A stretch of DNA of 64,000 nt, from contig CAWDOD010000003.1 of assembly GCA_963803805.1 (NCBI GenBank), positions 256,001 through 320,000 on the forward strand. Direction: 5' to 3'. Shown here piece by piece: positions 1 through 64,000 of the stretch (positions within the stretch are counted from its first letter, which is position 1; every line of letters begins with the position of its first letter). The notes below the pieces were generated by a model. That model ran no database searches and was not told where the DNA came from. It was given only the letters and a program-made list of their open reading frames with translations. The translations under genes were made by a program, and so were the position numbers. Source of the stretch: an uncultured cyanobacterium. Lineage in GTDB: Bacteria; Cyanobacteriota; Cyanobacteriia; Cyanobacteriales; CAWCAG01.

Positions 1-860
1 AATCCTGCACACAAAATTACCCGATCATAAACTAAATCCTCAATCTCTCCATTGGCATGGGTGTAATCGAAAGTAACCACATACTTACCATCGTCTTGAG
101 GCTTGATTTCTAAGACTTTGGCATCAAGAACCACATTTTGGGACTTGAGTTGATAAGTATCGAGGAAGTTATTATTAACCGCCCGCAAATGGCCGACATA
201 CTTAGTTTTCCAAGCCATGGAAACAGGATTAGGACTAACAATATGGGTTAAAGCGGTGGTTCCCATTAAATGTTCTGCTGTCTCAAACCCTGAGTTTCCT
301 TTACCAATAATCAGTACTTTCTCATTGGCAAAATCTTCTGGATCTAAGGAGACATCGGTATAGTTTTCTGCAAACTCAATACCAGGAACATCAGGAACAT
401 AGGGCTTAGCGAAGCCTGTAGCCACAATCAAATGCTGACAAGAGTAAACGTTGCCGTTGCTATCAATAACTAAAAAGCCATCATTTTTAGCAATCCTAAC
501 TACCTCAACGCCATATTTAATCTTGAGTTGGTAGTAGCTAGCAAAATCATCAAGATATTTGAGGAGATCCTGGGCATCAGGTAAGTAGCTGCGGCTGTAG
601 TTTTTGAACAGCAAATCAGGATTGTCACTTAGTAAAGAATTCCAATCCCAGCGTAGGTTGATTTCTGGATCGTCATAACCAGTATGTACTTTGTTAATGG
701 AGATTAAAGTTCTATGGCGGGGAAGGGCTTTGAAGGTATGTCCAGGGTTTTCCCCTGCTTCTAGAATCAAATAATCTCGGTTAGCTTTCTCCAAGAAATA
801 GCCAAGTTGTAGCCCAGCAGGGCCAGCACCGATAATGATGTAATCCAGTTGTTTAAGCAT
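1..860 (-). CDS. FAD/NAD(P)-dependent oxidoreductase, FOXRED2-like (3' end beyond left window edge)
   Basis: Missing from the ORF track; translated by hand from ATG at 860: MLKQLDYIIIGAGPAGLQLGYFLEKANRDYLILEAG...PRHRTLISINK...NLRWDWNSLLSD...VATG...VLIIGKGNSGFETAE...YVGHLRAVNNNFLDTYQLKSQ. It has two Rossmann motifs, and these blocks match the FOXRED2 family as I remember it. Confidence 0.85.
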   Translation of the reverse strand, partial: MLKQLDYIIIGAGPAGLQLGYFLEKANRDYLILEAGENPGHTFKALPRHRTLISINKVHTGYDDPEINLRWDWNSLLSDNPDLLFKNYSRSYLPDAQDLLKYLDDFASYYQLKIKYGVEVVRIAKNDGFLVIDSNGNVYSCQHLIVATGFAKPYVPDVPGIEFAENYTDVSLDPEDFANEKVLIIGKGNSGFETAEHLMGTTALTHIVSPNPVSMAWKTKYVGHLRAVNNNFLDTYQLKSQNVVLDAKVLEIKPQDDGKYVVTFDYTHANGEIEDLVYDRVILCAG

Positions 861-1144
861 AATTGTCAGATGTTGTAGACTAGGCTCTGATGAATGGAAG
901 ACGTTAAGTTAGCTCAATAAGATTTTTCTCGCAGCCAACAATTTAGCTATGACTTGCTAATTGTTGTCAGATGTGGATTGTCACCTGGATATTTTGGTTT
1001 GGATTAGTTCGATAAAAAACGAGAAAATTTATTTGAGTTGGCTATAAGTCTAAAAGGTAAATGTTTTCCTAAGTGTTTGCGTAACGTATATTTTTAGGCT
1101 TGCTTTGTATATTTTAGTGTTTGTTTTTCTCCTAAGCTGAAACC

Positions 1145-1182
1145 AAAAAAACCCAGGCAGAGTAAGCAAACTCCAGGCTGGG
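1145..1182 (-). terminator. possible intrinsic terminator after the second AetD-like gene
   Basis: Imperfect stem CCCAG..GAGT / ACTC..CTGGG followed by a T-run on the minus strand. Confidence 0.35.
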
Positions 1183-1236
1183 CTTAGTTTGAAAGTAGGA
1201 ATTTTACTACCTTCGGAAATTAATTTGCAAAAAATA

Positions 1237-1959
1237 TCAAGAAAGACAGGGTAATGGCAAAGCCTGACTTTTTTGGGCAAAGGCTAACAACTCTTGGGTT
1301 AACTCAGTGAAAATAGCAAAAACCCTCTCTACCAATTCAAAAGCTTTAGTCCTACTTTGGGCCGATAGCTGAACACTCTCTAAAACAGTTTCTATGTTAT
1401 CTACACCCGTCAGGTGTCCTGTCTCAAAACTTAGGTGAAAATGTCCGAAGTAACGATAGTCTTGCTTGGTAATTTCTTTTAATTCTTGGGTAACTGTAGC
1501 AGTATTGCTAAACATCACAACACCTGCTGCTTCAATAGCTTCACTAACTGCTAGCTTGATGTTGATATCGAGTTTTTCTGCTTCAAAGATACACTGTTCC
1601 AGTAAATGGGAAACACGACGGGCAACTTTAGTCTCTTCTCCCCAAAGAAAAGCCAAAGTTGCGTTCATATCTTGCTTTTGGTTGAAGCCGAGTTTGTCTA
1701 AATCTTCTAGAAACCAACGCCAGTGGCGTTCATCTTCGTAGGTATGATTGTTAATCAGTTGCTGAATGTGATTTTGGTTAGATTCCTGGCGCAATACATA
1801 CTTGTTAAGATCGCTAAAATCCATGATGAAAGGAGCAACACAAGGGGCAAAAGCTAGCCTTTTTTGGGGGCTAATACTTTTATCCTGGAGATATACCATA
1901 AGTGGTACATGGCTAAATTCCTGTTGCTTTTGGTTGATTAAGGCAAGAACTTCTTTCAT
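1237..1959 (-). CDS. AetD-like heme-oxygenase-like diiron oxidase (HDO), paralogue 2
   Basis: Probable start is ATG 1959 (MKEVLALINQKQQEF), giving 240 aa. Motifs NNHTYEDERHWRWF, SEAIEAAG and FHLSFETGH give the His/carboxylate pattern of AetD-type HDOs. Confidence 0.75.
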   Translation of the reverse strand: MKEVLALINQKQQEFSHVPLMVYLQDKSISPQKRLAFAPCVAPFIMDFSDLNKYVLRQESNQNHIQQLINNHTYEDERHWRWFLEDLDKLGFNQKQDMNATLAFLWGEETKVARRVSHLLEQCIFEAEKLDINIKLAVSEAIEAAGVVMFSNTATVTQELKEITKQDYRYFGHFHLSFETGHLTGVDNIETVLESVQLSAQSRTKAFELVERVFAIFTELTQELLAFAQKSQALPLPCLS

Positions 1960-2020
1960 GTTGATTCTGTTGTGTTCTAGGCTGTTTAGATTCAAAATAT
2001 TTACTTATTCAGCATTCCCA

Positions 2021-2071
2021 AAAAAAAGAGGCAGCAACCTAAATAATACTTGAGTATCCAGGTTGCTGCCT
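2021..2071 (-). terminator. Rho-independent terminator between the two AetD-like genes
   Basis: Perfect 12-bp stem AGGCAGCAACCT (2029-2040) / AGGTTGCTGCCT (2060-2071) followed by a T-run on the minus strand. Confidence 0.7.
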
Positions 2072-2102
2072 AAAGAGAGTATTTAATACTTAATCGCTTA
2101 AT

Positions 2103-2825
2103 TTAGTTAAGATGGGAAGACAGAACTTTTTGATTATTATTGGCGAAAGCTAGTAACTCGTGAGTTAGTTCTGTAAAGATATCAAAAACTCTCTCCACTA
2201 GTTCAAAAGCTTTGATTCTACTCTGTGGCGATAACTGAATATTCTCTAAAACAGTTTCTACGTTATCTGTCCCAGTTAAGTGTCCTGTTTCTAAATCCAA
2301 GTGAAAACGTCCGAAGTAACGGTAGTTTTTTTGCGTAATCTCTTGTAGTTCTTGAGCAACAGCAGTAGTGTTGCCAAACATAACTACTCCAGTTGCTTCA
2401 ATAGCTTCACTAACAACGATTCTCAAGTTAGGATCTGCTTGTTCTGCTTCTAGTAAACATTGTTCTAGTTGTTGACAAACATGACGGGAAACCCTGGTAT
2501 CTTTGCCCCAGAGAAACTTCAAAAGGTTACTCATCTTTTGTTCTCCATCGAAGCCTAATTTTTCTAAGTCTTCAATAAACCAATGCCAGTGGCGTTCATC
2601 TTCATGGGTATGCTTATTGATCAGTTTTTGGGCAGGAACAGAAGAAGATTCTTGACGTAAGACATATTTGTTAAAATGCCTAAATTCCATAGCAAAGGGA
2701 GCAATACAAGGGGCAAAGGCTAGCCTTCTTTCGGGACTAATACTTTGGTCTTGTAAGTAAGCCATTAAGGGCAATTGGCTAAATTCTTCTTTCTTTTGTT
2801 CAATAAAGCTAAGGACATCTTTCAT
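2103..2825 (-). CDS. AetD-like heme-oxygenase-like diiron oxidase (HDO), paralogue 1
   Basis: 240 aa, colinear with 1237-1959; motifs NKHTHEDERHWHWF, SEAIEATG, FHLDLETGH. Confidence 0.75.
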   Translation of the reverse strand: MKDVLSFIEQKKEEFSQLPLMAYLQDQSISPERRLAFAPCIAPFAMEFRHFNKYVLRQESSSVPAQKLINKHTHEDERHWHWFIEDLEKLGFDGEQKMSNLLKFLWGKDTRVSRHVCQQLEQCLLEAEQADPNLRIVVSEAIEATGVVMFGNTTAVAQELQEITQKNYRYFGRFHLDLETGHLTGTDNVETVLENIQLSPQSRIKAFELVERVFDIFTELTHELLAFANNNQKVLSSHLN

Positions 2826-2870
2826 AGAAATTATTACACCCCAATTGTGAAAATTTTCAAATCAATTCTT

Positions 2871-2898
2871 AGTATAGCGGGGGGGGGGAAATCGGCAA
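2871..2898 (-). promoter_or_regulatory. candidate sigma70-type promoter with poly-C(10) spacer
   Basis: The minus strand reads TTGCCG-atttCCCCCCCCCCgc (16 nt)-TATACT, about 45 bp upstream of the 2825 ATG. Confidence 0.5.
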
Positions 2899-3006
2899 GG
2901 GGTAATGGGTAATGGGTAATAAGTTAAGGGTAGGGCTTGCTGGAATTGTGGGATTTGAGTGAGCAATAATAAGTGATTTAATAATTAATTACTGAAAATT
3001 TAAGCG

Positions 3007-3162
3007 ATGGTGATTGGAACTATTTTAGGAACGGCTGGTGGGGCTTTAGTTGAGTCTTGTACGGAGGATATTTTCAAGAAGTTAGTTACAGAAAATGTTA
3101 ATAGTTATTTGAATGGAAATGACTTAACTAAAGCTTTGCAAACAGCTAATAATCCCTATTAG
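3007..3162 (+). pseudogene. 51-codon 5' gene fragment running into CRISPR repeat 1
   Basis: MVIGTILGTAGGALVESCTEDIFKKLVTENVNSYLNGNDLTKALQTANNPY*; the last codons and the stop are supplied by the repeat. Confidence 0.45.
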
Positions 3163-3184
3163 GGATTGAAACATGAAAATCAAT

Positions 3185-4326
3185 AGACATCTCCGAAAAA
3201 GAATCAAACTATGATAAAAGAAGATAAAATAGAATTTTTAACCAGAAATAATGAGTAAAATACTCGAATATATCCAGCAACATCCCAGAGAATCTCAGCG
3301 TTTAGTAGGTTTAAAATATGAACAGTTAGAAAAACTGCTCTCCAAGGCTATTGAACTAGAGGCTCAAAAACGAAAACTAGCGGAAGCTCAAAAAGTCAGA
3401 ATTATTGGCTCTGGAGGTGGTAGAAAAGCGAAACTATCTCCACCAGAACAAGTAATCCTAACCTTAACATATTTACGACACTTAACGACATTTCAGCTAC
3501 TAGGGATTCAGTTTGGTATTAGTGAAACAACTGCCAATAATATTTTTAACTATTGGTGTCCCCTAATAGGAGAATTATTACCAGCAAGTATCTATGAGCA
3601 GGTAAAAAAAACGAGTGTGACTATGAAATAGTCCAAGAGATGTTAGCAGAGTTCGAGTTAATTGTAGATAGCTATGAGCAGCCCATCGAAAGACCTGGAG
3701 AGTATGAAGAGCAGAAAAAGTATTACTCAGGTAAAAAAGCTAATCACACAAGAAAAACTCAAGTAATTGTTTTACCAAAAGGTCAATCTGGTCGTCGATG
3801 TTGAAGCGGGTTTACCGGGTCCAAAAAGTGATATCAAAATATTTAGGGAAACGAAAACAAAATTTAGTGAGCAGCAAAGATTTAGGGGAGATAAAGCTTA
3901 TCAAGGAGACAAATCAACGACAACGCCTCTGAAAAAGCCGAGAAAAAAACAACTAAATGCTCAAGAAAAACAAATAAATAAAGAGCTAGCTAAGGAGCGA
4001 ATATTCGTAGAACATTTAATTAGATTAATTAAGATATTTAGAGTAGCTAGTGAAAGATTCAGATTAAATTCCCATAAATATGAGCAGGTAGTTACGACAA
4101 TTTGTGGGTTAGTGAGATTAAGAATTGGTACTTCTGTGTTTTAGTGAAGATATATCTGCCCTTGCCCTTGGCAAATAACTATCTAATTAGAGCTATCTTT
4201 TTGTTAGTTATGGGTAGTAGCTTTCTCAAATACTTATTAAACCGTAGAATAGAGCTATCTTTGGGTCAAGGCAACTGCCATCTCAAAGACTGTACTGTAT
4301 AACTTTGGCTATTTCCGGAGAGGTCT
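3185..4326 (+). mobile_element. IS5-family (ISL2/IS702-like) insertion sequence, 1142 bp
   Basis: Terminal inverted repeats AGACATCTCCGAAAAAG and (rc) AGACCTCTCCGGAAATAG; 3-bp duplication AAT at 3182-3184 and 4327-4329; encodes an HTH + DDE transposase. Confidence 0.9.
3251..4144 (+). pseudogene. IS5-family transposase with A8 slippery site plus a second, probably inactivating, frameshift
   Basis: HTH_Tnp_4-like ORF 3251-3631. A -1 shift at A8 (3604-3611) gives LIVDSYEQPIERP..YYSGKK..HTRKTQVIVLPKGQ, which stops shortly after 3787. The DDE tail (GPKSDI, GDKAYQG, ERIFVEH) is in another frame. Confidence 0.8.
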
Positions 4327-4456
4327 AATCTAAAGAAAAAGCAAATACAAATGTTGCAACAGCTAATAATCCCTATTAGGGATTGAAACAACAGGAAAGT
4401 AAGCGCCAACATTCTTAAGCAAAGGTTGCAGCTTAAAGTACATTGACAGATAGCAA

Positions 4457-5476
4457 TCAAAAAATAAATATCTTATCCAAAGTCTCTTTCTGCAAACCAA
4501 CCACCGTAGGTTGAGGTAAACCGGGTAACAGTTGTAAATCAAACAACTCAGTACAACCTGAATCAAACCGAAGAAAGCCAACAGTTTCACCAGAGTGAAT
4601 ATTCACCACCACCACAGCGCATTGCAGCTCTTTTTCCCTCTCTTGCAGGGGCAAACCACCAAAGATTTTTTTCTCCCTAATTTGTGACAAACCAATAAAG
4701 CCATAACATCCGTAGAAAGCCAACCCCCTGGTAAATCCCGGCAACTCTGCTACAGTAGTACTTTGCCCCGTATAAAGATCCACCCTGACTAAATGCCCCC
4801 GCCCAGAATCTAGCAACCACAAACCACCATCATAAAACCGGGGAGAATGGGGCATGGCGAAACCCCGTGCTACAATTTCTCCACTAGGTATATCAATCAA
4901 GCAACCTCCTCCTACCTTGCCTTCCCGCCAGCCTCTAGGGGTATCCGTATCTCCCAAAGCTGTCACAAACTTAGGCTTTCCTCCCAAAAGTGCTAAACCA
5001 TTGAGATGACAGCGATCTTCTGCTTGCAAACTACTGATGAATAGTGGTTTCCACTGAGGTACAAAATTAAACTCTGGACTCAAAGTACATAAACAAGAAA
5101 ATCGAGTATTTACTACCCACAACTCCTCCCCAACCCAAGCTATCTCATGGACACGAATATCTCCTGTCACATAACAATGGCGGGGGACAAAACAGGCATC
5201 GTATTCTCGATTTGGTTCAACTTTGTTAGCAATTCCTGGTACATTGGCTAAAAACCAAACTTGCTTGCGAGTTCCTATAGCTAGGCGGTGAGGTTGCAAA
5301 GCTAACCCCATAACCTTTTTAAAGCTACGTAGCAAAGTGACTAGCTGACCATTTTCTGACCTCACTACCATTAGCTTCCCGGCTTGGTAAGTAGAAATAA
5401 ACAGGGAAAGGTTCAGGTTGGCTAAAAGTTCAGGAAAACCACCAGAGTGAACATAGCTAATCTTATTATTAGTCAT
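4457..5476 (-). CDS. TIGR03032 / DUF4915 family protein
   Basis: STYQAGKL, TGDIRVHE, VNTRFSCL, EDRCHLNGLA, MPHSPR and PGFTRGL motifs; likely start ATG 5476. Confidence 0.85.
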   Translation of the reverse strand: MTNNKISYVHSGGFPELLANLNLSLFISTYQAGKLMVVRSENGQLVTLLRSFKKVMGLALQPHRLAIGTRKQVWFLANVPGIANKVEPNREYDACFVPRHCYVTGDIRVHEIAWVGEELWVVNTRFSCLCTLSPEFNFVPQWKPLFISSLQAEDRCHLNGLALLGGKPKFVTALGDTDTPRGWREGKVGGGCLIDIPSGEIVARGFAMPHSPRFYDGGLWLLDSGRGHLVRVDLYTGQSTTVAELPGFTRGLAFYGCYGFIGLSQIREKKIFGGLPLQEREKELQCAVVVVNIHSGETVGFLRFDSGCTELFDLQLLPGLPQPTVVGLQKETLDKIFIF

Positions 5477-5626
5477 TGCTTGGTAATCATTAATAATAAT
5501 TAATAAAACTGCCCCAAGAGGTAGGGGCAAAATTATTTTCTTCGTATATGCTTATAAATACGGATATATTATCTCGAAAAGCAAAAACTACTACTTTATT
5601 TTGATTAATTAAGGAACTAATTAGCC

Positions 5627-5881
5627 ATGCAAGACGATGAATCCTTATCTGAGTTTGAGCAACCTAAAGACTATATCCCTATAGAAGAACATTCTGCTTT
5701 GCAGTTTGCTGAAAGGGAAGCTAAAGTCTCTGAAGCTATCCAACCGTCCCAAGAAGGAAGAGTTAAATTTCAAGGTAGTGAGTGGTCTGCAAAATGCTTA
5801 ACAAACGCCACCTTGCTTCCTGGTAGAATGGTTAAGGTTATTGGGGTTCAAAGTAATACTTTGGTGGTAGAACCACAATAG
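5627..5881 (+). CDS. NfeD-like C-terminal (OB-fold) protein
   Basis: GRVKFQGSEWSA...VKVIGVQSNTLVVEP. Confidence 0.8.
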   Translation: MQDDESLSEFEQPKDYIPIEEHSALQFAEREAKVSEAIQPSQEGRVKFQGSEWSAKCLTNATLLPGRMVKVIGVQSNTLVVEPQ

Positions 5882-5968
5882 GGGAACTTACTTCTAGGGG
5901 ATTTTAGCTAGCTTTGCTTTATAATTTGTCCATAGCTGCCTAAATACTTAATCCCCACCTCTCCTAAA

Positions 5969-7411
5969 ATGAGTTTCTTTGACAAACTGAACACGGCGAT
6001 CGCGCTTCATCAAACTTTGCTGGTTGCAGCACTCGATCCCAACCCAGAAATGATGCCCAAGTTTCAGGGTAGTCAAAGCGATTCTGAGCAATTCCTAGAG
6101 AATTCAAGGGCATGGCTACTGGGGATTATTGCTGCCACCTCAAACCATGTCTGCGCTTACAAGCCTACCCTCGGCTTTTACACAGCTTTAGGGGGGCAAG
6201 GATGGGAACTACTTAGGGAAGTCCTTGCTGCGGTTCCGGACCATCTACCCATCATATTAGATGCTAAACATGGTGATCTCAACACCAGCAGTATGTTTGC
6301 CCAGACTATCTTTCAGGAGTGGCAAGTAGATGCTGTTACCATTACCCCCTACGCAGGACAAGATACCGCCGTACCTTTCTTGTTATACTCAGATAAAGCT
6401 GTCTTTGTCCTTTGCCACACTTCCAATCCTGCTGCTGTCCCCCTACAAGAATATAACCACAATGACAAGCCCTTTTACCTGCGAGTAGTAGAAGAAGTAG
6501 AAACTTGGGGAACCCAAGAACAACTATGCTTAGAAGTTGGTTCCCATCTCCGGGATGTATTTGCTAAAGTTCGCTCAGTCGCCCCAGAAAGAATCATTTT
6601 AGCCCGCAGTATTTGGGCAGAAGAGACAAGTTTAAATGAAATTATTGCTGCTGGCTTAAATAAAAATGGGGAAGGATTATTAATTCCTATACCTCAAGAC
6701 TTATTAGCACAAGAAAACCTCACCCAAAAGGTTGCATCTCTTCAGAAAAAGGTCAATGAAATCAGACAAACAGTTATTCAAGAAGCTTCCAGTTGTGAAC
6801 TTTGGATGCCTGATGTTTGTTTATTAAATCAGCATCCCTATCAAGATTTGGTCTTGCAACTATATGATCTTGGTTGTATTCTTTTTGGAGATTATGTACA
6901 AGCTTCAGGAGCAACTTTTTCTTATTATGTAGACTTGCGTAAAATCATTTCTAAACCTCAAATCTTCCAACAGGTTCTTAATGCCTACGCAGATATTCTC
7001 AAAAACTTAAACTTTGACCGCATTGCCGGCATTCCCTACGGTTCTTTGCCCACAGCAACCGGTTTATCTCTGCGTCTCAACTACCCGATGATTTTCCCTC
7101 GCAAAGAAGCCAAAGCCCATGGTACAAGAAGATTGATTGAAGGTAACTTTCAACCAGGAGAAACCATTGTTGTTGTAGATGATATTTTAATCAGTGGTAA
7201 AAGCGCCATAGAAGGAGCAAATAAACTTAAATCAGGAGGATTAATTATTGAGGATATTGTGGTATTTATTGACCATGAAGGAGGCGTTAAAGATAGGCTC
7301 AAAGCTCAAGGCTATCGCGCCCATTCTGTCTTATCCATTTCTGATATTACCTCAACTCTTTACGAAGCAGGAAAAATCAATGAGGAACAGTATAGTCATT
7401 TCGTTGTTTAG
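5969..7411 (+). CDS. pyrFE: bifunctional OMP decarboxylase / orotate phosphoribosyltransferase
   Basis: N-terminal LDPNPE, AYKPTLGFY and ILDAKHGD; C-terminal PRTase YYVDLR, RKEAKAHG and VVVDDILISG. Confidence 0.9.
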   Translation: MSFFDKLNTAIALHQTLLVAALDPNPEMMPKFQGSQSDSEQFLENSRAWLLGIIAATSNHVCAYKPTLGFYTALGGQGWELLREVLAAVPDHLPIILDAKHGDLNTSSMFAQTIFQEWQVDAVTITPYAGQDTAVPFLLYSDKAVFVLCHTSNPAAVPLQEYNHNDKPFYLRVVEEVETWGTQEQLCLEVGSHLRDVFAKVRSVAPERIILARSIWAEETSLNEIIAAGLNKNGEGLLIPIPQDLLAQENLTQKVASLQKKVNEIRQTVIQEASSCELWMPDVCLLNQHPYQDLVLQLYDLGCILFGDYVQASGATFSYYVDLRKIISKPQIFQQVLNAYADILKNLNFDRIAGIPYGSLPTATGLSLRLNYPMIFPRKEAKAHGTRRLIEGNFQPGETIVVVDDILISGKSAIEGANKLKSGGLIIEDIVVFIDHEGGVKDRLKAQGYRAHSVLSISDITSTLYEAGKINEEQYSHFVV

Positions 7412-7494
7412 CTCAATTACATAGCAAAAATCTCTGGCATTCTAAATCTGAGGAAATTTCAAAAGATTGCCTCTCACACCAATGATTGATTTTA

Positions 7495-7749
7495 TTAGTA
7501 GCATTCTACAATTAAGGTGATGTTATCAATTCCTACTACCCGAACTTTTCGCCCCGGTAGTATCGTTACATTTTGTAAGCATCTAGCAGGCCAATCACTA
7601 GCCCGAAAGTGAACTCTACCGATTTTGCTAGGAATAATCGTTTCTGCCACCTTGGCTTCTCTAGGTGCAAATCGGAAAACGGGATGTTTTTCTATGGGTA
7701 TATAGCTTTGATGTGGTGTTTTATGAAGGCGACGACTAGTAAGTTGCAT
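7495..7749 (-). CDS. NfeD-like C-terminal (OB-fold) protein
   Basis: GRVHFRASDWPA...VRVVGIDNITLIVE; paralogue of 5627-5881 (shared YIPIE.H..F..REAKV). Confidence 0.8.
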   Translation of the reverse strand: MQLTSRRLHKTPHQSYIPIEKHPVFRFAPREAKVAETIIPSKIGRVHFRASDWPARCLQNVTILPGRKVRVVGIDNITLIVECY

Positions 7750-7935
7750 GAATGGTATTCATCTCATAGTGGTAATACCCTCATATTATAGTCACAAAAG
7801 TGAGGTTGACTTTCACTTATGACACTTTCTTAAACTGGCCTAATTTCTTTAAGGGTAGAAATTTGTTTATACTTAAATATTTGCTCAAACCAGAAGGTAA
7901 AGAATCTGCCTTTAGCCCCGATATACAGTGCTACC

Positions 7936-8463
7936 CTACAAATCAAGACACATTACCACGCGTTTAGATGTATCAAAGTTTTCCGCTTCTTGCAACCATA
8001 TTTCCCTTAATTGAGGGTTTAATTGCCCTTCAGGAACAATTCTAAAACCCAACTTGGCATAAAAAGGTGCATTCCAAGGTATGTGGCGAAAAGTAGTGAG
8101 GGTAATGCCAGGTATTTTCTGTTCTTTTGCCCAGGCGATCGCCGTCTTCAGCAATGATGTTCCTACCCCTTGGCGACCATGTTGAGGATGCACACTTAAC
8201 TCTTTAAGATGGGTGTATCCCAAGCTATTAGTCAGCAAAGCAAAACCTACCACTTCATTATACGGCTCCTCAACCGCAACCCAAAGTAAACCTTCCTTTT
8301 GGGCTTGGGTAAATGTGGATAGGGGTATAGTTTCTTGACGCAAACTGAGGGGAATATCTTCTTCAGGAAAAATATTTGTTGCTGCTTGAGAAATAGCGGG
8401 TAAGTTATTGAGATGATGAGGTTGGGCAGGAATAATTTTATATAGGATTTGTGGACTAACCAT
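7936..8463 (-). CDS. GNAT family N-acetyltransferase
   Basis: LSVHPQHGRQGVG acetyl-CoA motif, LTTFRHIPWNAPFYAKLGF. Confidence 0.9.
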   Translation of the reverse strand: MVSPQILYKIIPAQPHHLNNLPAISQAATNIFPEEDIPLSLRQETIPLSTFTQAQKEGLLWVAVEEPYNEVVGFALLTNSLGYTHLKELSVHPQHGRQGVGTSLLKTAIAWAKEQKIPGITLTTFRHIPWNAPFYAKLGFRIVPEGQLNPQLREIWLQEAENFDTSKRVVMCLDL

Positions 8464-8831
8464 TTAGTAAATTTTCTCAAAGTTAAACAAATGAGTAATA
8501 CACTATCTGATATTGAAGCCTAGCGACGAGAAGCTGAAGAAAAGCCATTTAACTTGCCCACAAATAACAATTCTACCAGAATCAACCAGCAATCTAATTA
8601 AACGTTGCAAAATGCTACAAAAAAATCTTTTTTTGAGTCGCTTTCTTATTTTTCTCTTGACATGGTAAAATCATTTAAAATAATGGAAATATTTGCAATT
8701 TTTTGAATTAAAGCTTATATTCCCCATTATCAAATATACCATGCCCAGAAGATAGTACCAAGAGAATGAGGAAAATTATTTTCTGCTTATCTATTGTCTA
8801 CAAAAGTCCTTGTTAAAAGCAAATCTCTCAC

Positions 8832-10154
8832 CTAGCAACTAACAACCTCTTCTACTAACTTTGGTACAGCAGCCGTCAACACCTCATTCCCTTCGGCTGT
8901 CACCAAAATATCATCCTCAATACGAATACCAATACCTCGCCAACATTCATCAACTTCCGGTTGGTCTTCTGCTGGTTTAAAATGAGGCGAGATATAAATC
9001 CCCGGTTCAACTGTCACCACATGACCTGGCTGGAAAGCTTGCCAAACTTCCTCTCCATGCTTATAAACCCCAGCATCATGAACATCCAAACCTAACCAAT
9101 GTCCCGTGCGGTGCATATAAAAGGGTTTGTACTTTTCTTCTTTGATAATCTCTTCTAAATCCCCTTGTAACAAACCCAAATCCAACAAACCTTGAACAAT
9201 CACACAAACGGCAATGTCATGAAACTCATTGTAAGGATTGCCCGGTTTAACCTCTGCGATCGCCTTCAATTGTGCCTCTAAAACAATCTCATAAAGGATC
9301 TGTTGTTCTTTACTAAAGCCCCCTTCGACGGGAAAAGTGCGAGTAATATCACCGTTGTAGTAACCATAGGAACAACCGGCATCAATCAACAACAAATCCC
9401 CGGCTTGCATTTGACAGTTGTTTTCAATGTAATGAAGAATGCAAGAATTAGCCCCGGAAGCCACAATAGAAGGATAAGCAGGGCCTAATGCCCCTTGGCG
9501 ACGGAAAAAATGCTCTAACTCTGCTTGAACTTCATATTCAAATACCCCTGGTTTAGCAACCTCCCTAGCTAAATTATGTGCCTCAGACGAAATATCTGTA
9601 GCTTTACGCAACAAAGCTAATTCACCAGGACTTTTCACCTTACGCATTCCGTGTAAAATTGGTCCTGGATCAGCGATCGCAGTTGGTCCTATCCCACTCT
9701 TTTGATAACTTCTAACCATCCTTTGGTAGTGATGAAGGACAGTATTATTAAAGCGGCGATCCCGTCCTAAATGGTAATAGATGCGGTCAGCTTTTTGCAA
9801 ATACTGGGGCAGCTTTTCATTTAACTCCTCCATCGGATAAGCTTCATCAGCCCCAAACTGTTCTTTAGCTGCTTCTACCCCAAGACGATAACCTGTCCAA
9901 GTTTCCTTTTCCGGGTCTTTCTTCTGGACAAAAAGCACAAAGCGATGTTCATCATGGTGGGGGGCTAACACCGCTACGGCTTCTGTTTCATTGAAACCTG
10001 TTAAATAATAAAAATCACTATCTTGACGAAAAGGGTACTCTACATCATGGTGCATCACTGCCAGAGGCGCACTACAAAAGATGGCTGTACCATTGCCAAT
10101 TTTGCCCATAAACTCTTCTCGACGTTGATAGTATTCTTGTTTTTCTATACCCAT
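8832..10154 (-). CDS. pepP: Xaa-Pro aminopeptidase (M24B)
   Basis: FRQDSDFYYLTG, LHY, IDAG, GDITRT, GHWLGLDVHD, TVEPGIY, GIRIEDD. Confidence 0.95.
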   Translation of the reverse strand: MGIEKQEYYQRREEFMGKIGNGTAIFCSAPLAVMHHDVEYPFRQDSDFYYLTGFNETEAVAVLAPHHDEHRFVLFVQKKDPEKETWTGYRLGVEAAKEQFGADEAYPMEELNEKLPQYLQKADRIYYHLGRDRRFNNTVLHHYQRMVRSYQKSGIGPTAIADPGPILHGMRKVKSPGELALLRKATDISSEAHNLAREVAKPGVFEYEVQAELEHFFRRQGALGPAYPSIVASGANSCILHYIENNCQMQAGDLLLIDAGCSYGYYNGDITRTFPVEGGFSKEQQILYEIVLEAQLKAIAEVKPGNPYNEFHDIAVCVIVQGLLDLGLLQGDLEEIIKEEKYKPFYMHRTGHWLGLDVHDAGVYKHGEEVWQAFQPGHVVTVEPGIYISPHFKPAEDQPEVDECWRGIGIRIEDDILVTAEGNEVLTAAVPKLVEEVVSC

Positions 10155-10295
10155 AATTTTTCAGTTATCAATGATTAGTTATCAGTTGTTGATTTTTAAT
10201 AAAGTTAAAGGCTAAGACTATTGATATTTAACCCTTTACCCTTTCCTTTAATTGGTATATCTCCGACACCGCTAAAGAAAAAGGGTATTAACCAA

Positions 10296-11069
10296 TTAAT
10301 AACTCATGACGCGAATGACTGGGCCATTTTGCGGTAGATTTCCAGGTGAGACTGTCATCGTACTACTTCCAACTCTACTTACCGGAGTTCCCTCTGTAAC
10401 TGTCAAAAACTCATCCACTGGGGCAATATCACATTGATTAGAATCCGCTTTGGAAGTACGGTAATGGGTAGGAATAACTAACTTAGGCTTAAGTTCATCC
10501 ATCGCCTTCTTCGCTTCCTGGGCATTGTAAGCTTTTTCCCCTCCTCCTACGGGTATCAAAGCCACATCTGGTGACCCGCCAATGAGAATCTTTTGTTCTA
10601 TATCTATGGGTGCTGCTGCCCCTCCTAAATGGAGAATTCTGACACCAGCTTGAGTCCAACGCCAAGCGACATTAGTACCAAACCTCCTGCCTCCTTTGCG
10701 ATCATGGTCGATAGCAATGCCTTGAAACTCTTTTCCCTCAAACTCAAAAGCCCCTGCTTCATAAAGGACTTTAGGGTTGCCTGGCAAGCCTTCTGCTGCC
10801 CCTTCATCAAGGAGAAAGCTACTGATTAAAACTAAATCTGCACCCACTTTAGGGGCCTGATAGCCAGCCGTACAACCTAAAGCTTTGAAAGGATTGACCA
10901 AAACCCGCATACCACCACCAGTAAACAAAAAACAGGTGTGGCCTAACCATTTAATGGAAAGAGAACCACCTGTTTGTGCCTGAGAGGGGTTTAATCTAGA
11001 GCTTAATATTGTACCTGATGCGGCTAATAAACTTGCTCCACCGTAGCGTATTAACTGTCGCCGTTTCAT
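10296..11069 (-). CDS. Tat-exported MBL-fold protein (lactamase_B_3-like)
   Basis: MKRRQLIRY Tat signal; WLGHTCFL, ILHLG, DVALIPVGG, VIPTHY. Confidence 0.8.
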   Translation of the reverse strand: MKRRQLIRYGGASLLAASGTILSSRLNPSQAQTGGSLSIKWLGHTCFLFTGGGMRVLVNPFKALGCTAGYQAPKVGADLVLISSFLLDEGAAEGLPGNPKVLYEAGAFEFEGKEFQGIAIDHDRKGGRRFGTNVAWRWTQAGVRILHLGGAAAPIDIEQKILIGGSPDVALIPVGGGEKAYNAQEAKKAMDELKPKLVIPTHYRTSKADSNQCDIAPVDEFLTVTEGTPVSRVGSSTMTVSPGNLPQNGPVIRVMSY

Positions 11070-11106
11070 CTATTTTTTCCCTTGTAAGACTTGCTTTTTT
11101 AACTTT

Positions 11107-11757
11107 TTATACCCTTACCACTTCTTCTTCACTATGAACAGATTGCCCTTCTAAGGATGACAAGAAGTTCTGCAAAATCTGTTTTCCAGTGGTGGTAAGA
11201 ATACTCTCTGGATGAAATTGGACTCCTTGAATGTGAGGATAGTTCCTGTGTCTTACGCCCATTACCGTACCATCATCTACCCAAGCGGTTACTTCTAGAG
11301 TTTCAGGTAGGGTTTCTTTTTCAATCACTAAACTATGATATCGAGTCGCCCGAAAAGGGCTAGTTATATTTCGGAAAACACCTATTCCTTGATGGTATAT
11401 TTGGGAGGTTTTACCGTGCATTAAAGTGGGTGCAGAAATAATTTTGCCACCAAACACTTGACCAATACTTTGATGTCCTAAACAAACTCCTAAAATAGGT
11501 AATTCAGGACCTAATTGTTTGATTAAATCTAAGGATATGCCTGCATCATCGGGACGGCCAGGACCTGGAGAAATAACTACTCCATCAGGTTTGAGGTTAC
11601 GAATTTCTTCAATAGTGATTTTATCGTTTCGGTACACCTGTATTTCAGAAGTTACGGGTAAAGTTGCCCTAAACTCCCCTAAATACTGTACCAAGTTGTA
11701 AGTAAAACTGTCGTAGTTATCAATAACAATAATCAAGCGGGTATCTCCTGGTATCAT
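11107..11757 (-). CDS. trpG: anthranilate/aminodeoxychorismate synthase component II
   Basis: IDNYDSFTYNL, ISPGPG, GVCLGHQ, RYHSL, GVQFHPES; start may be TTG 11736. Confidence 0.92.
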   Translation of the reverse strand: MIPGDTRLIIVIDNYDSFTYNLVQYLGEFRATLPVTSEIQVYRNDKITIEEIRNLKPDGVVISPGPGRPDDAGISLDLIKQLGPELPILGVCLGHQSIGQVFGGKIISAPTLMHGKTSQIYHQGIGVFRNITSPFRATRYHSLVIEKETLPETLEVTAWVDDGTVMGVRHRNYPHIQGVQFHPESILTTTGKQILQNFLSSLEGQSVHSEEEVVRV

Positions 11758-11847
11758 TTATCATTAAGCATTCATCATTTATCAACAGACTTGATATAGG
11801 ATAACTAAGATAAATAATTTGCTAATAATATTATCCCGCCAAGGGTT

Positions 11848-12381
11848 TTATTGCACAGCAGATATTAAAGTAAATAAGCGTGGTAATAAAATTAAGCCAG
11901 CGACCAACATCGCCCCTAAAGCGGAGATCAGTACCGCCCCCGCAGCACAATCTTTAGCAATTTTCGCCAATTCATGATAGGTTTGCTTAACAGTAAGATC
12001 CACTACCGATTCAATCGCTGTATTCAACAACTCCAAGACCAATACCAAAGCACAAGTTAAGCCAATTATCGCCATTTCCACCGTAGAAATTCTTAAAAAG
12101 AAGCCTAAGCTCACTGCGACACTACCAATTACTGTATGAATGCGAAAATTCCTTTGGGTAACAAAAGCATAACGCACCCCGGCCCAAGCATATTTAAAAC
12201 TAAGAAAAAGATTGGGAGCAACTTTCCAGGCTAAGAAACGCTCGGTTTTTTGGGTTTGAGGTAAGGGGGAAATAGGTTTGGCTGGGTTAGCACTCACCAT
12301 AGAATTTGCGGGTAAAAATTTAGTAACATGAGAATTACTGGTTCTTGTTGGTACTGACCTTTGGTTTAATCTCATAGTCAA
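11848..12381 (-). CDS. dgkA: diacylglycerol/undecaprenol kinase family protein
   Basis: SFKYAWAG, QRNFRIH, ELLNTAIESVVDL, AKIAKDCAAGAV. Confidence 0.9.
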   Translation of the reverse strand: MTMRLNQRSVPTRTSNSHVTKFLPANSMVSANPAKPISPLPQTQKTERFLAWKVAPNLFLSFKYAWAGVRYAFVTQRNFRIHTVIGSVAVSLGFFLRISTVEMAIIGLTCALVLVLELLNTAIESVVDLTVKQTYHELAKIAKDCAAGAVLISALGAMLVAGLILLPRLFTLISAVQ

Positions 12382-12411
12382 AGCTTATTTAAGGCGACAC
12401 TTTAAATATAC

Positions 12412-12939
12412 TTACAGCAGAAATTTTTGATTCTGGGGGACAAGACCCACTAGGTTTAATAATGTTTCTTGTAAACAGAGCATTTCTTGCAAACTTTCTT
12501 GATCAGGGTGATCCCAACCTAAAAGATGTAAGAGGCCATGGGTGGTTAACCAAGCCAATTCAACTTGCAAAGAATGTCCCTGGGCCTTAGCTTGCTTCCA
12601 GGCTGTGTCAACAGAAATAATGATGTCCCCAAGGTAGAGAGGTTCTGACTTGTCTAGTTGAGGCAGATCTACTTCTAATGTTGCAAAGGCTAATACATCT
12701 GTGGGGACATTTTTGTTACGGTATTGACCGTTGAGGGTTTCTATTTCGCGATCGCCGCTCAGACGTAAGCATAATTCGTAGGCTATTGCTTCAGGAATTT
12801 GAGTAGATAAATTCTTAAACCAACACTGAAACCAACTTTGAACTGTTGCTGTATCAACACCAGGATTATCTAGAGATGAAGTAGGGAAAAAAACATCCTG
12901 AAGGCATACTTCTATCATTAAACATTTATCATTGAACAT
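12412..12939 (-). CDS. ybeY: rRNA maturation RNase YbeY
   Basis: LNGQYR..PTDVLAF, LGDIIIS, HGLLHLLGWDH. Confidence 0.95.
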   Translation of the reverse strand: MFNDKCLMIEVCLQDVFFPTSSLDNPGVDTATVQSWFQCWFKNLSTQIPEAIAYELCLRLSGDREIETLNGQYRNKNVPTDVLAFATLEVDLPQLDKSEPLYLGDIIISVDTAWKQAKAQGHSLQVELAWLTTHGLLHLLGWDHPDQESLQEMLCLQETLLNLVGLVPQNQKFLL

Positions 12940-12966
12940 TTATCATTGAAAATAAATGGTGTGACA

Positions 12967-13170
12967 TTAAGGTCTTGTTAAATAAGAAAGACCGATGAAA
13001 AAAGCGATTAAGCCGATAGCACTAAGAAAAAAGTGCCGGAGGGATTTACCACCTTTACGCACCATATTTCGCATTGCTAGTTTGACATAACTAGGAGGTG
13101 CTTCCTGGGGAGGGGTTGAAGGTTCAGGAGGATCTAAGGTGATTTGTTCTGTATCAGAAGGTTGATTCAT
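12967..13170 (-). CDS. DUF3285 family small membrane protein
   Basis: PSYVKLAMRNMVRKGGKSLRHF, in the cyanobacterial position upstream of ybeY. Confidence 0.8.
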   Translation of the reverse strand: MNQPSDTEQITLDPPEPSTPPQEAPPSYVKLAMRNMVRKGGKSLRHFFLSAIGLIAFFIGLSYLTRP

Positions 13171-13415
13171 TGCTAAAAAAACGAGATAGGTTTTACTGCT
13201 TCTAATCTACCTCAATGTAACAATTTATTGAGCATCGGTAAAAAAATCCCCTTCTTGTCTATTTTCAATAAAACTTATGCAGTAAAACAAAAACTCAGGA
13301 GTTCCAGGCAGTGGGTAACAGATAGTTAACAGGTACTGAGTGTGTTCCTGAGCAAAATTCTGTGGCAACCTGGATAGTATAGAGTCAAGTCCTTCCTCAC
13401 ATTAATATAGATCCC

Positions 13416-15077
13416 ATGAGCAACTATCCAGAACTTTCTCACCATGGTTATCAAATTGAAAGAGTCTTAGGGAAAAACTCCTTTGGGGGTAGAGTAACCT
13501 ATAAAGCTCAAAAAGGTGAACAACCTGTTGTGATTAAGCATTTTCAATTTGCTCAATCTGATTCTAGCTGGGCAGAATATAAAGCCTATGAGTCAGAAAT
13601 TGCCATGTTGCAACAACTTGATCATTCTAGTATTCCTCGTTACCTAGATTCTTTTGAAACCCCCACTGGTTTTTGCTTAGTTCAAGAATACAAACAAGCA
13701 ATTTCCCTAGCTTCTCCTCTACAATTTACGCCTCAACAAGTTAGGGAAATTGCCTTGGCGGTGTTGGATGTTTTGGTTTATTTACAACAGCAACATCCCC
13801 CGATTATTCATCGCGATATTAAACCAGAAAATATTCTGATTGAAAGGGGGCAAAAAATCAAGGTTTACTTAGTAGATTTTGGTTTTGCCCGTCCAGGGGG
13901 AGAAGATATGGCTGTTAGTAGTGTGGTTAAAGGCACTTTGGGCTTTATGCCCCCGGAACAGATGTTTAATCGCCAATTAACCAAAGCTTCGGATCTTTAC
14001 AGCTTAGGTGCAACCCTGATTTGTTTACTAACAGGTACAAAATCTTCGGGAATTGGTAACTTAATCGACGAAACTAACCGTATTAATTTTCGCTCCTCAG
14101 TACCAAGGTTACATCGTCCTTTTTACAAATGGCTAGAAAAAATGGTTGCCCCTAGCCCCAGGGATCGTTATCCTACTGCTCAAGCGGCTTTAAGCGCCCT
14201 AGAAGCCATTGAGGCAGTGAAGGAACGTAAGGTTACTAGTAGATGTCTGAGTAAGAGACATTCTTCTGGCAAAATGTCTGCCGAAACTGTTGTTTTTGGT
14301 TTGCTATGCTTTCTAGTTGCTTTTATGAGCGCCTTACAAGAAAATGTTAAACAAACAGTTATTCAACCAGTAGAAGTTCAACCATCGAGTACAGAACCCA
14401 TTAACGATCTTGACCGTCTACTAACTACAGGGGAATGTCGTAATTGTGAACTGGCTAAAGCTAATTTAGAAGGATTTGATTTAGCAGGAGTTGACCTTGA
14501 AGGTGCAAACTTAGAAAAAGCAAACCTCAAAGGTGCGATTTTACTCAATGCTAATTTAAAAAATGCTCACCTTAGAAAAGCTGACCTGAGCAATGCTATC
14601 TTAGAAGAAAGTTATCTAGAAAAGGCTAATTTGAAAGATGCTAACCTCGAAGATGCTAACTTACTGAAAGCATCCTTAGAAGAAGCAAATCTCAAAGGAG
14701 CTATTTTAAATAGAGCGCAACTCAATCAAGCTGATCTAGAAGATGCCAATTTAGAAGATGCCAGTTTAGAACAAGCTCGACTAATTTCTGCTAATTTGCA
14801 AGATACCTATCTCTGGCGGGCGAATTTAGAAAGGGCTGATTTGTTAGAAGCGAATTTAGAAGGAGCTAATCTGCAAAACGCTAACCTCGAAGAAAGTCAC
14901 TTAGAAGAAGCAGATCTCAAAGGTGCAGACCTCAGAAATGCAGATTTACGGGCAGCTAGTCTTACCAATGCCGACTTAGAGGATGCGAATTTAGAAAATG
15001 CTTATTTAGAAGGTACGCAGATCAATGGAGCTAATTTATCTGGGACTACTTTACCTGATGGCAGAAGGTATGAATAA
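13416..15077 (+). CDS. Ser/Thr protein kinase with TM helix and C-terminal pentapeptide repeats
   Basis: VVIK, HRDIKPEN, DFG, GTLGFMPPEQ; hydrophobic segment; long A(D/N)LxxA repeats after CRNC. Confidence 0.92.
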   Translation: MSNYPELSHHGYQIERVLGKNSFGGRVTYKAQKGEQPVVIKHFQFAQSDSSWAEYKAYESEIAMLQQLDHSSIPRYLDSFETPTGFCLVQEYKQAISLASPLQFTPQQVREIALAVLDVLVYLQQQHPPIIHRDIKPENILIERGQKIKVYLVDFGFARPGGEDMAVSSVVKGTLGFMPPEQMFNRQLTKASDLYSLGATLICLLTGTKSSGIGNLIDETNRINFRSSVPRLHRPFYKWLEKMVAPSPRDRYPTAQAALSALEAIEAVKERKVTSRCLSKRHSSGKMSAETVVFGLLCFLVAFMSALQENVKQTVIQPVEVQPSSTEPINDLDRLLTTGECRNCELAKANLEGFDLAGVDLEGANLEKANLKGAILLNANLKNAHLRKADLSNAILEESYLEKANLKDANLEDANLLKASLEEANLKGAILNRAQLNQADLEDANLEDASLEQARLISANLQDTYLWRANLERADLLEANLEGANLQNANLEESHLEEADLKGADLRNADLRAASLTNADLEDANLENAYLEGTQINGANLSGTTLPDGRRYE

Positions 15078-15099
15078 TTTTATAGGTAATAGGTTCATA

Positions 15100-15198
15100 A
15101 GCTGTCAGGCATTTAATTTACTTATTAGGTTTGATGGGGGGAGGGTTTTAGGGCTTATTTCCTAGTTGAGTAATACACAGTTTAAATGCACATCAGCT
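15100..15198 (+). mobile_element. MITE copy 1 (99 bp), TA-flanked
   Basis: TIRs AGCTGTCAGGCATTTAA and (rc) AGCTGATGTGCATTTAA; TA on both sides; near-identical inverted copy at 26201-26323. Confidence 0.8.
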
Positions 15199-15202
15199 TA
15201 GT

Positions 15203-15964
15203 ATGTCTAAATTAGAAGTATATCAGCCTCCTACCTTTGCAACCCCAGCAGCCGAACGCCTTCATCGGCAACAACGCTTAGCTGCCGCCCTTCGTCTTTT
15301 TGCTTTATACGGATATGACGAAGGAGTTGCAGGACATATTACAGCCCGTGATCCAGAATTGACTGATTGCTTTTGGGTTAACCCTTTTGGTATGTACTTT
15401 GGTCACATCAGCGTTTCTGACTTGATTTTGGTCAACCACAAAGGTGAGGTTGTAGAGGGAAACAAACCAGTTAATGCGGCTGCTTTTGCCATCCATTCTC
15501 AAATTCACCAAGCAAGGCCAGATGTGATCGCAGCAGCCCATGCCCACTCTCTTCATGGTAAGGCTTGGTCAACTTTAGGAAGACTTCTTGACCCCCTTAC
15601 CCAAGATGCCTGTGCTTTCTATGAAGATCATAGTTTATTTGATGATTATACAGGGGTCGTTCTCGATAGAGAAGAAGGCAAGCGCATCGCTACGACATTA
15701 GGGGAAAGAAAAGCGATTATCCTTCGTAATCATGGCTTACTAACCGTTGGACATTCCATTGATGAAGCAGCTTGGTGGTTTATCACTATGGATCGCTCCT
15801 GTCAAGCACAATTAGTAGCAGAAGCTGTAGGTAAACCAAAGTTAATTGCTCCTGAAGTAGCTAGCTTAACCTACAGTCAAATTGGCACTCATTATTTGGG
15901 TTGGTTTAGTTTTCAATCTTTATATGAAAAAATTGTTAGTCTTCAGCCAGACTTACTTAATTGA
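15203..15964 (+). CDS. class II aldolase/adducin family protein
   Basis: EGVAGHIT, FWVNPFG, AFAIHSQIH, AAHAHS, ILRNHGLLTVG. Confidence 0.9.
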   Translation: MSKLEVYQPPTFATPAAERLHRQQRLAAALRLFALYGYDEGVAGHITARDPELTDCFWVNPFGMYFGHISVSDLILVNHKGEVVEGNKPVNAAAFAIHSQIHQARPDVIAAAHAHSLHGKAWSTLGRLLDPLTQDACAFYEDHSLFDDYTGVVLDREEGKRIATTLGERKAIILRNHGLLTVGHSIDEAAWWFITMDRSCQAQLVAEAVGKPKLIAPEVASLTYSQIGTHYLGWFSFQSLYEKIVSLQPDLLN

Positions 15965-15991
15965 ACATGAGTTCAATGTCAGAAATGCAGG

Positions 15992-16537
15992 TTAGAAAAG
16001 TAGCGGCCGTTTCTTAAGAAAATTTCGCTGTAGTGGTTCAAACAATCTACCCACCCTTAATTTTCGATTATTAGTAGCAGTTGTTTCTCCTGCTAGAATG
16101 TCTACATTCACTTGAGTTAAAGCACTTGTAGTAAAGTTAAAATATTCTGGGGTAGGGGTAGTGAAATATTCACCATAACTAATTTCTGTCTGAATTTTTT
16201 TAGCTAAATAATTAACTTCGATTCTCAACCCGGCTAAGGTTACTTTTTCTCCCGCTTTAATCAAAAGAAGTAGGTCATGGCTACAAAAAATGCCTATAAA
16301 ATGATGTTTACTTCCTTGCAGCCATATTTGCTCTAACTCCCGCCATCTGAGGTTTTCGCGAGTGCTACTGCTCATTTGAAATATAGCTAACGCCATACCA
16401 ACAGCAGAGTTTTCGCCCCAGCCTTGAATAGGTATACTAATTAATTCTGAATCAGAGGAAACAAGAACTGCATCTTCTACACCGAGATTATGATGAACAA
16501 ATTGTCTAAGAAGATCATTCAAATAAACTAAGTTCAT
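15992..16537 (-). CDS. Roadblock/LC7 domain protein
   Basis: GVEDAVLVSSD...LEQIWLQG...LLLLIKA...LAGLR pattern. Confidence 0.65.
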   Translation of the reverse strand: MNLVYLNDLLRQFVHHNLGVEDAVLVSSDSELISIPIQGWGENSAVGMALAIFQMSSSTRENLRWRELEQIWLQGSKHHFIGIFCSHDLLLLIKAGEKVTLAGLRIEVNYLAKKIQTEISYGEYFTTPTPEYFNFTTSALTQVNVDILAGETTATNNRKLRVGRLFEPLQRNFLKKRPLLF

Positions 16538-16694
16538 AGTTCCTGCACTACTTATCCACTGACTATACTATAAAACTTTCTTCCAAAAGCGCTGAGGTTC
16601 ACATCGGTTATTTGGCTGAAAATTGTCATCAATTCCAGCCATTATTCTTAAAATATAACCTCAAGAGGAGCAACCTAATCAATACATAGCAAGA

Positions 16695-17792
16695 TTAAAT
16701 CTCCGGTTTATAAGCGACCCAATACTTACTAACAAAATGATTTGCTATAACAACATTTTCAAAACCAGCTTTTTCAAAACGTTCTGTCAAATTATCTGTA
16801 ATGTAATGCCTGTAATATGGTTCGTGGAAAATAGCCGGAAAATTTTCCATCATCGGGGTCAATTCTGGAAAATCAAGAGCCTGTATAGAATCACAAATCA
16901 CAAATACCCCTCCAGGTTTGATAACTCGAAATGCTTCTTCTATAACTCTCTGGCGTACTTCTGGCGGTAACTCATGGAAGGTGAATACACAACTAAGACC
17001 ATGGAAATAGTTATCTAAATAAGGCAATTCTTCTGCCTTGGCTTGCAATAATTGAGGCAATTCCCCAGGATTCTCTGAAAGTAATTGATTGGCTTTGCGT
17101 AAATAAGCAGGGGATAAGTCAATGCCAAATAAGGAGGCTTTTGGTAAAGTAGCACGAATTTGTTTCAATGTTCGACCCGTACCACAAGCTAGATCCAAAA
17201 CGCGGATTTGCTGAGGGCGAATTTCCTCAAACTTTTCTAGTCCTAGTTGTAAAGGCTCAAGAATACGTCGCCGCATAGCATCTGCTGCACCATTAAAAAG
17301 CAATTCTACCTGCAAATCGTAAAGATTAGCTGATTGATCACTTAAATAACCATCGGTTTGGTGGTGGAAATTTTGTAAATAGTAGGGAGGATAGTCCTCT
17401 TTGTCGATTTCTGGGGCAAAGGTTTGATATTGCTTCTGTTGCAATCTTTGCCAAATTGCAGGCATATCTAACCAAACCAGAGGATAATAGCGGAAGAAAT
17501 CTGACCAAGGGTTATCAAAGAGCAAGCTATGGGGATAAATACCTTTTTGGGCATCTTGCCAATCAACTTCTAGCAACTCACCCATTCTTTGCTGAATTTG
17601 GAGCAAAATTTTTGGTGAGAGAGGAATTGTGTTTTTATCCTGGTGGGGAACAAAGAAACTAGTTAAGCGGTTATTGACGGCTTTGTGAATTAAGCTAAAA
17701 TAACTTTTGCTTTGTTGAAAGGCTTGGTAACTAGCCTTGGTGAAGGTATCAGATAAGCTTGAAGCTTGGTTAAAATTAGGATTAGATTGCAT
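16695..17792 (-). CDS. class I SAM-dependent methyltransferase (cyanobacterial conserved)
   Basis: YYLQNFHHQTDGYLS, VLDLACGTG, GIDLS, FHELP; start uncertain. Confidence 0.88.
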   Translation of the reverse strand: MQSNPNFNQASSLSDTFTKASYQAFQQSKSYFSLIHKAVNNRLTSFFVPHQDKNTIPLSPKILLQIQQRMGELLEVDWQDAQKGIYPHSLLFDNPWSDFFRYYPLVWLDMPAIWQRLQQKQYQTFAPEIDKEDYPPYYLQNFHHQTDGYLSDQSANLYDLQVELLFNGAADAMRRRILEPLQLGLEKFEEIRPQQIRVLDLACGTGRTLKQIRATLPKASLFGIDLSPAYLRKANQLLSENPGELPQLLQAKAEELPYLDNYFHGLSCVFTFHELPPEVRQRVIEEAFRVIKPGGVFVICDSIQALDFPELTPMMENFPAIFHEPYYRHYITDNLTERFEKAGFENVVIANHFVSKYWVAYKPEI

Positions 17793-18068
17793 GGATGCGA
17801 AAATAAATAATTTATCAGTTGTGTGGTTGTTCTTTGACAATAAATTTAAGTTTTGTAAAGTTTATTATAACGAATCCCAAAATCAGTTCGCAAAAAAACG
17901 CTGATATTTCAGTTAAGCCTGTAACAAAGGTTAAGCTTACGGTGTTGAGGGATACGCCAAAGGTTTAGAAAGAGACTTTTAACTTTTGAGGTATTGTCAT
18001 CCAGCAGTAGGTTGAAAGTTGAGAACGAATATCCTATACTCTCCTAATCCCACAGGAGGAAGCCATTT

Positions 18069-19742
18069 TTGTCAGGGTCAGAAGCGAATTTGGGGCAGCA
18101 AGAATTGCTCCCTACTCAATTTGATGTTTTAGTGATAGGTGCTGGTGCTGCTGGGCTTTATGCTGCTCTTTGTTTACCAGATAATCTTCAGGTGGGCTTA
18201 ATTACCAAAGATGCCCTACAAACTGGTGCGAGTGAATGGGCCCAAGGTGGAATAGCAGCAGCGATCGCCCCTGAAGATTCTGCTAAGTTTCATTTTGCCG
18301 ATACCCTTAAAGCTGGTGCAGGATTGTGTGATCAAGCAGCCGTTAGTTTTTTGGTGGAAAATGCCCCCAAATGTATTAACTCTCTAGTTGATTTAGGGGT
18401 TGCTTTCGACCGCAAGCAGGGTAAACTTGCTATGACTTTAGAAGCAGCCCATTCTCAACCCCGTGTCCTCCATGCTGCTGATACTACAGGTAAAGCGATT
18501 GTTGGGACTCTCACTAACCGGGTTTTAAGCTGCCCTAACATACAAGTGATTTCCCAAGCTTTCGCTCTAAGTTTGTGGTTAGATCCCCAAACAAATCGTT
18601 GTCAAGGGGTAAGTATCTTATACCAAAAGCGTATCCTCTGGTTGAGATCCCCTAAAGTAATTTTAGCTACTGGAGGAGGGGGTCAAGTTTTTGCTCAAAC
18701 CACCAACCCTGCTGTTAGTACAGGGGATGGGGTAGCCCTAGCTTGGCGTGCTGGGGCTAGGGTTAGGGATTTAGAATTTGTCCAGTTTCATCCCACTGCT
18801 TTAACTAAACGAGGGGCCCCTCGTTTTTTGATTAGCGAAGCAGTACGGGGAGAAGGAGCGCATTTGGTAGACAAAGAGGGTAATCGCTTTGCCTTTGCCT
18901 ACCACCCAGCCGGAGAATTAGCCCCTAGAGATGTGGTTAGCCGGGCTATTTTTAATCACCTCCTAGAAAACTCTGCTAATCCTGCCGATGCTTGTGTCTA
19001 TTTAGATTTGCAACCTATTGAACCAGAAAGGATCAAGTATCGCTTCCCCAACATTATTAAGGTTTGTCGACAGTGGGGCATAGATGTATTTTCTCAACCA
19101 ATTCCCGTTGCCCCTGCTGCCCATTATTGGATGGGAGGTATTGCCGCAGATACCAACAATCAAACCTCTGTTCCCGGATTGTATACCGTAGGAGAAACTG
19201 CGAGTACAGGAGTTCACGGGGCTAATCGTTTAGCAAGTAATTCTTTGTTGGAATGTTTGGTTTTTGCGGCTCAATTAAGCAAAATGAAAGTCGAGGAGCA
19301 TTTATCTTTAACTCCAGAGTTACCAAGTTTAGAAGTTAAAGACAATTGGCATAGCGAAGCGCAGAAAATAACTCAAATTCGACAGCAGCTACCTATTTTG
19401 GTGTGGCAAAGTGCTGGTATCTGCCGTAGGGAGGAAGTTATGGAAGAGGCGATCGCTCAAATTGAGTCTTGGCGCAAAGAGTTTACTAGTTTCAATATGA
19501 GTCAGTATTTGCTGAGTTTACCAGCCAATCAAACGGTAAACTTAGCATCTCAAGAAGCAGAAGCACAACTAAAACTTTTTGCTGAAACCTTAAACTTATT
19601 GGATATTGCCTATTTAATTTTAAAAAGTGCTGTTTTCCGCACTGAAAGTCGAGGGGGGCATTATCGCAGCGACTACCCAAAAACATTACCAGAATGGCAA
19701 GTTCATACTTTGGTACAAGGCGATCGCTGGTGGAAAGCTTAA
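18069..19742 (+). CDS. nadB: L-aspartate oxidase
   Basis: GAGAAG, SEWAQGGIAA, EAAHS, QFHPT, SEAVRGEG, ELAPRDVV, HGANRLASNSL, ESRGGHYRSDYP. Confidence 0.96.
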   Translation: MSGSEANLGQQELLPTQFDVLVIGAGAAGLYAALCLPDNLQVGLITKDALQTGASEWAQGGIAAAIAPEDSAKFHFADTLKAGAGLCDQAAVSFLVENAPKCINSLVDLGVAFDRKQGKLAMTLEAAHSQPRVLHAADTTGKAIVGTLTNRVLSCPNIQVISQAFALSLWLDPQTNRCQGVSILYQKRILWLRSPKVILATGGGGQVFAQTTNPAVSTGDGVALAWRAGARVRDLEFVQFHPTALTKRGAPRFLISEAVRGEGAHLVDKEGNRFAFAYHPAGELAPRDVVSRAIFNHLLENSANPADACVYLDLQPIEPERIKYRFPNIIKVCRQWGIDVFSQPIPVAPAAHYWMGGIAADTNNQTSVPGLYTVGETASTGVHGANRLASNSLLECLVFAAQLSKMKVEEHLSLTPELPSLEVKDNWHSEAQKITQIRQQLPILVWQSAGICRREEVMEEAIAQIESWRKEFTSFNMSQYLLSLPANQTVNLASQEAEAQLKLFAETLNLLDIAYLILKSAVFRTESRGGHYRSDYPKTLPEWQVHTLVQGDRWWKA

Positions 19743-19744
19743 AT

Positions 19745-20098
19745 TCATCTCCTCACCCTACGTTTTGTATCTAGATGCCAGTAAGTAGTGAGAATTCTGG
19801 GATTAGGTAAACCGCCGAAACAAACTACTCGCAGACCTCTTAGGGCATCAGTAAATTGTGAATAAGGAGTATACTTTAAGCTACGGTCATTGAGGGTAAA
19901 AACCGTCGCTCCTTTGTGGAAATGTTTGCGGCCATAGAGCAAAGCAACCTTAATCATTGCTTCATTAATTGCCCTTTGCTGTTTGCGACGCTGGAGGTGG
20001 TTTCTATCTTGTTGGGAACTGGCAATTCTCAAGCTGCCCAGTTTTTTCTGGTTAACATCTCCTGCAATGGCGAGACTGATACGTTTGTGGGTATCCAT
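19745..20098 (-). CDS. small basic protein, DUF4258-like
   Basis: HLQRRKQQRAINEAMIKVALLYG...LRVV...ILTTYW pattern. Confidence 0.5.
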   Translation of the reverse strand: MDTHKRISLAIAGDVNQKKLGSLRIASSQQDRNHLQRRKQQRAINEAMIKVALLYGRKHFHKGATVFTLNDRSLKYTPYSQFTDALRGLRVVCFGGLPNPRILTTYWHLDTKRRVRR

Positions 20099-20411
20099 GA
20101 TTCATACTTGTTCTTAATAATGTGGTTAATTGATTGCTCATAGTTGAGATGAAAAAATCGTGTCTATAGATTATGATTTCTCAAAAAGATGAGAAAAACA
20201 GTAAAAAATAGCAACTTTACTCTTTCTTAACGAGAAAAAGTCCTAGTTATTTAAACTAATTCAATTTTAAAATCCCCTGATTTCCTCAGACTAACTTGCT
20301 ATTAGCCTAATGTCAGTTAGTTTGCTTCCCAAGGAAATAAAGTGTTAATTTTCTTAAAGTTATCTGCCAGAATCTAATTGCTCACTGTTCGGCTTGCCGT
20401 TGCCCTAGGCA

Positions 20412-20918
20412 TTATTGATTAAACCAGGCTGTTAATGCTATAGCTAAAGCATCTGCTGCATCATCTGGTTTAGGTACATAGTTCAATTCTAATTCTCTGG
20501 CTACTGCTTCTTGAACTTCAGATTTATTAGCATTGCCATATCCAGTTAATGCCTGTTTAATTTGGGCAGGGGTAAATTCTACATAGGGAAGATTATGTTG
20601 TGCCACAACTAACATAACAACCCCCCTAGCTTGGGCAACATTAATCGTACTACTCATGCGGTAGAAGAATAATTTTTCTATAGCTACTAGATCCGGATGT
20701 ACCTCTTGTAGCAATGTATTGAGGTCATTGTATATAGTAGAAAGCCTATCTCCCATGGGAGTTTTAGCTTTTGTCTCAATAATGCCAAAATCTAGTAACT
20801 TAATAGTCTCAGGGATATAATTACCAATTTTTGTTCTTGTTTCTACTATGGGACAGCTAATCGTACCAAATCCCACGGTGGCTATGCCGGGATCAATACC
20901 TAAAATTTGCTTTTCCAT
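20412..20918 (-). CDS. ruvC: Holliday junction resolvase
   Basis: [35 protein letters not shown]. Confidence 0.96.
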
Positions 20919-21169
20919 TAAGTACGTGGTTGATAGTTGTTTAGTTTTGGGTTAGGCATTTTTCTTTATTACAAGTTAAGTTGTTTTGATTACATCCCAA
21001 ATTATGGGAAAACTGTATGTTCGATAGCAATTGTGTCCTATTTTCTCCCATCTATGGCAACCTTAATTCTATTAGCTTCTCTAAATTCATGTTCTGATCT
21101 TTAGCTCTTTCTTGCCTTTTTCTTCCAGAAGTCAAGTAATCCCTTTTATTTATTGTTCAGTCAATTACT

Positions 21170-22561
21170 ATGTTAGTCAGTCCATTCAAACAAGCTTTAC
21201 GTACAATCAAGCCTCAAATACGCAATCTGGCAGATGCACAGCGTCGAACCTCTCCTCGTCTTAATCGTTGGTTTAAATGGCTAGCACCGGGATTGTTAGT
21301 AAAGCGCTGGTTATTAGTTAGCGCAACAGGGGTTTTACTGACAAGTTTAGGGTTAGCTATTTGGGTTAAGCTTACACCCATTTATTATTTAATTGATTTA
21401 ACTTCTAGATGCCTAGAAGCTTTAGCTAAAGTTCTTCCTAGCTACGTGTCAGGGCCTTTGGCTATTCTATCAGGTTTATTCTTGGTTTTTTGGGGACAAA
21501 CTCGCACTATGGGTTCGATTACGAAAGTTCTTAAGCCAGAAAATGATGAAGAGTTAATTGATGTTTTGATGGCCCATCGCCGCTTGAAACGAGGGGCCAA
21601 AATCGTGACTGTTGGTGGTGGTACGGGGCTTTCTACTTTATTGAGGGGTCTAAAGGAGTATAGTGCTAATATCACAGCTATTGTTACTGTAGCTGATGAT
21701 GGTGGTTCTTCAGGAAGACTACGCCGGGAGATTGGAGTTTTGCCACCAGGGGATATTCGCAACTGTGTGGCTGCTTTGGCTGATGAAGAAAAACTCTTAA
21801 CGGAACTTTTCCAATATCGTTTCCAAGCCGGGGATGGTTTAACTGGCCATAGTTTTGGTAACTTGTTTCTGACCGCTATGAGTGAAATTGCTGGAGACTT
21901 AGAACAGGCGATCGCTGCTAGTTCTAAAGTTTTGGCGGTTAAAGGTAGAGTTTTGCCCGCTACTTTGAGTGATGTTAGGTTGTGGGCGCAATTAAATGAT
22001 GGCAGAGTCATAGAAGGGGAATCAAATATTACTGAAGCTGGGGGGCAAATTTGTAAAATCGGTTGCCGTCCTGCCGATCCCCCTGCCCTTCCTGCTGCAA
22101 TTAAGGCTATTGAGGAAGCAGAGTGTATTATTATGGGGCCTGGTAGTCTTTATACCAGCGTTATTCCGAACCTATTGGTTCCTGAAATTCGTAGCGCCAT
22201 CGCTCTTAGTAAGGCTCCTCGCATCTACGTTTGCAACATTATGACTCAACCAGGAGAAACGGAAGGTTATAGCGTTGCTGATCATATCCGAGCAATTGAT
22301 GAAATTTGTGGCCAACGTCTATTTGATGCTGTTGTGGTACATCGCAAGTCTCCCTCAGCCCATACTTTAATTAGGTATGCTCAACAAAACTCTCATCCTG
22401 TATTTCTTGATCGCGAAGATGTGACTAAATTAGGTCGTCGCATCGTTTCTGCCAACATTATGGATGAAAATGAAGAAACAGGTTACGTGCGCCATGATTC
22501 CCACCGGTTAGCTAAGGTTTTATTACGTTGGTATGGGGCTACTCATGGGTTTAAGTTTTAG
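21170..22561 (+). CDS. yvcK: YvcK/GlmR family (UDP-GlcNAc-binding) protein with N-terminal TM helices
   Basis: [47 protein letters not shown]. Confidence 0.92.
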
Positions 22562-22596
22562 AAAAAGGAACGGCAGGCAAAGCCGTACAATTATCA

Positions 22597-23583
22597 ATGT
22601 CCTTCAAGTTATTGCTTCTGAGTTGTACCACTTTCTATCAAATAGTTAGCTGCTTGCTTGAAGCAAGGCAGTTGCCCCCCGGAGAACTTATTGATATAGG
22701 TGGATACTGTTTGCATTTAGTTGTTGCTGGGAAAGCTCAAGAAGGTCAACCTACCATCGTTTTAGATCATAGTTTAGGGGGTGTAGAAGGCTATTTGTTA
22801 CAAGAAAAATTGGCAGAGTTAGGGCAAGTTTGTATTTATGATCGCGCTGGCTATGGTTGGAGTGATTCTAGCCCAGAAATGAGAACTAGCGATCGCCTTG
22901 TTACGGAATTAGATACACTGCTGACTAAGGCTATGATTGCACCGCCCTATATTTTGATAGGAGATTCTTTTGGTAGTTACAACGCTAGACTCTATGGCCA
23001 GAGATTTCCTCAAAAGGTAGTAGGAATAGTACTTACAGATGGACTTCACGAAAGTGCAATGTTGCAGATGCCTTTTGCTTTACGAGGGTTACAGTACTTT
23101 TTTATTTCCGGTTTTCTGATGTCTATTTTAGGTTCGGCTTTAGGTATTATTCGGTTTTTAAAAACTATGGGGGTGTTTGAGTTACTTAAACCGGAGTTAC
23201 GCCAGTTTTTCTACAAAGATGTAGAGGTGGTGAAGCGCTCTTTTTGTCGCCCTAAACATTGGCTAACTATGAGTCGAGAACTTTTCTGTCTACAAAGAAG
23301 CGGGCATCAAGCCAAGATGGCTCAACAGTTTAGAGATTTACCAATAGTTAATATCAAAGCTAATTCGTTTTTTAAACCATCCCTTTGGACAAGATTTATT
23401 CCTTTAGCTACTGCTAATCAATTAAGGGAAAGAATGCATGAAGAATTACTTAAACTTTCCACCGAATGCCAACAACTTCAAGCCAGCAAAAGCAGTCATT
23501 TTGTTTGGGTAGATGAACCCCAGATTATTGTTGAGGCAGTGAAGATTATTTTGAATAAAATACAGGAAAGTGACTTATCCTAG
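22597..23583 (+). CDS. alpha/beta fold hydrolase
   Basis: YDRAGYGWS, GDSFG nucleophile elbow, SSHFVW. Confidence 0.88.
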   Translation: MSFKLLLLSCTTFYQIVSCLLEARQLPPGELIDIGGYCLHLVVAGKAQEGQPTIVLDHSLGGVEGYLLQEKLAELGQVCIYDRAGYGWSDSSPEMRTSDRLVTELDTLLTKAMIAPPYILIGDSFGSYNARLYGQRFPQKVVGIVLTDGLHESAMLQMPFALRGLQYFFISGFLMSILGSALGIIRFLKTMGVFELLKPELRQFFYKDVEVVKRSFCRPKHWLTMSRELFCLQRSGHQAKMAQQFRDLPIVNIKANSFFKPSLWTRFIPLATANQLRERMHEELLKLSTECQQLQASKSSHFVWVDEPQIIVEAVKIILNKIQESDLS

Positions 23584-23588
23584 TGAAA

Positions 23589-23633
23589 GTAGGGTGGGCA
23601 AAAATAGTAGAGTGGTTATTTGTTCACATCCCC
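23589..23633 (+). repeat. GTAG REP-like element, family B (degenerate)
   Basis: GTAGGGTGGGCAAA...TTTGTTCAC, 5 bp after the hydrolase stop. Confidence 0.5.
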
Positions 23634-23649
23634 AATAAAATTGCTATAA

Positions 23650-24510
23650 ATGACATTACTGCCACCATTTTTACTGCTAGATAGATTGTTACAAGACTGG
23701 TTATTAGAGGATATTGGTAGGGGCGATCGCGCTACCCAAAGCTTAGTTGCTAGTTCTCAAACTGTTAAAGCCCAGTGGATTGCTAAAGAAGTTGGAGTTA
23801 TTGCCGGATTGCCCATTGCCGCAAGGGTTTTTCAATTACTTAACAACCAGGTAAACTTCACAGCTACAGTGCCAGAGGGTCAACATTGTGATTCTTCAGG
23901 ACAGTTAATTGCTACCATTGAAGGGCCTCTTGAGGCCCTTTTAACAGGAGAACGAGTTGCTCTTAATTTAGCAATGCGATTAAGCGGTATTGCCACCATG
24001 ACTCAGAAATATGTAGCTGAGATTGCTGATTTGCCAACTCAATTTGTGGATACTCGTAAGACAACACCAGGATTGAGATTGTTAGAAAAGTATGCCACTC
24101 AGGTGGGGGGTGGTGTTAACCAACGTTTGGGGTTAGATGATAGCGTCATTATTAAAGATAATCATATTGCCGTAGCAGGAAGTATTGGTCAAGCAATTAC
24201 TCAGGTTCGTTCTCATCTTCCTTATCCCCTCACTATTGAAGTTGAGACAGAAAATTTAGACCAGGTGAAAGAAGTCTTAGAATATGAAGTAGAGGCGATT
24301 ATGTTAGATAATATGCCTGTGGAGATGATGAAACAAGCGATCGCCATAATTAGAGATCAAAACCAGAGAATTAAAATCGAAGCCTCCGGAAACGTCAATC
24401 TCAAAACCATCCGTACCATAGCAGAAACGGGAGTAGATTATATTTCTAGCAGTGCGCCAATTACTCGTTCAACTTGGTTGGATTTAAGTATGAAAATGAG
24501 TAAAAATTAA
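23650..24510 (+). CDS. nadC: nicotinate-nucleotide pyrophosphorylase (carboxylating)
   Basis: GERVALN, DTRKTTPG, IKDNH, EVETE, MLDNM, EASG. Confidence 0.96.
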   Translation: MTLLPPFLLLDRLLQDWLLEDIGRGDRATQSLVASSQTVKAQWIAKEVGVIAGLPIAARVFQLLNNQVNFTATVPEGQHCDSSGQLIATIEGPLEALLTGERVALNLAMRLSGIATMTQKYVAEIADLPTQFVDTRKTTPGLRLLEKYATQVGGGVNQRLGLDDSVIIKDNHIAVAGSIGQAITQVRSHLPYPLTIEVETENLDQVKEVLEYEVEAIMLDNMPVEMMKQAIAIIRDQNQRIKIEASGNVNLKTIRTIAETGVDYISSSAPITRSTWLDLSMKMSKN

Positions 24511-24565
24511 AAGTTAAACTGTTACCTAGAACCATCGCCCATTACTTATTATCTCTTGCCTTTTA

Positions 24566-25552
24566 ATGATGAGAAATCTTTACTTCCTTCTGCCTGGAAC
24601 AACAAAAAAGTTTGGTGGCGGTGGACTTTGGGCAGAGATGAAAACTGTCAATTTAGCTAGGCAAATCTGCCCAGTACAAATTGTAACTTATCGACAGCGA
24701 GAAGATAATTATCCTTTCTTAACCGAGGTTCTTAAAAAGCCCCATTTAGAAGATAGTATTTTCTGTGTTAGTTGGGGTTTTGATGTGCCGAAGTTAGTAG
24801 CTAAGCTTCAAGATTATAATTTAATCTATCATGCCCACAGCGCTAATTATGGGTTCAATCTACCTGCTAATATCCCAATTCTTACTGTAAGCCGTAACAC
24901 TATGGGTTATTGGGGACAAAAATCACCTAATAGTTTAATTTACTATTTACCTAATCAAATTGGTGAGGAATTTTGTAACCTGCAAAAAACAAGGGATATT
25001 GATGTTTTAGTGCAAGTTCGTAAGTCTTCGGAATATTTATTAAGCCAACTAGTTCCTGCTTTAAAATCCCGTTGTCGTCTTCAACTTCTTGAGGGATTTG
25101 TAGAGGATTTAGCCGGATTATTTAATGGTAGTAAAGTTTACCTTTATGACTCCGCAGAATATTGGGCAACAAACGGAGTTACAGAAGGTTTTGGTTTGCC
25201 CCCCTTAGAAGCCCTCGCTTGTGGTTGTCAGGTATTTTCTAGCGTCAATAGCGCTTTAGCTGATTATCTTGATCCTGGCTTTAATTGCCATAAAATTGCT
25301 GGCTATTCCTTAGAATATGATTTACAACGCATTCTCGCTGTGGTTAACTCTTCTCAAACTCAGGAACTACCAGCATCATTTTGGTCTATGTATCGTAGTG
25401 AAACCTTGGTAAAAAGATTGGAGGTGATTTTAACAGAAATAAATCACTTTTTTGATAGTAATAAAACTAAACAAACAATAATTCGAGGACTAAGTAAGAG
25501 GCGTTTGCAAAAGTTGTGGTTACAGCAAAAGCTGGCTAAGTTACTTAAATAA
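24566..25552 (+). CDS. GT-B glycosyltransferase (family 4-like)
   Basis: FGGGG, EGFGLPPLEALACG. Confidence 0.85.
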   Translation: MMRNLYFLLPGTTKKFGGGGLWAEMKTVNLARQICPVQIVTYRQREDNYPFLTEVLKKPHLEDSIFCVSWGFDVPKLVAKLQDYNLIYHAHSANYGFNLPANIPILTVSRNTMGYWGQKSPNSLIYYLPNQIGEEFCNLQKTRDIDVLVQVRKSSEYLLSQLVPALKSRCRLQLLEGFVEDLAGLFNGSKVYLYDSAEYWATNGVTEGFGLPPLEALACGCQVFSSVNSALADYLDPGFNCHKIAGYSLEYDLQRILAVVNSSQTQELPASFWSMYRSETLVKRLEVILTEINHFFDSNKTKQTIIRGLSKRRLQKLWLQQKLAKLLK

Positions 25553-25566
25553 TTGATTTCTTAATT

Positions 25567-25764
25567 CTAAATATCTTTTTGCTTCTGCTTAAAACGCCAG
25601 TAATAAAACACATAAGCTAATGCGAAAAGTTGTACCGGAACAATAGTAAGATAGTTCCTGATAATAGGGTTAATTTCTAAGCTAGAGAAGGTTAAAAAAT
25701 AGCCCATACCTAGCAAAACAAAAAAGACAGATAAAATAGTTTTTTTCGTTTTCGACTTAAGCAT
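25567..25764 (-). CDS. small two-TM hypothetical protein
   Basis: 65 aa, two hydrophobic segments, GGAGG upstream. Confidence 0.6.
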   Translation of the reverse strand: MLKSKTKKTILSVFFVLLGMGYFLTFSSLEINPIIRNYLTIVPVQLFALAYVFYYWRFKQKQKDI

Positions 25765-25803
25765 AACTATATTGTTAACACCTCCTCAATTACTAAATCA
25801 ACT

Positions 25804-26070
25804 TTAGAACCAACCTTTTTTATTGAGCATATACATTTGAAAAAACTCTTCATCAGTTTTAGTCAGATAAACAATACCTTCTGCTAAACCAATAACTCCC
25901 ATAACCACACCACCAGTGCCACAGGTTAGGAGAGTGATTAACAACATAACCACACCTTCGTTAGTGTAACCTAAAATAAATTTGTGAATGCCTAGCGCCC
26001 CTAAGAGAATGCCGCAAATTCCAGCAGCCGTCTTTTTACTATTGGCTTCGCTTAGATTCGGTTCTATCAT
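25804..26070 (-). CDS. TM2 domain protein
   Basis: KKTAAGICGILLGALGIHKFILG...EGIVYLTKTDEEF. Confidence 0.9.
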   Translation of the reverse strand: MIEPNLSEANSKKTAAGICGILLGALGIHKFILGYTNEGVVMLLITLLTCGTGGVVMGVIGLAEGIVYLTKTDEEFFQMYMLNKKGWF

Positions 26071-26200
26071 AGTTAATATTCCTAACTAGCTTGACTTTAA
26101 TATTATAGCTAATGCTTAGAGTCAGCTATGGCTAACATCTCATTTATAATGCCCAAGGTTCCCAAAAAAATCCAGATATGTAAAGCTTCCCTAAGAGATA

Positions 26201-26323
26201 AGCTGATGTGCATTTAAACTGTGTATTACTCAACTAGGAAATAAGCCCTAAAATCCTCCCCCCATCTCCCTATCTCCCTATCTCCCCATCAAACCTAATA
26301 AGTAAGTTAAATGCCTGACAGCT
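26201..26323 (-). mobile_element. MITE copy 2 (123 bp), TA-flanked
   Basis: Reverse complement of 15100-15198 plus 24 bp of three extra ATCTCCC(T/C) units; TA on both sides. Confidence 0.8.
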
Positions 26324-26379
26324 TAGATTAATAAACTAATAGCTAAAAGCCAAAAAATATCAGTTTAAATTGTTGCCAA

Positions 26380-27162
26380 TTAACTAGAAGCGCTTGTATA
26401 AAAACGCAGAGCAAATCCCCAAAAAACCTTAGAAATCATTAACAAAATAAATGCTAATATACCTGCGCCAAGAAACCAAATAAATTCTCCTTTTCCTAAC
26501 ATAGCTTGGGCAGGAACAGTAGTTAGAAAAGCCACAGGAACCACAAAAGTAAAAAAGAGGCGATAGATAGCAGGATAGGCGACTAAAGGATAGCGCCCTG
26601 CTTCTAAGAAACCACGCAATACTTCTGTGACATTATAAATTTTTACAAACCAAACGCTAGTAGTCCCTAACATAAACCAAAGACTATAAAGAATCATCAA
26701 ACCAAAAAGTAAAGGCACTAGACTTAATAAATAATCACCCCAAGACAAACTTAAGCGTATTCCGGCATAAATAATAATTGCCCAACCAAACAATAAATCT
26801 GGTATTCCCCAAGGAGAAACCATTCTCGTTGAGAGCCAAAATTGACTGCTAATGGGCTTAAGGAGAATAAAGTCTAAAGTGCCTTGTTCAACTTGCTTGA
26901 CAATACGGTTAAGGTTCGGTACTAAAAACGTCGTAGAAAAACCTTGCAAAATAGTAAAAACCCCCAAAACAATTAAGGCTTCTTCCCAACTCCAACCCTC
27001 AAATTCATAACCAGTACGATAAAATAGAAAAAGACTAAATAAGTTACCTGCTAAACCGCCTAAACTACTCAAAGCGGCGATGAGAAAATTGAGACGATAT
27101 TCCAACTCTGCTGCGATCGCAGTTGTCCAAAATAAAATCAGCACCTTAAAATATTTGTTCAT
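26380..27162 (-). CDS. ABC-2 type transporter permease (DUF990-like)
   Basis: LEYRLNF, GWSWEE, GTLDFILLKP, RYP..AYP, PVAFLTTVPA; six TM segments. Confidence 0.88.
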   Translation of the reverse strand: MNKYFKVLILFWTTAIAAELEYRLNFLIAALSSLGGLAGNLFSLFLFYRTGYEFEGWSWEEALIVLGVFTILQGFSTTFLVPNLNRIVKQVEQGTLDFILLKPISSQFWLSTRMVSPWGIPDLLFGWAIIIYAGIRLSLSWGDYLLSLVPLLFGLMILYSLWFMLGTTSVWFVKIYNVTEVLRGFLEAGRYPLVAYPAIYRLFFTFVVPVAFLTTVPAQAMLGKGEFIWFLGAGILAFILLMISKVFWGFALRFYTSASS

Positions 27163-27331
27163 TCAACACCCCAGCCCCAGACTAATATCTCAATTTTCAC
27201 CATTTTCGGCGTAATTGTGTACCCTGTGCTGATATAAGATGGGACTATATGGAAAAAAAAATAAACTTATAGAGGGACTATCAATAGTTTCTCTCAAGTT
27301 TTGAGCAAAGTTGTTAGGAGAAATAAGTTTG

Positions 27332-27766
27332 ATGAAAAAATTGTTTAGTTTGCTAGCTGCACTCATTCTGACAGTTAGCTCTTTTTGTCTATTCGGGCAA
27401 CAACCAGCCCAGGCAGTTGATTTGAGTGGTTTAACCTGGCAATCATCTCCGATTTTAGCGATGGATCTAGACGTTGAGCGTCGCAATCCTGCTGATGCTA
27501 AACTAGCTAGTGATTATGGTCAAAAAATTGATCTAAACAATGCTAACGTACGTTCTTTTCGCGATTTACGAGGATTCTATCCTACTTTAGCCGCCAAAAT
27601 CGCTCGTAATGGCCCTTATGAAAAAGTAGAAGATGTTCTCAATATCCCTGGATTAAGTGAACGTTTAAAGTCTCGCCTACAAGCTAATTTAGATAAATTC
27701 ACTGTAACTAAGCCTTCTGATGCTTTTAATCAAGAAGCAAATCGCTTTAATAATGGCGAATATTAA
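27332..27766 (+). CDS. psbU: photosystem II 12 kDa extrinsic protein
   Basis: Signal peptide; RRNPADAKL, KIDLNNANVR, GFYPTLA, PYEKVEDVLNIPGLS, RFNNGEY; AGGAG upstream. Confidence 0.95.
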   Translation: MKKLFSLLAALILTVSSFCLFGQQPAQAVDLSGLTWQSSPILAMDLDVERRNPADAKLASDYGQKIDLNNANVRSFRDLRGFYPTLAAKIARNGPYEKVEDVLNIPGLSERLKSRLQANLDKFTVTKPSDAFNQEANRFNNGEY

Positions 27767-27828
27767 TCTTAAAGTTTAGTCATTACAAAAATCTTTGGTG
27801 CTACTAAAACTAATTAGCACTCAATACT

Positions 27829-27854
27829 AACCCATCTTCATCAGGGGATGGGTT
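27829..27854. terminator. hairpin between convergent psbU and TPR-CHAT genes
   Basis: AACCCATC...GATGGGTT inverted repeat. Confidence 0.55.
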
Positions 27855-27860
27855 AAGTTG

Positions 27861-30675
27861 TTATAGTCCATTACCAATGAGAATAAACGGGGCCCAGTAG
27901 TAAGGATGACTCAAGCGATTAAACACTTCTGGCTCCAAACCTTCGCGAATTTTTACGGCCACAACTGGGCCGGTGCTCTGACCCTAAAGCTGTATAATCT
28001 CCAGTAATTAAGGCGAGTTGGGCTTGTCGCAAAGCTTCAGCTTTAGTAATGTCATTCCCTTGCAGTGCTACGTAGAAAGCATTCATCAGTGCTTGAGTAC
28101 CGCCATCATTCACTTGCCAAAGAGAGGCGATCGCAGCCTTAGCTTTAGTATTTTGCATCTGATAGCCCAAGCCCAGGATTTCTTTACCATCCCCCAATAT
28201 ATCTCCTAACCCCGTTTCACAGGCAGAAAGAACAATTAAATCTACATCGGGCAAATTCCAGTTTTTAATGTCTCTCAGGGTGGCGTGAGTACCGTCTCCG
28301 AAGACGATAAAAGATTCTTCAGGTTCACCAACAACAAAAGCAGCATGGGTTGCTAGATGAACAACGGAGTAGCTATTCATGTCGGAAATCGTTTCTTTGT
28401 TGAATTGGTCATCAAGTAGTTTGATAGTTTCAGGAATTAGTTCGGCGAGATTTTCTACCTCAACGCCAGCATAGGGTAAACCCCTAAAGGTATGTTCTTC
28501 CCCCCCTGCTTTGACAGTATGTTGACCTTTAGTAAAAGCAGCAGCAAAGATTTCCAAGTCTGCTTGGGGTTGAGTATTAATTTCAGTAAGACTCAAAGCA
28601 GTGATATTATTGACCCGAAAGTTCTCCGTTAACCACTGCTTACCATCATAGAGTGCTGCTAAGGGAATGTAGCGCAATTGCCCATCGGGGGCATAAAGAA
28701 TAGTTTTCGCCCCTGCTGTAGCTAGGTGTTCTTCTAAAGGTTTAATCAGCCAGTTGTAGAGTTTTCGGGCCGAAACTTTAGGGTTATTGTAAGGAGTTTG
28801 CAAAACTTTGCGGAATTGCAAGATTGCTTGGTTTAGCTCTTCCCGTTTAACCTCAACAGATTTGTGAATAGGAGGCGAATCAGCCGTTATGAGAACTAAC
28901 TCTAAGCGGTTGTCAAGAACAAGGGGATAGATAATTACCGCATCCTGTTGTAGTTGCTCAAGATTGTCTTGTAAGGTTTGGGCGTATTGTTCTAAATCAA
29001 AATCTTCTCCCTCTGTCTTTCGCCGCAATTGGACTATCTGTTTTTGTACTTCTGGACTGTTTAGAAAAGCTTGAAACTCCTTAATAATCTCTTCTTGCAG
29101 TTTCCTTATTTCCCTGATACGCTGTTTTTGAGCATCAGTTCTAATAGAATTTGGTTTAATGCTGTCTAGCTTACTGAGTTCTTTACCCAGTGCAATAGCT
29201 TGATCAAGCTTTTCTTCCGTGCCTTGCCAAATCATCTTCTCACTGGAACGTTCAACTACCCCTTGGGCAGTCTCTTCACTGCCACGTACATTGTAGAGAT
29301 AATCATCAAGTTCTTGGACTTTGAGGAGGTCAAGGACTTGTTGCGCTTCGAGGATGCGGTCTTGTTGCAACAAGAGGTCAGCAAGACGACGATAATCATC
29401 AGCTACAGTGTTTGTGTAGGATTGTCGTTGGGCTTGGGATAGTTTTTGGTTGTCTTTCCTAATTGCTTCTCTAACATTGACAGACTGTTTGTAGAAGACG
29501 ATCGCTAGTTCAGGTTGTTTTTGTTCTTCTAAAAGCAAGGCGATGTTGCTGAGGGTGATTCCTTCTTCAGAACGTTCTCCAAGTTCTTGGGAGATTGCTA
29601 AAGATTGTTGGTAAAACTCAATAGCTTTTTGGTATTCCCCCAGGGAACGATAAACTTCCCCCAAATTGTTAAAAGAACTAGCAATTCCGGAGCGATCGCC
29701 TATATCTTTTTTAATTACCAAAGACTGTTGATGAAATTTCTTTGCTTGCTGATATTCCTTTTGTAAATAGTAAACTTCCCCCAAATTATTCAAAGTCTTA
29801 GCAACTTCTGCTGGTTCATTTATCTTCTGAGAAATGGCTAAAGATTGTTGATAAAATTCTCTAGCTTTCTGATATTGACCTAGAGATTTGTAAGCAATGC
29901 CGAGATTGTTGAGAGAACTAGCAACACCAGAATGATCTTGCTTTTCTTTAAATATTTGAAGAGACTGTTGATAAAGCTCTATCCCTTGTTGATATTGACC
30001 GAGAAGAGAGTGGAGTTCCCCCAAATTATTTAAAGACTTAGCGGTCTGAGTATAATCATCTATTGCTTCAAAAATTGCTAAAGATTGCTGGTAAAACTCA
30101 ATAGCTTTATAGTATTGTCCCAGAGATTTGTAAGCAATACCCAGGTTATTAAAAGAACTAGCAACTCCTAACTGATTGTCTGTTTTCTGAAAGACTGCTA
30201 AAGACTGTTGATAAATTCCTATAGCCTTCTGGTATTCACTTTGAAGGGAGTAAAGTCCCCCCAGATTATGGAGAATATAAGTCTGTTCAGTAGTATCATT
30301 TGTTTCTTGAGAGATCCCTAAAGACTCCTCAAAAGATGCGATCGCTTTTTGGTATTCCCCCAAAGATGCGTAACCAATGCCCAAGTTATTCAAAGACTTA
30401 ATAATCCCTACCGAATCATCTATTTGTCGATAAATAGCTAAAGACTTTTGCCAAGACTCTATGGCTGCTTGAAATTGACTGGTTTTATACTCTTCTATTC
30501 CTCGTTCTCGTAGTAAATCAGCTTCCTGTTTCTGTTGGTTGGAAGTTTGAGCGATCGCCCTTGGGCTTAACTTCGTTATCGCGGGCAACAAAGATACAGG
30601 CAAATAATTTGCGGTGACTACACCAGTAGCTGCCAATATGGTTAGGATGCCGAGGAGTTTCCTTCGTAGGTGCAT
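27861..30675 (-). CDS. signal peptide-TPR-CHAT caspase-like protease, frameshifted near the 3' end
   Basis: TPR repeats (SLNNLG..Y..LG.YQKA), VHLATHA, LSACETG. The conserved tail LSHPYYWAPFILIGNGL* (stop 27861-27863) is in a different frame from the ORF ending at 27919. Confidence 0.88.
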
Positions 30676-30892
30676 GATTTACTCTGTATAGTAGTCTTAT
30701 ATATCAATAATTATCCCGATGAGCAAATAATTTCCGCAAAATCGTTCGGGTATTTTGAAGATCGTAGTAGAGATTCATATCCGTAGCGGAGTAAATTTCA
30801 TCTTCATTCCAAGTTGAAAAAAATGAAAGGTGTTCAATTACTTATGTTGATTTGCGATCGCACTCATATATTCAACCTCAAAAAACCATATC

Positions 30893-30958
30893 GTAGGGGC
30901 GACCCCTCATGTGAGTTATTAATCAGTATCTTGGTTCATCTTAACGGGTTGCCCCTAT
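30893..30958. repeat. GTAG REP-like element, family A
   Basis: GTAGGGGCGACCC...GGGTTGCCCCTA. Confidence 0.65.
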
Positions 30959-31071
30959 AGCGGGAATGGCGATCGCAACTTTGCTAAATTTTGTAAATAA
31001 TTATCTCGACGAGGGGATAATTGAGACAAATACGTTTATAAATAGTAATTCCAGTAGCACAACATCTCAAA

Positions 31072-31130
31072 GTAGGGTGGGCAAATATCACCATTTTTTT
31101 GATTCAACTCTCCTAAAACATTTGCCCACC
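31072..31130 (+). repeat. GTAG REP-like element, family B
   Basis: GTAGGGTGGGCAAAT...ATTTGCCCACC. Confidence 0.7.
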
Positions 31131-31346
31131 GTCAGTCACAACTTCCCCAATTAATTATCCGTTGTCCAAGACGGTATTAATTGAGGTGCGTGGGCGGAAG
31201 CCGACGTAGGCATCCCTTAATCATCAAGAGATATTAAAATCAGCAGAAATTTTCTCAAGATAACGAGAAATTTTACTGCTAGTTCCATCATGACCTAAAT
31301 ATTCTACCAACTAAGTATACTTGTTAACTAATCTTTCTCAATAGCT

Positions 31347-34300
31347 ATGAAACGTGCATCTCAAACATTCTGGTTAGCTTTAGGCTTAACCAGTACCATC
31401 TTCCCTTTCCCTATCAACGCCCAAATAACCCCTGACAATACCCTGGGCGGGGAAAGTTCTGTTGTTACCCCCGTGAATCCTCAACTTCAACGCCTCGATG
31501 GTGGGGCTTTACGGGGAATAAACCTCTTTCATAGTTTCTTAGAATTTAACATCTCAGAAGGTCACAGCGCTTACTTTGCTAACCCGGCGATAGTAGAGAA
31601 TATTTTTAGTCGCGTAACAGGGAATAATCCTTCCCATTTATTCGGCACATTAGGAGTATTAGGAGATGCCAACTTATTCTTCCTCAACCCTAACGGCATA
31701 GTCTTTGGCCCTAATGCCAAATTGGATTTAGAAGGTGCATTTGTCGCTAGCACCGCTGAGGGTTTCATCTTTCCTGGGGGGGACGTTTTCAGTGCCACCA
31801 ATCCCAATGCAGCCCCATTATTAACTGTGAGTGCTATTGCTCCAGTTGGTTTGCAGTTTGAAGGAAGTGGGGGCGCAATTATTAACGCAGGTAACTTAGC
31901 AGTTGAGCCAGGGCAGGGTTTAAGTTTAGTAGGAGGGACAGTAGTTAACCAAGGGAACTTGGTAGCACCGGGAGGAAAAGTCAGTTTGGTAGCAATGCCG
32001 GAGGGGAGATTAGTTGAGTTAGGCAACCAAGGGGAGGTTGTAGGTTGGCAGTTAACTCCTGCCAACCCAGGAAATAGCCCTTTGTCCGTAGCAGAGTTAG
32101 GGGTTGGGGCTGGTTTGGGAGATTTAGGTATTCCCGGTGATGTGGAGTTAGGAACTGCGGTTGTTTCTGGTAGTGTGGATGTTGTTAATCAACAAGGAGT
32201 TGGGGGCAATGTTCAAGTTTTAGGGGAAGTTGTAGAACTTCTTGGGGCAAAGATTGATGCTTCTGGGGTGAATGGTGGCGGCAGCGTATTAGTTGGTGGA
32301 GATTATCAAGGTAAAGGGGATATGCCGAATGCTTTGCAGACTTATGTGAATCGGGATTCGGTGATTACAGCAGATGGGCAGGGAGATAGCGAAGGTGGCA
32401 AAGTAATTGTTTGGGCTGATGACACCACAAACTTTTATGGTAATGTCTCTGCCCGTGGTGCAGGCATTAGTGACGGTGGTTTTGTAGAGATATCGGGGAA
32501 GGAAACCCTGTTGTTTCAGGGAGGTGTAGATACTAGTTCTGACTTTGGCAATATGGGGACTTTGCTTTTAGATCCAGAGAATATTACCATCGAAAACGGC
32601 AACGGTAGTGGCGCTCCTCAAACCATCTCCGAAAGAGAATTAGAAGCACAGGCGAAAATTAATAATGTTGTTGTGCAGGTCGACAATACCATTACTGTCA
32701 ACAACCTCTTTGATAACGAACTAGATTTATCCGGAGGTTCAGGAACAGTAGTTTTTACTGCCGATGCAGATGGTGATGGGGTAGGTGACTTTGTGATGGA
32801 GGATATTGCAGATGCAATCTTAGCTGCGGGGAAAGATATAACTATTTCTGGGGTTAATATAACTACTGGTGATATTGAGACTGATTCCAATGCTTTCTTG
32901 TTCTTCGATGCAGAAGATGCAGGAGATATTAAGTTGGAAGCAACTGGGAATATTTCAACTGGTGATGTTAATGCTCGCTCGATATCTAGTGGATTTGGAG
33001 ATACAGATTATGGAGGAGCAATCACCCTCAAGGCTGGGGGCGATATTTCCAGTGGTGAGGTTAACTCTGCCTCTACTGCTGCCTTTGGAGGTTCTAAAGA
33101 TTCGGGAGTTGTTACTCTTGAAGCCGGGGGAAATATTTTGACCGATCAAGTGTTTTCCGCCTCTGGTTCCTTTGGAAGTAAAAATGTGGGAAATGGAAAC
33201 TTAATTACTATAAGAGCCGGAGGGGATATTACTGTCAGTGCTGGGGTTGCTTCAGGCTCTCTTAGTAGTGGAGATGGAAATGCAGGAGATGGAAGAGCTA
33301 TTACCTTAAAGGCTGGAGGCAATGTTTCCATTGACTATTTCCTTTCTGCTTCTTTTGCCAACGGAGATGGAAACACTGGAGATGGAGGGGCGATTAATGT
33401 TGAATCTGGCAGTAATATCTCTACTGGTGGGGTTAATTCCTCCTCCCTTGGCAGTGGAGATGGAAACACTGGAGATGGAGGAGCGATTAGCTTCAAAGCT
33501 GACGGTGATATTTCTACTGGTGAAGTTAGCTCTTCCTCTTTTTCTTTTGGAGATGGGGATACGAGGGATGGGGGAGACATCACCCTTCAAGCTAATGGTG
33601 ACATTTCTACTGGCCTTCTCAGTTCTGCCTCTTTTTCTCAGAGAGGTGGAAATACAGGAAACGCAGGTGCTATCAACTTGCAAGCTGGACACAATATCTC
33701 TACTGGTGATTCTCTCAGTGCTTTCTCCACTACTTTTGGTTTTGGAAGTGGAAATACCCAAGAGGGCGGAGCGATTACCCTAAAAGCTGGCAATAATATC
33801 TCCACTGGTACTATCGATTCTAGCTCTTTTTCCTATGGAAATACAGGAAATGCAGGTGCTGTCAACTTGCAAGCTGGAAATGATATCTCAACTGGTACTT
33901 TTATCAACTCTTCCTCTTATTCCTTTGGAGTTGGAAAAGTGAGAGATGGAGGAGCTATTAGTTTGAAAGCTGGTGGCAATATATCTGCTCCAGGCACTAT
34001 TCTTTCTACCTCTCTTTCTCTTGGAAGTAGAGATTCACAAAGGGGAGGGGATATAAATCTTGATAGCAAAGGAGAGATAACCTTTCTAGATCCTGTAGCT
34101 ACAGGGTCTACTTCAGCAAGTATTATTGGCTCTAATCAGGTCTGGAGCTATGGTAAAACTGGAGGAGATATAAGGATTACTAGTGCAGTCGGCACTCTAC
34201 AACTCAACAGTTCCTCAATTAATAGTGAAGGATTCGTATCGGGAGGAGCCATTGAAATTACCGCTCCTAAAATAACTATTAACAACTCTGAAATCAAAAG

Positions 34301-36946
34301 TGCTATCTTGACTGACGGAGTGGTAGGAAATATATCTATAAATTCCCAAGAGCAGATTATTCTGAATAGAAGTCGTATTTCTGCTATCCTAGAACCCAGT
34401 AGCAAAGGTCGAGCAGGTAGTGTTAGCTTAACTGCACCAATCCTGAGTTTAAGTGATGTATCTCTCATTGAAACTACAAGCTTTGGTGAAGGTAATGCAG
34501 GTAATGTAGAGATTATGGTAGACAATCTCTTCTTAGACCGCAGCAACATTCAAAGTATTACTGCTGGGGTAGGGAATGCAGGAAAGGTAGATATTACTGC
34601 CAACCAAGCTGTCCAATTAACTAACCAGAGTAACATTAGTACTATTGCTAACTCTCGCTCTCAAGGACAGGGGAACAACATTACTATCAACTCTCCCCAA
34701 CTTTCTTTAACGGGGGGTTCCCAGTTGCAAGCCTTAACGAAAAGTCAAGGGGATGCAGGCAATATTTTGCTGAATATTCGAGATAGATTGACTATTTCTG
34801 GTGTTGGTGCAGAAGGTTTCCTTAGCGGTGTCTTTACCTCCTCTGGAGATGAACAAAATAGCAACGCAGGTAAGGGAGGAGACATCACCATCAACAACTC
34901 CGGCACTGTCACCCTCAGTGATGGAGGAGTTTTAAGCGCCCAGACTTTTAGTAACTCCCCAGGAGGCGACATTAAAGTCAACGCCAACCGACTCAACCTA
35001 CAAAGTGGAGGACAAATCTTGACCAGTACCATTGGTGGAGGTAAAGCAGGGGAAGTTATTGTCAACGCCAGAGAAAGTGTCAATATCAACGGCAATGATC
35101 CTAACTTTGCCAATCGTCCCCAAGGACCTAAACCTCTAAGACAAGGAGTACAAGCTACTCCTTTCAACCTCTCTAAATTAGTTACCGAAACAGAACCCAA
35201 CAATAGTGCCGCAGAAGCTTTGTTTCTCAGTGACAATCTCTTTTCCGTAGACACTGTTAATAAGCCTAACCCTAATGTAGAACTTACTAACCGGATTCCC
35301 TATGTTTCTATTCAAGACAAAGGGGACAATAGCAATACCTCAGACTATTACGCCTTTGAGGTTAAAGCAGGAACGAGGGGGATTTTTGATATTGATAATG
35401 TCTTAGATAGCCAAGGTAAACCTATAGCAGATAGTTCTAATGTCAAAACTATAGAGCTTTTGCAAGTTCAAGATGGACAGTTGAAAGTAATAGGAGGAAA
35501 TGATGCCAGCCTGTCATTTCAAGGTGCAGGAGGAAGTAACCAAGCTTCTGACCCCTATTTTGACTTCACTTTCACTGAAAGTGGCACTGTCTACCTCAGA
35601 GTCACTAAGTCTGCCAACGCTCTTCCCAATCAAAGTAACTACACCCTCAACATCTCCCTAGAAACCCCCAATGTAACAGGTAGCAGCATTACCACTGGCG
35701 GGGCAGCTAGCGGTATCTTTGCCCAAACTAGTCCCGGTACAACAGGGGGTGCAGGGACAATCAACCTCAACACTCCCCAATTAAATGTTGCTGCTGGGGG
35801 CAGGGTTTCTGCCCTTACTCAAGGTAGAGGAGATGCCGGGGCAATCAAACTACAACCCATTGCCAACGGCAACGACTTCCAACTCAACCTTAGTGGTGGG
35901 CAGAAGTTTCTACCTCCACTTCTAGGGATGGTAGGGGAGGCAGTATTGCTTTCAATGCCCCTGGCAAGGTTACTATTCAAGGTGATGGTATCCTTTCTAC
36001 CCAAACTACTAGCACTGCCCCCAATGCAGGTAAGGCTGGAGATATTAGTGCTGTAGCTGGGGGCTTTTCCCTAACTAATGGTGCAAGGTTAACCTCTAGT
36101 ACCTCTGGTACTGCGGCTGCTGGAAATATTAATTTTCAGGTTCGCGATGACCTAACCATTGCTGGAGAGAACACCGGTTTATTCGCCAACACCTCCGCCA
36201 ACTCCTCTGGTAACTCCGGTAGCGTCTTTATCAACTCTGGAACTACAGCTATCCGAGATGGAGGGCAAGTTGCTGTTAATAGTCAAGGGGATGGTGTCGG
36301 AGGTAATATTAGCGTTTCCACCAATGATTTGACCCTCTTCAACCGAGGTACAATCAATGCAGCTACAGCCAAAACTAGCGGTGGTAACATTAGCCTCAAT
36401 GTTCCCGGACTCATCCTGATGCGCAACAACAGCCTCATCAGTGCGGCTGCGGGGGGTGCTGGCAGTGGGGGTAACATTACCCTTAACGTCGGTTTCATCG
36501 TTGCTATTCCCAAAGAAAACAGTGATGTAGTTGCCCGTGCTTCCCAAGGCAAAGGTGGTCAAATTATTATTAATGCCACTGGTGTTTATGGCTTTGTCGG
36601 GGATAGTCGCTTTTTGACTCCCTTTTCTGATTTAAACGCTTCTTCTGATGTGGTAGGTAATGAAGGAAGTGTAGCCATTGATGTAGATTTTGATGTTACC
36701 CAAGGGCTAAATAGCCTACCGGATGACAGGGTGGACACAGAGGTTAATGATAGTTGTGAGGCTATAGAAAAAGATGCTACTGTCGCCTTTTTTGATATTG
36801 GTAAGGGGGGAACATTAGCTAATCCCGATGAACCTTTAGATGCTGATAGTTGGGAATGGCTTAGTTTAGCAGAAGAGGAAGTTTCAGAAGAAAACAAGGA
36901 GGAATTTTTAGCTAGAGTTGAGGTTGAAAAACCTTGCGTTTTTTAG
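31347..36946 (+). CDS. filamentous haemagglutinin-like TpsA exoprotein (~1866 aa if one G is restored at 35898-35900)
   Basis: AQITPDNTLG, NLFHSF.EFN, NIFSRVTG, LFFLNPNGIVFG (TPS domain) and G-rich beta-helix repeats. The shifted frame from 35900 reads open into ORF 36329-36946. Confidence 0.9.
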
Positions 36947-37001
36947 ATAATAAGTACTTGATTTTTACGATGTTATTTGTTTTGATAATGGTTTTCTCCA
37001 G

Positions 37002-37391
37002 TTACCTATTACCCATTGCCCAGGAACCTAAATCACCCTTTTGCTTTTGCCCAGAAGAAGGAATTCCATAATCAGTTAATGGTCTAACTTCAGGAGGTTG
37101 AAGTCCCAAGACGATAGACTGGGGAGGAACACCTGCTGCTACTAATTCTTCGGCAATAAGTTGGTCGGTATTGTTAGCTTGAATCCAAATCTGGTTATTA
37201 ATAATATCAATATGGATAATACAATAATGAATGCGTTGTTGTTGATGCCAACCTAGAGAAAGTAGCATATAGTGGTCTTGAACTAAATCAAAAATTGTTT
37301 GATTCTTTACTTGACTATCAAATGTAGGAAGTTGGGCATATTCAGTAAGTAGTTGTTTGACAATTTCTCGATAATTATTTATGGAAGCCAT
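37002..37391 (-). CDS. xisI: XisI family protein
   Basis: DHYMLLSLGW, HIDIINNQIWIQANNTD, AEELVAAGVP..IVLG. Confidence 0.9.
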   Translation of the reverse strand: MASINNYREIVKQLLTEYAQLPTFDSQVKNQTIFDLVQDHYMLLSLGWHQQQRIHYCIIHIDIINNQIWIQANNTDQLIAEELVAAGVPPQSIVLGLQPPEVRPLTDYGIPSSGQKQKGDLGSWAMGNR

Positions 37392-37629
37392 TGTAGAATT
37401 TTCTCCTTTTCAGAATTGTAAACAATAAGTTTAAGACGTTAAGAAAACTCTTTACTTCAACGGCTATTTTAAGATTCTGTTTCTCAGCAGCTAATAACTG
37501 TTCTGCTCCCAAATCAATATAAATGTTTCTTTTGGCCCAACTTAAAGGATAAGGAGCGTGAGTAATAGTCCAGTTAGCTTTGATAAGTGCTTGTTTAACA
37601 ACTTGATGATAAATGTCTTTAGCTGGCAT
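37379..37629 (-). pseudogene. xisH: XisH with internal deletion
   Basis: N-terminus MPAKDIYH..IDLGAE..IAVEVKSF joins out of frame to the XisH-like C-terminus RLKLIVYNSEKEKILQWLP*; the middle part is missing. Confidence 0.85.
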
Positions 37630-37685
37630 AAAAATCTTTAATATAAACCCTTAAATTTTTTTAACAAACTTTTTTTCATAAACTT

Positions 37686-39404
37686 ATGGTACTGCATCTA
37701 CTACTTCCTACCCTAGCTCAAATCCCTCCAGATATTCCTCCACAGGATGTCCTTCCCCCTTCACAACAACCTTCCCCTATTCCTGAACAACCAGAAACAC
37801 CTCCTGCACCAGAGGAAGTGCTTCCTGATCCCGCTACACCAATTCCCCCTGAAATACTACCAGATACTCAAGAAACAATTACAGTTACTGAGTTTGAGTT
37901 TGTTGATAATACAATTTTTTCTTCCGAACAGTTAGCTAGGGAAATTACTAATAAATATCTTAATCAAACTCTGTCTTTACAACAACTCCTCAACGTTGCT
38001 GCTGAAGTTGCCCAGTTTTATGCTGCTGCTGGTTACAGTACTTCTGGGGCAGTGATTTCTTTGCCAGAAATTACTCGGCAACAGGGAAAGGGGATTGTGA
38101 GAATTATTGTCATTGAAAGTAGGTTAGAAGCAATTAATCTGGTTCCGGTGGGGAAACAACGCCTTAATCCTAATTACGTGCGATCGCGCCTAGAAGTGGA
38201 ACCAGGAGACATTCTCAATGTCAGCAAATTACAAGAGCAACTGCAATTACTACAACTCAATCCTTTAATTACTAGGGTTGCAGCCCAATTAAGTGAAGGT
38301 TCACAACCGGGGCTAAATCAGTTAGAACTTCAGGTGGTAGAAGCGCCTTCTTTTCGTTTGCCTTTGAGCATTAACAATGGCCGTTCACCCAGTGTCGGGA
38401 GTTTCCAGCGTCAGATTACGGCGAGGGAAGGTAATTTACTGGGGTTGGGAGATGCTCTCAGTGTCGGTTATGGTAATAGCGACGGTAGCAATCTTTGGAA
38501 TCTCAGCTACACTCTGCCGGTGAATCCTAATAATGGCACACTGGGTTTTGACTACAGCTATACAACCAGTGATGTGATTGAACCGCCCTTTGAAGCAGTG
38601 AATATTGAGTCTGAGTCCCAAACATACAACTTAACCTTTCGACAGCCTGTAGTGCAAAGCATTCGTCAACAGCAGTTTCAGGAGTTGGCTTTAGGAGCAA
38701 CTGCTTCTTGGCGCAATAGTCAATCTTTTCTGTTTGATTTTCCTTTTCCTCTCTCTCCCGGAGCAGATGACAATGGTGAAACCCGCATTTTTGCCCTACG
38801 CTTGTTCCAGGAGTGGACACAACAGGATGCCCGTCAGGTGCTGGCTTTTCGCTCGGAGTTTAGTTTGGGTTTGGATGCTTTTAATTCTACTGTGAACGAG
38901 ACTCCAGCAGGTTCAGAAGCGATTCCCGATAGTCGTTTCTTTTCCTGGCGTGGGCAGGGGCAGTGGATCAGGTTGTTGGGGGAAGATACTTTGTTTCTGG
39001 TACGGGGCAATTTGCAACTGGCAAACAAAACTTTATTATCGGCAGAAGAGTTTGCTTTAGGAGGTTTTGGCAGCGTGCGGGGTTATCGCCAGAATGTACT
39101 TTCTACAGACAACGGCTTTTTTGCTTCTGCTGAACTTCAGTTACCGATTCTCAGGGTTCCGGAAGAAGGGGTTTTGCAAATTATTCCCTTCTTAGATTAT
39201 GGCGTAGGCTGGAACAGTTCGGATATTGCTAACCCAGTTCCGCAAACCCTAGTTGGTGCTGGTTTGGGTTTACAATGGCAAGATAGAGCAGGAATTTTTA
39301 ACGCCCGTTTTGATTGGGGTATTCCTTTAGTTAGTGTGGATAATAGGGAGAGAACTTGGCAGGAGAATGGGCTTTATTTTTCGGTGCAATGGAGGGGGTT
39401 TTAA
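37686..39404 (+). CDS. ShlB/FhaC/HecB family TpsB outer-membrane transporter
   Basis: POTRA domains, NNGRSPSVG, NLLGLGD, GGFGSVRGYRQ, terminal F. Confidence 0.93.
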   Translation: MVLHLLLPTLAQIPPDIPPQDVLPPSQQPSPIPEQPETPPAPEEVLPDPATPIPPEILPDTQETITVTEFEFVDNTIFSSEQLAREITNKYLNQTLSLQQLLNVAAEVAQFYAAAGYSTSGAVISLPEITRQQGKGIVRIIVIESRLEAINLVPVGKQRLNPNYVRSRLEVEPGDILNVSKLQEQLQLLQLNPLITRVAAQLSEGSQPGLNQLELQVVEAPSFRLPLSINNGRSPSVGSFQRQITAREGNLLGLGDALSVGYGNSDGSNLWNLSYTLPVNPNNGTLGFDYSYTTSDVIEPPFEAVNIESESQTYNLTFRQPVVQSIRQQQFQELALGATASWRNSQSFLFDFPFPLSPGADDNGETRIFALRLFQEWTQQDARQVLAFRSEFSLGLDAFNSTVNETPAGSEAIPDSRFFSWRGQGQWIRLLGEDTLFLVRGNLQLANKTLLSAEEFALGGFGSVRGYRQNVLSTDNGFFASAELQLPILRVPEEGVLQIIPFLDYGVGWNSSDIANPVPQTLVGAGLGLQWQDRAGIFNARFDWGIPLVSVDNRERTWQENGLYFSVQWRGF

Positions 39405-39433
39405 GTAATAAGTAATAAGTAATAAGTAATAAG
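39402..39433 (+). repeat. heptamer tandem repeat (TAAGTAA)n, STRR-like
   Basis: About 4.5 copies; the same unit recurs at 42208-42239 and reversed near 49286, 53928, 58095 and 59096. Confidence 0.8.
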
Positions 39434-39438
39434 TTTTT

Positions 39439-42204
39439 ATGATTGGATTTTGGGGTAAGAATATGATTTTTTTGAAGCAGTTTATTTCTATTTTACTAAG
39501 AGAGTTTTGGGTGTCTAGAAAAGTTATAATTGCATTTTTACTTTCTTTGTGTGTTGCTCTTTCGCCTACTATTATTTTGGCTCAAACTACGCCCCAGGAG
39601 TTGGTTCAGGAGGGAAAGGCTTTTTATGAAGTGGGAAATTTACCAGAGGCGATCGCATCTCTACAAGAGGCTGTCGACTTATTTCGTAGCGCAAATGAGC
39701 AAGAAAATTTAGCAGTTACTTTGACTAATTTGGGTAATATTCAATTAACCCTCGGACAAGCTAATGAAGCTTTAGAAACTTGGCAGCAAGCGCAAACTAT
39801 TTACCAAGATTTAGGGAATAATTCTCATGTTTCCCTAAGCCAAATTAATCAGAGTAGGGCGCTGCAAGCTTTGGGTTTATATCCTCGTGCCTGCAATACC
39901 TTGATACAAGCTTTTCAACTTGCTCCCCTCAACTGTAATAACTTAACGGGGGAGAATTTACAACGGTTAAGGAGCGATCGCTTACCTGTGGTAGTACAGG
40001 TAGCAGGTTTACGTTCCCTGGGCAACTTATTCCGGGGCATGGGTAAATTAGAAGAGTCGGAGTTGGTTTTAGCACAAGCAGTTACTCAAGCTACTTCCCT
40101 TTCTCCCCAAACCAAAGGGGCAACCCAACTTAGTTTAGCTAATACCTTGAGGGCAAGGGGAAACTTAGAACGCGATCGCCTCTCCAAATCAGAGTATCAA
40201 CACTTACCTTGGCGCTACACTCCTAAAAATACACCGGAAGAAGCAGAAACATACTACCAACAAGCTGACAGCAAATATCTAGCTTTGAGTAAAGATGCTT
40301 CCTTGCCTGCTGAGTTGAAAATTAGGGCGCAACTCAATCATCTTAGCCTACTCTTAGAAAGGGGCAAACAAACTCAAACTCAAGACTTAGACATAAACGT
40401 AGAAAATTTACCCCTAAGCCGCAACAAAGTCTATGCCCGCATCAACTACGCCAAAAGCCTAGCTTTCTTACAACAGCAATCCTCTCGTGTCTCCCAATCT
40501 AAAGAGCTTAAGGTAGGGAGCGGGAAACAGGAAAAAGGGAACAGGGTATCTTGGGAAACCGTCACTAACCTACTCAATATCGCTTTAAACGAAGCCCAAG
40601 AATTAGAAGATAGCTACGCCCAAGCTTATGCTTTAGGTAACTTAGGCAGCCTTGATGAGTACTTTGCAACTATTGCCCAGAAACCCACAGAGTCTCAACA
40701 ATGGAACAAACAGGCACAACAGTTAACTGAAGAAGCCTTACTGATTCTGCAACCCCAAGTAAATCCTGAAGCAGCTTATCAATGGCAATGGCAACTAGGC
40801 AGACTCCTAGCTAGTCAAGGAGAAAGAGATGGTGCGATCACAACTTACGAATCAGCCGCCCAAACTCTTGATCAGGTACGCCGTAACCTAATAACTATCA
40901 ACTCTGATGTGCAGTTTTCCTTCCGGGATAATGTCGAACCTTTGTATCGAGAATTAGTATCGTTGTTGCTGCCTAAAGGAGAAACAAATCTCCCTCAAGA
41001 AAATCTTAAAAAATCTCTTTACTATGTAGAAGCCCTGCAATTAGCAGAATTAGAAAATTTCCTACGTTGTACTGTGCAAAATCAGAATAACGAAGGTTTA
41101 TTAGCCGGAGAAACTGATAATCAACAGGCACAAACTGAGCTATTGATTAAGCGTATTAATCGAGTTATTCAAGATGATCCTAATCAAAAAACCGCCTTTC
41201 TTTATCCTATACTTTTACCAGAACAAGTAGCAGTTATTCTTAAGTTACCTAACCAAGAAAAGTTAGCTTATCATCTTACTCCTAAAAATAAAGATGAAGT
41301 AGAAAAAGTAGTTAATAAAGCTACTTTATCTCTAAAAATCAAAGCTGATATTGACCCAAATGAAGAACAACCTCTGAAAGACTTATACCAAATACTATTA
41401 GCAAACTCTATTCCTGATTTAGAACAGGCACAAGCCAAAACTTTAATCTTTATTCTTGACAATGTCTTTCGTCCTATTCCCATGAGTGCTTTACATAATG
41501 GGCAAAACTATTTAGTTGCTCAAGACTATGCTACAGTGGTTGTACCAACAGTCCAATTATTACAACCTCTAAGTTTTCAACCTCAACAACTAACTGCTTT
41601 AATCGGCGGGGCAATTAAACATCGTGATGGATTTAATCCTTTAGAAGAAAACGTTAAATCACAAATTGCTGCCCTTAAGAAACTTTTACCTAATTCTAAA
41701 ATAATCAGTGATGGAAGTTTTACTAAAGCAACTATTCAACAAGAATTAGCTGCTAATTATTATCCAATTCTTCATTTAGTAACTCATGGTAAATTTGCTT
41801 CTGATCCACAGGAAACTTTTATTATGACTGATGATGAAGGCAAAGACTTTGAAGATTACTCCTTGAATATTAATGAATTTGAAAACTTACTCCAAACTGG
41901 CAAGCAAAACCAAGCAATTGAATTACTAGTTCTTAGCGCCTGTGACTCAGCAGAAGGAGACAACCGTGCTGTGTTAGGTATTGCGGGAGTTGCCGTTAAA
42001 TCTGGAGCAAAAGCCACCGTTGCACCTTTATGGACTGTCGACCAAGATTCTTCTAATTTATTAGTTGAAAAGTTCTATGAAAATTTAACTACAAAGGAGG
42101 TTAGTAAAGCAAAAGCATTAAACTTAGCACAACGATATGTATTGCAACAAAGTAATCATATTAGTCCCTATCATTGGGCACCTTTTGTTTTAGTGGGAAA
42201 CTAA
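39439..42204 (+). CDS. signal peptide-TPR-CHAT caspase-like protease (TpsB-linked type)
   Basis: YQWQWQLGRL, QFSFRDNVEPLY, LHLVTHGKF, LVLSACDSA, PYHWAPFVLVGN. Confidence 0.9.
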   Translation: MIGFWGKNMIFLKQFISILLREFWVSRKVIIAFLLSLCVALSPTIILAQTTPQELVQEGKAFYEVGNLPEAIASLQEAVDLFRSANEQENLAVTLTNLGNIQLTLGQANEALETWQQAQTIYQDLGNNSHVSLSQINQSRALQALGLYPRACNTLIQAFQLAPLNCNNLTGENLQRLRSDRLPVVVQVAGLRSLGNLFRGMGKLEESELVLAQAVTQATSLSPQTKGATQLSLANTLRARGNLERDRLSKSEYQHLPWRYTPKNTPEEAETYYQQADSKYLALSKDASLPAELKIRAQLNHLSLLLERGKQTQTQDLDINVENLPLSRNKVYARINYAKSLAFLQQQSSRVSQSKELKVGSGKQEKGNRVSWETVTNLLNIALNEAQELEDSYAQAYALGNLGSLDEYFATIAQKPTESQQWNKQAQQLTEEALLILQPQVNPEAAYQWQWQLGRLLASQGERDGAITTYESAAQTLDQVRRNLITINSDVQFSFRDNVEPLYRELVSLLLPKGETNLPQENLKKSLYYVEALQLAELENFLRCTVQNQNNEGLLAGETDNQQAQTELLIKRINRVIQDDPNQKTAFLYPILLPEQVAVILKLPNQEKLAYHLTPKNKDEVEKVVNKATLSLKIKADIDPNEEQPLKDLYQILLANSIPDLEQAQAKTLIFILDNVFRPIPMSALHNGQNYLVAQDYATVVVPTVQLLQPLSFQPQQLTALIGGAIKHRDGFNPLEENVKSQIAALKKLLPNSKIISDGSFTKATIQQELAANYYPILHLVTHGKFASDPQETFIMTDDEGKDFEDYSLNINEFENLLQTGKQNQAIELLVLSACDSAEGDNRAVLGIAGVAVKSGAKATVAPLWTVDQDSSNLLVEKFYENLTTKEVSKAKALNLAQRYVLQQSNHISPYHWAPFVLVGN

Positions 42205-42276
42205 GATAAGTAATAAGTAACAAGTAATAAGTAATAAGTTTTTCTAGTTAGTATTACAATTTTAGAAGCATAGATT

Positions 42277-43134
42277 ATGAAATTATTCAAATCATTTTCT
42301 CCAGTTAATAAGCTTGCTTTTCTATTAGCTTGCACTCTCTTTAGTTTTGCGAATATTTTGCCCTTTATACTAGGAGAAAAATCTGTAGCCAGAACTTACA
42401 CCAATGTTCTTAAAGAGGGTGATGGTTCTGAACCTAGTAATCAAATAGTTTTTATTCCTAGAACTCGGCGAGAAGGAGAAGGGGAACCCTATAATCAATC
42501 TTCTGGGGGTACTTATGGTGAAGATCGCTGTCCTCAATCTATTCCTAGCTTAACTGCTTTAGTTCCTGGAAAAGGTTTAGAAGAACCAGAAACTGAACCT
42601 GCGACAACGGAGAAAACTTATTGGTCTATTACTGCTCAAGAATTTCCTACCCTTTGGTTTTATGTTCCTTATCCTACTAGTGGTAAACTTGAAGCTAAAT
42701 TGAAAGTTATGACTAATGAAACTAGAGAAGTTGTTTACAGTAAGATTTATCAACTAAATGGAACACCAGGAATAATTGGTCTGACTATAAAAGATGAAGC
42801 TTTAGTAGTAGGAAAAGATTATCACTGGAGTTTCACTATCATTTGTGATCCTGAAAATAGAGATTCTGATGTTTATGTACAAGGTAAAATTGCCAGAGTA
42901 GCAGCAACACCAAAATTCACTCCTCTGCCTACAGCCAAACCGGAAGAAAAAGTTGATCTTTATGCAAGAGATGGTCTTTGGAATGAAACTTTAACAACTA
43001 TCTTCACCGAGTTATATCCTTCTAATCCCAAACAAGCTAAAGAGTATTTACGGGGCTTGTTGGGGTCAGAATATGTAAACTTAGAAAGTTTAGCAGAACA
43101 ACCAGTTGTTCCTTGTTGTGACTCTTCCTATTAG
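42277..43134 (+). CDS. DUF928 domain protein (exported)
   Basis: Signal peptide; CP..LTALVP, PTLWFYVPY, YHWSFTIICDP, YARDGLWNE. Confidence 0.85.
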   Translation: MKLFKSFSPVNKLAFLLACTLFSFANILPFILGEKSVARTYTNVLKEGDGSEPSNQIVFIPRTRREGEGEPYNQSSGGTYGEDRCPQSIPSLTALVPGKGLEEPETEPATTEKTYWSITAQEFPTLWFYVPYPTSGKLEAKLKVMTNETREVVYSKIYQLNGTPGIIGLTIKDEALVVGKDYHWSFTIICDPENRDSDVYVQGKIARVAATPKFTPLPTAKPEEKVDLYARDGLWNETLTTIFTELYPSNPKQAKEYLRGLLGSEYVNLESLAEQPVVPCCDSSY

Positions 43135-43138
43135 GCTT

Positions 43139-43166
43139 GCAGGGGCGAGTGACCCCTTGCCTCTAC
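43139..43166 (-). repeat. short GTAG REP-like hairpin between convergent DUF928 genes
   Basis: Minus strand GTAGAGGCAAGGGGTCACTCGCCCCTGC directly after the TGA. Confidence 0.5.
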
Positions 43167-43880
43167 TCATTCAACCAAAGGTTCAGAAATAAATTCATCT
43201 AATGAAACATTAGGATCTGATAATAAATCTGACCAATTTTGTTGTAATTCTTGATCTGCTGGATTAAACTTACGAGCTTCGATTAAGGTAGTAATAGCTT
43301 CCGCCCACAAACCTTGTTTGGCATACAAACGAATCCGTTCTTTAATACTACTGTGGGTTATTAAATATTCATCTGTAGTTACTCGTTGAATTACCCCACT
43401 TGCAGCAGCACCAGAAGCTTCAACTCCAGGTTTACAAGTGACTTCTACCCGCCAATTATAAGTACGATTGAGTTCTAAACCTGGCATATTTTTAGGTAAA
43501 GTAATACTGATAATACCTTCACCTTGTTTTATTTCGTAAGTTACATCTGCCACAGGATTATTTGCATCCCCGCTTTCAATGACTAAGTTTACAGTACCCT
43601 CTTTGTAAGGAAAATAAAACCAGAAAGTAGGATATTCTGCTATGGTATTTATTGTATTATCTTTAGGTATCAAAGCAGTAAAAGGTTTGTCTACATCTGG
43701 GCAACCACGTGGTGAAACAGAAGCCGAAGAGCTAACTGGTGGTGCGCCGTTGTTAGGGGGATCATATTCAAGAGGTTCATAAATAGGAATATTTTGACTA
43801 GCAACTGGAGTATTTATACAGTCTTTTCCCGCAACAATAATTAAGCTTAAAGTTGCCAAATAAGTTATTATATTTTTCAT
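43167..43880 (-). CDS. DUF928 domain protein (exported)
   Basis: PRGCP..FTALIP, PTFWFYFPY, YNWRVEVTC, YAKQGLWAE. Confidence 0.85.
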   Translation of the reverse strand: MKNIITYLATLSLIIVAGKDCINTPVASQNIPIYEPLEYDPPNNGAPPVSSSASVSPRGCPDVDKPFTALIPKDNTINTIAEYPTFWFYFPYKEGTVNLVIESGDANNPVADVTYEIKQGEGIISITLPKNMPGLELNRTYNWRVEVTCKPGVEASGAAASGVIQRVTTDEYLITHSSIKERIRLYAKQGLWAEAITTLIEARKFNPADQELQQNWSDLLSDPNVSLDEFISEPLVE

Positions 43881-43923
43881 GATTTAAACTGCCTATTACC
43901 TATTACTTTAGTACTTCCCACAT

Positions 43924-46302
43924 TCATCTCCAATTTTTCACTAATACCCATCCTCCTACACTACTAATCCCTAGAGAAGCTAAGGTCGGTACTAGCGGCA
44001 TCCATCCTCCTTGCTGTAAAAAAGCGAAACAAACGAGATATAAAACTAAAACACCAACTCCTGTATAAATAAAGACTAAAAATGACTTGCGTTCACGGAG
44101 TGTTTCTGGAAGAGAATTGCTTAGAGAGATAATTGTAATACCACTTCCTACTAAAGACCAAATAATTATCCAAAATACTTCTCCTGTTGGCGATAAAGTC
44201 CATAACAAAGGTCGTTTATCTAAGACTGCACTGAGGATTTGACTAGTCATTTGGGCTTGAATATTTACTCCAGACATTTGCTTTAATACTCCGTTACTAT
44301 AAGGAGTAGAAGAATAAGCAGTAGGGTTATAAATGGGGGCAACTATACCAACAATGACAATACGCCCTTTAATTAATTCAGGATCAAAGTTATTCTCCAG
44401 TACTTCACTAAGAGAAATTGTTGAAGCAGCATTTTTGGAACTACGATAATTAAGTAAAATTTGAAAACCACGATTATCTAATTTTTGATAGCCACCACTA
44501 TTAGGTTGTAAACGTTCAAATATTACATCACCAAGTTTGACACGATTTCTATCTATTGTTTTCGGTTCTATTCCTTCTAAACTTAGGTATTGTGAGGCTA
44601 ACTGAAAACCAAAAGAAAAGCGAGTAGTACACCCATTTTCTAAATCAGAACTCATAAACAAAAGATTACGGCGTAAAACTCCATCGAATTTGTCTAACAG
44701 TATATTGCTAAATCCTAAACTTTCTTCAGTTAATCCAGGGGGTGAAGAGATACCTGGTTGGTTGGGGTCATTTTTAGTTAATTTAACATTACATAAAGCA
44801 ACTAATTTATCATCATTTTGTAAAAGATTAAGTAGTTTTTGATGACCTGATTTGATGGGGCGATCGCGAAAAATCGATAAACCAATTGTGTGAGGTTTAT
44901 GTTCTTTTATTACCTCGATAGTTTCAGCTATTGTGCCATCAGAAAGGGGATAACCATAACGATTAATATCTTCTTCTGTGGCTTCAACTACTAATAAACG
45001 AGGATCTACTCCTTCATCAGGACGCATCCTCATTAACCAATCAAAAGCTTTAAATTCCCAAGCTTGGAATAAACCAAAAGAACGCAATACTATCACTAAC
45101 ATTCCTATCAGTAACCCGAAGGTAATTACTCCCCCTTTACGAAGTAATAAATCGCGGGGAGATAGTACGGGAGGATTACATAATTGTTCCCAAGTAGGAG
45201 GTTGGACAGACCAATGTTGACACACTACAGGTAGCCAACTGGCACAGTAATATTGGTCTTCTATATCTTTGAGCCTTTCTCTAGCTTTTCTAACAGCTAA
45301 ATAAAAAGATTTCCCTTTAGAAAAATTGGCGATAAATTCTGCTAAAAATTCCTGGGCGACGCGATTTTGTACTTGTTCGCGCATCACAATAACTTGGGAA
45401 ATTCCTAATAGTTCTAGTTGAGGAACTAACCCTAAACCTTGACAGGAATTAAAAATAGCTAACTGTAAACCATTTTCAATTGCTACTTGTAATGCTGCAT
45501 TTAATTCAGATATTTCTAGCTTGGTATTTCCATTAATACTAATCCAACCTTTTTGAGCATTAGACTTACTATGGCCGGCATAAAATAAGATATCCCAGCC
45601 TTGTTCATCTCTTAGGCGATCGCAAATTTGTTGACGGGAAGGTTGAGTCAGAATTTCTAAGTCTATCTGCCGGTTACTTCTGAGGGTATGTAAATCTGCT
45701 TCTGGATCTATATTCTGACAATCTCCAACAATAGCTAAAATCCTGACTCTTCCAGCCGCAGTTGATAACTTTTGCTTGGAAGAAAATCGAGGCGCACTTA
45801 AAGCTACTTCTGCTTTAGGATACTTCTTAAAAAAGTCCCATTCCTGCCAAGGTAATTTCCTTAATATTTCGTGATCGGTTTGAATTATAAAAACAACTTC
45901 ATCTTCAGTATTAATATTAGTACGTAAAGCTTGATCAATGGGCTGAAATTCTGGTGAATTGAGCCACTTATTAAGAGTTTCTAATAAGTAAGTAGGTAAT
46001 TCAGTGGCATTTTCTTGATTGCCTCTTTCAATACCATCATTAGAAAATTCTAATACTCTGGGTCTAAAATCAAGCCCTGCCTCACCAAGATTGTCACTAA
46101 GAAAACTACTACTATGACCAATAAAATCTTGATATAGCCATTGCCATCTCTGATAAGTTGTTTGAATTTCCTGGTTAGGGGGCAGACCGCCAGTATCTAT
46201 TTCTTCTAGTAATTCAGCCCCTTTATAAACGGTAACAACAAGATTAGAAAATCCTGCTTCTAAACTGCCATTTCCTAAGCGCAAAGAAATAATTTTTCTC
46301 AT
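43924..46302 (-). CDS. CHAT protease-TM-CHASE2-3TM sensor
   Basis: LPWQEWDFF, DILFYAGHS, AIFNSCQGLG, VIVMRE, ASWLPV; TM; CHASE2 (DPRLLVV, IFRDRP, DGVLRR, MSGVNIQAQ); three C-terminal TM helices. Confidence 0.88.
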   Translation of the reverse strand: MRKIISLRLGNGSLEAGFSNLVVTVYKGAELLEEIDTGGLPPNQEIQTTYQRWQWLYQDFIGHSSSFLSDNLGEAGLDFRPRVLEFSNDGIERGNQENATELPTYLLETLNKWLNSPEFQPIDQALRTNINTEDEVVFIIQTDHEILRKLPWQEWDFFKKYPKAEVALSAPRFSSKQKLSTAAGRVRILAIVGDCQNIDPEADLHTLRSNRQIDLEILTQPSRQQICDRLRDEQGWDILFYAGHSKSNAQKGWISINGNTKLEISELNAALQVAIENGLQLAIFNSCQGLGLVPQLELLGISQVIVMREQVQNRVAQEFLAEFIANFSKGKSFYLAVRKARERLKDIEDQYYCASWLPVVCQHWSVQPPTWEQLCNPPVLSPRDLLLRKGGVITFGLLIGMLVIVLRSFGLFQAWEFKAFDWLMRMRPDEGVDPRLLVVEATEEDINRYGYPLSDGTIAETIEVIKEHKPHTIGLSIFRDRPIKSGHQKLLNLLQNDDKLVALCNVKLTKNDPNQPGISSPPGLTEESLGFSNILLDKFDGVLRRNLLFMSSDLENGCTTRFSFGFQLASQYLSLEGIEPKTIDRNRVKLGDVIFERLQPNSGGYQKLDNRGFQILLNYRSSKNAASTISLSEVLENNFDPELIKGRIVIVGIVAPIYNPTAYSSTPYSNGVLKQMSGVNIQAQMTSQILSAVLDKRPLLWTLSPTGEVFWIIIWSLVGSGITIISLSNSLPETLRERKSFLVFIYTGVGVLVLYLVCFAFLQQGGWMPLVPTLASLGISSVGGWVLVKNWR

Positions 46303-46325
46303 GATATTTATACCAATGCACCAAC

Positions 46326-47303
46326 TTAAACGATAAATTCTTCAGTTAAGCTAGCCATCCCTAAACTAATCCTAAGTTTGAACTTGTCTCCTGGTGAGCA
46401 AGTGAATTCTGGTAATTGAATGAAATAATCTCTCCATTCAGATTTGACTTCTTTAAGAGGTTTTTCTGCTTCAGAAAGTATTTCTAATTTTAAACTTAAT
46501 GGTAAGTGTTTCTGTCCGGAAGCTGGATATAAACGAGCGCGAATTTTGAGCTTTTCTCCTGATTGTGGTGTGATCGTTATCATTAACATTACCCCTCGAT
46601 TAGCCAAGTTAATTTTCAAGTCAATCAACTTGGCTTTATCAATAGTACCAGTACTATTTCTCGGCATATAACTGAGATTTTGGGGTTGTCTTAGCAACAA
46701 CTCTTCAGCATCTTGCCAGCCCTGTTGCAGACTTGCTTTAGTATCTTTAAACCACTGTCCTAATACCACTACTTTTTCTTCAATTGTTTCACTCAGACTT
46801 TGAGTAGTAACTTCATATTGTTCCTGTTGGCTAAGATATTCAGGAAAATCTTCTAAAGAACGTAATTGCTCAAAAGAAACAACTCCTTCTGTTTCTTCTA
46901 CTGAAGGTACAAAACCGATAATATGTTGTTGCCTTTGAGATTCATTTATATAAACAAAAACATAACCAATACGGTTTTGCCAAGCATCAGGGGGAACATA
47001 AATATCTTCGTCTGAGGAAATGGCGCGACATTCTAACTTGCCGTGATTTTTGACTTCTAAATCTGCTACATTAGCAAAGCTAGACATGACCGGATCATGA
47101 AAGTCGCTACTATCCCAATCTGTTTCATAACCTAATAGTTCTAAATAGTCTTTAACAACACATACCGCCAAAATGTTATAGTAAAACTCCTTAGCTTGAT
47201 TTGAATTTAATTTCTTTTGACTCAAGTTCTTCGCTACTTCTTGATGAGAAAAAGTTAAGTCAATAGGAAATGTTAAATTGTCAGTTATTGCCTCGATGTT
47301 CAT
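46326..47303 (-). CDS. DUF1822 family protein
   Basis: YYNILAV..V..YL, VADLEV..GKLECR, DAWQNRIGYVFV, LGQWF, AKLIDL, LYP...LP..LKL. Confidence 0.85.
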   Translation of the reverse strand: MNIEAITDNLTFPIDLTFSHQEVAKNLSQKKLNSNQAKEFYYNILAVCVVKDYLELLGYETDWDSSDFHDPVMSSFANVADLEVKNHGKLECRAISSDEDIYVPPDAWQNRIGYVFVYINESQRQQHIIGFVPSVEETEGVVSFEQLRSLEDFPEYLSQQEQYEVTTQSLSETIEEKVVVLGQWFKDTKASLQQGWQDAEELLLRQPQNLSYMPRNSTGTIDKAKLIDLKINLANRGVMLMITITPQSGEKLKIRARLYPASGQKHLPLSLKLEILSEAEKPLKEVKSEWRDYFIQLPEFTCSPGDKFKLRISLGMASLTEEFIV

Positions 47304-47323
47304 TACTTATTGCTCCTAGTTGA

Positions 47324-48292
47324 TTATTGCAAAATCTCTCTCAAATACGTTTTAACTTTGCTTCGCTCTCGATAATAGAAAGTGCTGATGGTGCTTTGGG
47401 GAATATTCCATTTCTGGGACAGATTTTCAAAAGTCTCTCCTTCCCAATAAAGACCGATTAAAATATCGGCAAAGGTTTTCTTGGTAATTTTTCTAATCCT
47501 TTTATTTAACTTCGGATGTTCTTTAACAAGGGTTTTTAGTTCTTCTGACCTTTGGTGGCAAGCAAATTTTTCTTCGTAGTTTCCTGGTTGATTAGAAAAA
47601 GTTCGCGAAGTAGGATCTTCAATCTTGATTAAGACTTTATCTTCTTGAGCTTTACGAGATTGACTTTTTTTGAGTCCTAAAATCTGCCCAGCAGCATCAG
47701 GAAATTTCTTAGCAATCCAGTAATTTACCAAAGCCATAAAATCTTTACTTTCGTCGTATTCGCTAATCCTTTTCAAAGTATAGAGAATAGACTCTTTTTT
47801 TGCTTCGTAAAATGCCTCCTCGTAATCTCGCTTTGATAAATTGAAACTTGCCCCTAGTCCTACTCTTTTATAAACATTTTGTGTGTCCATGGCTTTAAGT
47901 AGCCACTGGGTATAAGTTCTCCTTTGAGGAGAATTTTCTGGAGTATGTTTGACTTTGGCAGCTAGAGTATTGATAAAGTTATCTGTGATTAATTCTTGCT
48001 CGTATTTGCGTTTCAGAATAGCTGCTTCTTCGGTCAAAGATTTAGCTATTTCCAAACAATTGGTGGTTTGATTAAGTTGAGATTCAAACAAATCCTCAAT
48101 ATTCTGCTTGAGTTCTGATTTAATTGCTTGAATTTCTCTGGTAAATAGTTCTTTAAGCTCCTGGTTTCTCCACCAACAATATGTAGATAACTTTTCAATA
48201 ACCTTTGTTTTAATTGCTATAGCCTCCTCACTCTCAGGTCTAGATTCTTGATACTTTTTGAGTAAATCACTGATCTGTATTGGTTCCCTCAT
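47324..48292 (-). CDS. sigma-70-like / HTH protein associated with DUF1822
   Basis: HTPENSPQRR, YEEA..E, ISEYD..FMALVNY (region 2-like); EGETFENLSQKWNIPQSTISTFYYR (region 4 HTH-like). Confidence 0.6.
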   Translation of the reverse strand: MREPIQISDLLKKYQESRPESEEAIAIKTKVIEKLSTYCWWRNQELKELFTREIQAIKSELKQNIEDLFESQLNQTTNCLEIAKSLTEEAAILKRKYEQELITDNFINTLAAKVKHTPENSPQRRTYTQWLLKAMDTQNVYKRVGLGASFNLSKRDYEEAFYEAKKESILYTLKRISEYDESKDFMALVNYWIAKKFPDAAGQILGLKKSQSRKAQEDKVLIKIEDPTSRTFSNQPGNYEEKFACHQRSEELKTLVKEHPKLNKRIRKITKKTFADILIGLYWEGETFENLSQKWNIPQSTISTFYYRERSKVKTYLREILQ

Positions 48293-48578
48293 ATTTCATG
48301 GTACTCATCTGGATTTACTCAATTATTATCTCAACTACTATAAAATGTCCCTACTACTCGCCATAAGTAGCGAAAGTTTACGTAAGTGCATTTCCGCATC
48401 TGAGAATTTCACCAGCATCTATTTGTATTTCTCATAAAGCAGCGCAATTTTATGCAAAATTTGGGAAATATATTTAATTCTCTTACCCAAATTAAATTTG
48501 ATAGGTGGCTAATGGCTAGTGGCTAGTTGCGAATAATCCTGTCTCCCCGTCTCACTAACAACACTTGCACTCTAACTA

Positions 48579-49139
48579 CTACTCTTTTAACCAAGCAAAT
48601 ATTTCACTTACCTTAAGCTGTAACCCTTGGGCAAACTCTGGCACTGGCAACACCGTTTCTCCCTCAAACACCTGCACTGGTTGATTGGCACTATAAACAA
48701 AAATGCACAATTCCTCCGGATCTACTAACCAACCCATCTCCGTACCATAATCGAGACAATGAAGAATGTTAAGGATTACCTTGCTTTGTCTTTGATTAGG
48801 AGAAAGAATTTCTATTGTCCAATCCGGCGGAATATTAAAAGCATTTTCTACTCTTCCGTCAGGCTTCCGAGGTATATTATCCCACTGAAAAACTGACACA
48901 TCTGGTACTATAGAGCGTTTTCCGAAAGTACAACGTAACTCTGGATAAGCACGAGCGACTTTCTTAGGCTTCAAAGTGCTATTAACAGTACTGACTAAAT
49001 CCCCTTGCAGTGTGCTATGTTCTCCCTGGGGCATGACTTTCTGAATAATTTCTCCCTTAATATACTCGCTAGCGGGTTTCGTCTCTGGTAACTCCAGGAA
49101 TTTCTCTAAGGTTAGGAGTTTTGTGGGTGTCTGTACCAT
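48579..49139 (-). CDS. Uma2 family endonuclease
   Basis: LPETKPASEY, PQGEHS, PELRCTF, SIVPD, PDWTIEILSP. Confidence 0.92.
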   Translation of the reverse strand: MVQTPTKLLTLEKFLELPETKPASEYIKGEIIQKVMPQGEHSTLQGDLVSTVNSTLKPKKVARAYPELRCTFGKRSIVPDVSVFQWDNIPRKPDGRVENAFNIPPDWTIEILSPNQRQSKVILNILHCLDYGTEMGWLVDPEELCIFVYSANQPVQVFEGETVLPVPEFAQGLQLKVSEIFAWLKE

Positions 49140-49223
49140 AGGACTACTTTTCCGTTGTAGAATCAAAGCTAGCTTATAGCTTCCGATTATAGCTTATGGC
49201 AGATTAGTGTTTAATGTATAGAC

Positions 49224-49283
49224 AGGGCGACCCAATCTAAATTCTAGTTGGTCGGAAATACTTTGGAAACGGGTCGCCCCTAC
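49224..49283 (-). repeat. GTAG REP-like element, family A
   Basis: AGGGCGACCCAA...AAACGGGTCGCCCCTAC. Confidence 0.75.
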
Positions 49284-49296
49284 AACTTATTACTTA

Positions 49297-52041
49297 TTAC
49301 TTACTTCCCATCGAACTCCAAGCCCCAGAAGGAATAAAAGCCGCCCAAAAATAGGGATGGGCATACTGATTACTGTTCAACATCTCCAACTGTACTTGCC
49401 GCAGCGCTTCACTCCTGCCCTCTTGGTTAAGCAAACGCTGGTAATACTTCACCATTAAATCCTTCGTACCATCATCAGAAACATTCCACAAACTCATCAC
49501 CTGACTCTCTGCCCCTGCCATCACAAAAGCGCGACGTAAACCGTAAACTCCGTCACCGTTGGCTACTTCCCCTACCCCTGTTTCACAAGCAGAAAGTACC
49601 ACGAGTTTTGTCCCTCGCAGGTTTAAACCTGTGGCTTCCAGGGCAGTTAGTACCCCATCTTCTGTACCGCTTTGTTTGTTATTAAACCCAGCAAGGGCTA
49701 AACCGGAACGGAGGAGGGGGTTTTCCTGGGGAACTTCAGGACGCTCAAAACCAGGACGTTCATAGATGCCGACAATACCTCTATCGTTAAAACTAAAACT
49801 GTTATCTGCTTCAGCAACCAGCTTTACTGGGAGGAAAAAGCCGTGGGTAGCGATGTGGAGGATATTAGGGCTATTTACTTGTTTGACTAGGTTTTCTGTG
49901 GCTTGGGTTTTGGTGAATAACTGCACATCTGGTAAGATTTGCTGCAATGCTTCTGCTTCTGCGGCAGTGCCAGGTAAAGCACCAAAGGATATTTGGGAGA
50001 TGTCCCCGGAACGTTGGTTAGTGCTACGGGTGTTGCTGGCTAGTTGAATGTTGGTTTCCCCAGCTTGGTTATATGCCGGATCTGCTAAGACTATTGCTCC
50101 CTGGTTATTGGGGTAGTTGTTTTGCAGGCGGATTAAATCTCTGCCTGTGGTGAGGTAGGTGATGGTGTAGTTTTCCACCAGGTATTGCCCATTTTCATCT
50201 ACTAAGGCAGCAAAGGGAATGAGGTTAAGTTGGCTGTCGGGGGAGAGGAGGATGTTTTTCTTATTACCCAGTTTATTGCGGATGGGTGCTGTGACTAGTT
50301 TGTCTAGGTTGCGTCCGATGGTGGTGGCATTAGAGGATTGGTTTTGTAGGGCTTGGCGGAATTGTTGAACAGCTTGGTTGATGGGTGCTGCTGGGCCTAA
50401 GTCTACCCAGTCTATTTCGCCTGTGGGTTGGAGGATGTAGGCGGCGTAGTGTAGTGCTTCCCATTTGTTTTCTTGAGCATTGTAAGGTTTGTAGGAAACT
50501 ATTTCTACTAAGGCAGCATTTGCAGGAACGAGTTTTTGCACTGCCTCAATGGTGACAGGTTCGTTAATTTGACGAAACTCAATGCTACGTTGGGCGAGTT
50601 GATTGGCTAGGTTTTGTTCTTCTGCTTTGAGTGTGGCTATTTGTTGGCGATAAACTTCGGGATCTGTTTCTCCTAAGCCTTGGTAGAGGAGGGCTGCTAG
50701 TTGGGAGCGTTTGTTTGCTAGTTCATCGAGGAGTTGTTGGTTTTCTGGCGTTAAGTTGTCGCGGATGAGTTGGATGTTTTCTGTAGTTGCATCGAGTATT
50801 CTGCCTTTGCGACGGAGGAGGGTTTCTAGGGCGAGGTTTGCTGCTTGGGAGTTGGTGGGTAGGTTTTGTAAGTGGAGGCTGAGAGCAATATCTGTTGTGT
50901 TCTTGATAGTGGCAAGGTAGGCTTTTTTTCTAGTTTCAGAGCCGATACTAAGGTTAAGGGAAAGGTTTTCTTCTTCAATATTGAGGCTGCGAACGAATAA
51001 TTCTAATGAACGGTTGGGGTTATTTTGCTTTTGATGCAGCACTGCGAGATTACTGAGATTTATTGCTACGTTGGGATGATTTTCTCCCAAGGCTTTTTCC
51101 CAGATATTGAGAGAGCGTAGTAACAGAGGTTCGGCTGCTGCGTAGTTCCCTTGGCTTTGGTATAACGATGCGAGATTGTTAAGACTTGCGGCTACGTTAG
51201 GATGATTTTCTCCCAGTGCTTTTTCTCTGATTTTGAGAGAGCGTAGTAACAGAGGTTCGGCTGCTGTGTAGTTCCCTTGGCTTTGGTACAACGATGCGAG
51301 ATTGTTAAGACTTGCGGCTACGTTAGGATGATTTTCTCCCAGTACTTCCTCACCGATATTGAGGGAACGAAGGTAGAGAGGTTCTGCTACTGTATAATTT
51401 CCTTGATATCTATGCAGTAAAGCTAATTCATTGAGGCTGTTTGCAACATCAAGGTGGTTAGGATTAAGAACCTTTTCTCTAATGCTCAAAACCTCTTCAG
51501 CTAAAGGAATTGCTTGGCTATATTGACCTTGCTCTCTAAGTTCCATTACTCTTTGCTCAAGCTTCTTTGCTTTTGCTAATTCCACCTCAGAAGTAGTAGC
51601 AGACCGCCGAGCCAGCAAGTAATTTCCTGTTTTTCCTGCTTCGAGAGTTGTAACAGTAATTGTGTAAGTGTCAGTGACCGGTAAAGTAACAACAATTTTT
51701 GCATTATTGCCTTCGCCACTATTATCATCTGCGTCAATTAAGTTTTTTGCTGAATCAATAAGTACCAAGAAAACATCAAATTCTGTGCTATTAAGCTCAA
51801 TAACTATCTGTTCTCCTTCTTGCCCCTCGAAAGTGTGAATGTTGTAATAATGCTCTTCCTCAAAAATATTACTCTCACTATCCAACCTCCCCCTAATTGT
51901 CGTAACTTCCCTCTCCTCAACCTCAGCAGCCTCAACACCTTGCCCAAAAACTGGGGCTGGTTTCTCCACCAACACACCAAAACCACCCAAAGCAACCATC
52001 ACCCCAAGCAATAATCGCTTCTTAAAATTGCTGCTGCCCAT
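49297..52041 (-). CDS. signal peptide-PPC-TPR-CHAT caspase-like protease
   Basis: PPC-like domain (FEGQEGEQIVIEL..FD..L..DDNSG), 42-aa TPRs (LGENHPNVA.SLNNLA), LHIATHGFF, LSACETG, HPYFWAAF. Confidence 0.92.
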   Translation of the reverse strand: MGSSNFKKRLLLGVMVALGGFGVLVEKPAPVFGQGVEAAEVEEREVTTIRGRLDSESNIFEEEHYYNIHTFEGQEGEQIVIELNSTEFDVFLVLIDSAKNLIDADDNSGEGNNAKIVVTLPVTDTYTITVTTLEAGKTGNYLLARRSATTSEVELAKAKKLEQRVMELREQGQYSQAIPLAEEVLSIREKVLNPNHLDVANSLNELALLHRYQGNYTVAEPLYLRSLNIGEEVLGENHPNVAASLNNLASLYQSQGNYTAAEPLLLRSLKIREKALGENHPNVAASLNNLASLYQSQGNYAAAEPLLLRSLNIWEKALGENHPNVAINLSNLAVLHQKQNNPNRSLELFVRSLNIEEENLSLNLSIGSETRKKAYLATIKNTTDIALSLHLQNLPTNSQAANLALETLLRRKGRILDATTENIQLIRDNLTPENQQLLDELANKRSQLAALLYQGLGETDPEVYRQQIATLKAEEQNLANQLAQRSIEFRQINEPVTIEAVQKLVPANAALVEIVSYKPYNAQENKWEALHYAAYILQPTGEIDWVDLGPAAPINQAVQQFRQALQNQSSNATTIGRNLDKLVTAPIRNKLGNKKNILLSPDSQLNLIPFAALVDENGQYLVENYTITYLTTGRDLIRLQNNYPNNQGAIVLADPAYNQAGETNIQLASNTRSTNQRSGDISQISFGALPGTAAEAEALQQILPDVQLFTKTQATENLVKQVNSPNILHIATHGFFLPVKLVAEADNSFSFNDRGIVGIYERPGFERPEVPQENPLLRSGLALAGFNNKQSGTEDGVLTALEATGLNLRGTKLVVLSACETGVGEVANGDGVYGLRRAFVMAGAESQVMSLWNVSDDGTKDLMVKYYQRLLNQEGRSEALRQVQLEMLNSNQYAHPYFWAAFIPSGAWSSMGSK

Positions 52042-52868
52042 AACTCTCTACATCCCTAGTTTTGTCCCACTATCTCATATTTGCTAAAAACATCTGCTTA
52101 AATAAACAGAAAAATTATCTTTAGCAGTATCAACTATCTATAACTTCGCAGCCAAGTCTCAAAAAATACGCAAACGGCAAAAGAATTTAGAATGTTGAGA
52201 TCGCTACTTGCTCCGGTGCGATCGCAAAAGCAAATCACTGTAGGATGGACAAAGAGTTTTATCAGCAAAACTTTTCTTTCTACTGTGTACCGTTTTAATA
52301 ATTTAAACCTCTACAATTTCTTGGGCTTTTTATGAAGTTATGTTGAGAACGAAGTGATAAAGCTTTGCATGAGCTTGCATTAAGAGAAGGATTAAGGGAA
52401 AATTATTAAAAGTGATATTATTACTATCTTTTTGCCTTAAAAACTCTTGACTGTTATAAACCAACGTAATCTCAAGGTTTGTCTAAGGCTGCATAGCTTG
52501 CAAAAGAAAAGCCTTCTTGACTAAAACTCCCGACGAAACAATTTATTTTTTGACCTCGATTTAACTATCTATTGACAAACTGACTATTTTGTGCGATTAG
52601 TCAGGTTAATCCCAAAGAGTTACCCCCACAGTTAAAATGGGTTGCTAATTGACATTCAGTGCGATCGCACTACACTCTAAAATCCCTGAAATAAAAAGTC
52701 TTCGACATCATGTAGAGTTATAAATTGAACTTATTTTATTAGCCTCTGCTTTCGTCGCTTTCGCAATAGTTATAGTACCGGATCTGCCTAACCTCTATTC
52801 AGAAAAAATTTTTATCCACTCTACTTTCTAACTAAAAACAGTGTAATCCCTGAGAAAAACAGCTATAA

Positions 52869-52928
52869 GGTGGGCAAGATTAATCACCAACTTAACAACT
52901 CAAATTATTTGGCATTTGCCCACCCTAC
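52869..52928 (-). repeat. GTAG REP-like element, family B
   Basis: GGTGGGCAA...TTTGCCCACCCTAC. Confidence 0.7.
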
Positions 52929-52941
52929 TTTCTAACTACTT

Positions 52942-53403
52942 TTAAAGAAAAACCCCCGCAAGAAAGACGTTTTTATCATCTACCAATTCCAAAATCTGGT
53001 TGAATTTAGCAGAAAGTCCAACCACACGGGGCTGTTGAGACTTATCCAAACCTTGATACCATTGAGAAGTCATCATTTCCTCAATACTGGGTAATTGACC
53101 CCCTGCATACTCCATGAGAAAGTTCTGCACAATCTCTTGATCACTTGCAGGGAGAGTGGCAGACCATTCTTTGTAAATAGCCACAGCTAAATCACTACCT
53201 GATTCAACTTCGCTAGTATCAACATTATCTAAATTGATGCCTAAGCTTTCTCCTATGACTTCTGCCTCTCTAATTGTAGATTTTGTTACGTTGATTATGT
53301 TAGTTACGTCTTCTAGAAAATCAAACGGCCCTGCAAATGCAGGTGCTGTAACTGTAGTAGCTAAGATTAGGCTTACTGGAATGGCAAAGTACTTAAAAGA
53401 CAT
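52942..53403 (-). CDS. exported acidic hypothetical protein
   Basis: Signal peptide ending APAFA; 153 aa; no family recognised. Confidence 0.7.
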   Translation of the reverse strand: MSFKYFAIPVSLILATTVTAPAFAGPFDFLEDVTNIINVTKSTIREAEVIGESLGINLDNVDTSEVESGSDLAVAIYKEWSATLPASDQEIVQNFLMEYAGGQLPSIEEMMTSQWYQGLDKSQQPRVVGLSAKFNQILELVDDKNVFLAGVFL

Positions 53404-53633
53404 AACAAATTTCTCACACTAAATTTTTGGGATAAGAGCAAACTGTGTAGATGTGAATCTCTAATCAGTAGCTCTTACTTTTGATTTATCTAGGAAGCCT
53501 TTTCATTTACGCAAAATTTCCAGATTTTTTTGAGGAGATTGACAGCCCAATGTTAAAACCCTTTGAAATAGGCGCTTACAGATTTTCTACTTTGTTCCAA
53601 ATCAAGAATGTTCCTTTCCCAATCTAAGTTAAT

Positions 53634-53888
53634 TAATCACACAACTTGGAAGGTTGCATAAAAAGAGATGAATTGCCTATTCGCTCAACCCGCCAAAGAT
53701 TAAAATCGGTGGCTAATAGCCCAAGTCATCTTTAAGATGACTACCAACTGCTGGGATTGCCCCCAAGAAAAAGTGTCAGCAAATTCCCAAAAACTAATCC
53801 CCTAGTCATCTTCAGATGTCGAGCGCTATCAGCCCCGAATTTATTCGCGGGCGATATATGCTTACAACCTTCAAGCGTCGTGTAATTA
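53634..53888. mobile_element. nested palindromic non-autonomous element
   Basis: Outer imperfect IR AATCACACAACTTGGAAGGTTG / (rc) AATTACACGACGCTTGAAGGTTG. Inner inverted arms (53691-53853) each have a terminal hairpin and an AGTCATCT..AGATG palindrome. Confidence 0.55.
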
Positions 53889-53941
53889 CCTAAAGATGAA
53901 ACCATTGCCCCCTAACCAACCTCTTAACTTATTACTTATTA

Positions 53942-54001
53942 AGGGCGACCCAATTTAAACCTTGATTTGTCAACAATATTTGGAAAACGGGTCGCCCCTA
54001 C
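53942..54001 (-). repeat. GTAG REP-like element, family A
   Basis: AGGGCGACCCAAT...AAACGGGTCGCCCCTAC; the loop also resembles the 49224 copy. Confidence 0.75.
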
Positions 54002-54015
54002 ATTTATTACTTAAT

Positions 54016-57000
54016 TTAATCCGCTTCCCCAATTAAAGTAAAAGCGGCCCAGTTTTTTGGTTCCGGGTGTTGCTTCATCGTTACTAACATCGCTTGTCGC
54101 AACGCCTGGGCTTTATCAGGATTTTTCTCTAATTGATTGTAAAACTCCACCATCAACTCTCCTGTAGGAGCATCAGGTACTGCCCATAGAGAAACTAAGA
54201 CGCTGGGAACTCCAGCACTAATAAAGGAACGGGATAAACCGATTACTCCATCTCCGGTTATTTTGCCCCTGCCTGTGTTGCAAGCGCTCAAAACTACTAA
54301 TTGGGCTTGCAAGTTCATCTCGTAGATTTCTGTCGCTGTCAGGAGTCCGTTGCCTGGAGAAGAATCGGGGGCGAGGGCGATCGCACTTCCCATTCCTTGT
54401 ACATCGTCTAGTAAGCCGTGGGTGGCCAGGTGAATTAAGTTAGCGTTGGTCATTTGTTTGACTATGGTGGATTTGGTGGCTTCGTTACCGGTGAAGGGTT
54501 GGGTATTTAGTAGAGGTGCGATCGCCTTCGCTTCTTTTTCTGCACCAGGAAGGGAGGCTAATTGTATAGCGGGTTCGAGGGGGTCATCTTTGACCTTGGG
54601 CATGGTGGGGTTGCCTACTACTAAGGCATCTCCGGTTGCTGTTGTTTTTTGCTTTTGTTCCCTGGTTAGTTGCAAGGTTTGGATAGAGGGGGCGGTGAGG
54701 ATGGTGTGTTTTTCGATGAGGTAGGTTCCGTTTTCGTCTTGTAGGGCAGGGAAGGGAGTCAGGAAGAGGGAACTTTGGGGAATGAAGATGACTTTCTCCT
54801 TGGGGTCAGTGGGTAGTAAATCGGCGATGGGATCAATGAGGAGGTTGTGTAGGCGGTTTAAGCCATCTTTGTAGGGTTCAAATCCTGGTCTGGGTTTGAT
54901 GGCTACTTCGTCGCGGTTGAGGCTGCGGAGGGGTAAGCCCTGTACTCCCAAGGCGATGCGAGTGTGGGTAACAAGTTTGGCTAAGGAGGTGTTTTCTTGT
55001 TGCCAGAGGGGTTTAAGGTTGCTGCGACGGAAGGTTATTTCTCCGGTGGGTTTGACTATCCAGATATAAAGTTCTGCTTCTTTAGTTTGTTGCTTTCCTT
55101 CAATGCTGAAATTATCACCAATTAGGGAGTATTCAACTAAGGTGGCATTTTGCTGTTGGGCGATTTGTTTGATTTGTTCGATGTTGGGTGGTGTTATGGT
55201 TGTTGGGAAGGAGTTGTCTTGGTTGGCTAGGCGTTTGGCTAATAGCTCTACAAATGCTCTGGCGCGACCTCTTTCTGAAATTTCAAGGGCTTCATTGGTT
55301 TTATTTTGGGCAATTAGGACTTCTTGAATATTGCGATAAGTAGCAGCTTGCTGTTCAAAAATGGAAATTTTAAAGTCATCATTGTCACCTAAAAAACTCC
55401 TGGTTTCTTCAAAGTACTCAACGGCCTGCCGTAAAGTTTCTTCTGCCTCTGTTAGCTTACCAAGTTTAAACAATGACATTCCCAAGTTATTGAGCGATCG
55501 TGATGTACACTTTTGAGCCCCGGTTTTTTTAGACTTAGCCAAGCTTTGCCGAGAAAAATTTATAGCTTGGGTGTAATCTCCAAGAGATGAGTAAGCACTA
55601 CCTAAATTGCATAAGATAGAAACTTCTCCGGAGAGATGGTTATTTCTTTGAGCGATGGCTAATGCCTGTTTATAATAGTTAATTCCTTGAGTATAATTTC
55701 CTTGTTTAGTGTAAGCAATCCCTAAATTGTTTAGAGTCATTCTTTCTATATCTTTATCACCATTTTCTTGAGCAATTTTCAAAGAATTATTTAATACTTG
55801 AATTGCTCGATTATTATGTTTTAAAGTCGTTAAAATGTCACCAAGATTAAGAAAAGAACGCATTAGTATATTGCGATCGTTGATTTCTTGAGCGATGCTT
55901 ACAGATTTCTCAATATGGGCAATAGCCTGTTCATACTTCCCTATTTCTGTGTAAGAGACTGCTAAATTTAGAAAAAGAGCTCCTTCATGTTTTTGATCAT
56001 TAATTTCTTGGGCAATTAATAAAGCTTCTTGGTAAATTTGAATTGCCTGAGCATAATGCCTCATTCCACTGTAAGCGTTTCCTAAATTCATCAAAATTAA
56101 TGCTTCATTGTGACGATCACCAAGTTCTCGGAATATACTCAATGCTTCTTCCCAAGATTTTATAGATTCCTGAAATAGGCTGTTGCTATATTGCTCAAAT
56201 CCTTGCTCGAAAAGTTGCTTCACTTTTGCTCTTTGTTGAGTAGCTAGCAAGCCTTGTTGGGCAGATTTTTCTATCTCTATATCATCAACTTGTTTGGCAA
56301 TAGCTAAACTCTGTTGAAAAGAAACGATTGCCTGAGTATAGTCATCTTTTATTATGTAAATATCACCAATAGAAATCAAAAGTCTTCCTTGGTGAGAGAT
56401 ATCATCTAACTCTTGTGCAATTGCCAAACTCTGCTGGTAGTAATTAAGCGCTTCATCGTAATTTTTTATAGCTGAGTACGTATTTCCTAAAAGATCTAAA
56501 ATATCACCTCTCAATTGATAATTATTAATCTTTTGAGCAATGACTAAACTTTGCTGTAAACTATTAATACCTCGGTTATAATCGCCCTTTATTGTATAAA
56601 TTTCTCCAATATGAAATAATATTCCTCCTTGGGCTGCTATCAGATCTAACTCTTGTGCATTTGCCAAACTTTGCTGATAGTAATTCAATGCTTTATCATA
56701 ATTTCTCAGAAGTAAGTAATTATTTCCTAAGAGGTCTAGAATTTGACCTTCTGTATCTTGATGATTTAGTTGTTGAGCGATAACTAGACCTTGTTGTAAG
56801 GCATTTATGGCTTTAGTATACTCACCTTTTATTCTGTAAATGTAGCCAATATAAAGTAGAATTTCCCCTTGAGGTGCAGCAATGTCTAACTCTTGTGCTA
56901 CTGCCAAACTTTGTTTGTAGTAATCAAGTGCTTCATCATAATTTTCTAGGACTAAGTATGCGCTTCCCAAAAGTCCTAGAACCCGACCTTGCATAGGATG

Positions 57001-57246
57001 ATTGCCAATTACTTTATAAATATTTAATGCTTGTTGTCGCAACAATATTGCTTCCTGAAACTGACCGTTTTGATATAGCTGATTACTTTGCTCTAAAAGC
57101 TGGTCGGCTTCTGCTTGCTTTTCTTCTATAGTTTGCCCTTGCACCGGAGACAAAAAGAAGTGAACAGACAAACCCCCAAAACTAAAATTAGTCAGACTTA
57201 AAAATAAAGTTAGTAATACAGTAGAGCTAAACTTGGGTAGATTCAT
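54016..57246 (-). CDS. signal peptide-TPR-CHAT caspase-like protease
   Basis: Long TPR array, ERGRARAF, IHLATHG, LSACNTG, PKNWAAFTLIG. Confidence 0.92.
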   Translation of the reverse strand: MNLPKFSSTVLLTLFLSLTNFSFGGLSVHFFLSPVQGQTIEEKQAEADQLLEQSNQLYQNGQFQEAILLRQQALNIYKVIGNHPMQGRVLGLLGSAYLVLENYDEALDYYKQSLAVAQELDIAAPQGEILLYIGYIYRIKGEYTKAINALQQGLVIAQQLNHQDTEGQILDLLGNNYLLLRNYDKALNYYQQSLANAQELDLIAAQGGILFHIGEIYTIKGDYNRGINSLQQSLVIAQKINNYQLRGDILDLLGNTYSAIKNYDEALNYYQQSLAIAQELDDISHQGRLLISIGDIYIIKDDYTQAIVSFQQSLAIAKQVDDIEIEKSAQQGLLATQQRAKVKQLFEQGFEQYSNSLFQESIKSWEEALSIFRELGDRHNEALILMNLGNAYSGMRHYAQAIQIYQEALLIAQEINDQKHEGALFLNLAVSYTEIGKYEQAIAHIEKSVSIAQEINDRNILMRSFLNLGDILTTLKHNNRAIQVLNNSLKIAQENGDKDIERMTLNNLGIAYTKQGNYTQGINYYKQALAIAQRNNHLSGEVSILCNLGSAYSSLGDYTQAINFSRQSLAKSKKTGAQKCTSRSLNNLGMSLFKLGKLTEAEETLRQAVEYFEETRSFLGDNDDFKISIFEQQAATYRNIQEVLIAQNKTNEALEISERGRARAFVELLAKRLANQDNSFPTTITPPNIEQIKQIAQQQNATLVEYSLIGDNFSIEGKQQTKEAELYIWIVKPTGEITFRRSNLKPLWQQENTSLAKLVTHTRIALGVQGLPLRSLNRDEVAIKPRPGFEPYKDGLNRLHNLLIDPIADLLPTDPKEKVIFIPQSSLFLTPFPALQDENGTYLIEKHTILTAPSIQTLQLTREQKQKTTATGDALVVGNPTMPKVKDDPLEPAIQLASLPGAEKEAKAIAPLLNTQPFTGNEATKSTIVKQMTNANLIHLATHGLLDDVQGMGSAIALAPDSSPGNGLLTATEIYEMNLQAQLVVLSACNTGRGKITGDGVIGLSRSFISAGVPSVLVSLWAVPDAPTGELMVEFYNQLEKNPDKAQALRQAMLVTMKQHPEPKNWAAFTLIGEAD

Positions 57247-57311
57247 AACAGCATTTAACTAAAAATTAATTTACGGCAATCATATAGCCTTTACCTCAAC
57301 CCTGGTGGTGC

Positions 57312-57578
57312 AGGCGACCCAAGAAATTGCTTATCTTTCCCTCCAGTTAAAGGTAAACGGGTCGCCTCTACAATATTGGCAATTGTTAGAATCATTTAAT
57401 GTAATAGGAAAACGTGTATGCGTAGTAGATGCGACAATGCTGACGCAAACGTGTAGCATCTCGACCCTTGAGAAGCCTACCTTTAGACATTGCCCAATAA
57501 ATAAAAATCCATTATCCCGTAGGGGCGACCCGTTTGCAAAATTTGATTCAAAAATCATAAAACCTGATTGGGTCGCCT
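57312..57578. repeat. inverted pair of family A REP-like elements (57312-57371 and 57519-57578) with a central hairpin
   Basis: AGGCGACCCAA..AAACGGGTCGCCTCTAC and GTAGGGGCGACCCGTTT..TTGGGTCGCCT; AGATGCGACA/TGTAGCATCT hairpin between them. Confidence 0.7.
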
Positions 57579-58154
57579 TGGCAAGGTTTCTAAATTTTAG
57601 TAAATTTGTAGCGAAATTTGATTACAAATTGTTTACCAATAGTACTTTGTTGAGTTTCTAATATGAAATAGGTAAATGTTTACTACGAATACACCTTTTT
57701 CAAAAACGAACATAAATACCAATGCTATTCTACTACTAGGTCTATTTGCGACAATAGACTAACCTTGGATTAACAGCTAAATATAAGCAACGAAGAGCGA
57801 AGCGGTTAGGAAGGGGTGTGCGGTCACTGATTCCCTGAGATGCGGGTCTGGGGGGCTAGTCCCCCGGTAAAGACTATAACTACTTATAGATTAACTCAAA
57901 GAAGGATTGACTAAAAAAGGGCGATCTTGAAGCAATTTGTCTGTAGCGTTATTTTTTCTATTTCATATAAATTCCTCATACCATTTTTCAAAAAGCTTAT
58001 TGGAGTTAATTGAGGTTCAAGGAATAAAATAGAGGAAAAAAGCTTTAAATCTCGCCCTAAATTGTCACTTCCTATGGGTAAAACAAGTAGCTCCTACTTA
58101 TTACTTTTAACCCAAAACATCTCTAACATCAAAGCAAGAAAATTAGTATCACAC

Positions 58155-59054
58155 TTAACGCAACTCCCTCACCTCTGCAACAGTCAACCCCGTAGTTTCA
58201 GCAACTTGACTATCATCAAAAACATCTAACAATTGACGAGCTATTTCGATAGCTTTTTGTTTTTTTCCCTGTTCCATACCTTCTTCCATTCCCATCTCTC
58301 TACCTTCTTCAATACCTATCTCTCTACCTTCTTCAATTCCCTCCCGTTTAGCCAAACGAATCGCCCCTTGTTGGTCATAAATAAACAACTCCCGCTTCTC
58401 CAACTCTTCCAACTCATCTCGACTCAAATTTGCTCGGTTAGCAATTTGAAACGCCCTATTAATTTCTGGCACTTCTCCCAAGTTACTTGGTACTGAATTC
58501 AAAGCATTAGCACTTTTAAGAAAGTAAATCCATTTATCGGTTAGGGTAGCTAATTCTTCCTTTTCTTGAGCAAACTTAGGTAACTCCACAAAAACAAGCT
58601 CTATTTCCTTATCGGGATAATCTATATTTGTTTTGGTTTCTTTAAAACGGAAACGAGAAATAATTTCTTCAAACTCAGAAAACATCCTAAAGTCTGTAAT
58701 TGTCAAAGCAATTACTGGTTTTAAATCTCGATAACCTTGACCAGAGGTAAGCTGAAGGCTATAGGTTTTGGCAGCATTGTAAAGTACCCTTTTGGTAAAA
58801 GATTCTACATTTAAAACCTGCATCTCAATAATAATTAGTAAGCCATTATTAAGTTTTGCTTGCACATCAAGGTAAGTATCTTTTAAACCTTCAACTTTAC
58901 CGGCCAAATGAGGATTAATTATTTCTAAATCCTCAATGATAGGTTCACCGTCATAAACCAAAGCATTAAGAAAGCTAATAAGAATATCCTTACTTTGTTC
59001 TGAGCCAAAGATTTTCTTAAAGGCATAATCAGTTTTAGGATTGATAAAATTCAT
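58155..59054 (-). CDS. Rpn family PD-(D/E)XK nuclease (PDDEXK_2)
   Basis: FINPKTDYAFKKIFG, LDVQA, IIEMQV, FVELPKF, DKWIYFLK, C-terminal EG repeats and HTH. Confidence 0.92.
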   Translation of the reverse strand: MNFINPKTDYAFKKIFGSEQSKDILISFLNALVYDGEPIIEDLEIINPHLAGKVEGLKDTYLDVQAKLNNGLLIIIEMQVLNVESFTKRVLYNAAKTYSLQLTSGQGYRDLKPVIALTITDFRMFSEFEEIISRFRFKETKTNIDYPDKEIELVFVELPKFAQEKEELATLTDKWIYFLKSANALNSVPSNLGEVPEINRAFQIANRANLSRDELEELEKRELFIYDQQGAIRLAKREGIEEGREIGIEEGREMGMEEGMEQGKKQKAIEIARQLLDVFDDSQVAETTGLTVAEVRELR

Positions 59055-59146
59055 CGGCGTAAATCCCACAAAGAACAAAAAGCTAAATATCCCATTTACT
59101 TATTACTTATTACTGAGGTTTACAGACGCTGATTGCGTAAATCCTG

Positions 59147-60469
59147 TCAATCATCGTTCAAAAAACGACCGGGGCTTAAAATATTTTGAGGATCAAACTT
59201 TTTTTTAATACGTTGCATCATTATTATGGCATTACCTGTATAACCCCATGGTTCAAGCTTTTGCTTCAATTCCCCAGGAGACTCTAAGATAGTGAGGAAA
59301 CCCTGGTTTTGTTGACAGTGCGATCGCAACTTTTGAACTTGGCTAAGGCTTTTTTCCGAATTGAGTTGTAGTTTACCAATGCCGCTACTGCTATGGATTA
59401 AAGCTAATCCTTCTCCGGTAGTAACCTGATCTAAATAGGCTAAAGTTGCTGTAGCAGAAGAGGGTAAAACACCGATTTTACTAGTAACTGACTGTTGAGA
59501 AATTGGCTTACTAATTAGAGAATGCAACTGTTGCCAAAGTTCCCTTTCTCCTTCCCCTTGGTAGGTAGTAGCTTGTAAATCAAGCGCATTACCTAGTTTC
59601 TGGAGCCTCTGAGATTGAGCCTCAACGCTAGCTGTAAGGCTTTGGAAACGGACTATTAAACCAAAACCTTTTTGACCAACCAAAGTTTTCACAACCCCTG
59701 GGGAAACCACATCAGAGGCTGTGGGTGTTAAAGCAGAATTGAGGAGGGTTTGCACCGTTGTTGTGATGGCATCTTCTTCCCCGGTTAAAAATATTGTCTG
59801 AGAATCTTGGTGTAAAGGATAGGTGCGTAGGGTAACTTGAGAAATAATTCCTAAAGTGCCAAAAGAACCAGTCAACAACTTCATTAAATCGTATCCTGCC
59901 ACATTCTTGACCACTCTCCCCCCAGCTTTGGCGATCGCCCCATCCCCCCGAACAAAAGAAATTCCTAACACCATATCCCTAATGCCACCATAACGCTGTC
60001 GCCAACTACCTGTATCTGCTGTAGCAATGATGCCGCCGATAGTTGCAGTTTGGGGGTAGGCAGGATCGATAGGCAAAAATTGATTTTCTTTTGCTAGAAT
60101 CCCTTGCACCTGTGCCAATGTCATCCCCCCTTCTAAAGTGACTGTCAAATCCCCCACTGCATGGTCAATAAGACGAGATAATTTTTGGGTGCTAATAATT
60201 AAATCTGCTTTTTTAACCAATCCTCCCCAAGTAACTTTGCTGCCGTTACCAACTGCTAAAATCGGCCAACCTTGTTCCTGGGCAATTTTAACAACCTCTC
60301 CTAAAGCGGCTGGGGTGTGGGGAAAAACAGCACAACTAGGCAAATGAGAAGCTGCGATCGCCGAGGCAATTTTTTCCTGAAATGATGGTTCAAGATCCTC
60401 CCAAGCAACTAGATCTAAGTTTGGGTTAGAGGGGAGCAAAGTTGCTAATTTAGTTGCGATCGCCTTCAT
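59147..60469 (-). CDS. glcE: FAD-binding oxidoreductase, glycolate oxidase subunit GlcE-like
   Basis: DLTVTLEGG, ATIGG, RYGGIRD, GGRVVKNVAGYDLMKL, KKFDPQNILSPGR. Confidence 0.85.
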   Translation of the reverse strand: MKAIATKLATLLPSNPNLDLVAWEDLEPSFQEKIASAIAASHLPSCAVFPHTPAALGEVVKIAQEQGWPILAVGNGSKVTWGGLVKKADLIISTQKLSRLIDHAVGDLTVTLEGGMTLAQVQGILAKENQFLPIDPAYPQTATIGGIIATADTGSWRQRYGGIRDMVLGISFVRGDGAIAKAGGRVVKNVAGYDLMKLLTGSFGTLGIISQVTLRTYPLHQDSQTIFLTGEEDAITTTVQTLLNSALTPTASDVVSPGVVKTLVGQKGFGLIVRFQSLTASVEAQSQRLQKLGNALDLQATTYQGEGERELWQQLHSLISKPISQQSVTSKIGVLPSSATATLAYLDQVTTGEGLALIHSSSGIGKLQLNSEKSLSQVQKLRSHCQQNQGFLTILESPGELKQKLEPWGYTGNAIIMMQRIKKKFDPQNILSPGRFLNDD

Positions 60470-60563
60470 TTTTGCTTTTTTAAATTTGAGTTGCATATTG
60501 CCCTATTTTAAAGTGAATGTGACTTATAGAATAAGACAATCAACTAAACCGGGTTTGGTATCA

Positions 60564-62324
60564 TTAGGAACCCTTAGAACAACTATGTTTCCAAATACGA
60601 AGCTTTTCCACTTTTGGAGTTTGATAACTTGGCAAAGTTCTTTCTAGCATAAAATCAATTTCAAAAGTATCAAGTTGCTGAGAAACTTTATGCCGCCTAT
60701 TCCAGCTACGGCATAAATATCTGCCGTAATAAAGACGATACTTTTTCTTATCTTTGCGGTGCAACATCATTGTATATTTGCGCCAGCGCATATTGCGAAA
60801 AGTGCCAGAAACTAATTTCGGTTTTTCCCAACTTACAGAGTCACCACCTTGGAAAAGATCGATTTCTGTACCATCTCTCAGCTTGCCGGGAATTACATAC
60901 CAGCCATCTTTGGTGGGTGGATGGGGTGTAAACATATTCCAGGTTTGATCTAAGCCGAGAATCCGCACAAAAGCATCAGCATCTTTTGGTATTTTAAAAA
61001 CATCAGGGGCAACGGTGCGAAAATTCCACCAACAAACGAGTATGAAGAGAAAGGAAACGAAAATATTAGCTTTTCGGGAAGTATGAATTTTGAGAGGACG
61101 AAATTTGAGGAAGGATTTTGTTGGCAAAAGAGGAACTTTTTGACCGAGAAACTTAATAACTTTCCGGGGTAAAATAGCAGCGAAGGGACGAAATAAAGGT
61201 GAGAGGCGAAATAAATAAGTAACTGCGTTAGCTTGGAAAAATAGTTTTCCTTGTTCATTGCTCACAGCTAAAGATTTTCCACCTTTCATAGCTGCTAAAA
61301 TTTCTGCTTTCTCTTGTGCTGGAAGTATTTGCACATCAGGCAAGATTAAGAAGGTAGGGAGTAAGTAAGCAATTTTCTTACTAAAATCCTGTTTTTGGTT
61401 GTAGTAAACTTGAATTTCTTGGTTAGTTGATTTTCTGAAACGTCGAGAAATAATCAACCAAAACCCACTAGGCAAAAATCCTAACCAAGCTATAGCACTA
61501 ACGTAGGGAAAAAGACCAATTAGTAATCCGGAACCAAAACCAATATGAAGCCCAATAAAAAGGATAACGGCTAGGAAGCGAAAAAAATCTGCGCAGAAGG
61601 GAATGAAGAGTAAAAATGGTCCTAATAATTCCAACCAAAGAGTTACAAAGGTAAGGAAAACCAACAGAGAAGGAAAGTTAAGAAGGAATTTGCCGATAGG
61701 AGTTACTAAATAGTCTAGGTTGAGGGCATAATAAACGGCACTACCTTCCGTATGCCAAATCGGATCGGATTTAAGGGCCCAAGTAAACCAATAAATAAAG
61801 CAAACTTGTAGGGTTAAAGCAACTGTGGCTGGGGAAAGTATGCGTTTTGGTAAGGTTCGAGAAGAGGAATTAAGGGCGCGATCAACAGAATAACAAGCCC
61901 CTAAAGGTAAAAAGATACTCCAAAATAGAATCAAACGGAGTTCTACATCTCCGGCATTGATGATTAAGGGGTTACGCAATTGCAGAGATAACAGTAAAGC
62001 CCAAGAAAGAATAGTTACAAAGCGGGTACGATAGCCAACTAATAAAGCTAGGGCGATCGCCCCAGCTAAAATAAATAAAAACCCTTGAAATAGAGTTTGC
62101 CCACTAAATAAATGTATAGACCAACGCCAGGGATTAAGATTTTGTTCAATTAAGACACTTCTAGGCAAGATTCCTTCATCGCTATAGTGTGCCTGAAGAT
62201 CAAAAGCTCGTTTAAATAAATCGACAATAATTAGTAAAGCTAAACCAATACGTAAAAGGGCTAGCGATCGCAAATCTAAGCCAAACAATTGCTCTAATTT
62301 TGTTCTTCCTTCCTTAGCAATCAT
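60564..62324 (-). CDS. HTTM domain membrane protein
   Basis: DLRSLALLRI, HYSDEGILPR, VGYRTR, RNPLI..AGD, LPLGACYSVD, GSAVYYAL, LGLDQTWNMF, RWRKY, YLCRSWN. Confidence 0.85.
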   Translation of the reverse strand: MIAKEGRTKLEQLFGLDLRSLALLRIGLALLIIVDLFKRAFDLQAHYSDEGILPRSVLIEQNLNPWRWSIHLFSGQTLFQGFLFILAGAIALALLVGYRTRFVTILSWALLLSLQLRNPLIINAGDVELRLILFWSIFLPLGACYSVDRALNSSSRTLPKRILSPATVALTLQVCFIYWFTWALKSDPIWHTEGSAVYYALNLDYLVTPIGKFLLNFPSLLVFLTFVTLWLELLGPFLLFIPFCADFFRFLAVILFIGLHIGFGSGLLIGLFPYVSAIAWLGFLPSGFWLIISRRFRKSTNQEIQVYYNQKQDFSKKIAYLLPTFLILPDVQILPAQEKAEILAAMKGGKSLAVSNEQGKLFFQANAVTYLFRLSPLFRPFAAILPRKVIKFLGQKVPLLPTKSFLKFRPLKIHTSRKANIFVSFLFILVCWWNFRTVAPDVFKIPKDADAFVRILGLDQTWNMFTPHPPTKDGWYVIPGKLRDGTEIDLFQGGDSVSWEKPKLVSGTFRNMRWRKYTMMLHRKDKKKYRLYYGRYLCRSWNRRHKVSQQLDTFEIDFMLERTLPSYQTPKVEKLRIWKHSCSKGS

Positions 62325-62383
62325 GGTTAAAATAAACCCCTGAAAAATTGAAGACGCGACTAAAAGAATTCCAGCTTAACAGA

Positions 62384-62423
62384 AACCAGGGTCAAAACTT
62401 CTTATCAAATTCTGACCCTGGTT
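62384..62423 (-). terminator. strong hairpin downstream of the PEP-CTERM gene
   Basis: AACCAGGGTCA / TGACCCTGGTT 11-bp perfect stem. Confidence 0.6.
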
Positions 62424-62474
62424 ATGTTTTTATTTGCTTTTACTACAGTTTCAAAACTGAATAAGTTCAGTTAT

Positions 62475-63515
62475 TTAACGAGATTTACGACGAGAAGCAA
62501 CTAATCCACCCAAAGCAAGGAGTAAACCACCGATTGTAGTAGGTTCAGGAACTTCTTGCGCTCCATCATCTACAGTGCCGTCATCGACAGTGCCATCATC
62601 GACAGTGCCATCATCAACGGTTCCATCATCGACAGTGCCATCATCTACAGTACCATCATCGACAGTGCCATCATCTACAGTGCCATCATCGACAGTACCA
62701 TCATCGACAGTACCATCATCTACAGTGCCATCATCTACAGTGCCATCATCGACAGTACCATCATCTACAGTGCCGTCATCGACAGTGCCGTCATCTACAG
62801 TGCCGTCATCTACAGTGCCATCATCCACTGTGCCGTCATCTACAGTACCATCATCGACAGTGCCATCGTCATCAGGCTTAATCTCACCTCCTGACAACTT
62901 ATCACTACCAGCACCAGCATTTACTTGCTGGAAGCGAGCGCCTATATCTACACTTCCATCACTAAATCCGGTTAGGAATAAATTTTCTAAAACGCTAGCA
63001 ACAAGAGGACTAGTACCGGTTACAACGATGCTAGCAGTAGTAGACTGACCTTCAGCAAGAGCGCCATTAGCATTACCTCCTAAGAAGTTGTTGTTGTCAG
63101 CAATACCTACATCCAAAGTACCAAAAGGATTAAAAGCTGCGTTAGGAATCAAGGTGTTAAGGAAACCAGTGTTGGTAAAAGAACCATTAACTAAACTTAA
63201 GTTTAAAGCATCTAAGGCTTGAAAACCTCCAAGGTCAAAACCAATTCCAGTTAATTTAGAAGAAGTTGCCCCATCACCAAAGATAATGTCACCAGTTGTA
63301 TTGGTAATGTCTAAACCAATCTGAACATCATTACCGAATTGAGTAAAAGTGAAATCCACAAAAGCTGAAGCGCCAGTCGCAGGGGAGTTAGAAGAAGTGC
63401 TATTGGGGCCAAATTGAATGCCAAAAGCTTGTGCCGCAGTTGGTGTAAGAACAGATGAGGTAAGAGCGATAGTTGTTGCCGCGAAGAAAGAGGAACCAAA
63501 TATAGTTGTTTTCAT
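62475..63515 (-). CDS. PEP-CTERM surface protein with acidic DDGTV repeat linker
   Basis: Signal peptide (AAQA), globular domain, (DDGTV)20, VPEP-TM-RRKSR. Confidence 0.92.
   Translation of the reverse strand: MKTTIFGSSFFAATTIALTSSVLTPTAAQAFGIQFGPNSTSSNSPATGASAFVDFTFTQFGNDVQIGLDITNTTGDIIFGDGATSSKLTGIGFDLGGFQALDALNLSLVNGSFTNTGFLNTLIPNAAFNPFGTLDVGIADNNNFLGGNANGALAEGQSTTASIVVTGTSPLVASVLENLFLTGFSDGSVDIGARFQQVNAGAGSDKLSGGEIKPDDDGTVDDGTVDDGTVDDGTVDDGTVDDGTVDDGTVDDGTVDDGTVDDGTVDDGTVDDGTVDDGTVDDGTVDDGTVDDGTVDDGTVDDGTVDDGTVDDGTVDDGAQEVPEPTTIGGLLLALGGLVASRRKSR
62562..62870 (-). repeat. 15-bp coding tandem repeat, 20 full units plus DDG
   Basis: GAY GAY GGN ACN GTN units with synonymous variation only. 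Confidence 0.95.
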
Positions 63516-63816
63516 GTTTAAGAAACCTTTAATAGTGAAAGATGGATATTTTGTAATTTCTGCTGTTGTGACGACTATAAGTCATAAATATTGGATTGGT
63601 AAAGAGAAAAATGTCAACTTCATCAACTCTTTAATAACTTACTATTTCCTCTTTGTTGTAGCTTCATAAATTTCATTAGCAGGTGTTATTTGTTACCTGT
63701 TTCTAATGGCATACAGTTAGGCGGATAGTAACTTTTATTGCATGAATTGTTTATAAAAAAAGATGAAAACGGTATTCAACATTTTTCTCTAAGTAATAAA
63801 AAATACAACGACAAAT

Positions 63817-64000
63817 TCAAAAAGACTTAGAGAAAGGATGCTTCCAAATACGAGGTTTTTCTACTTTTGGCATTTGCTAATATGGCAAAGTTCTCTCTGA
63901 TATAAAATTCATTTCCAAAGTATCAAGTTACAGCAGATATTTGTACCGCTCATTCCAGCTACGGCATAAATATCTGCTGTAATAAAGACGATATTTTTTC
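63817..64000 (-). pseudogene. decayed 3' end of an HTTM paralogue
   Basis: KKYRLYYSRYLCRSWNERYKYLL*LDTLEMNFISERTLPY*QMPKVEKPRIWKH aligns to the C-terminus of 60564-62324 and has two in-frame stops. Confidence 0.85.

Follow-up and report, generated by a model that had tools for sequence, protein, structure and literature searches.

The window, a stretch of 64,000 nucleotides of cyanobacterial DNA, begins with a unit of only three genes on the minus strand. These are transcribed in the direction HDO-1, HDO-2, flavoprotein gene, HDO standing for heme-oxygenase-like diiron oxidase. The features of the locus are the following.

2103..2825, minus strand: HDO-1, open reading frame of 240 amino acids, predicted heme-oxygenase-like diiron oxidase of the AetD/SktA family.
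1960..2102, minus strand: spacer of 143 bases between HDO-1 and HDO-2, from the ORF coordinates.
1237..1959, minus strand: HDO-2, 240 amino acids when counted from 1959, where the homologous start (MKEV) lies, paralogue of HDO-1.
861..1236, minus strand: spacer of 376 bases between HDO-2 and the flavoprotein gene, from the ORF coordinates.
1..860, minus strand: 5' 860 bases of the gene for a predicted FAD/NAD(P)H flavoprotein; the other 717 bases are outside the window, on its left.
2826..2902, minus strand: region upstream of HDO-1 that is common to a same-genus genome (blastn against L110).

HDO-2 has an alternative start, a TTG at 1995, from which the ORF (1995..1237) would encode 252 amino acids. 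The flavoprotein ORF (860..3) is open at the window edge, where 286 amino acids are visible; the whole protein has 525 amino acids (L002:1283-2860, minus strand). An earlier reading of the window, here called the original prediction, had expected the cluster to continue beyond the left edge. Of the unit, only the 3' end of the flavoprotein gene (717 bases) does so: the next gene is a convergent EF-G-like gene, which marks the left end of the unit, and a leftward continuation of the cluster was rejected. The three-gene order is retained in the same-genus genome, and synteny with it stops at 2902, just upstream of HDO-1 (blastn against L110). The idea that the upstream IS had displaced further cluster genes was also rejected, because the same-genus genome carries unrelated genes at that place, namely an MscS/cNMP channel and a CHASE2 cyclase. 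The neighboring ORFs scanned in and beyond the syntenic block encode TPR, EF-G-like, IS transposase and DUF4915 proteins; no P450 or tryptophanase domain was found among them.

Comparison with the same-genus genome shows purifying selection on each of the three genes, with dN/dS values of 0.050 for HDO-1, 0.101 for HDO-2 and 0.024 for the flavoprotein. A contig from an RNA library (run X3) covers positions 725-995 only, with 3 differences in 271 bases; it is weak evidence for transcription over this stretch, because DNA carry-over is possible. The run gave no RNA reads over the HDO genes, which carries no weight in either direction. Scans for promoters and terminators found sites no more commonly than in shuffled sequence (8 versus 8.6; 3 versus 2.8). 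The same comparison places a promoter-like site at 2898-2871 at chance level and holds for promoter-like hexamers in the spacer 1960..2102; we therefore claim no operon structure.

HDO-1 and HDO-2 share 66% identity across 234 residues. The original prediction described them as two co-oriented paralogues of 240 amino acids with the motifs HTxEDxxHW, EAIE and Hxxx-ETGH, and all of these were found in both ORFs: HTHEDERHW and HTYEDERHW at residues 72-80, EAIE at 140-143 and H175-x3-ETGH182. The likeness to AetD that the original prediction had pointed out is far beyond chance as judged by phmmer searches against all PDB chains; AetD (8ji2, 8zvg, 8twn) was retrieved with an E value of 1.3e-54 for HDO-1 and of 3.1e-51 for HDO-2. 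The alignments span HDO residues 1-227/228, and the next-best PDB matches have E values of at least 0.3. Searches of Pfam and NCBIfam with the HDOs returned 0 families at E<=0.1, save one chance-level NCBIfam match. On the basis of these alignments both proteins are classified as AetD-family heme-oxygenase-like diiron oxidases, and from the identity of about 40% to the solved AetD we infer that both adopt the seven-helix heme-oxygenase-like fold.

AetD is not the closest characterized relative. Both HDOs are 49.6% identical over 232 residues to SktA of Nostoc punctiforme NIES-2108, an oxygen-dependent synthase of skatole and cyanide that is encoded in the sktABC cluster (Adak et al., JACS 2025, PMC11869266), while their identity to AetD, estimated from alignments, is about 40%. 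The SktA sequence used here is the ORF of locus L053, which is identical to the published sequence; the SktB query was likewise taken from this locus. Because SktA is the closest characterized relative by this measure, the locus is best placed among the published skt-type loci, as a variant of them, rather than seen as the pathway without precedent that had been envisaged.

The diiron ligands D76, H79, E143, H175, E179 and H182 are complete in both HDOs. These six residues, together with F44, F48 and Y170, are invariant in 13/13 aligned sequences, SktA included; their counterparts in AetD are D76, H79, E140, H172, E176, H179, F44, F48 and Y167. The diiron site of AetD is described as a 3-His/3-carboxylate site on three core helices (PMC11611611). 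In the same enzyme F44, F48 and Y167 are reported to stack on the indole or to hold the carboxylate, and F48 is the hydrophobic residue which replaces Glu on auxiliary helix 2 and which marks the substrate-triggered type (PMC11611611, PMC10654658). The invariance of F44, F48 and Y170 in our alignment agrees with this type.

The third protein lies on the same strand and carries the two Rossmann motifs that had been described, GAGPAG at 11-16 and GKGNSG at 186-191, both of which are conserved in 18/18 family members; residues 8-327 match Pyr_redox_3 (7.3e-53). The best PDB relatives are class B flavin monooxygenases with E values from 1e-15 to 1e-11 (4a9w at 2.4e-15, 4usq, 4usr, 5nmw and phenylacetone monooxygenase), and ferredoxin-NADP reductases of the TrxR type also match at about 1e-10. 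The motif FxGxxxHxxxY/F, which we take to identify FMOs and to precede the second Rossmann motif, is not kept, although both dinucleotide motifs of class B monooxygenases are present. The flavoprotein reads GIEFAENYTDVS there, with Tyr167 at the His position and Ser171 at the Tyr/Phe position, and both Y167 and S171 are invariant in its family. The PDB search gave 57 chains at E<=0.01, none of them AetF, and AetF is also missing from the best 60 of the 173 at E<=1. When residues 205-525 were searched as a profile, 0 PDB chains were found at E<=10. These results are in line with the view of the original prediction that the protein is not a halogenase of the AetF/AetA type. The similarity to SktC is 23% identity in a local alignment of 127 residues (E 1e-5), and no alignment with SktB falls below E 1. 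Taken by these comparisons the flavoprotein is neither SktB, SktC nor AetF. The protein has no recognized iron-sulfur motif. It ends in a C-terminal domain of 190 residues, for which an Atlas search with residues 335-525 returned only 'hypothetical protein' clusters of 141-198 amino acids and no named ones. The FOXRED2 resemblance that had been noticed reappeared in the ESM-Atlas, where a FOXRED2 cluster ranks 11 among the nearest clusters with a score of 0.98, which is a lead and not an alignment.

The linkage between the flavoprotein and the HDO genes extends to other genomes. The flavoprotein is encoded directly downstream of an HDO in 18/80 related loci (58-71% identical, one at 42%) and is absent from 62/80; SktB is present in 26/80. 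In two samples that were picked by the flavoprotein and not by the HDO, an HDO adjoined the orthologues (at least 66% identical) in 7/7 independently sampled genomes, but in only 1/7 cases did it adjoin the paralogues with 39-58% identity, which occur in other biosynthetic-looking contexts. Among the longer relatives of HDO-1, 15/18 are fusions of 810-932 amino acids, in which the HDO at residues 1-228 is followed by the entire flavoprotein (61-69% identity). Such fusions, which the original prediction had not foreseen, are found in Acaryochloris, Pseudanabaena and many metagenomic cyanobacteria. The flavoprotein gene was detected in 5/401 (E<=1e-30) and 11/401 (E<=1e-100) sampled cyanobacterial genomes, its own included. 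We found no paper on a pair or a fusion of an HDO with a Pyr_redox_3 protein in the literature searched. Because the flavoprotein adjoins or is fused to such an enzyme in other cyanobacteria, it is probably the natural working partner of the diiron enzyme.

The two partners differ in conservation. In a comparison of 34 HDO-flavoprotein units the flavoprotein was more conserved than its HDO in 506/561 pairs, with a mean identity of 65.7% versus 52.3%, and it accompanies HDOs that are only 38-40% identical to HDO-1 and HDO-2. This better conservation and the divergence of its partners suggest that the role of the flavoprotein is generic rather than substrate-specific.

Our preferred interpretation, in which we have slightly less than even confidence, is that the locus encodes a pair of tryptophan-fragmenting diiron oxidases with a dedicated flavoprotein partner, most likely one that supplies electrons from NAD(P)H. 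HDO-1 and HDO-2 would bind L-tryptophan or a ring-substituted tryptophan on Fe1 via its amino and carboxylate groups and would then use O2 to fragment the 2-aminopropionate side chain, leaving a small indole. The product may be skatole together with cyanide and CO2, as with SktA, or indole-3-carbonitrile, as with AetD. The flavoprotein is predicted to bind FAD and NAD(P)H and would act in physical association with the diiron enzyme, presumably also where the two are not fused. It would deliver two external electrons per turnover, which take the cluster from the diferric to the diferrous state, and this would free the system from general cellular reductant. The need for electrons is argued from the reaction itself, because the conversion of tryptophan to skatole, HCN and CO2 is a two-electron oxidation with O2; the assay of SktA used Fe(II) and ascorbate (PMC11869266).

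Several observations count against the electron role or fit other roles as well. The nearest solved relatives of the flavoprotein are class B monooxygenases and not electron-transfer reductases and, unlike in MboB, neither an iron-sulfur cluster nor any other evident one-electron carrier can be recognized in its sequence. Most family members work without it (62/80 loci), SktA is active with ascorbate, the paralogues at 39-58% identity have their biosynthetic-looking contexts elsewhere, and the HDO clade has active-site changes of its own (Val147 and an insertion of three residues). Still more tentatively, we propose that the FOXRED2-like flavoprotein stands for a new class of redox partners, dedicated to HDOs and driven by NAD(P)H, that here has a gene of its own and would serve two HDOs and that elsewhere is fused to the HDO; its C-terminal domain would be a docking or electron-relay module.

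The strongest alternative, in which we have somewhat less confidence than in the preferred interpretation, is that the flavoprotein would be a tailoring enzyme, either a class B monooxygenase or a single-component halogenase like AetF and Bmp5. It would then act on tryptophan before the HDO, in the place of SktB, or oxidize the indole product, and the fusions would reflect channelling between consecutive enzymes. The top PDB matches, class B monooxygenases, are as expected from such a role. In four loci (L033, L051, L075, L086) the flavoprotein gene lies between the HDO and an SktC-like monooxygenase; this order matches SktA-SktB-SktC, the flavoprotein gene standing where the halogenase gene would be, and it would suit a tailoring role as well as an electron supplier. 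The HDOs of these four loci adjoin the SktB/C-linked clade in the tree. The partner of AetD, AetF, is an FMO-like single-component halogenase, which its description (PMC10306068) presents as unlinked to other FMOs by sequence searches. Furthermore, the genome of the locus has no true tryptophan halogenase by our searches: tblastn with SktB found nothing at E<=1e-3, and PF04820 gave only partial matches of 21-26 bits, similar to ones in 6/14 control genomes. Besides the local flavoprotein, the only match to SktC in this genome is a Rossmann stretch of 40 residues on another contig. The biosynthetic contexts of the flavoprotein paralogues also favor tailoring. Against it stand the missing FMO signature with its invariant substitutions, the absence of AetF from the 57 PDB chains and the failure of the profile of residues 205-525 to match any PDB chain. 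In addition, the flavoprotein holds 61-71% identity while its HDO partners fall to 38-50%, which would be unusual for a substrate-specific tailoring enzyme.

An explanation that we consider unlikely concerns the HDOs themselves, which might act on something other than tryptophan or form a third kind of product. The paralogues would then split the work, with two substrates, with successive oxidations or as a heterodimer of a catalytic and a structural subunit. The phylogeny gives this idea some ground. HDO-1 and HDO-2 form a clade of five with P0002, P0003 and P0004 (the HDO-2 orthologue, 86% identity in the tree output), which has a long stem (0.45) with an SH-aLRT support of 100% and stands apart both from the clade of HDOs linked to SktB/C and from the main clade of those linked to the flavoprotein. 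All HDOs linked to SktB/C fall into one clade (SH-aLRT 96), to which HDO-1 and HDO-2 do not belong; the deeper placement of their long branch is weakly supported (63). A common origin of this tandem with the tandems of Rivularia and Calothrix was considered and is unsupported, as the sister clades pair up within each tandem and the node that connects the tandems has only 63% support. Near the active-site helix the five-member clade has Val147 (Leu in P0003) for the Asn of the family, reads HxEDERHW where the family has HTYEDDHHW and carries the insertion of three residues. Position 145 splits the paralogues, with T145 in HDO-1 and A145 in HDO-2, and this is the position for which a 2026 review contrasts A142 of AetD with T142 of SktA (PMC13108848). 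The same review describes products of AetD and SktA that differ although the substrates are near-identical, and AetD is reported to be dimeric in solution (PMC11611611). However, the residues F44, F48 and Y170, which in AetD serve for indole stacking and carboxylate holding, are invariant, and both HDOs are under purifying selection. Neither HDO looks like a dead subunit because both keep all six ligands.

Finally, it is highly improbable that the flavoprotein gene is a mere neighbor with a housekeeping role, e.g. as a thioredoxin reductase or a K+-transport flavoprotein: the names given by automatic source annotations ('thioredoxin reductase', 'putative flavoprotein involved in K+ transport') and the gap of 376 bases after HDO-2 speak for it, whereas the orthologues are HDO-adjacent in 7/7 cases, 15 natural fusions exist and the gene is too rare among the 401 sampled cyanobacterial genomes to be a housekeeping gene.

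AetD and SktA have entered enzymology only recently. Each is a single diiron protein; from tryptophan, AetD makes an indole nitrile and SktA makes skatole plus cyanide. Both depend on ascorbate in the test tube; a description of their physiological electron source was not found in the literature searched. Together with the related loci and the natural fusions, this locus singles out a specific flavoprotein as the natural companion of this family. If the tryptophan-fragmenting pair is indeed served by a reductase, the flavoprotein would join MboB as another kind of redox partner dedicated to HDOs, the second so far, and would open a route to self-sufficient biocatalysts. As a class of redox partners it would provide the missing physiological reductant of the AetD/SktA family, with self-sufficient catalysts for tryptophan to skatole or nitrile in prospect, and would hint at the function of the FOXRED2 family. 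A halogenase or oxygenase role, if true, would define a new family of tailoring enzymes for tryptophan-derived metabolites. The tandem paralogues are a natural experiment on what controls the product outcome in the AetD/SktA family. The locus also suggests that the production of small volatile indoles and cyanide may be more widespread among cyanobacteria than the Nostoc strains examined to date would indicate.

Among the known systems SktA is most similar to HDO-1 and HDO-2; it shares family, length, ligands and indole-contact residues with them, but has Asn where they have Val147 and lacks their insertion of three residues. The skt locus is likewise small and cyanobacterial, and its HDO gene is directly followed by that of a flavoenzyme; it contains one HDO, whereas two tandem copies occur here. 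AetD, the nitrile synthase of aetokthonotoxin biosynthesis (PDB 8ji2, 8twn, 8tww; PMC11611611, PMC10654658), has full-length homology with the HDOs; the 3-His/3-carboxylate ligands, F44, F48 and the Tyr that binds the carboxylate are common to all three proteins. The hydrophobic V147 resembles L144 of AetD, in contrast to the Asn of SktA-like proteins. In AetD S214 contacts the 7-bromine; the HDOs have Phe (F217) at this position, which aligns with F214 of SktA. No examined neighbor (TPR, EF-G-like, IS, DUF4915) resembles another gene of the aet cluster, which combines AetD with the halogenases AetF and AetA, the P450 AetB and the tryptophanase AetE.

For the flavoprotein, AetF and Bmp5 are similar in having two dinucleotide-binding domains and FMO-like PDB relatives; AetF differs in that it gave no sequence match to the flavoprotein in the PDB searches. 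AetF supplies the substrate of AetD, according to its description (PMC10306068), which also proposes a catalytic lysine (Lys258 in AetF) and a tunnel leading from the flavin to a distinct substrate site as marks of single-component halogenases. The nearest ESM-Atlas clusters are those of FOXRED2 (ERFAD) and of bacterial Pyr_redox_3 proteins with 500-590 amino acids, with scores of 0.98-0.99 that come from learned features without alignment or E value. Each of these clusters contains Pyr_redox_3, and their proteins are about as long as the flavoprotein. We know of no enzymatic function established for the FOXRED2 group, and so the likeness suggests no mechanism. MboA-MboB from the mangotoxin pathway is reported to be the first dedicated pair of an HDO and its redox partner (JACS 2026, PMC13185094). 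There too the HDO gene lies beside that of an NAD(P)H-dependent flavoprotein, and MboA is described as needing MboB for turnover; MboB is a reductase with flavin and Fe2S2, whereas the flavoprotein here is of the Pyr_redox_3 type with two Rossmann motifs. MboB is the precedent for the role which we propose for the flavoprotein.

The window spans positions 256001-320000 of contig C3. According to the ORF listing, its left end carries three co-oriented genes on the minus strand. They encode two paralogous heme-oxygenase-like diiron oxidases of the AetD/SktA family (HDO-1 and HDO-2) and a flavoprotein.

Genes of the unit and beyond its left end
2825..2103, minus strand: HDO-1, 240 aa (ORF listing)
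1959..1237, minus strand: HDO-2, 240 aa from its MKEV start; the ORF could begin at TTG 1995
From 860 off the left edge of the window (full gene L002:1283-2860), minus strand: flavoprotein, 525 aa, from the contig read leftwards
Left of the flavoprotein gene, convergent: EF-G-like gene, 678 aa
Left of the window, with the EF-G-like gene beyond the flavoprotein gene: TPR gene

The MKEV start of HDO-2 is the one used by all homologues. The original prediction had the cluster continuing beyond the left edge; this was not borne out, since only the rest of the flavoprotein gene lies there, followed by the convergent EF-G-like gene and the TPR gene. The arrangement HDO-HDO-flavoprotein is kept in a genome of the same genus (G415), which is collinear with the window at 89-90% nucleotide identity (protein identity 98% for the flavoprotein, 87% for HDO-2 and 93% for HDO-1 over the part compared). 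Synteny with G415 is confined to positions -4047 to 2902, comprising the TPR, EF-G-like, flavoprotein, HDO-2 and HDO-1 genes. Upstream of this block G415 encodes an MscS/cNMP channel and a CHASE2 cyclase; the window holds two CRISPR-like repeats around an insertion sequence (IS) and then a DUF4915 gene. Because synteny is limited to this block and the genes upstream of it differ, the unit consists of three genes and does not extend leftwards past the flavoprotein gene. Comparison of the window with G415 shows purifying selection on each of the three genes, with dN/dS values of 0.050 (HDO-1), 0.101 (HDO-2) and 0.024 (flavoprotein). One RNA-library contig spans the start of the flavoprotein gene and its leader, which weakly suggests that this gene is expressed. 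In X1, the DNA run in which the window is best represented, positions 75-905 and 2640-2732 are matched by identical contigs and also by those of a second variant (~90-93% identical); that sample therefore contains a close strain or species that carries the same genes.

The sequence next to the unit contains the following elements, with repeat copies elsewhere in the genome.

Neighbouring elements and related repeats
3251-4144, plus strand: IS transposase split in two ORFs (HTH_Tnp_4, 3251-3631; DDE_Tnp_4, 3767-4144)
4457-5530, minus strand: DUF4915 / TIGR03032 protein (E 8e-126 and 3e-129)
5627-5881, plus strand, and 7495-7749, minus strand: pair of 84-aa ORFs in opposite orientation (ORF listing)
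C2:78390-78680: CRISPR-like array, 5 copies ~72 bases apart
C10:518893-519107: CRISPR-like array, 4 copies
C10:89541: single further copy of the repeat

A perfect 33-base direct repeat (3141-3173 and 4358-4390) flanks the IS-like element, and its core matches the two CRISPR-like arrays with at most 3 mismatches. It looks like an orphan CRISPR repeat pair with the IS inserted in the 'spacer'. The DDE_Tnp_4 ORF covers the C-terminal two-thirds of its profile (positions 41-157 of 158), and the transposase is probably frameshifted or decayed. The DUF4915 gene lies just beyond the IS and is not syntenic with G415. The 84-aa ORFs are clearly similar, sharing YIPIE.H, REAKV.E and GRV.F..S.W.A.CL.N.T.LPGR.V.V.G, and a 480-aa ORF (5969-7411) lies between them.

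HDO-1 and HDO-2 are 66% identical (155/234), are the only HDO gene copies in the genome and are recognised by neither Pfam nor NCBIfam. A phmmer search against every PDB chain retrieved three AetD sequences over residues 1-227/228 (E 1.3e-54 for HDO-1 and 3.1e-51 for HDO-2) and, beyond AetD, no chain below E 0.3. These matches bear out the original prediction of tandem diiron oxidases resembling AetD, the nitrile synthase of aetokthonotoxin biosynthesis. The iron ligands of AetD (PMC11611611) are D76, H79, E140, H172, E176 and H179, and they correspond to D76, H79, E143, H175, E179 and H182 in both paralogues. The AetD residues that contact the indole and carboxylate (F44, F48 and Y167) have F44, F48 and Y170 as their counterparts here. 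Both paralogues look catalytically complete, because all nine positions are invariant across a family alignment of 13 members, SktA included. The clade of HDO-1 and HDO-2 carries a 3-residue insertion and has Val at position 147, a site occupied by Asn in SktA-like proteins and by Leu in AetD. At the position of AetD-A142/SktA-T142 the paralogues differ from each other (T145 in HDO-1 vs A145 in HDO-2).

SktA, a homologue of AetD in Nostoc punctiforme NIES-2108, turns 5-bromo-L-tryptophan, and also tryptophan, into (5-bromo)skatole, cyanide and bicarbonate; its gene forms a cluster of three with those of the halogenase SktB and of SktC, an untested FMO, and its homologues occur in various genomic contexts with unknown function (Adak et al., JACS 2025, PMC11869266). 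Our genome scan recovered the skt locus (L053), the first ORF of which is identical to the SktA sequence given in that paper's supplement. SktA is 49.6% identical to both HDO-1 and HDO-2, compared with roughly 40% for AetD; judged by sequence, SktA and not AetD is their closest characterised relative. In a tree of 97 HDO rows, built by a quick maximum-likelihood method, HDO-1, HDO-2 and three homologues (P0002, P0003 and P0004) form a clade on a long stem with an SH-aLRT support of 100; the deeper placement of this clade is weak (support 63). Since HDO-1 and HDO-2 each pair with their own orthologue, the duplication is older than the split from those orthologues. It is separate in this tree from the duplications in Rivularia/Calothrix.

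Among the 272 genome stretches that encode HDO relatives, the best 80 were analyzed for neighbours. HDO occurred with SktB and SktC in 26 of these loci, and in 18 it was directly followed by a flavoprotein of the 525-aa type (58-71% identical, one 42%); SktC came after the flavoprotein in three of the 18. Two HDO genes were present in 7 loci, adjacent in 6 (Rivularia/Calothrix) and spaced in one (Microcoleus), and 29 loci had neither SktB, SktC, the flavoprotein nor a second HDO as neighbour. The arrangement HDO-HDO-flavoprotein was found in none of these 80 loci. Culturable relatives that have the HDO-flavoprotein pair include Scytonema sp. HK-05 and Aliinostoc.

The two kinds of protein are also fused in nature. 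Fifteen of the 18 HDO-1 relatives longer than 420 aa are fusions of 810-932 aa, with HDO in residues 1-228 and the whole length of the flavoprotein from ~245 at 61-69% identity. One natural fusion is P0121, at 849 aa. Another is a truncated fragment of such a fusion, one has no flavoprotein part, and the last (P0134, 560 aa) consists of an HDO, just the flavoprotein's C-terminal domain (residues 356-516) and a tail, which suggests that this domain can occur with an HDO by itself. The flavoprotein search added fusions in the named strains Acaryochloris sp. CCMEE 5410 and Pseudanabaena sp. PCC 6802. When the 34 HDO-flavoprotein units (18 pairs, 15 fusions and the unit of the window) were compared, the flavoprotein was more conserved than its HDO in 506 of 561 comparisons (65.7% vs 52.3%). 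Other C-terminal additions occur in the HDO relatives P0087, P0098, P0114 and P0124; tails with weak DUF4388/DUF2949 matches occur in several HDOs of 400-421 aa and in the long fusions.

The linkage was also sampled from the flavoprotein side. Matches occurred in 5 of 401 cyanobacterial genomes phylum-wide (E<=1e-30) and in 11 of 401 genomes of the same order (E<=1e-100), the own genome included in both counts. An HDO gene directly adjoins the flavoprotein, upstream or downstream, in all seven matches with at least 66% identity (L086-L088, L093-L096), as the predicted linkage in other genomes implied; some of these HDOs are merely 38-40% identical to HDO-1/HDO-2. Among seven matches of 39-58% identity there is one with an HDO-like gene at most 6 kb away. 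The others lie with an amidohydrolase/radical-SAM/ATP-grasp cassette (twice), with an amine oxidase and an FMO, or with a CmlA-like diiron hydroxylase and an NRPS domain. These results show that the flavoprotein has been kept by evolution beside, or joined to, diiron oxidases of the AetD/SktA type.

Three side observations concern this flavoprotein family. Paralogues (58% and 45%) head a conserved, uncharacterised cassette of flavoprotein, Amidohydro_2, radical SAM and ATP-grasp genes in two cyanobacterial genomes (L103:5009-11406, L107:2089-7401), the former with an O-methyltransferase. At L109:5851-10771 a paralogue (39%) is divergent from the gene for a CmlA-like diiron beta-hydroxylase, 1.6 kb away, and also has an NRPS condensation domain nearby; here, for the second time, a member of the family lies next to a diiron oxygenase. 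The toxin producer Aetokthonos hydrillicola CCALA 1050 has an orthologue (P0145, 537 aa, 70% identical).

The flavoprotein has two Rossmann motifs and matches Pyr_redox_3 across residues 8-327 (E 7.3e-53); ~190 further residues have no family assignment. The FMO signature motif is not conserved in it. Its ESM Atlas neighbours are bacterial Pyr_redox_3 clusters of 500-590 aa, and the cluster at rank 11, 'FAD-dependent oxidoreductase domain-containing protein 2' (score 0.98), supports the predicted resemblance to FOXRED2 as a lead. The C-terminal part alone resembles unnamed proteins of 141-198 aa in the Atlas, and a profile of residues 205-525 matched no PDB chain. Invariant residues of the C-terminal domain (residues ~335-525) are C400, H473, E487, H489, E492, D493 and H503. 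Among solved structures the flavoprotein is closest to class B flavin monooxygenases (4a9w, 2.4e-15 with a profile; 5nmw, 7e-12 with the single sequence), followed by YpdA and ferredoxin-NADP reductases of the TrxR type (1e-13 to 1e-10). AetF, the halogenase partner of AetD, was absent from all 57 PDB chains matching at E<=0.01 and from the best 60 of the 173 chains at E<=1.

In the proposed mechanism the HDOs would bind tryptophan via Fe1 and break its side chain with O2, as both characterised members do. We tentatively favour the flavoprotein as their electron supplier, because it is conserved whatever the HDO subtype and because the fusion of an enzyme with its reductase is a common pattern. 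This role is also favoured because SktA uses a four-electron oxidant for a two-electron oxidation and was assayed with ascorbate (PMC11869266), and because MboB, as described in PMC13185094, sets a precedent for a dedicated HDO redox partner. The main rival, doubtful but a serious candidate, is that the flavoprotein is a tailoring monooxygenase or a single-component halogenase. Its class B relatives among solved structures suggest this, as does the place it takes in HDO-X-SktC loci, which is the SktB slot.

In sequence the flavoprotein is unrelated to SktB, and SktC is 23% identical to it over 127 residues. Searches of the own genome with SktB and SktC found no homologues, and no convincing tryptophan halogenase was found there. 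A literature search of incomplete coverage returned no description of tandem HDO pairs or of the pairing or fusion of HDOs with this flavoprotein. The HDO family itself and small skt-like loci are already published, and the present locus opens the question of which partner this family naturally has to direct testing.

Follow-up and report, generated by a model that had tools for sequence, protein, structure and literature searches.

Near the start of the window, by which we mean the whole 64,000-nucleotide stretch of an uncultured cyanobacterium analysed here, two copies of a CRISPR-like repeat lie about 1.2 kb apart, with an insertion sequence (IS) between them. The locus raises the questions of what these repeats are, how they came to stand away from any cas gene, and whether the IS removed a guide whose loss was favoured or simply landed in DNA that was already decaying. 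Below, the genome that holds the window is termed G000 and its congener G001. We consider it probable that the locus is a stranded, leaderless piece from the trailer end of a type I-D-family array, which was hit by the IS and no longer works, and that the insertion is a case of neutral decay.

The first-pass annotation had reported two 37-bp repeats. The spacing of 1.2 kb was borne out, and the second repeat (R2, 4353-4389, + strand) is complete with 37 nt. The first one (R1, 3135-3172, + strand) is not an identical 37-mer; it carries the repeat from position 2 onward plus one extra A. The two share 33 exact bases, which form a direct repeat at 3141-3173 and 4358-4390, 1217 nt from start to start, and an ungapped comparison over 37 nt revealed 4 mismatches at the 5' end of R1. 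With up to 3 mismatches allowed, the window has a single match to the full 37-mer (4353-4389); the 19-nt 3' core of the repeat is present twice. None of 100 shuffles of the window gave one match to the 37-mer, and none of 100 gave two matches to the core. Against the Rfam family RF01318 (CRISPR-DR5), R2 scores 50.1 bits on the + strand compared to a threshold of 40, and R1 reaches 39.9 bits on the same strand, 0.1 under the threshold. Both R1 and R2 contain an 8-bp stem followed by a short 3' tail, with folding energies of -8.4 kcal/mol (z -2.6) and -9.0 kcal/mol (z -2.4), respectively. The predicted RNAs of both repeats would form a Cas6-type hairpin near the 3' end, which is intact in R1 in spite of the altered 5' end.

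Removal of the IS and one copy of the flanking AAT brings the repeats to a spacing of 72 nt (1217-1142-3), as compared to 70-75 nt in the sister arrays of the same genome. The left 12 nt of spacer 1 (3173-3184), which end with AAT at 3182-3184, are then joined to the right 23 nt (4330-4352), restoring a spacer of 35 nt just as the annotation had predicted; the second copy of AAT lies at 4327-4329, between the IS and the right part. Spacer 2, also proposed from the outset, follows R2 at 4390-4424 and is again 35 nt long, and the motif GTTGCA reappears exactly 35 nt past R2. The degenerate terminal repeat that had been assumed at this point did not hold up. The region 4425-4461 is repeat-like only in its first 8 nt (4425-4432, GTTGCAgC), matches the repeat at 14 of 37 positions overall, and continues as unrelated sequence. 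It does not form the repeat hairpin; with a folding energy of -1.9 kcal/mol, it is no more stable than 184 of 200 shuffled versions. We therefore refer to it as a third-repeat stub.

A fuzzy search of the whole genome G000 located three further arrays of the same repeat family, with 6 repeats (C2:78380), 4 repeats (C10:518883) and one repeat plus a partial one (C10:89531). All three sister arrays are preceded by a conserved leader of about 250-300 nt, with blocks of 79-94% identity. The last one is a minimal array, in which the leader is followed by a single repeat, a single spacer and a partial repeat. Some 40 nt past this array comes a different IS of about 1015 bp, the whole region being G000:C10:89264-90680. 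BLAST located this IS at 13 other places in the genome, 11 of them at 99.8-100% identity and two diverged at 90% and 83%. In G001 the family forms long arrays, including one of 17 repeats that runs to the contig end and has 3 mismatches to R2. Immediately in front of this array are a homologous leader and the genes cas2, cas1d (split into two ORFs), cas4 and cas6, and the rest of a type I-D cassette follows cas6. Based on this linkage of array and cassette, the repeat family is assigned to type I-D, and the earlier placement of the repeat in a cyanobacterial, Cas6-processed family is supported by both the Rfam match and the congener.

Whether the 37-mer belongs to bona fide arrays has two answers. 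The exact R2 37-mer was found neither in genome_contigs nor in metagenome_contigs (0 matches in each), and its closest relative within G000 differs by 2 bases. The family, on the other hand, does occur in arrays adjacent to cas genes in G001, and the 25-nt 3' part of the repeat is identical to the cas-adjacent repeats there. As the exact variant was found only at this locus in all that was searched, the parent array cannot be named. The same facts bear on the idea that the locus is a dispersed non-CRISPR repeat which merely flanks an IS. That idea could draw on the presence of only two good copies here and on the exact 37-mer being in no other array searched. It is hardly credible against the score above threshold for CRISPR-DR5, the leader-bearing arrays of the family in G000 and the 17-repeat cas-adjacent array in G001, the exact family period of 72 nt upon removal of the IS, and the GTTGCA motif placed exactly 35 nt beyond R2. 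The leader-bearing arrays, the cas-adjacent array and the Rfam match refute it, and the locus is a CRISPR array remnant, as was suspected.

The fragment is remote from cas genes, in agreement with the orphan status that had been given to it. None of the 46 window ORFs of at least 100 aa matched the PADLOC cas models, and the Cas1, Cas6 and RAMP matches of G000 are all on contigs other than that of the window. The search for the cognate cas genes, which had been put forward as a check, led besides the three sister arrays to a type I-D effector cassette at G000:C10:322598-331427. It comprises cas3', cas10d, csc2, csc1 and cas6, and neither an array, nor a leader, nor cas4-cas1-cas2 adjoins it. 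The cas6 of this cassette (C10:322598-323416) is the only match in G000 to either of the two Cas6 models searched. Downstream of cas6, G000 is without the 2.1 kb that in G001 carry the adaptation genes cas4-cas1-cas2 together with leader and array. No match in G000 reaches the curated cut-off for Cas1d, the best one scoring 275.8 bits against 385, and the Cas1 matches of G000, on C1 and C2, adjoin arrays whose repeats are of other classes.

Many arrays of such other repeat classes are present on C1 and at C2:425122-438550. The class with repeats ending in GTTGAAAC is found on C1 and also, on C2, at the flanks of a RAMP/cas1 locus. Two more classes adjoin two cas1 genes of C1, and one of these genes is within an open frame of 664 aa, which suggests a fusion protein. 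PADLOC also gave matches in the window outside the cas models. A 553-aa protein (13416-15074, + strand) matches the kinase-type defence models mad6 (E 1e-46) and PD-T4-6 (E 7e-43), and a 381-aa protein near it (16698-17840, - strand) matches mad2 (E 2e-16); these may be simply Ser/Thr kinase and partner domains. To the left of the array remnant, on the minus strand at 1237-2825, is a tandem pair of paralogous genes, encoding 252 and 240 aa, with 86-90% DNA identity to G001. The 240-aa protein has no Pfam match, and neither of the two matches PADLOC.

The IS occupies 3185-4326 on the + strand and is 1142 bp long. Its boundaries were obtained from four full copies in the genome (contigs C3, C11, C9 and C7), which are 99.8-100% identical with 0-2 differences, and in a BLAST search of the genome the identity among the copies spans precisely bases 1 to 1142. 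The ends are imperfect terminal inverted repeats of 11 nt (3185-3195 and 4316-4326) that match at 10 of 11 positions. AAT flanks the window copy on both sides, so the clean insertion inside a spacer that had been read from the sequence is confirmed by exact boundaries and an AAT/AAT target-site duplication. Perfect 3-nt duplications are seen at two of the four copies, and the 3-nt target is AT-rich at all four sites. Only the window copy, one of the four, lies within a CRISPR array, and spacer 1 is AT-rich like the other target sites.

The transposase gene has the same + orientation as the array and consists of three frame pieces (3251-3631, 3640-3804 and 3767-4144), with neither an uninterrupted nor a single-frameshift frame. 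HTH_Tnp_4 was found with an E value of 7.7e-19, and DDE_Tnp_4 on two of the pieces with 1.7e-7 and 7.5e-21. The NCBIfam IS5 model gave 3.6e-10 on a partial piece, which is below its cut-off. Relatives with 66-69% identity are present in 32 plasmid records, at least 30 of which are cyanobacterial by name, and among the best 12 of the 32, two are annotated as IS5/IS1182. With its HTH and DDE_Tnp_4 domains, inverted repeats, 3-nt duplication and multiple copies, the element is a member of the IS5 family.

The first break in the transposase frame is at a run of eight A (3605-3612), where a -1 slip would join the first two pieces. Such -1 slips are usual in the IS5 family, and this break may be a programmed slip. 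The second is a 1-nt frameshift near 3790 within the DDE domain, at which related public contigs are without one base. Both breaks are common to all four copies in the genome. The four fresh copies may have arisen despite the broken transposase by mobilisation in trans, by slippage, or by a spread before the mutation followed by gene conversion. Contigs from four public DNA runs were also compared over 2826-4600. They covered the IS and the repeats, with 2946-3125 and 4446-4600 uncovered, and the X2-X4 contigs additionally covered the bin 2886-2945, which contains simple heptamer repeats. The joints across the IS in these contigs carry other spacers, and therefore come from other arrays or organisms. 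The intergenic stretch 2886-2932 has a run of G followed by GGGTAAT heptamer repeats, and the genome has comparable heptamer runs at many sites.

The first-pass annotation had suggested that one guide was knocked out by transposition, which could be selected if it targeted self or a useful element. In this scenario, spacer 1 would have aimed the I-D complex at the own DNA or at a useful mobile element, and its knock-out would have relieved autoimmunity. In its favour, spacer 1 is lost as a guide through the IS, and the I-D effector cassette that persists in the genome looks complete and includes cas6, so that a self-targeting guide could have done harm. The target searches tell against it. Outside the locus, the longest match of the restored spacer 1 in the host genome (5.3 Mb in 11 contigs, 97% complete) is 15 contiguous bases and that of spacer 2 is 13, with E values of at least 0.09, and neither spacer has a protospacer in its own genome. 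The restored 35-nt spacer 1 was compared with the host genome only. Its right 23 nt have no exact match in viral_contigs. The exact pattern of spacer 2 was found in none of viral_contigs, metagenome_contigs and genome_contigs. In blastn searches, spacer 2 gave no match in plasmids and partial, chance-level matches to 6 phage records (Staphylococcus, Rhizobium and Vectrevirus phages; E of at least 0.4). Among 401 genomes of the order, searched with up to 3 mismatches, spacer 2 was seen solely in the window's own genome. No usable target emerged from any of these collections. Spacers without a known target may nonetheless have been harmful to the host at some time.

Two further points weigh against a selected insertion. 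The fragment has no leader, and the guide may never have been expressed. In addition, the element has AT-rich 3-nt targets at all four of its sites and is in a CRISPR array at one of them. We regard selection for the knock-out as very unlikely. Given the missing self-match, the missing leader, the single array insertion among four copies and the AT-rich targets, a neutral insertion into a fragment that was stranded already is the simpler reading.

The flanks of the remnant indicate how it may have reached this place. In front of R1, on the + strand, is the 5' fragment of a NACHT-family NTPase gene (2965-3138), with its ATG at 3007 and about 44 codons. It aligns with G001:C5:477678-477849 at 78% DNA identity, and the homology stops at GCTTTG. 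In G001 the ORF is intact, exceeds 543 aa and shares this N-terminus; Pfam returned a weak match of the fragment to NNH2 (E 0.0078). The host genome has no other copy of the truncated gene and just a paralogue with 45% identity. The 5' edge of R1 is the junction with this fragment, at a TTG microhomology (3136-3138) after which the repeat resumes from its second base with the extra A. The predicted 51-aa ORF at 3007-3162 is spurious, being the NACHT fragment running into R1. On the right side, the 8 nt of the third repeat are followed by about 26 nt of unmatched sequence and then by the stop codon of a DUF4915 gene (4457-5530, - strand), which the end of the stub region overlaps. We considered whether the right flank (4425-4458) continues the NACHT gene and rejected it, as its local alignment scored 16, a value that 274 of 2000 shuffles also attained.

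Comparison with G001 places the fragment between breaks of synteny. Positions 1-2902 of the window are in synteny with G001:C9:23103-26004, positions 2965-3135 match the NACHT segment on C5 of that genome, and from position 4459 synteny resumes with the region of G001 that starts at C9:751385. On contig C11 of G000, near 491100, the reciprocal counterparts of the left breakpoint are found together. With the leader of the sister arrays and of G001 as query, no leader with a promoter was found ahead of the first repeat, and contig C3 gave no match at E of 10 or less among the best 25 of 38 matches. In place of a leader, the 174 nt upstream of R1 are the start of the NACHT gene. Being without a leader and lying between synteny breakpoints, the fragment appears to be a stranded trailer piece of an array.

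Based on these features, we propose the following course of events. A genome rearrangement would have severed the fragment from its leader and from the remaining array. On the left, an illegitimate join at the 3-nt microhomology would have placed the first 44 codons of the NACHT gene directly against the first repeat that was left, and on the right the array would stop 8 nt into a repeat, beside the stop codon of an unrelated gene. What is left would be a repeat, a spacer, a second repeat, a second spacer and the 8-nt stub. A young, still mobile IS5-family element would then have entered the AT-rich spacer 1 by ordinary transposition and duplicated AAT. Of the two events, the rearrangement presumably came first and the insertion of the IS second.

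Such a fragment is most likely not a source of guides, because the leader promoter is missing, spacer 1 is split by 1.1 kb, and spacer 2 has a Cas6 site on its 5' side only. Read-through from a NACHT promoter or from the transposase gene, which has the same direction, could transcribe R2 and spacer 2. It might then be supposed that the remnant still operates as a mini-array, in which transcription starts from the captured NACHT promoter or the transposase gene, Cas6 cuts at R1 and R2, and spacer 2 yields a crRNA with a trimmed 3' end. The kept hairpins of R1 and R2, the common + strand of array, NACHT start and transposase, and the presence of cas6 and an effector cassette in the genome are consistent with this, as is the processing of remote orphan arrays reported for Anabaena 7120 (10.1101/2020.04.14.041012). 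Against it are the missing leader and the missing Cas6 site 3' of spacer 2. Moreover, promoter-like sites in 2826-4600 are no commoner than chance (5 seen, 5.4 expected), and the homology to G001 upstream of the NACHT ATG extends over just 42 nt, so the promoter may not have come along. A working mini-array is therefore unlikely, if less so than the selected knock-out. More doubtful than the mini-array itself is the proposal that the locus is a snapshot of array fragmentation, in which microhomology-mediated illegitimate recombination carried whole repeat-spacer units, severed near the 5' edges of their repeats, to a place behind the NACHT start, where they are still expressed from a captured promoter as a leaderless mini-array.

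The preferred reading, a stranded and probably silent trailer piece, can be set beside systems already described. In filamentous cyanobacteria, orphan, fragmented and transposon-split arrays are documented. Reimann et al. 2020 (10.1101/2020.04.14.041012) argued that the orphan arrays of Anabaena 7120 are functional and assigned one group of them to the I-D Cas6. They reported that a MITE of 134 nt interrupts the Anabaena array CR_6/CR_7 and that fragmentation is typical, and they presented the way in which arrays fragment in filamentous cyanobacteria as an open question. The window fragment resembles the group 2 I-D arrays of Anabaena sp. PCC 7120 as described there, which are small, remote from cas genes and scattered on the chromosome, and which a single I-D cas6 can serve. 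Unlike the orphan arrays of that strain in the same account, it is leaderless and fused to a gene fragment, and the element in its spacer is a full IS of 1142 bp compared to the MITE of 134 nt. For the orphan arrays of Anabaena, processing has been demonstrated. The likeness of the window fragment to group 2 is one by description.

Mobile elements that enter arrays are likewise on record. Cyanobacterial Tn7-like transposons were reported to target CRISPR repeats (PMC11837452, Mob DNA 2025), and the window IS is similar to them in being a mobile element within a cyanobacterial CRISPR array, orphan arrays included. According to that report, the Tn7-like elements recognise the repeat and prefer arrays, whereas the window IS lies in a spacer at an AT-rich 3-nt target and three of its four copies are outside arrays. 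No sign of array targeting by the IS5-family element was found among the four copies in the genome.

In practical terms, the locus should be annotated as a CRISPR array remnant together with an IS5-family element, and the ORF of 51 aa at 3007-3162 as a gene fragment. It is another instance of known events, and its mildly instructive feature is fragmentation by rearrangement with loss of the leader. It thereby adds to the known cases of fragmented arrays in filamentous cyanobacteria, here by rearrangement and not by the copying of a leader-plus-array module. The insertion is most likely neutral decay, which fits what is seen in G000 as a whole, where a type I-D system is without cas4-cas1-cas2 and keeps small arrays of 1 to 6 repeats. 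Taken together, the locus, the loss of cas4-cas1-cas2 and the four small arrays represent a type I-D system that is decaying in a rearranged, IS-rich genome.

Follow-up and report, generated by a model that had tools for sequence, protein, structure and literature searches.

How might a receptor that carries a protease, where a kinase or cyclase is usually found, control gene expression? The question is raised by four genes on the minus strand of the 64,000-nucleotide stretch of cyanobacterial DNA analysed here (the window). In order, they encode a 322-aa protein interpreted below as a divergent ECF-type sigma factor (47324..48292), a 325-aa DUF1822 protein that is the candidate anti-sigma factor (46326..47303; Pfam DUF1822, E 4e-58), a 792-aa CHAT-CHASE2 membrane protein (43924..46302; Pfam CHAT and CHASE2), and an exported 237-aa DUF928 protein, the candidate periplasmic partner of CHASE2 (43167..43880; Pfam DUF928, E 1e-44). 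A first-pass annotation of this DNA had described a tightly packed, same-strand group, and the ORF list bears this out with minus-strand frames at exactly the coordinates it gave, separated by 20, 23, and 43 bp. The arrangement is seen again in other cyanobacterial genomes and in paralogous copies within the same genome. The comparison covered the 80 loci closest to the query out of 577 DUF1822 loci. In all 68 with enough sequence, the sigma gene stands immediately 5' of DUF1822; in 57 of 69, an EACC2-CHAT gene sharing a conserved N-terminal module follows within 600 nt, at a spacing of some tens of bases, and it is missing from the adjacent position in 12. These counts are not independent, since the genomes are related and the loci are those nearest the query. 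The genome itself holds seven DUF1822 paralogues, each with a sigma gene upstream, and an eighth Pfam match that is a 77-aa fragment; two of its sigma/DUF1822 pairs have no EACC2-CHAT gene nearby. Across the phylum, DUF1822 is present in 198 of 301 sampled genomes. The four-gene arrangement together with its recurrence is far beyond chance, and the locus belongs to a sigma/DUF1822/CHAT-sensor system that is widespread and multi-copy in cyanobacteria, on which no experimental work was found in the literature.

The first gene had been proposed to encode a sigma fold, with a fold check named beforehand, and the evidence supports this. The ORF has no Pfam match at curated thresholds; its sole family match, NCBIfam TIGR02937 (sigma70-ECF), stays below threshold at 24.5 bits against a cut-off of 42.9. 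The family profile, on the other hand, matches the solved ECF sigma factors SigE, RpoE, SigK, and SigW with E values of 3e-5 to 1e-3 (SigE, 2.8e-5), and Sigma70_r2 and Sigma70_r4_2 are each matched by 26 of 108 relatives. The AF2 model (pLDDT 87.3) comprises an N-terminal helical extension (residues 1-102; 47987-48292), a sigma2-like domain (103-207; 47672-47986), a disordered linker (217-245; pLDDT below 50), and a sigma4-like domain (240-322; 47327-47575). In VIA-align, residues 104-207 superpose on SigW with a Z of 8.5 and an rmsd of 3.1 over 88 residues; matches to sigma2 reach Z 7.9-8.5 and those to sigma4 (240-322) Z 6-6.5, where scores of 8-10 are rated middling. Foldseek returned no match at E <= 0.001 for this model or that of DUF1822. 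Profile and structural matches agree on the ECF layout, sigma2 and sigma4 only with a linker between, and the product is best read as a very divergent ECF-type sigma factor. Most family members (205-250 aa, matching query positions 103-328) lack the N-terminal extension. Fusions occur among the relatives, to a kinase plus TRADD-N and to GUN4.

A promoter-like motif also marks these genes. The family motif TGTAAC-N15-TGCRTAAAA lies upstream of 35 of 68 sigma genes, and TGC[AG]TAAA is found in 38 of 73 sigma upstream regions. On the reverse strand it is found in 16, shuffling gives 0.87 on average, and across the genome it stands upstream of 38 of 2997 ORFs. The full bipartite form also stands upstream of four detached EACC2-CHAT genes. 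In the window, the sigma promoter lacks a TGTAAC -35 element where the consensus spacing would put it and carries the -10-like half only, TTGCATAAAA within TTTTGCATAAAAT (48448..48457, minus strand), approximately 155 nt upstream of the sigma ATG; the closest orthologous locus has the same element, TTTTGCGTAAAAT, in the same place. Such a conserved, strand-specific motif fits a working sigma factor, and its bipartite form would accord with binding of core RNA polymerase and promoter-specific initiation. The first-pass annotation had further suggested that the sigma factor transcribes neighbouring TPS genes, which finds no support: compared with the 35 of 68 sigma genes, the motif precedes 2 of 31 TPS, 0 of 47 exported CHAT, and 0 of 9 ShlB genes. 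The convergent plus-strand neighbours in the window (37686..43134) have no motif upstream; they encode a ShlB-type transporter (37686-39404), an exported TPR-CHAT protein (39439-42204), and a second DUF928 protein (42277-43134), all Pfam assignments, with signal-peptide-like N-termini. Exported CHAT or TPS genes are a recurrent context: of the 43 loci that span 14 kb or more, 23 contain them.

What might hold such a sigma factor in check is suggested by complex prediction. The pairing of the sigma-like protein with DUF1822, proposed earlier, scored ipSAE 0.83, 0.83, and 0.84, against 0.00 for the best control. Of 157 solved complexes, 116 attain this ipSAE mark, as do 2 of 215 mismatched pairs; the calibration is only rough here because our own alignments were used for the prediction. 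The runs share at least 85% of contacts, with partner pLDDT of at least 76. In the predicted complex, the N-terminal domain of DUF1822 is placed between sigma2 and sigma4; its side of the interface is confined to residues 2-158, and the sigma side consists of one face of the sigma2 helix 155-173 and the last sigma4 helix (303-321), while the 102-residue sigma extension also touches DUF1822. As DUF1822 has no solved relative among PDB sequences (best E 0.28), the score is unlikely to reflect memory of a solved complex. Thus, DUF1822 is predicted to bind sigma in an anti-sigma-like way. The docking resembles the action of class I anti-sigma domains (ASDs) but not their fold, and the helical ASD fold is absent among the listed VIA and Foldseek matches to DUF1822.

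The fold predicted for DUF1822 (AF2, pLDDT 82.7) is instead that of an N-terminal PD-(D/E)xK-like domain (residues 1-166; 46806-47303), a variable linker, and a C-terminal Ig-like beta-sandwich (220-325; 46329-46646). The N-terminal domain is modelled with the core alpha-beta-beta-beta-alpha-beta fold of the superfamily, and its top VIA-align match is I-Ssp6803I (Z 9.7, rmsd 2.9, 115 residues; a middling Z), followed by Hjc resolvases (Z 6.2-7.7) and also D212, NhoI, DpnI, and RecU, with all of the top seven being nucleases. Among 83 homologues, D81 is kept in 83, E91 in 82, C92 in 83, and R93 in 80. D81, E91, and R93 occupy canonical strand positions outside the predicted sigma interface, and this strictly conserved site hints at a further, possibly enzymatic, role. 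The same observations could point to a conflict or programmed-cell-death system, where DUF1822 would be a nuclease effector that the sigma-like protein restrains or targets and the caspase would unleash DNA cleavage instead of a programme of transcription; the kinase plus TRADD-N and GUN4 fusions of sigma relatives, and the grouping of such neighbourhoods with conflict systems in the available passages of Kaur et al. 2021 (PMC8195603), are also in keeping with it. We consider this unlikely. The catalytic D...(D/E)xK motif is not matched, since D81...E91-C92-R93 has Arg for Lys in 80 of 83 homologues, and the same number have Gln at the helix-1 position. Moreover, DUF1822 has no sequence similarity to nuclease families (Pfam; PDB; Uma2 hhalign probability 0.18%), seven copies are found in this one genome, and the motif at sigma genes fits a working sigma factor.

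The inhibitor-like reading of DUF1822 leads to the receptor that could relieve it. The CHAT-CHASE2 protein begins with a conserved, presumably EACC2, cytoplasmic module (residues 1-165) in which W113, P151, W152, and W155 are invariant; the libraries searched contain no EACC2 model. A cytoplasmic CHAT/caspase-like domain follows (167-356; Pfam E 4.6e-13), and the proposed protease has its His/Cys dyad intact, with H244 (codon 45571-45573) and C287 (codon 45442-45444) invariant in 51 of 51 homologues. As in CHASE2 sensors, the periplasmic CHASE2 domain (399-719; 44146-45108; Pfam E 2.6e-59) is located between TM1 (385-415; 45058-45150) and three C-terminal TM segments (707-728, 739-767, and 770-788; 43939-44184) identified by a hydropathy scan. 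The chain stops four residues past the last hydrophobic segment, so no kinase or cyclase follows CHASE2, as had been noted. The N-terminal module recurs in six paralogues of the same genome with differing C-termini, and in paralogues and other loci alike this module and CHAT stay the same but are joined to different C-termini, among them CHASE2 and TPR; the complete CHAT genes of other loci comprise 39 CHASE2 forms and 11 other forms. The genome additionally encodes CHASE2-cyclase, CHASE2-HATPase, and CHASE2-Pkinase proteins.

The DUF928 protein, with a signal-peptide-like N-terminal hydrophobic stretch, is a candidate companion of CHASE2 by genomic linkage. Of 39 loci with a CHASE2-type CHAT gene, 33 have the DUF928 gene after it, compared with none of the 11 with another type. 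In DUF928-anchored loci, a CHASE2 gene adjoins it in 18 of 30, and exported CHAT, TPS, or ShlB genes often do so; in the genome itself, five of ten DUF928 copies adjoin a CHASE2 gene. DUF928 also pairs with CHASE2-cyclase genes with no sigma gene nearby (loci L009 and L010).

Taken together, these features suggest a caspase-gated sigma switch, in which DUF1822 holds sigma and CHASE2-CHAT releases it, a reading to which we give an even chance of being correct. Sigma would be held between sigma2 and sigma4 by the nuclease-fold domain of DUF1822, as predicted. CHASE2 and the exported DUF928 would sense a periplasmic signal, as their gene linkage suggests, and the signal would activate CHAT in the cytoplasm, probably through clustering of copies. 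CHAT may then cleave the inter-domain linker of DUF1822 or otherwise disable the protein, and the freed sigma could transcribe from TGTAAC-N15-TGCRTAAAA-type promoters, its own operon first. In the variable linker, R215 (codon 46659-46661), the Arg of the earlier proposed candidate cleavage site 'SYMPR/NST', is Arg in 63 and Lys in 11 of 83 homologues, and R223 is Arg or Lys in 70 of 83. The preservation of these basic residues (R215 as R/K in 74 of 83) argues against control without DUF1822 cleavage, through CHAT self-processing, cleavage of sigma in its extension or 217-245 linker, or capture of DUF1822 by the N-terminal module in a partner switch. For this distinctly unlikely alternative speak the disordered sigma linker and the extension that touches DUF1822 in the model, autopeptidase activation as put forward in the passages of Kaur et al. 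(PMC8195603), and the cutting of sigma itself by PCaspase in a CRISPR-linked system, as described in part of the Steens et al. preprint; however, the extension is missing in most sigma family members. It is very improbable that two separate modules, the sigma/DUF1822 pair and an envelope unit of CHASE2 and DUF928 linked with exported CHAT and TPS proteins, are simply neighbours. The CHASE2-cyclase pairings, the exported neighbours of DUF928, and the 12 of 69 loci without an adjacent EACC2-CHAT gene would suit this reading, but the close adjacency in 57 of 69, the constant N-terminal module and CHAT beside a changing C-terminus, and the sigma-type motif on detached EACC2-CHAT genes do not.

If the caspase-gated switch is correct, bacterial caspase-like proteases control transcription outside CRISPR immunity, CHASE2 gains a partner protein open to testing, and a nuclease fold joins the known anti-sigma scaffolds; the predicted interface, conserved linker Arg, and promoter motif make each step directly testable. 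A more elaborate envelope proteolytic relay is doubtful: exported TPR-CHAT/TPS proteases would act on DUF928, which would then serve as CHASE2 ligand or co-receptor; CHASE2 would activate the caspase by proximity, and the caspase would cut DUF1822 behind the conserved Arg of its linker, releasing an ECF-like sigma that is self-amplifying. Under this relay, DUF928 would be the first identified CHASE2 ligand or co-receptor and DUF1822 a new anti-sigma class on a restriction-endonuclease fold. Being multi-copy in filamentous cyanobacteria, the system could serve cell-cell or kin sensing.

Part of the system has been described before. In the passages of Kaur, Iyer, Burroughs, and Aravind 2021 (eLife; PMC8195603) available to us, EACC2-caspase-(CHASE2) neighbourhoods with ECF sigma and DUF1822 are reported in silico, with the same constant N-terminal module and caspase, a variable C-terminus including TM-flanked CHASE2, and the same two neighbours, and stimulus-activated protease-to-sigma signalling is proposed. 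The window matches these features in its His-Cys caspase-like domain, variable C-terminus, and adjacent ECF sigma and DUF1822 genes. Those passages call DUF1822 a TPR protein, an assignment dropped here for a model with nuclease-like and Ig-like domains; they do not state anti-sigma docking of DUF1822 and contain no mention of DUF928 or the promoter motif, and DUF1822, CHASE2, and EACC2 are absent from the eight supplementary files searched. As far as these passages extend, the core three-gene set and the idea of caspase-to-sigma signalling are already published, which weakens the novelty claimed in the first-pass annotation, and what is new is the DUF1822 fold with its anti-sigma-like docking, DUF928 as CHASE2 companion, and the promoter-like motif. 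That annotation's overall reading is thus supported in part, by the sigma fold, the predicted DUF1822 binding, the genomic tracking of CHASE2 by DUF928, the intact CHAT dyad, and the conserved Arg of the candidate site; TPS transcription finds no support.

Comparable circuits are linked to CRISPR or CBASS. In the type III-E Csx29 (TPR-CHAT)/Csx30/CASP-sigma system, as given in passages of Strecker et al. 2022 (PMC10028731), the CHAT protease Csx29 cleaves a sigma inhibitor; this inhibitor binds the ECF-like sigma through its N-terminal domain, and CASP-sigma then autoregulates genes of the locus. The likeness extends to a CHAT protease, a sigma inhibitor, in the window a candidate, that is predicted to bind via its N-terminal domain, and a putatively autoregulating sigma, with cleavage being proposed in the window. 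Csx29, however, is triggered by crRNA-guided RNA binding of Cas7-11, whereas the window's protease shares one polypeptide with a periplasmic CHASE2 sensor, and the annotated ORFs from 26.4 to 62.3 kb include no cas family and give no sign of a Craspase-type association with Cas7-11. Similarly, excerpts of the Steens et al. preprint describe CalpL-CalpT-CalpS and SAVED-CHAT/PCaspase/PCc-sigma, in which a sigma or anti-sigma pair is the target of a protease switched on by a signal, as proposed here; unlike the window, they rely on cyclic-oligoadenylate sensing by SAVED and on Lon or a second caspase as protease, and are CRISPR- or CBASS-linked.

CHASE2 receptors with cyclase, histidine-kinase, or Ser/Thr-kinase outputs share the topology of one TM, periplasmic CHASE2, and three TM, but place the output at the C-terminus, where the window's protein has an N-terminal protease instead. 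In the RseA/DegS/RseP-sigma E and RsiW-SigW systems, an envelope signal releases an ECF sigma by proteolysis of an inhibitor that sits between sigma2 and sigma4. RseA and RsiW are membrane anti-sigma factors, whereas the window has a soluble inhibitor candidate, for which the best structural matches are nucleases and not anti-sigma domains; the protease, likewise, differs in being a cytoplasmic caspase-like domain that forms part of the sensor.

The four co-oriented genes of the proposed signalling locus were confirmed as minus-strand open reading frames, separated by gaps of 20, 23, and 43 bp. Three of the products were assigned by Pfam, namely DUF1822 (46326-47303), a protein combining CHAT (residues 167-356) with CHASE2 (residues 399-719; gene at 43924-46302), and DUF928 (43167-43880). 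The product of the sigma-like gene (47324-48292) was without a Pfam match, and its sole family match was a sub-threshold one to NCBIfam sigma70-ECF (24.5 bits vs a cut-off of 42.9). Scans for sigma-70 promoters and terminators gave matches at chance level only. In a hydropathy scan, the CHAT-CHASE2 protein displayed hydrophobic segments at residues 385-415, 707-728, 739-767, and 770-788. As the protein ends at residue 792, its N-terminal 384 residues are the only large part lying outside both the membrane and CHASE2. The basic residues directly ahead of the first hydrophobic segment fit a cytoplasmic location of this N-terminus. The CHAT dyad, His244 and Cys287, is kept in all 51 aligned proteins, and comparison of the CHAT-CHASE2 family profile with the PDB returned no match at E <= 0.1.

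The gene set is conserved within the source genome as well as far beyond it. The source genome carries seven full DUF1822 paralogues along with a 77-aa fragment match, and each paralogue has a co-oriented ORF of 211-585 aa ahead of it. Four paralogues are directly followed by a gene sharing CHAT and the N-terminal module of the CHAT-CHASE2 protein (residues 1-165, presumed EACC2; N-module-CHAT hereafter); two of these four genes bear CHASE2 and are accompanied by DUF928, and the other two bear TPR. Behind a fifth paralogue, TPS and TPR-CHAT genes intervene on the same strand before N-module-CHAT. An extended run is found at C9:66048-82893 (minus strand; own-genome loci L006/L005), where a 585-aa HTH/sigma-like ORF, DUF1822 with a HEAT insert, and a 2492-aa TPS exoprotein are followed on the same strand by TPR-CHAT, CHAT-CHASE2, and DUF928. 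Furthermore, a scan in which each species was represented by a single genome recovered 577 relatives, of which the best 80 loci, all cyanobacterial where named, were analysed with gene calls made by local HMMs from the own-genome paralogues. Among these best 80, a sigma-like ORF stands immediately 5' of DUF1822 in 68 of the 68 loci with at least 700 nt upstream, and N-module-CHAT follows within 600 nt in 57 of the 69 loci with at least 2500 nt downstream. CHASE2 is present in 39 of the 50 complete N-module-CHAT genes with at least 1500 nt beyond them and missing from 11. DUF928 comes next after 33 of the 39 CHASE2 forms vs none of the 11 others, a contrast that is overstated by the Fisher p of 3e-7, given that these are related loci picked by similarity to the query. 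Across the phylum, DUF1822 was present in 198 of 301 sampled genomes (controls, 0/14).

The sigma identity of the 47324-48292 product has gained evidence from its family profile, domain matches, and fold. A word-based search yielded just five close relatives. The profile of these five, run against 1.84 billion representatives, retrieved 177 proteins at E <= 0.001, most of them 205-250 aa long and aligning to query positions 103-328; the first ~100 residues are thus an extension limited to a subfamily. Among 108 aligned relatives, Sigma70_r2 was matched by 26 and Sigma70_r4_2 by 26. Compared with solved ECF sigma factors, the family profile matched SigE best (E 2.8e-5), followed by RpoE, SigK, and SigW. 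The AF2 model (pLDDT 87.3) is all-helical with residues 217-245 disordered, and Foldseek found no match to it in the PDB at E <= 0.001. Fold comparison with VIA-align against 48,161 chains placed residues 104-207 closest to the sigma2 domain of SigW (Z 8.5, rmsd 3.1, 88 residues), with the ECF sigma2 domains of CnrH, BldN, and SigK next (Z 7.9-8.0), and residues 240-322 resembled sigma4 domains (Z 6-6.5). Z scores of this size are middling; taken with the sequence evidence, they led us to accept the product as a divergent ECF-type sigma. Two fusions occur among the long relatives P0059 and P0052. In a 685-aa form, the sigma-like domain sits at the C-terminus of a protein kinase with a TRADD-like N domain, and the second is a GUN4-containing protein of 1153 aa. 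Through these fusions, the family is linked to what Kaur et al. 2021 call 'ECF-like HTH' proteins. At one related locus (L041:6443-6927), the sigma-like gene is divided between a 118-aa and a 60-aa ORF, suggesting either a frameshift or faulty assembly.

The AF2 model of DUF1822 (pLDDT 82.7) divides into four parts. An alpha+beta domain reaching residue ~150 is followed by a helix spanning 150-168, then by a linker of poor model quality, and finally by a beta-sandwich at 220-325. No solved sequence relative was found, and Foldseek gave no match to the model in the PDB at E <= 0.001. By VIA-align, residues 34-166 resemble PD-(D/E)xK nucleases, most closely I-Ssp6803I (Z 9.7, rmsd 2.9, 115 residues), with Hjc resolvases (Z 6.2-7.7), D212, NhoI, DpnI, and RecU below it; the C-terminal domain drew generic Ig-like matches and nothing more. 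In the model, D81 opens strand 81-84 and E91-C92-R93 lie within strand 88-95, so that the predicted positions are those of the canonical PD-(D/E)xK motif with Lys replaced by Arg. These residues are near-invariant (D81 83/83, E91 82/83, C92 83/83, R93 80/83). A profile comparison of the N-domain with the 44 Uma2 nuclease-like proteins of the source genome returned nothing (probability 0.18%). DUF1822 is termed 'a TPR protein' in Kaur et al. 2021 (PMC8195603). TPR is absent from the window's copy by model and by Pfam, and inserted HEAT repeats are present in one own-genome paralogue.

The pairing of DUF1822 with the sigma-like protein, proposed in the first-pass annotation as that of an anti-sigma with its sigma, was strengthened by a complex prediction run on own alignments with 78 and 83 rows. 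The ipSAE values were 0.83, 0.83, and 0.84 vs 0.00 for the best control; the mark applied is reached by 116/157 solved complexes and 2/215 mismatched pairs, and is only roughly valid with own alignments. At least 85% of contacts agreed between runs, and partner pLDDT was at least 76. The model supports binding rather than showing it. In the predicted complex, DUF1822 faces the sigma with residues 2-158 only. It is contacted by residues 2, 37-43, and 87-95 of the sigma extension, by 120-136 and 155-173 of sigma2, and by 242-253, 278-288, and each third or fourth residue of 303-321 in sigma4, and the D81/E91/R93 site is outside the predicted interface. Known anti-sigma factors sit between sigma2 and sigma4, as in sigma E-RseA-type complexes, and DUF1822 is likewise placed between the two domains in the predicted model.

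DUF928 appears to accompany CHASE2 in a wider context. Out of ten DUF928 genes in the source genome, three follow CHAT-CHASE2 and two precede CHASE2-cyclase genes; two others follow exported TPR-CHAT genes, two stand in tandem before Peptidase_S9, and one is alone. A DUF928-anchored set was also compiled; 29 of the 31 genomes of the order had a match and supplied 30 loci, each taken with 1.5 kb of flank at both ends (mostly the best match per genome, one genome giving two). A CHASE2 gene lies beside DUF928 in 18 of these 30 loci, in either order or divergently. The other neighbours counted were exported-type CHAT in 9, TPS in 4, and ShlB in 2, and three loci had no neighbour of any of these kinds. 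Since DUF928 adjoins both CHAT-CHASE2 and CHASE2-cyclase genes, it tracks the CHASE2 domain irrespective of the output domain. Moreover, every aligned DUF928 protein has a hydrophobic, signal-peptide-like N-terminal stretch. The genomic linkage has therefore gained evidence, and this tracking provides the strongest support at present for a candidate periplasmic DUF928-CHASE2 partnership. A search in Atlas with DUF928 returned DUF928 clusters only, and the family is scarcely mentioned in the literature searched. A second DUF928 gene of the window (42277-43134, plus strand) lies right behind an exported TPR-CHAT gene and is convergent with that of the four-gene set. The same TPR-CHAT to DUF928 order recurs at own-genome locus L011 and in several other genomes, which hints that DUF928 may also be related to exported CHAT proteases.

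A promoter-like motif was sought in the 251 nt 5' of 73 sigma-like genes. TGC[AG]TAAA was present upstream of 38 (reverse strand 16; mononucleotide-shuffle mean 0.87, maximum 4), and the bipartite form GT[AG]AC-N14-18-GC[AG][TG]A[AG]A occurred in 15 of the 73 regions (reverse strand 2; shuffle mean 0.13). The consensus, TTTTGTAACA-N~15-TGCRTAAAA, also written TTTTGTAAC-N15-TGCATAAAA, looks like an ECF promoter. When counted within 300 nt upstream of each gene, TGC[AG]TAAA preceded 35/68 sigma-like genes vs 38/2997 of the own-genome ORFs encoding 200 aa or more, 12/73 DUF1822 genes, 5/72 N-module-CHAT genes, and 3/37 DUF928 genes of the 80 loci, a distribution pointing to a system that regulates itself. 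The full bipartite motif is present at four of the five N-module-CHAT matches (L051, L053, L073, and L087), and all four genes are detached from their own DUF1822 gene. In the window, TTTTGCATAAAAT lies at 48448-48457, ~155 nt before the sigma ATG, and the same element is kept in the closest related locus, L019; TGTAAC is absent from this upstream region at the usual spacing. The neighbouring TPS genes had been proposed as sigma targets, and the motif was found at 2/31 TPS, 0/47 exported CHAT, and 0/9 ShlB genes. The motif thus gives no support to these three classes as targets. Genome-wide, the loose bipartite pattern is unenriched (16 matches vs 21 in reversed sequence), and long intergenic matches alone stand out. 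Such matches, at C7:207561-207587, C9:83123-83150, C10 ~160996, and C11 ~206860, precede genes for a GT4 glycosyltransferase, an AMP-binding enzyme, and two Na+/H+ exchangers (one an exchanger-Usp); the AMP-binding gene is divergent from the operon of the 585-aa sigma-like ORF and DUF1822-HEAT. All of these are to be taken as leads only. In Strecker et al. 2022 (PMC10028731), nhaA is the top CASP-sigma motif match outside the locus, a parallel to the exchanger genes that may be coincidence.

The window locus is a member of a class predicted by Kaur et al. 2021 (PMC8195603). In that paper, a constant EACC2 and caspase module is joined to a variable C-terminus, CHASE2 included, and genes for an ECF sigma and DUF1822 accompany it in most neighbourhoods without TRADD-N. 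Stimulus-induced autopeptidase activation with the sigma as endpoint is proposed there, and the terms DUF1822, CHASE2, and EACC2 are absent from the available part of its supplementary text. The first-pass annotation proposed CRISPR-independent signalling in which DUF928 would act through CHASE2 on CHAT, which would cut DUF1822 and free the sigma. Owing to this membership, its central idea is not new, the caspase-to-sigma concept being already in print as a prediction. That interpretation is partly supported; evidence was gained for the sigma assignment, for the pairing of DUF1822 with the sigma, and for the linkage of DUF928 to CHASE2, and none for the TPS targets or the novelty. Experimentally known analogues include Csx29, whose cleavage of Csx30 releases CASP-sigma (Strecker et al. 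2022, PMC10028731), as well as CalpL/CalpT/CalpS and SAVED-CHAT/PCaspase/PCc-sigma (Steens et al. preprint). The window system differs from the Csx29 system in trigger and parts, and from the latter two likewise. No experimental work on DUF1822, DUF928, or CHAT-CHASE2 proteins emerged from the literature search. New here are two predictions for DUF1822, a nuclease-like fold and anti-sigma docking, together with the putative role of DUF928 as a general CHASE2 companion, and the promoter-like motif of the sigma family.

The locus is embedded in an island spanning 27.9-57.2 kb of the window (27919-57246). Besides the four genes, it holds four TPR-CHAT genes whose products have signal-peptide-like N-termini (27919-30675, 39439-42204, 49297-52041 with a PPC domain, and 54016-57246), a gene for a 1569-aa TPS exoprotein (31347-36056), a ShlB-type transporter gene (37686-39404), and the second DUF928 gene (42277-43134). 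By local search, the source genome has ~30 exported-type CHAT, 18 TPS, and 9 ShlB genes. Of the 43 related loci with a length of at least 14 kb, 23 contain exported CHAT or TPS genes, and TPS genes often come immediately after DUF928 on the same strand. The association is a recurrent one. A AAATTTTGCGTAAAT site at 53506-53513 (minus strand), similar to the -10-like half of the sigma promoter motif, lies ~100 nt upstream of ORF 52942-53403 (minus strand), whose 153-aa product starts like a signal peptide and has no family match. This site is a lead only, as TGCRTAAA in the window is near chance (9 matches vs 6 expected). Just 5' of the sigma gene, a Uma2 gene of PD-(D/E)xK type is located at 48579-49166 (minus strand), one of 44 Uma2 copies in the genome. 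Uma2 was rejected as a system component, being near 4/8 own-genome sigma/DUF1822/EACC2 loci (the window's, L001, L003, and L007) but only 4/80 loci elsewhere. Additionally, a PDDEXK_2 'nuclease family transposase' gene at 58155-59078 (minus strand) adjoins the island.
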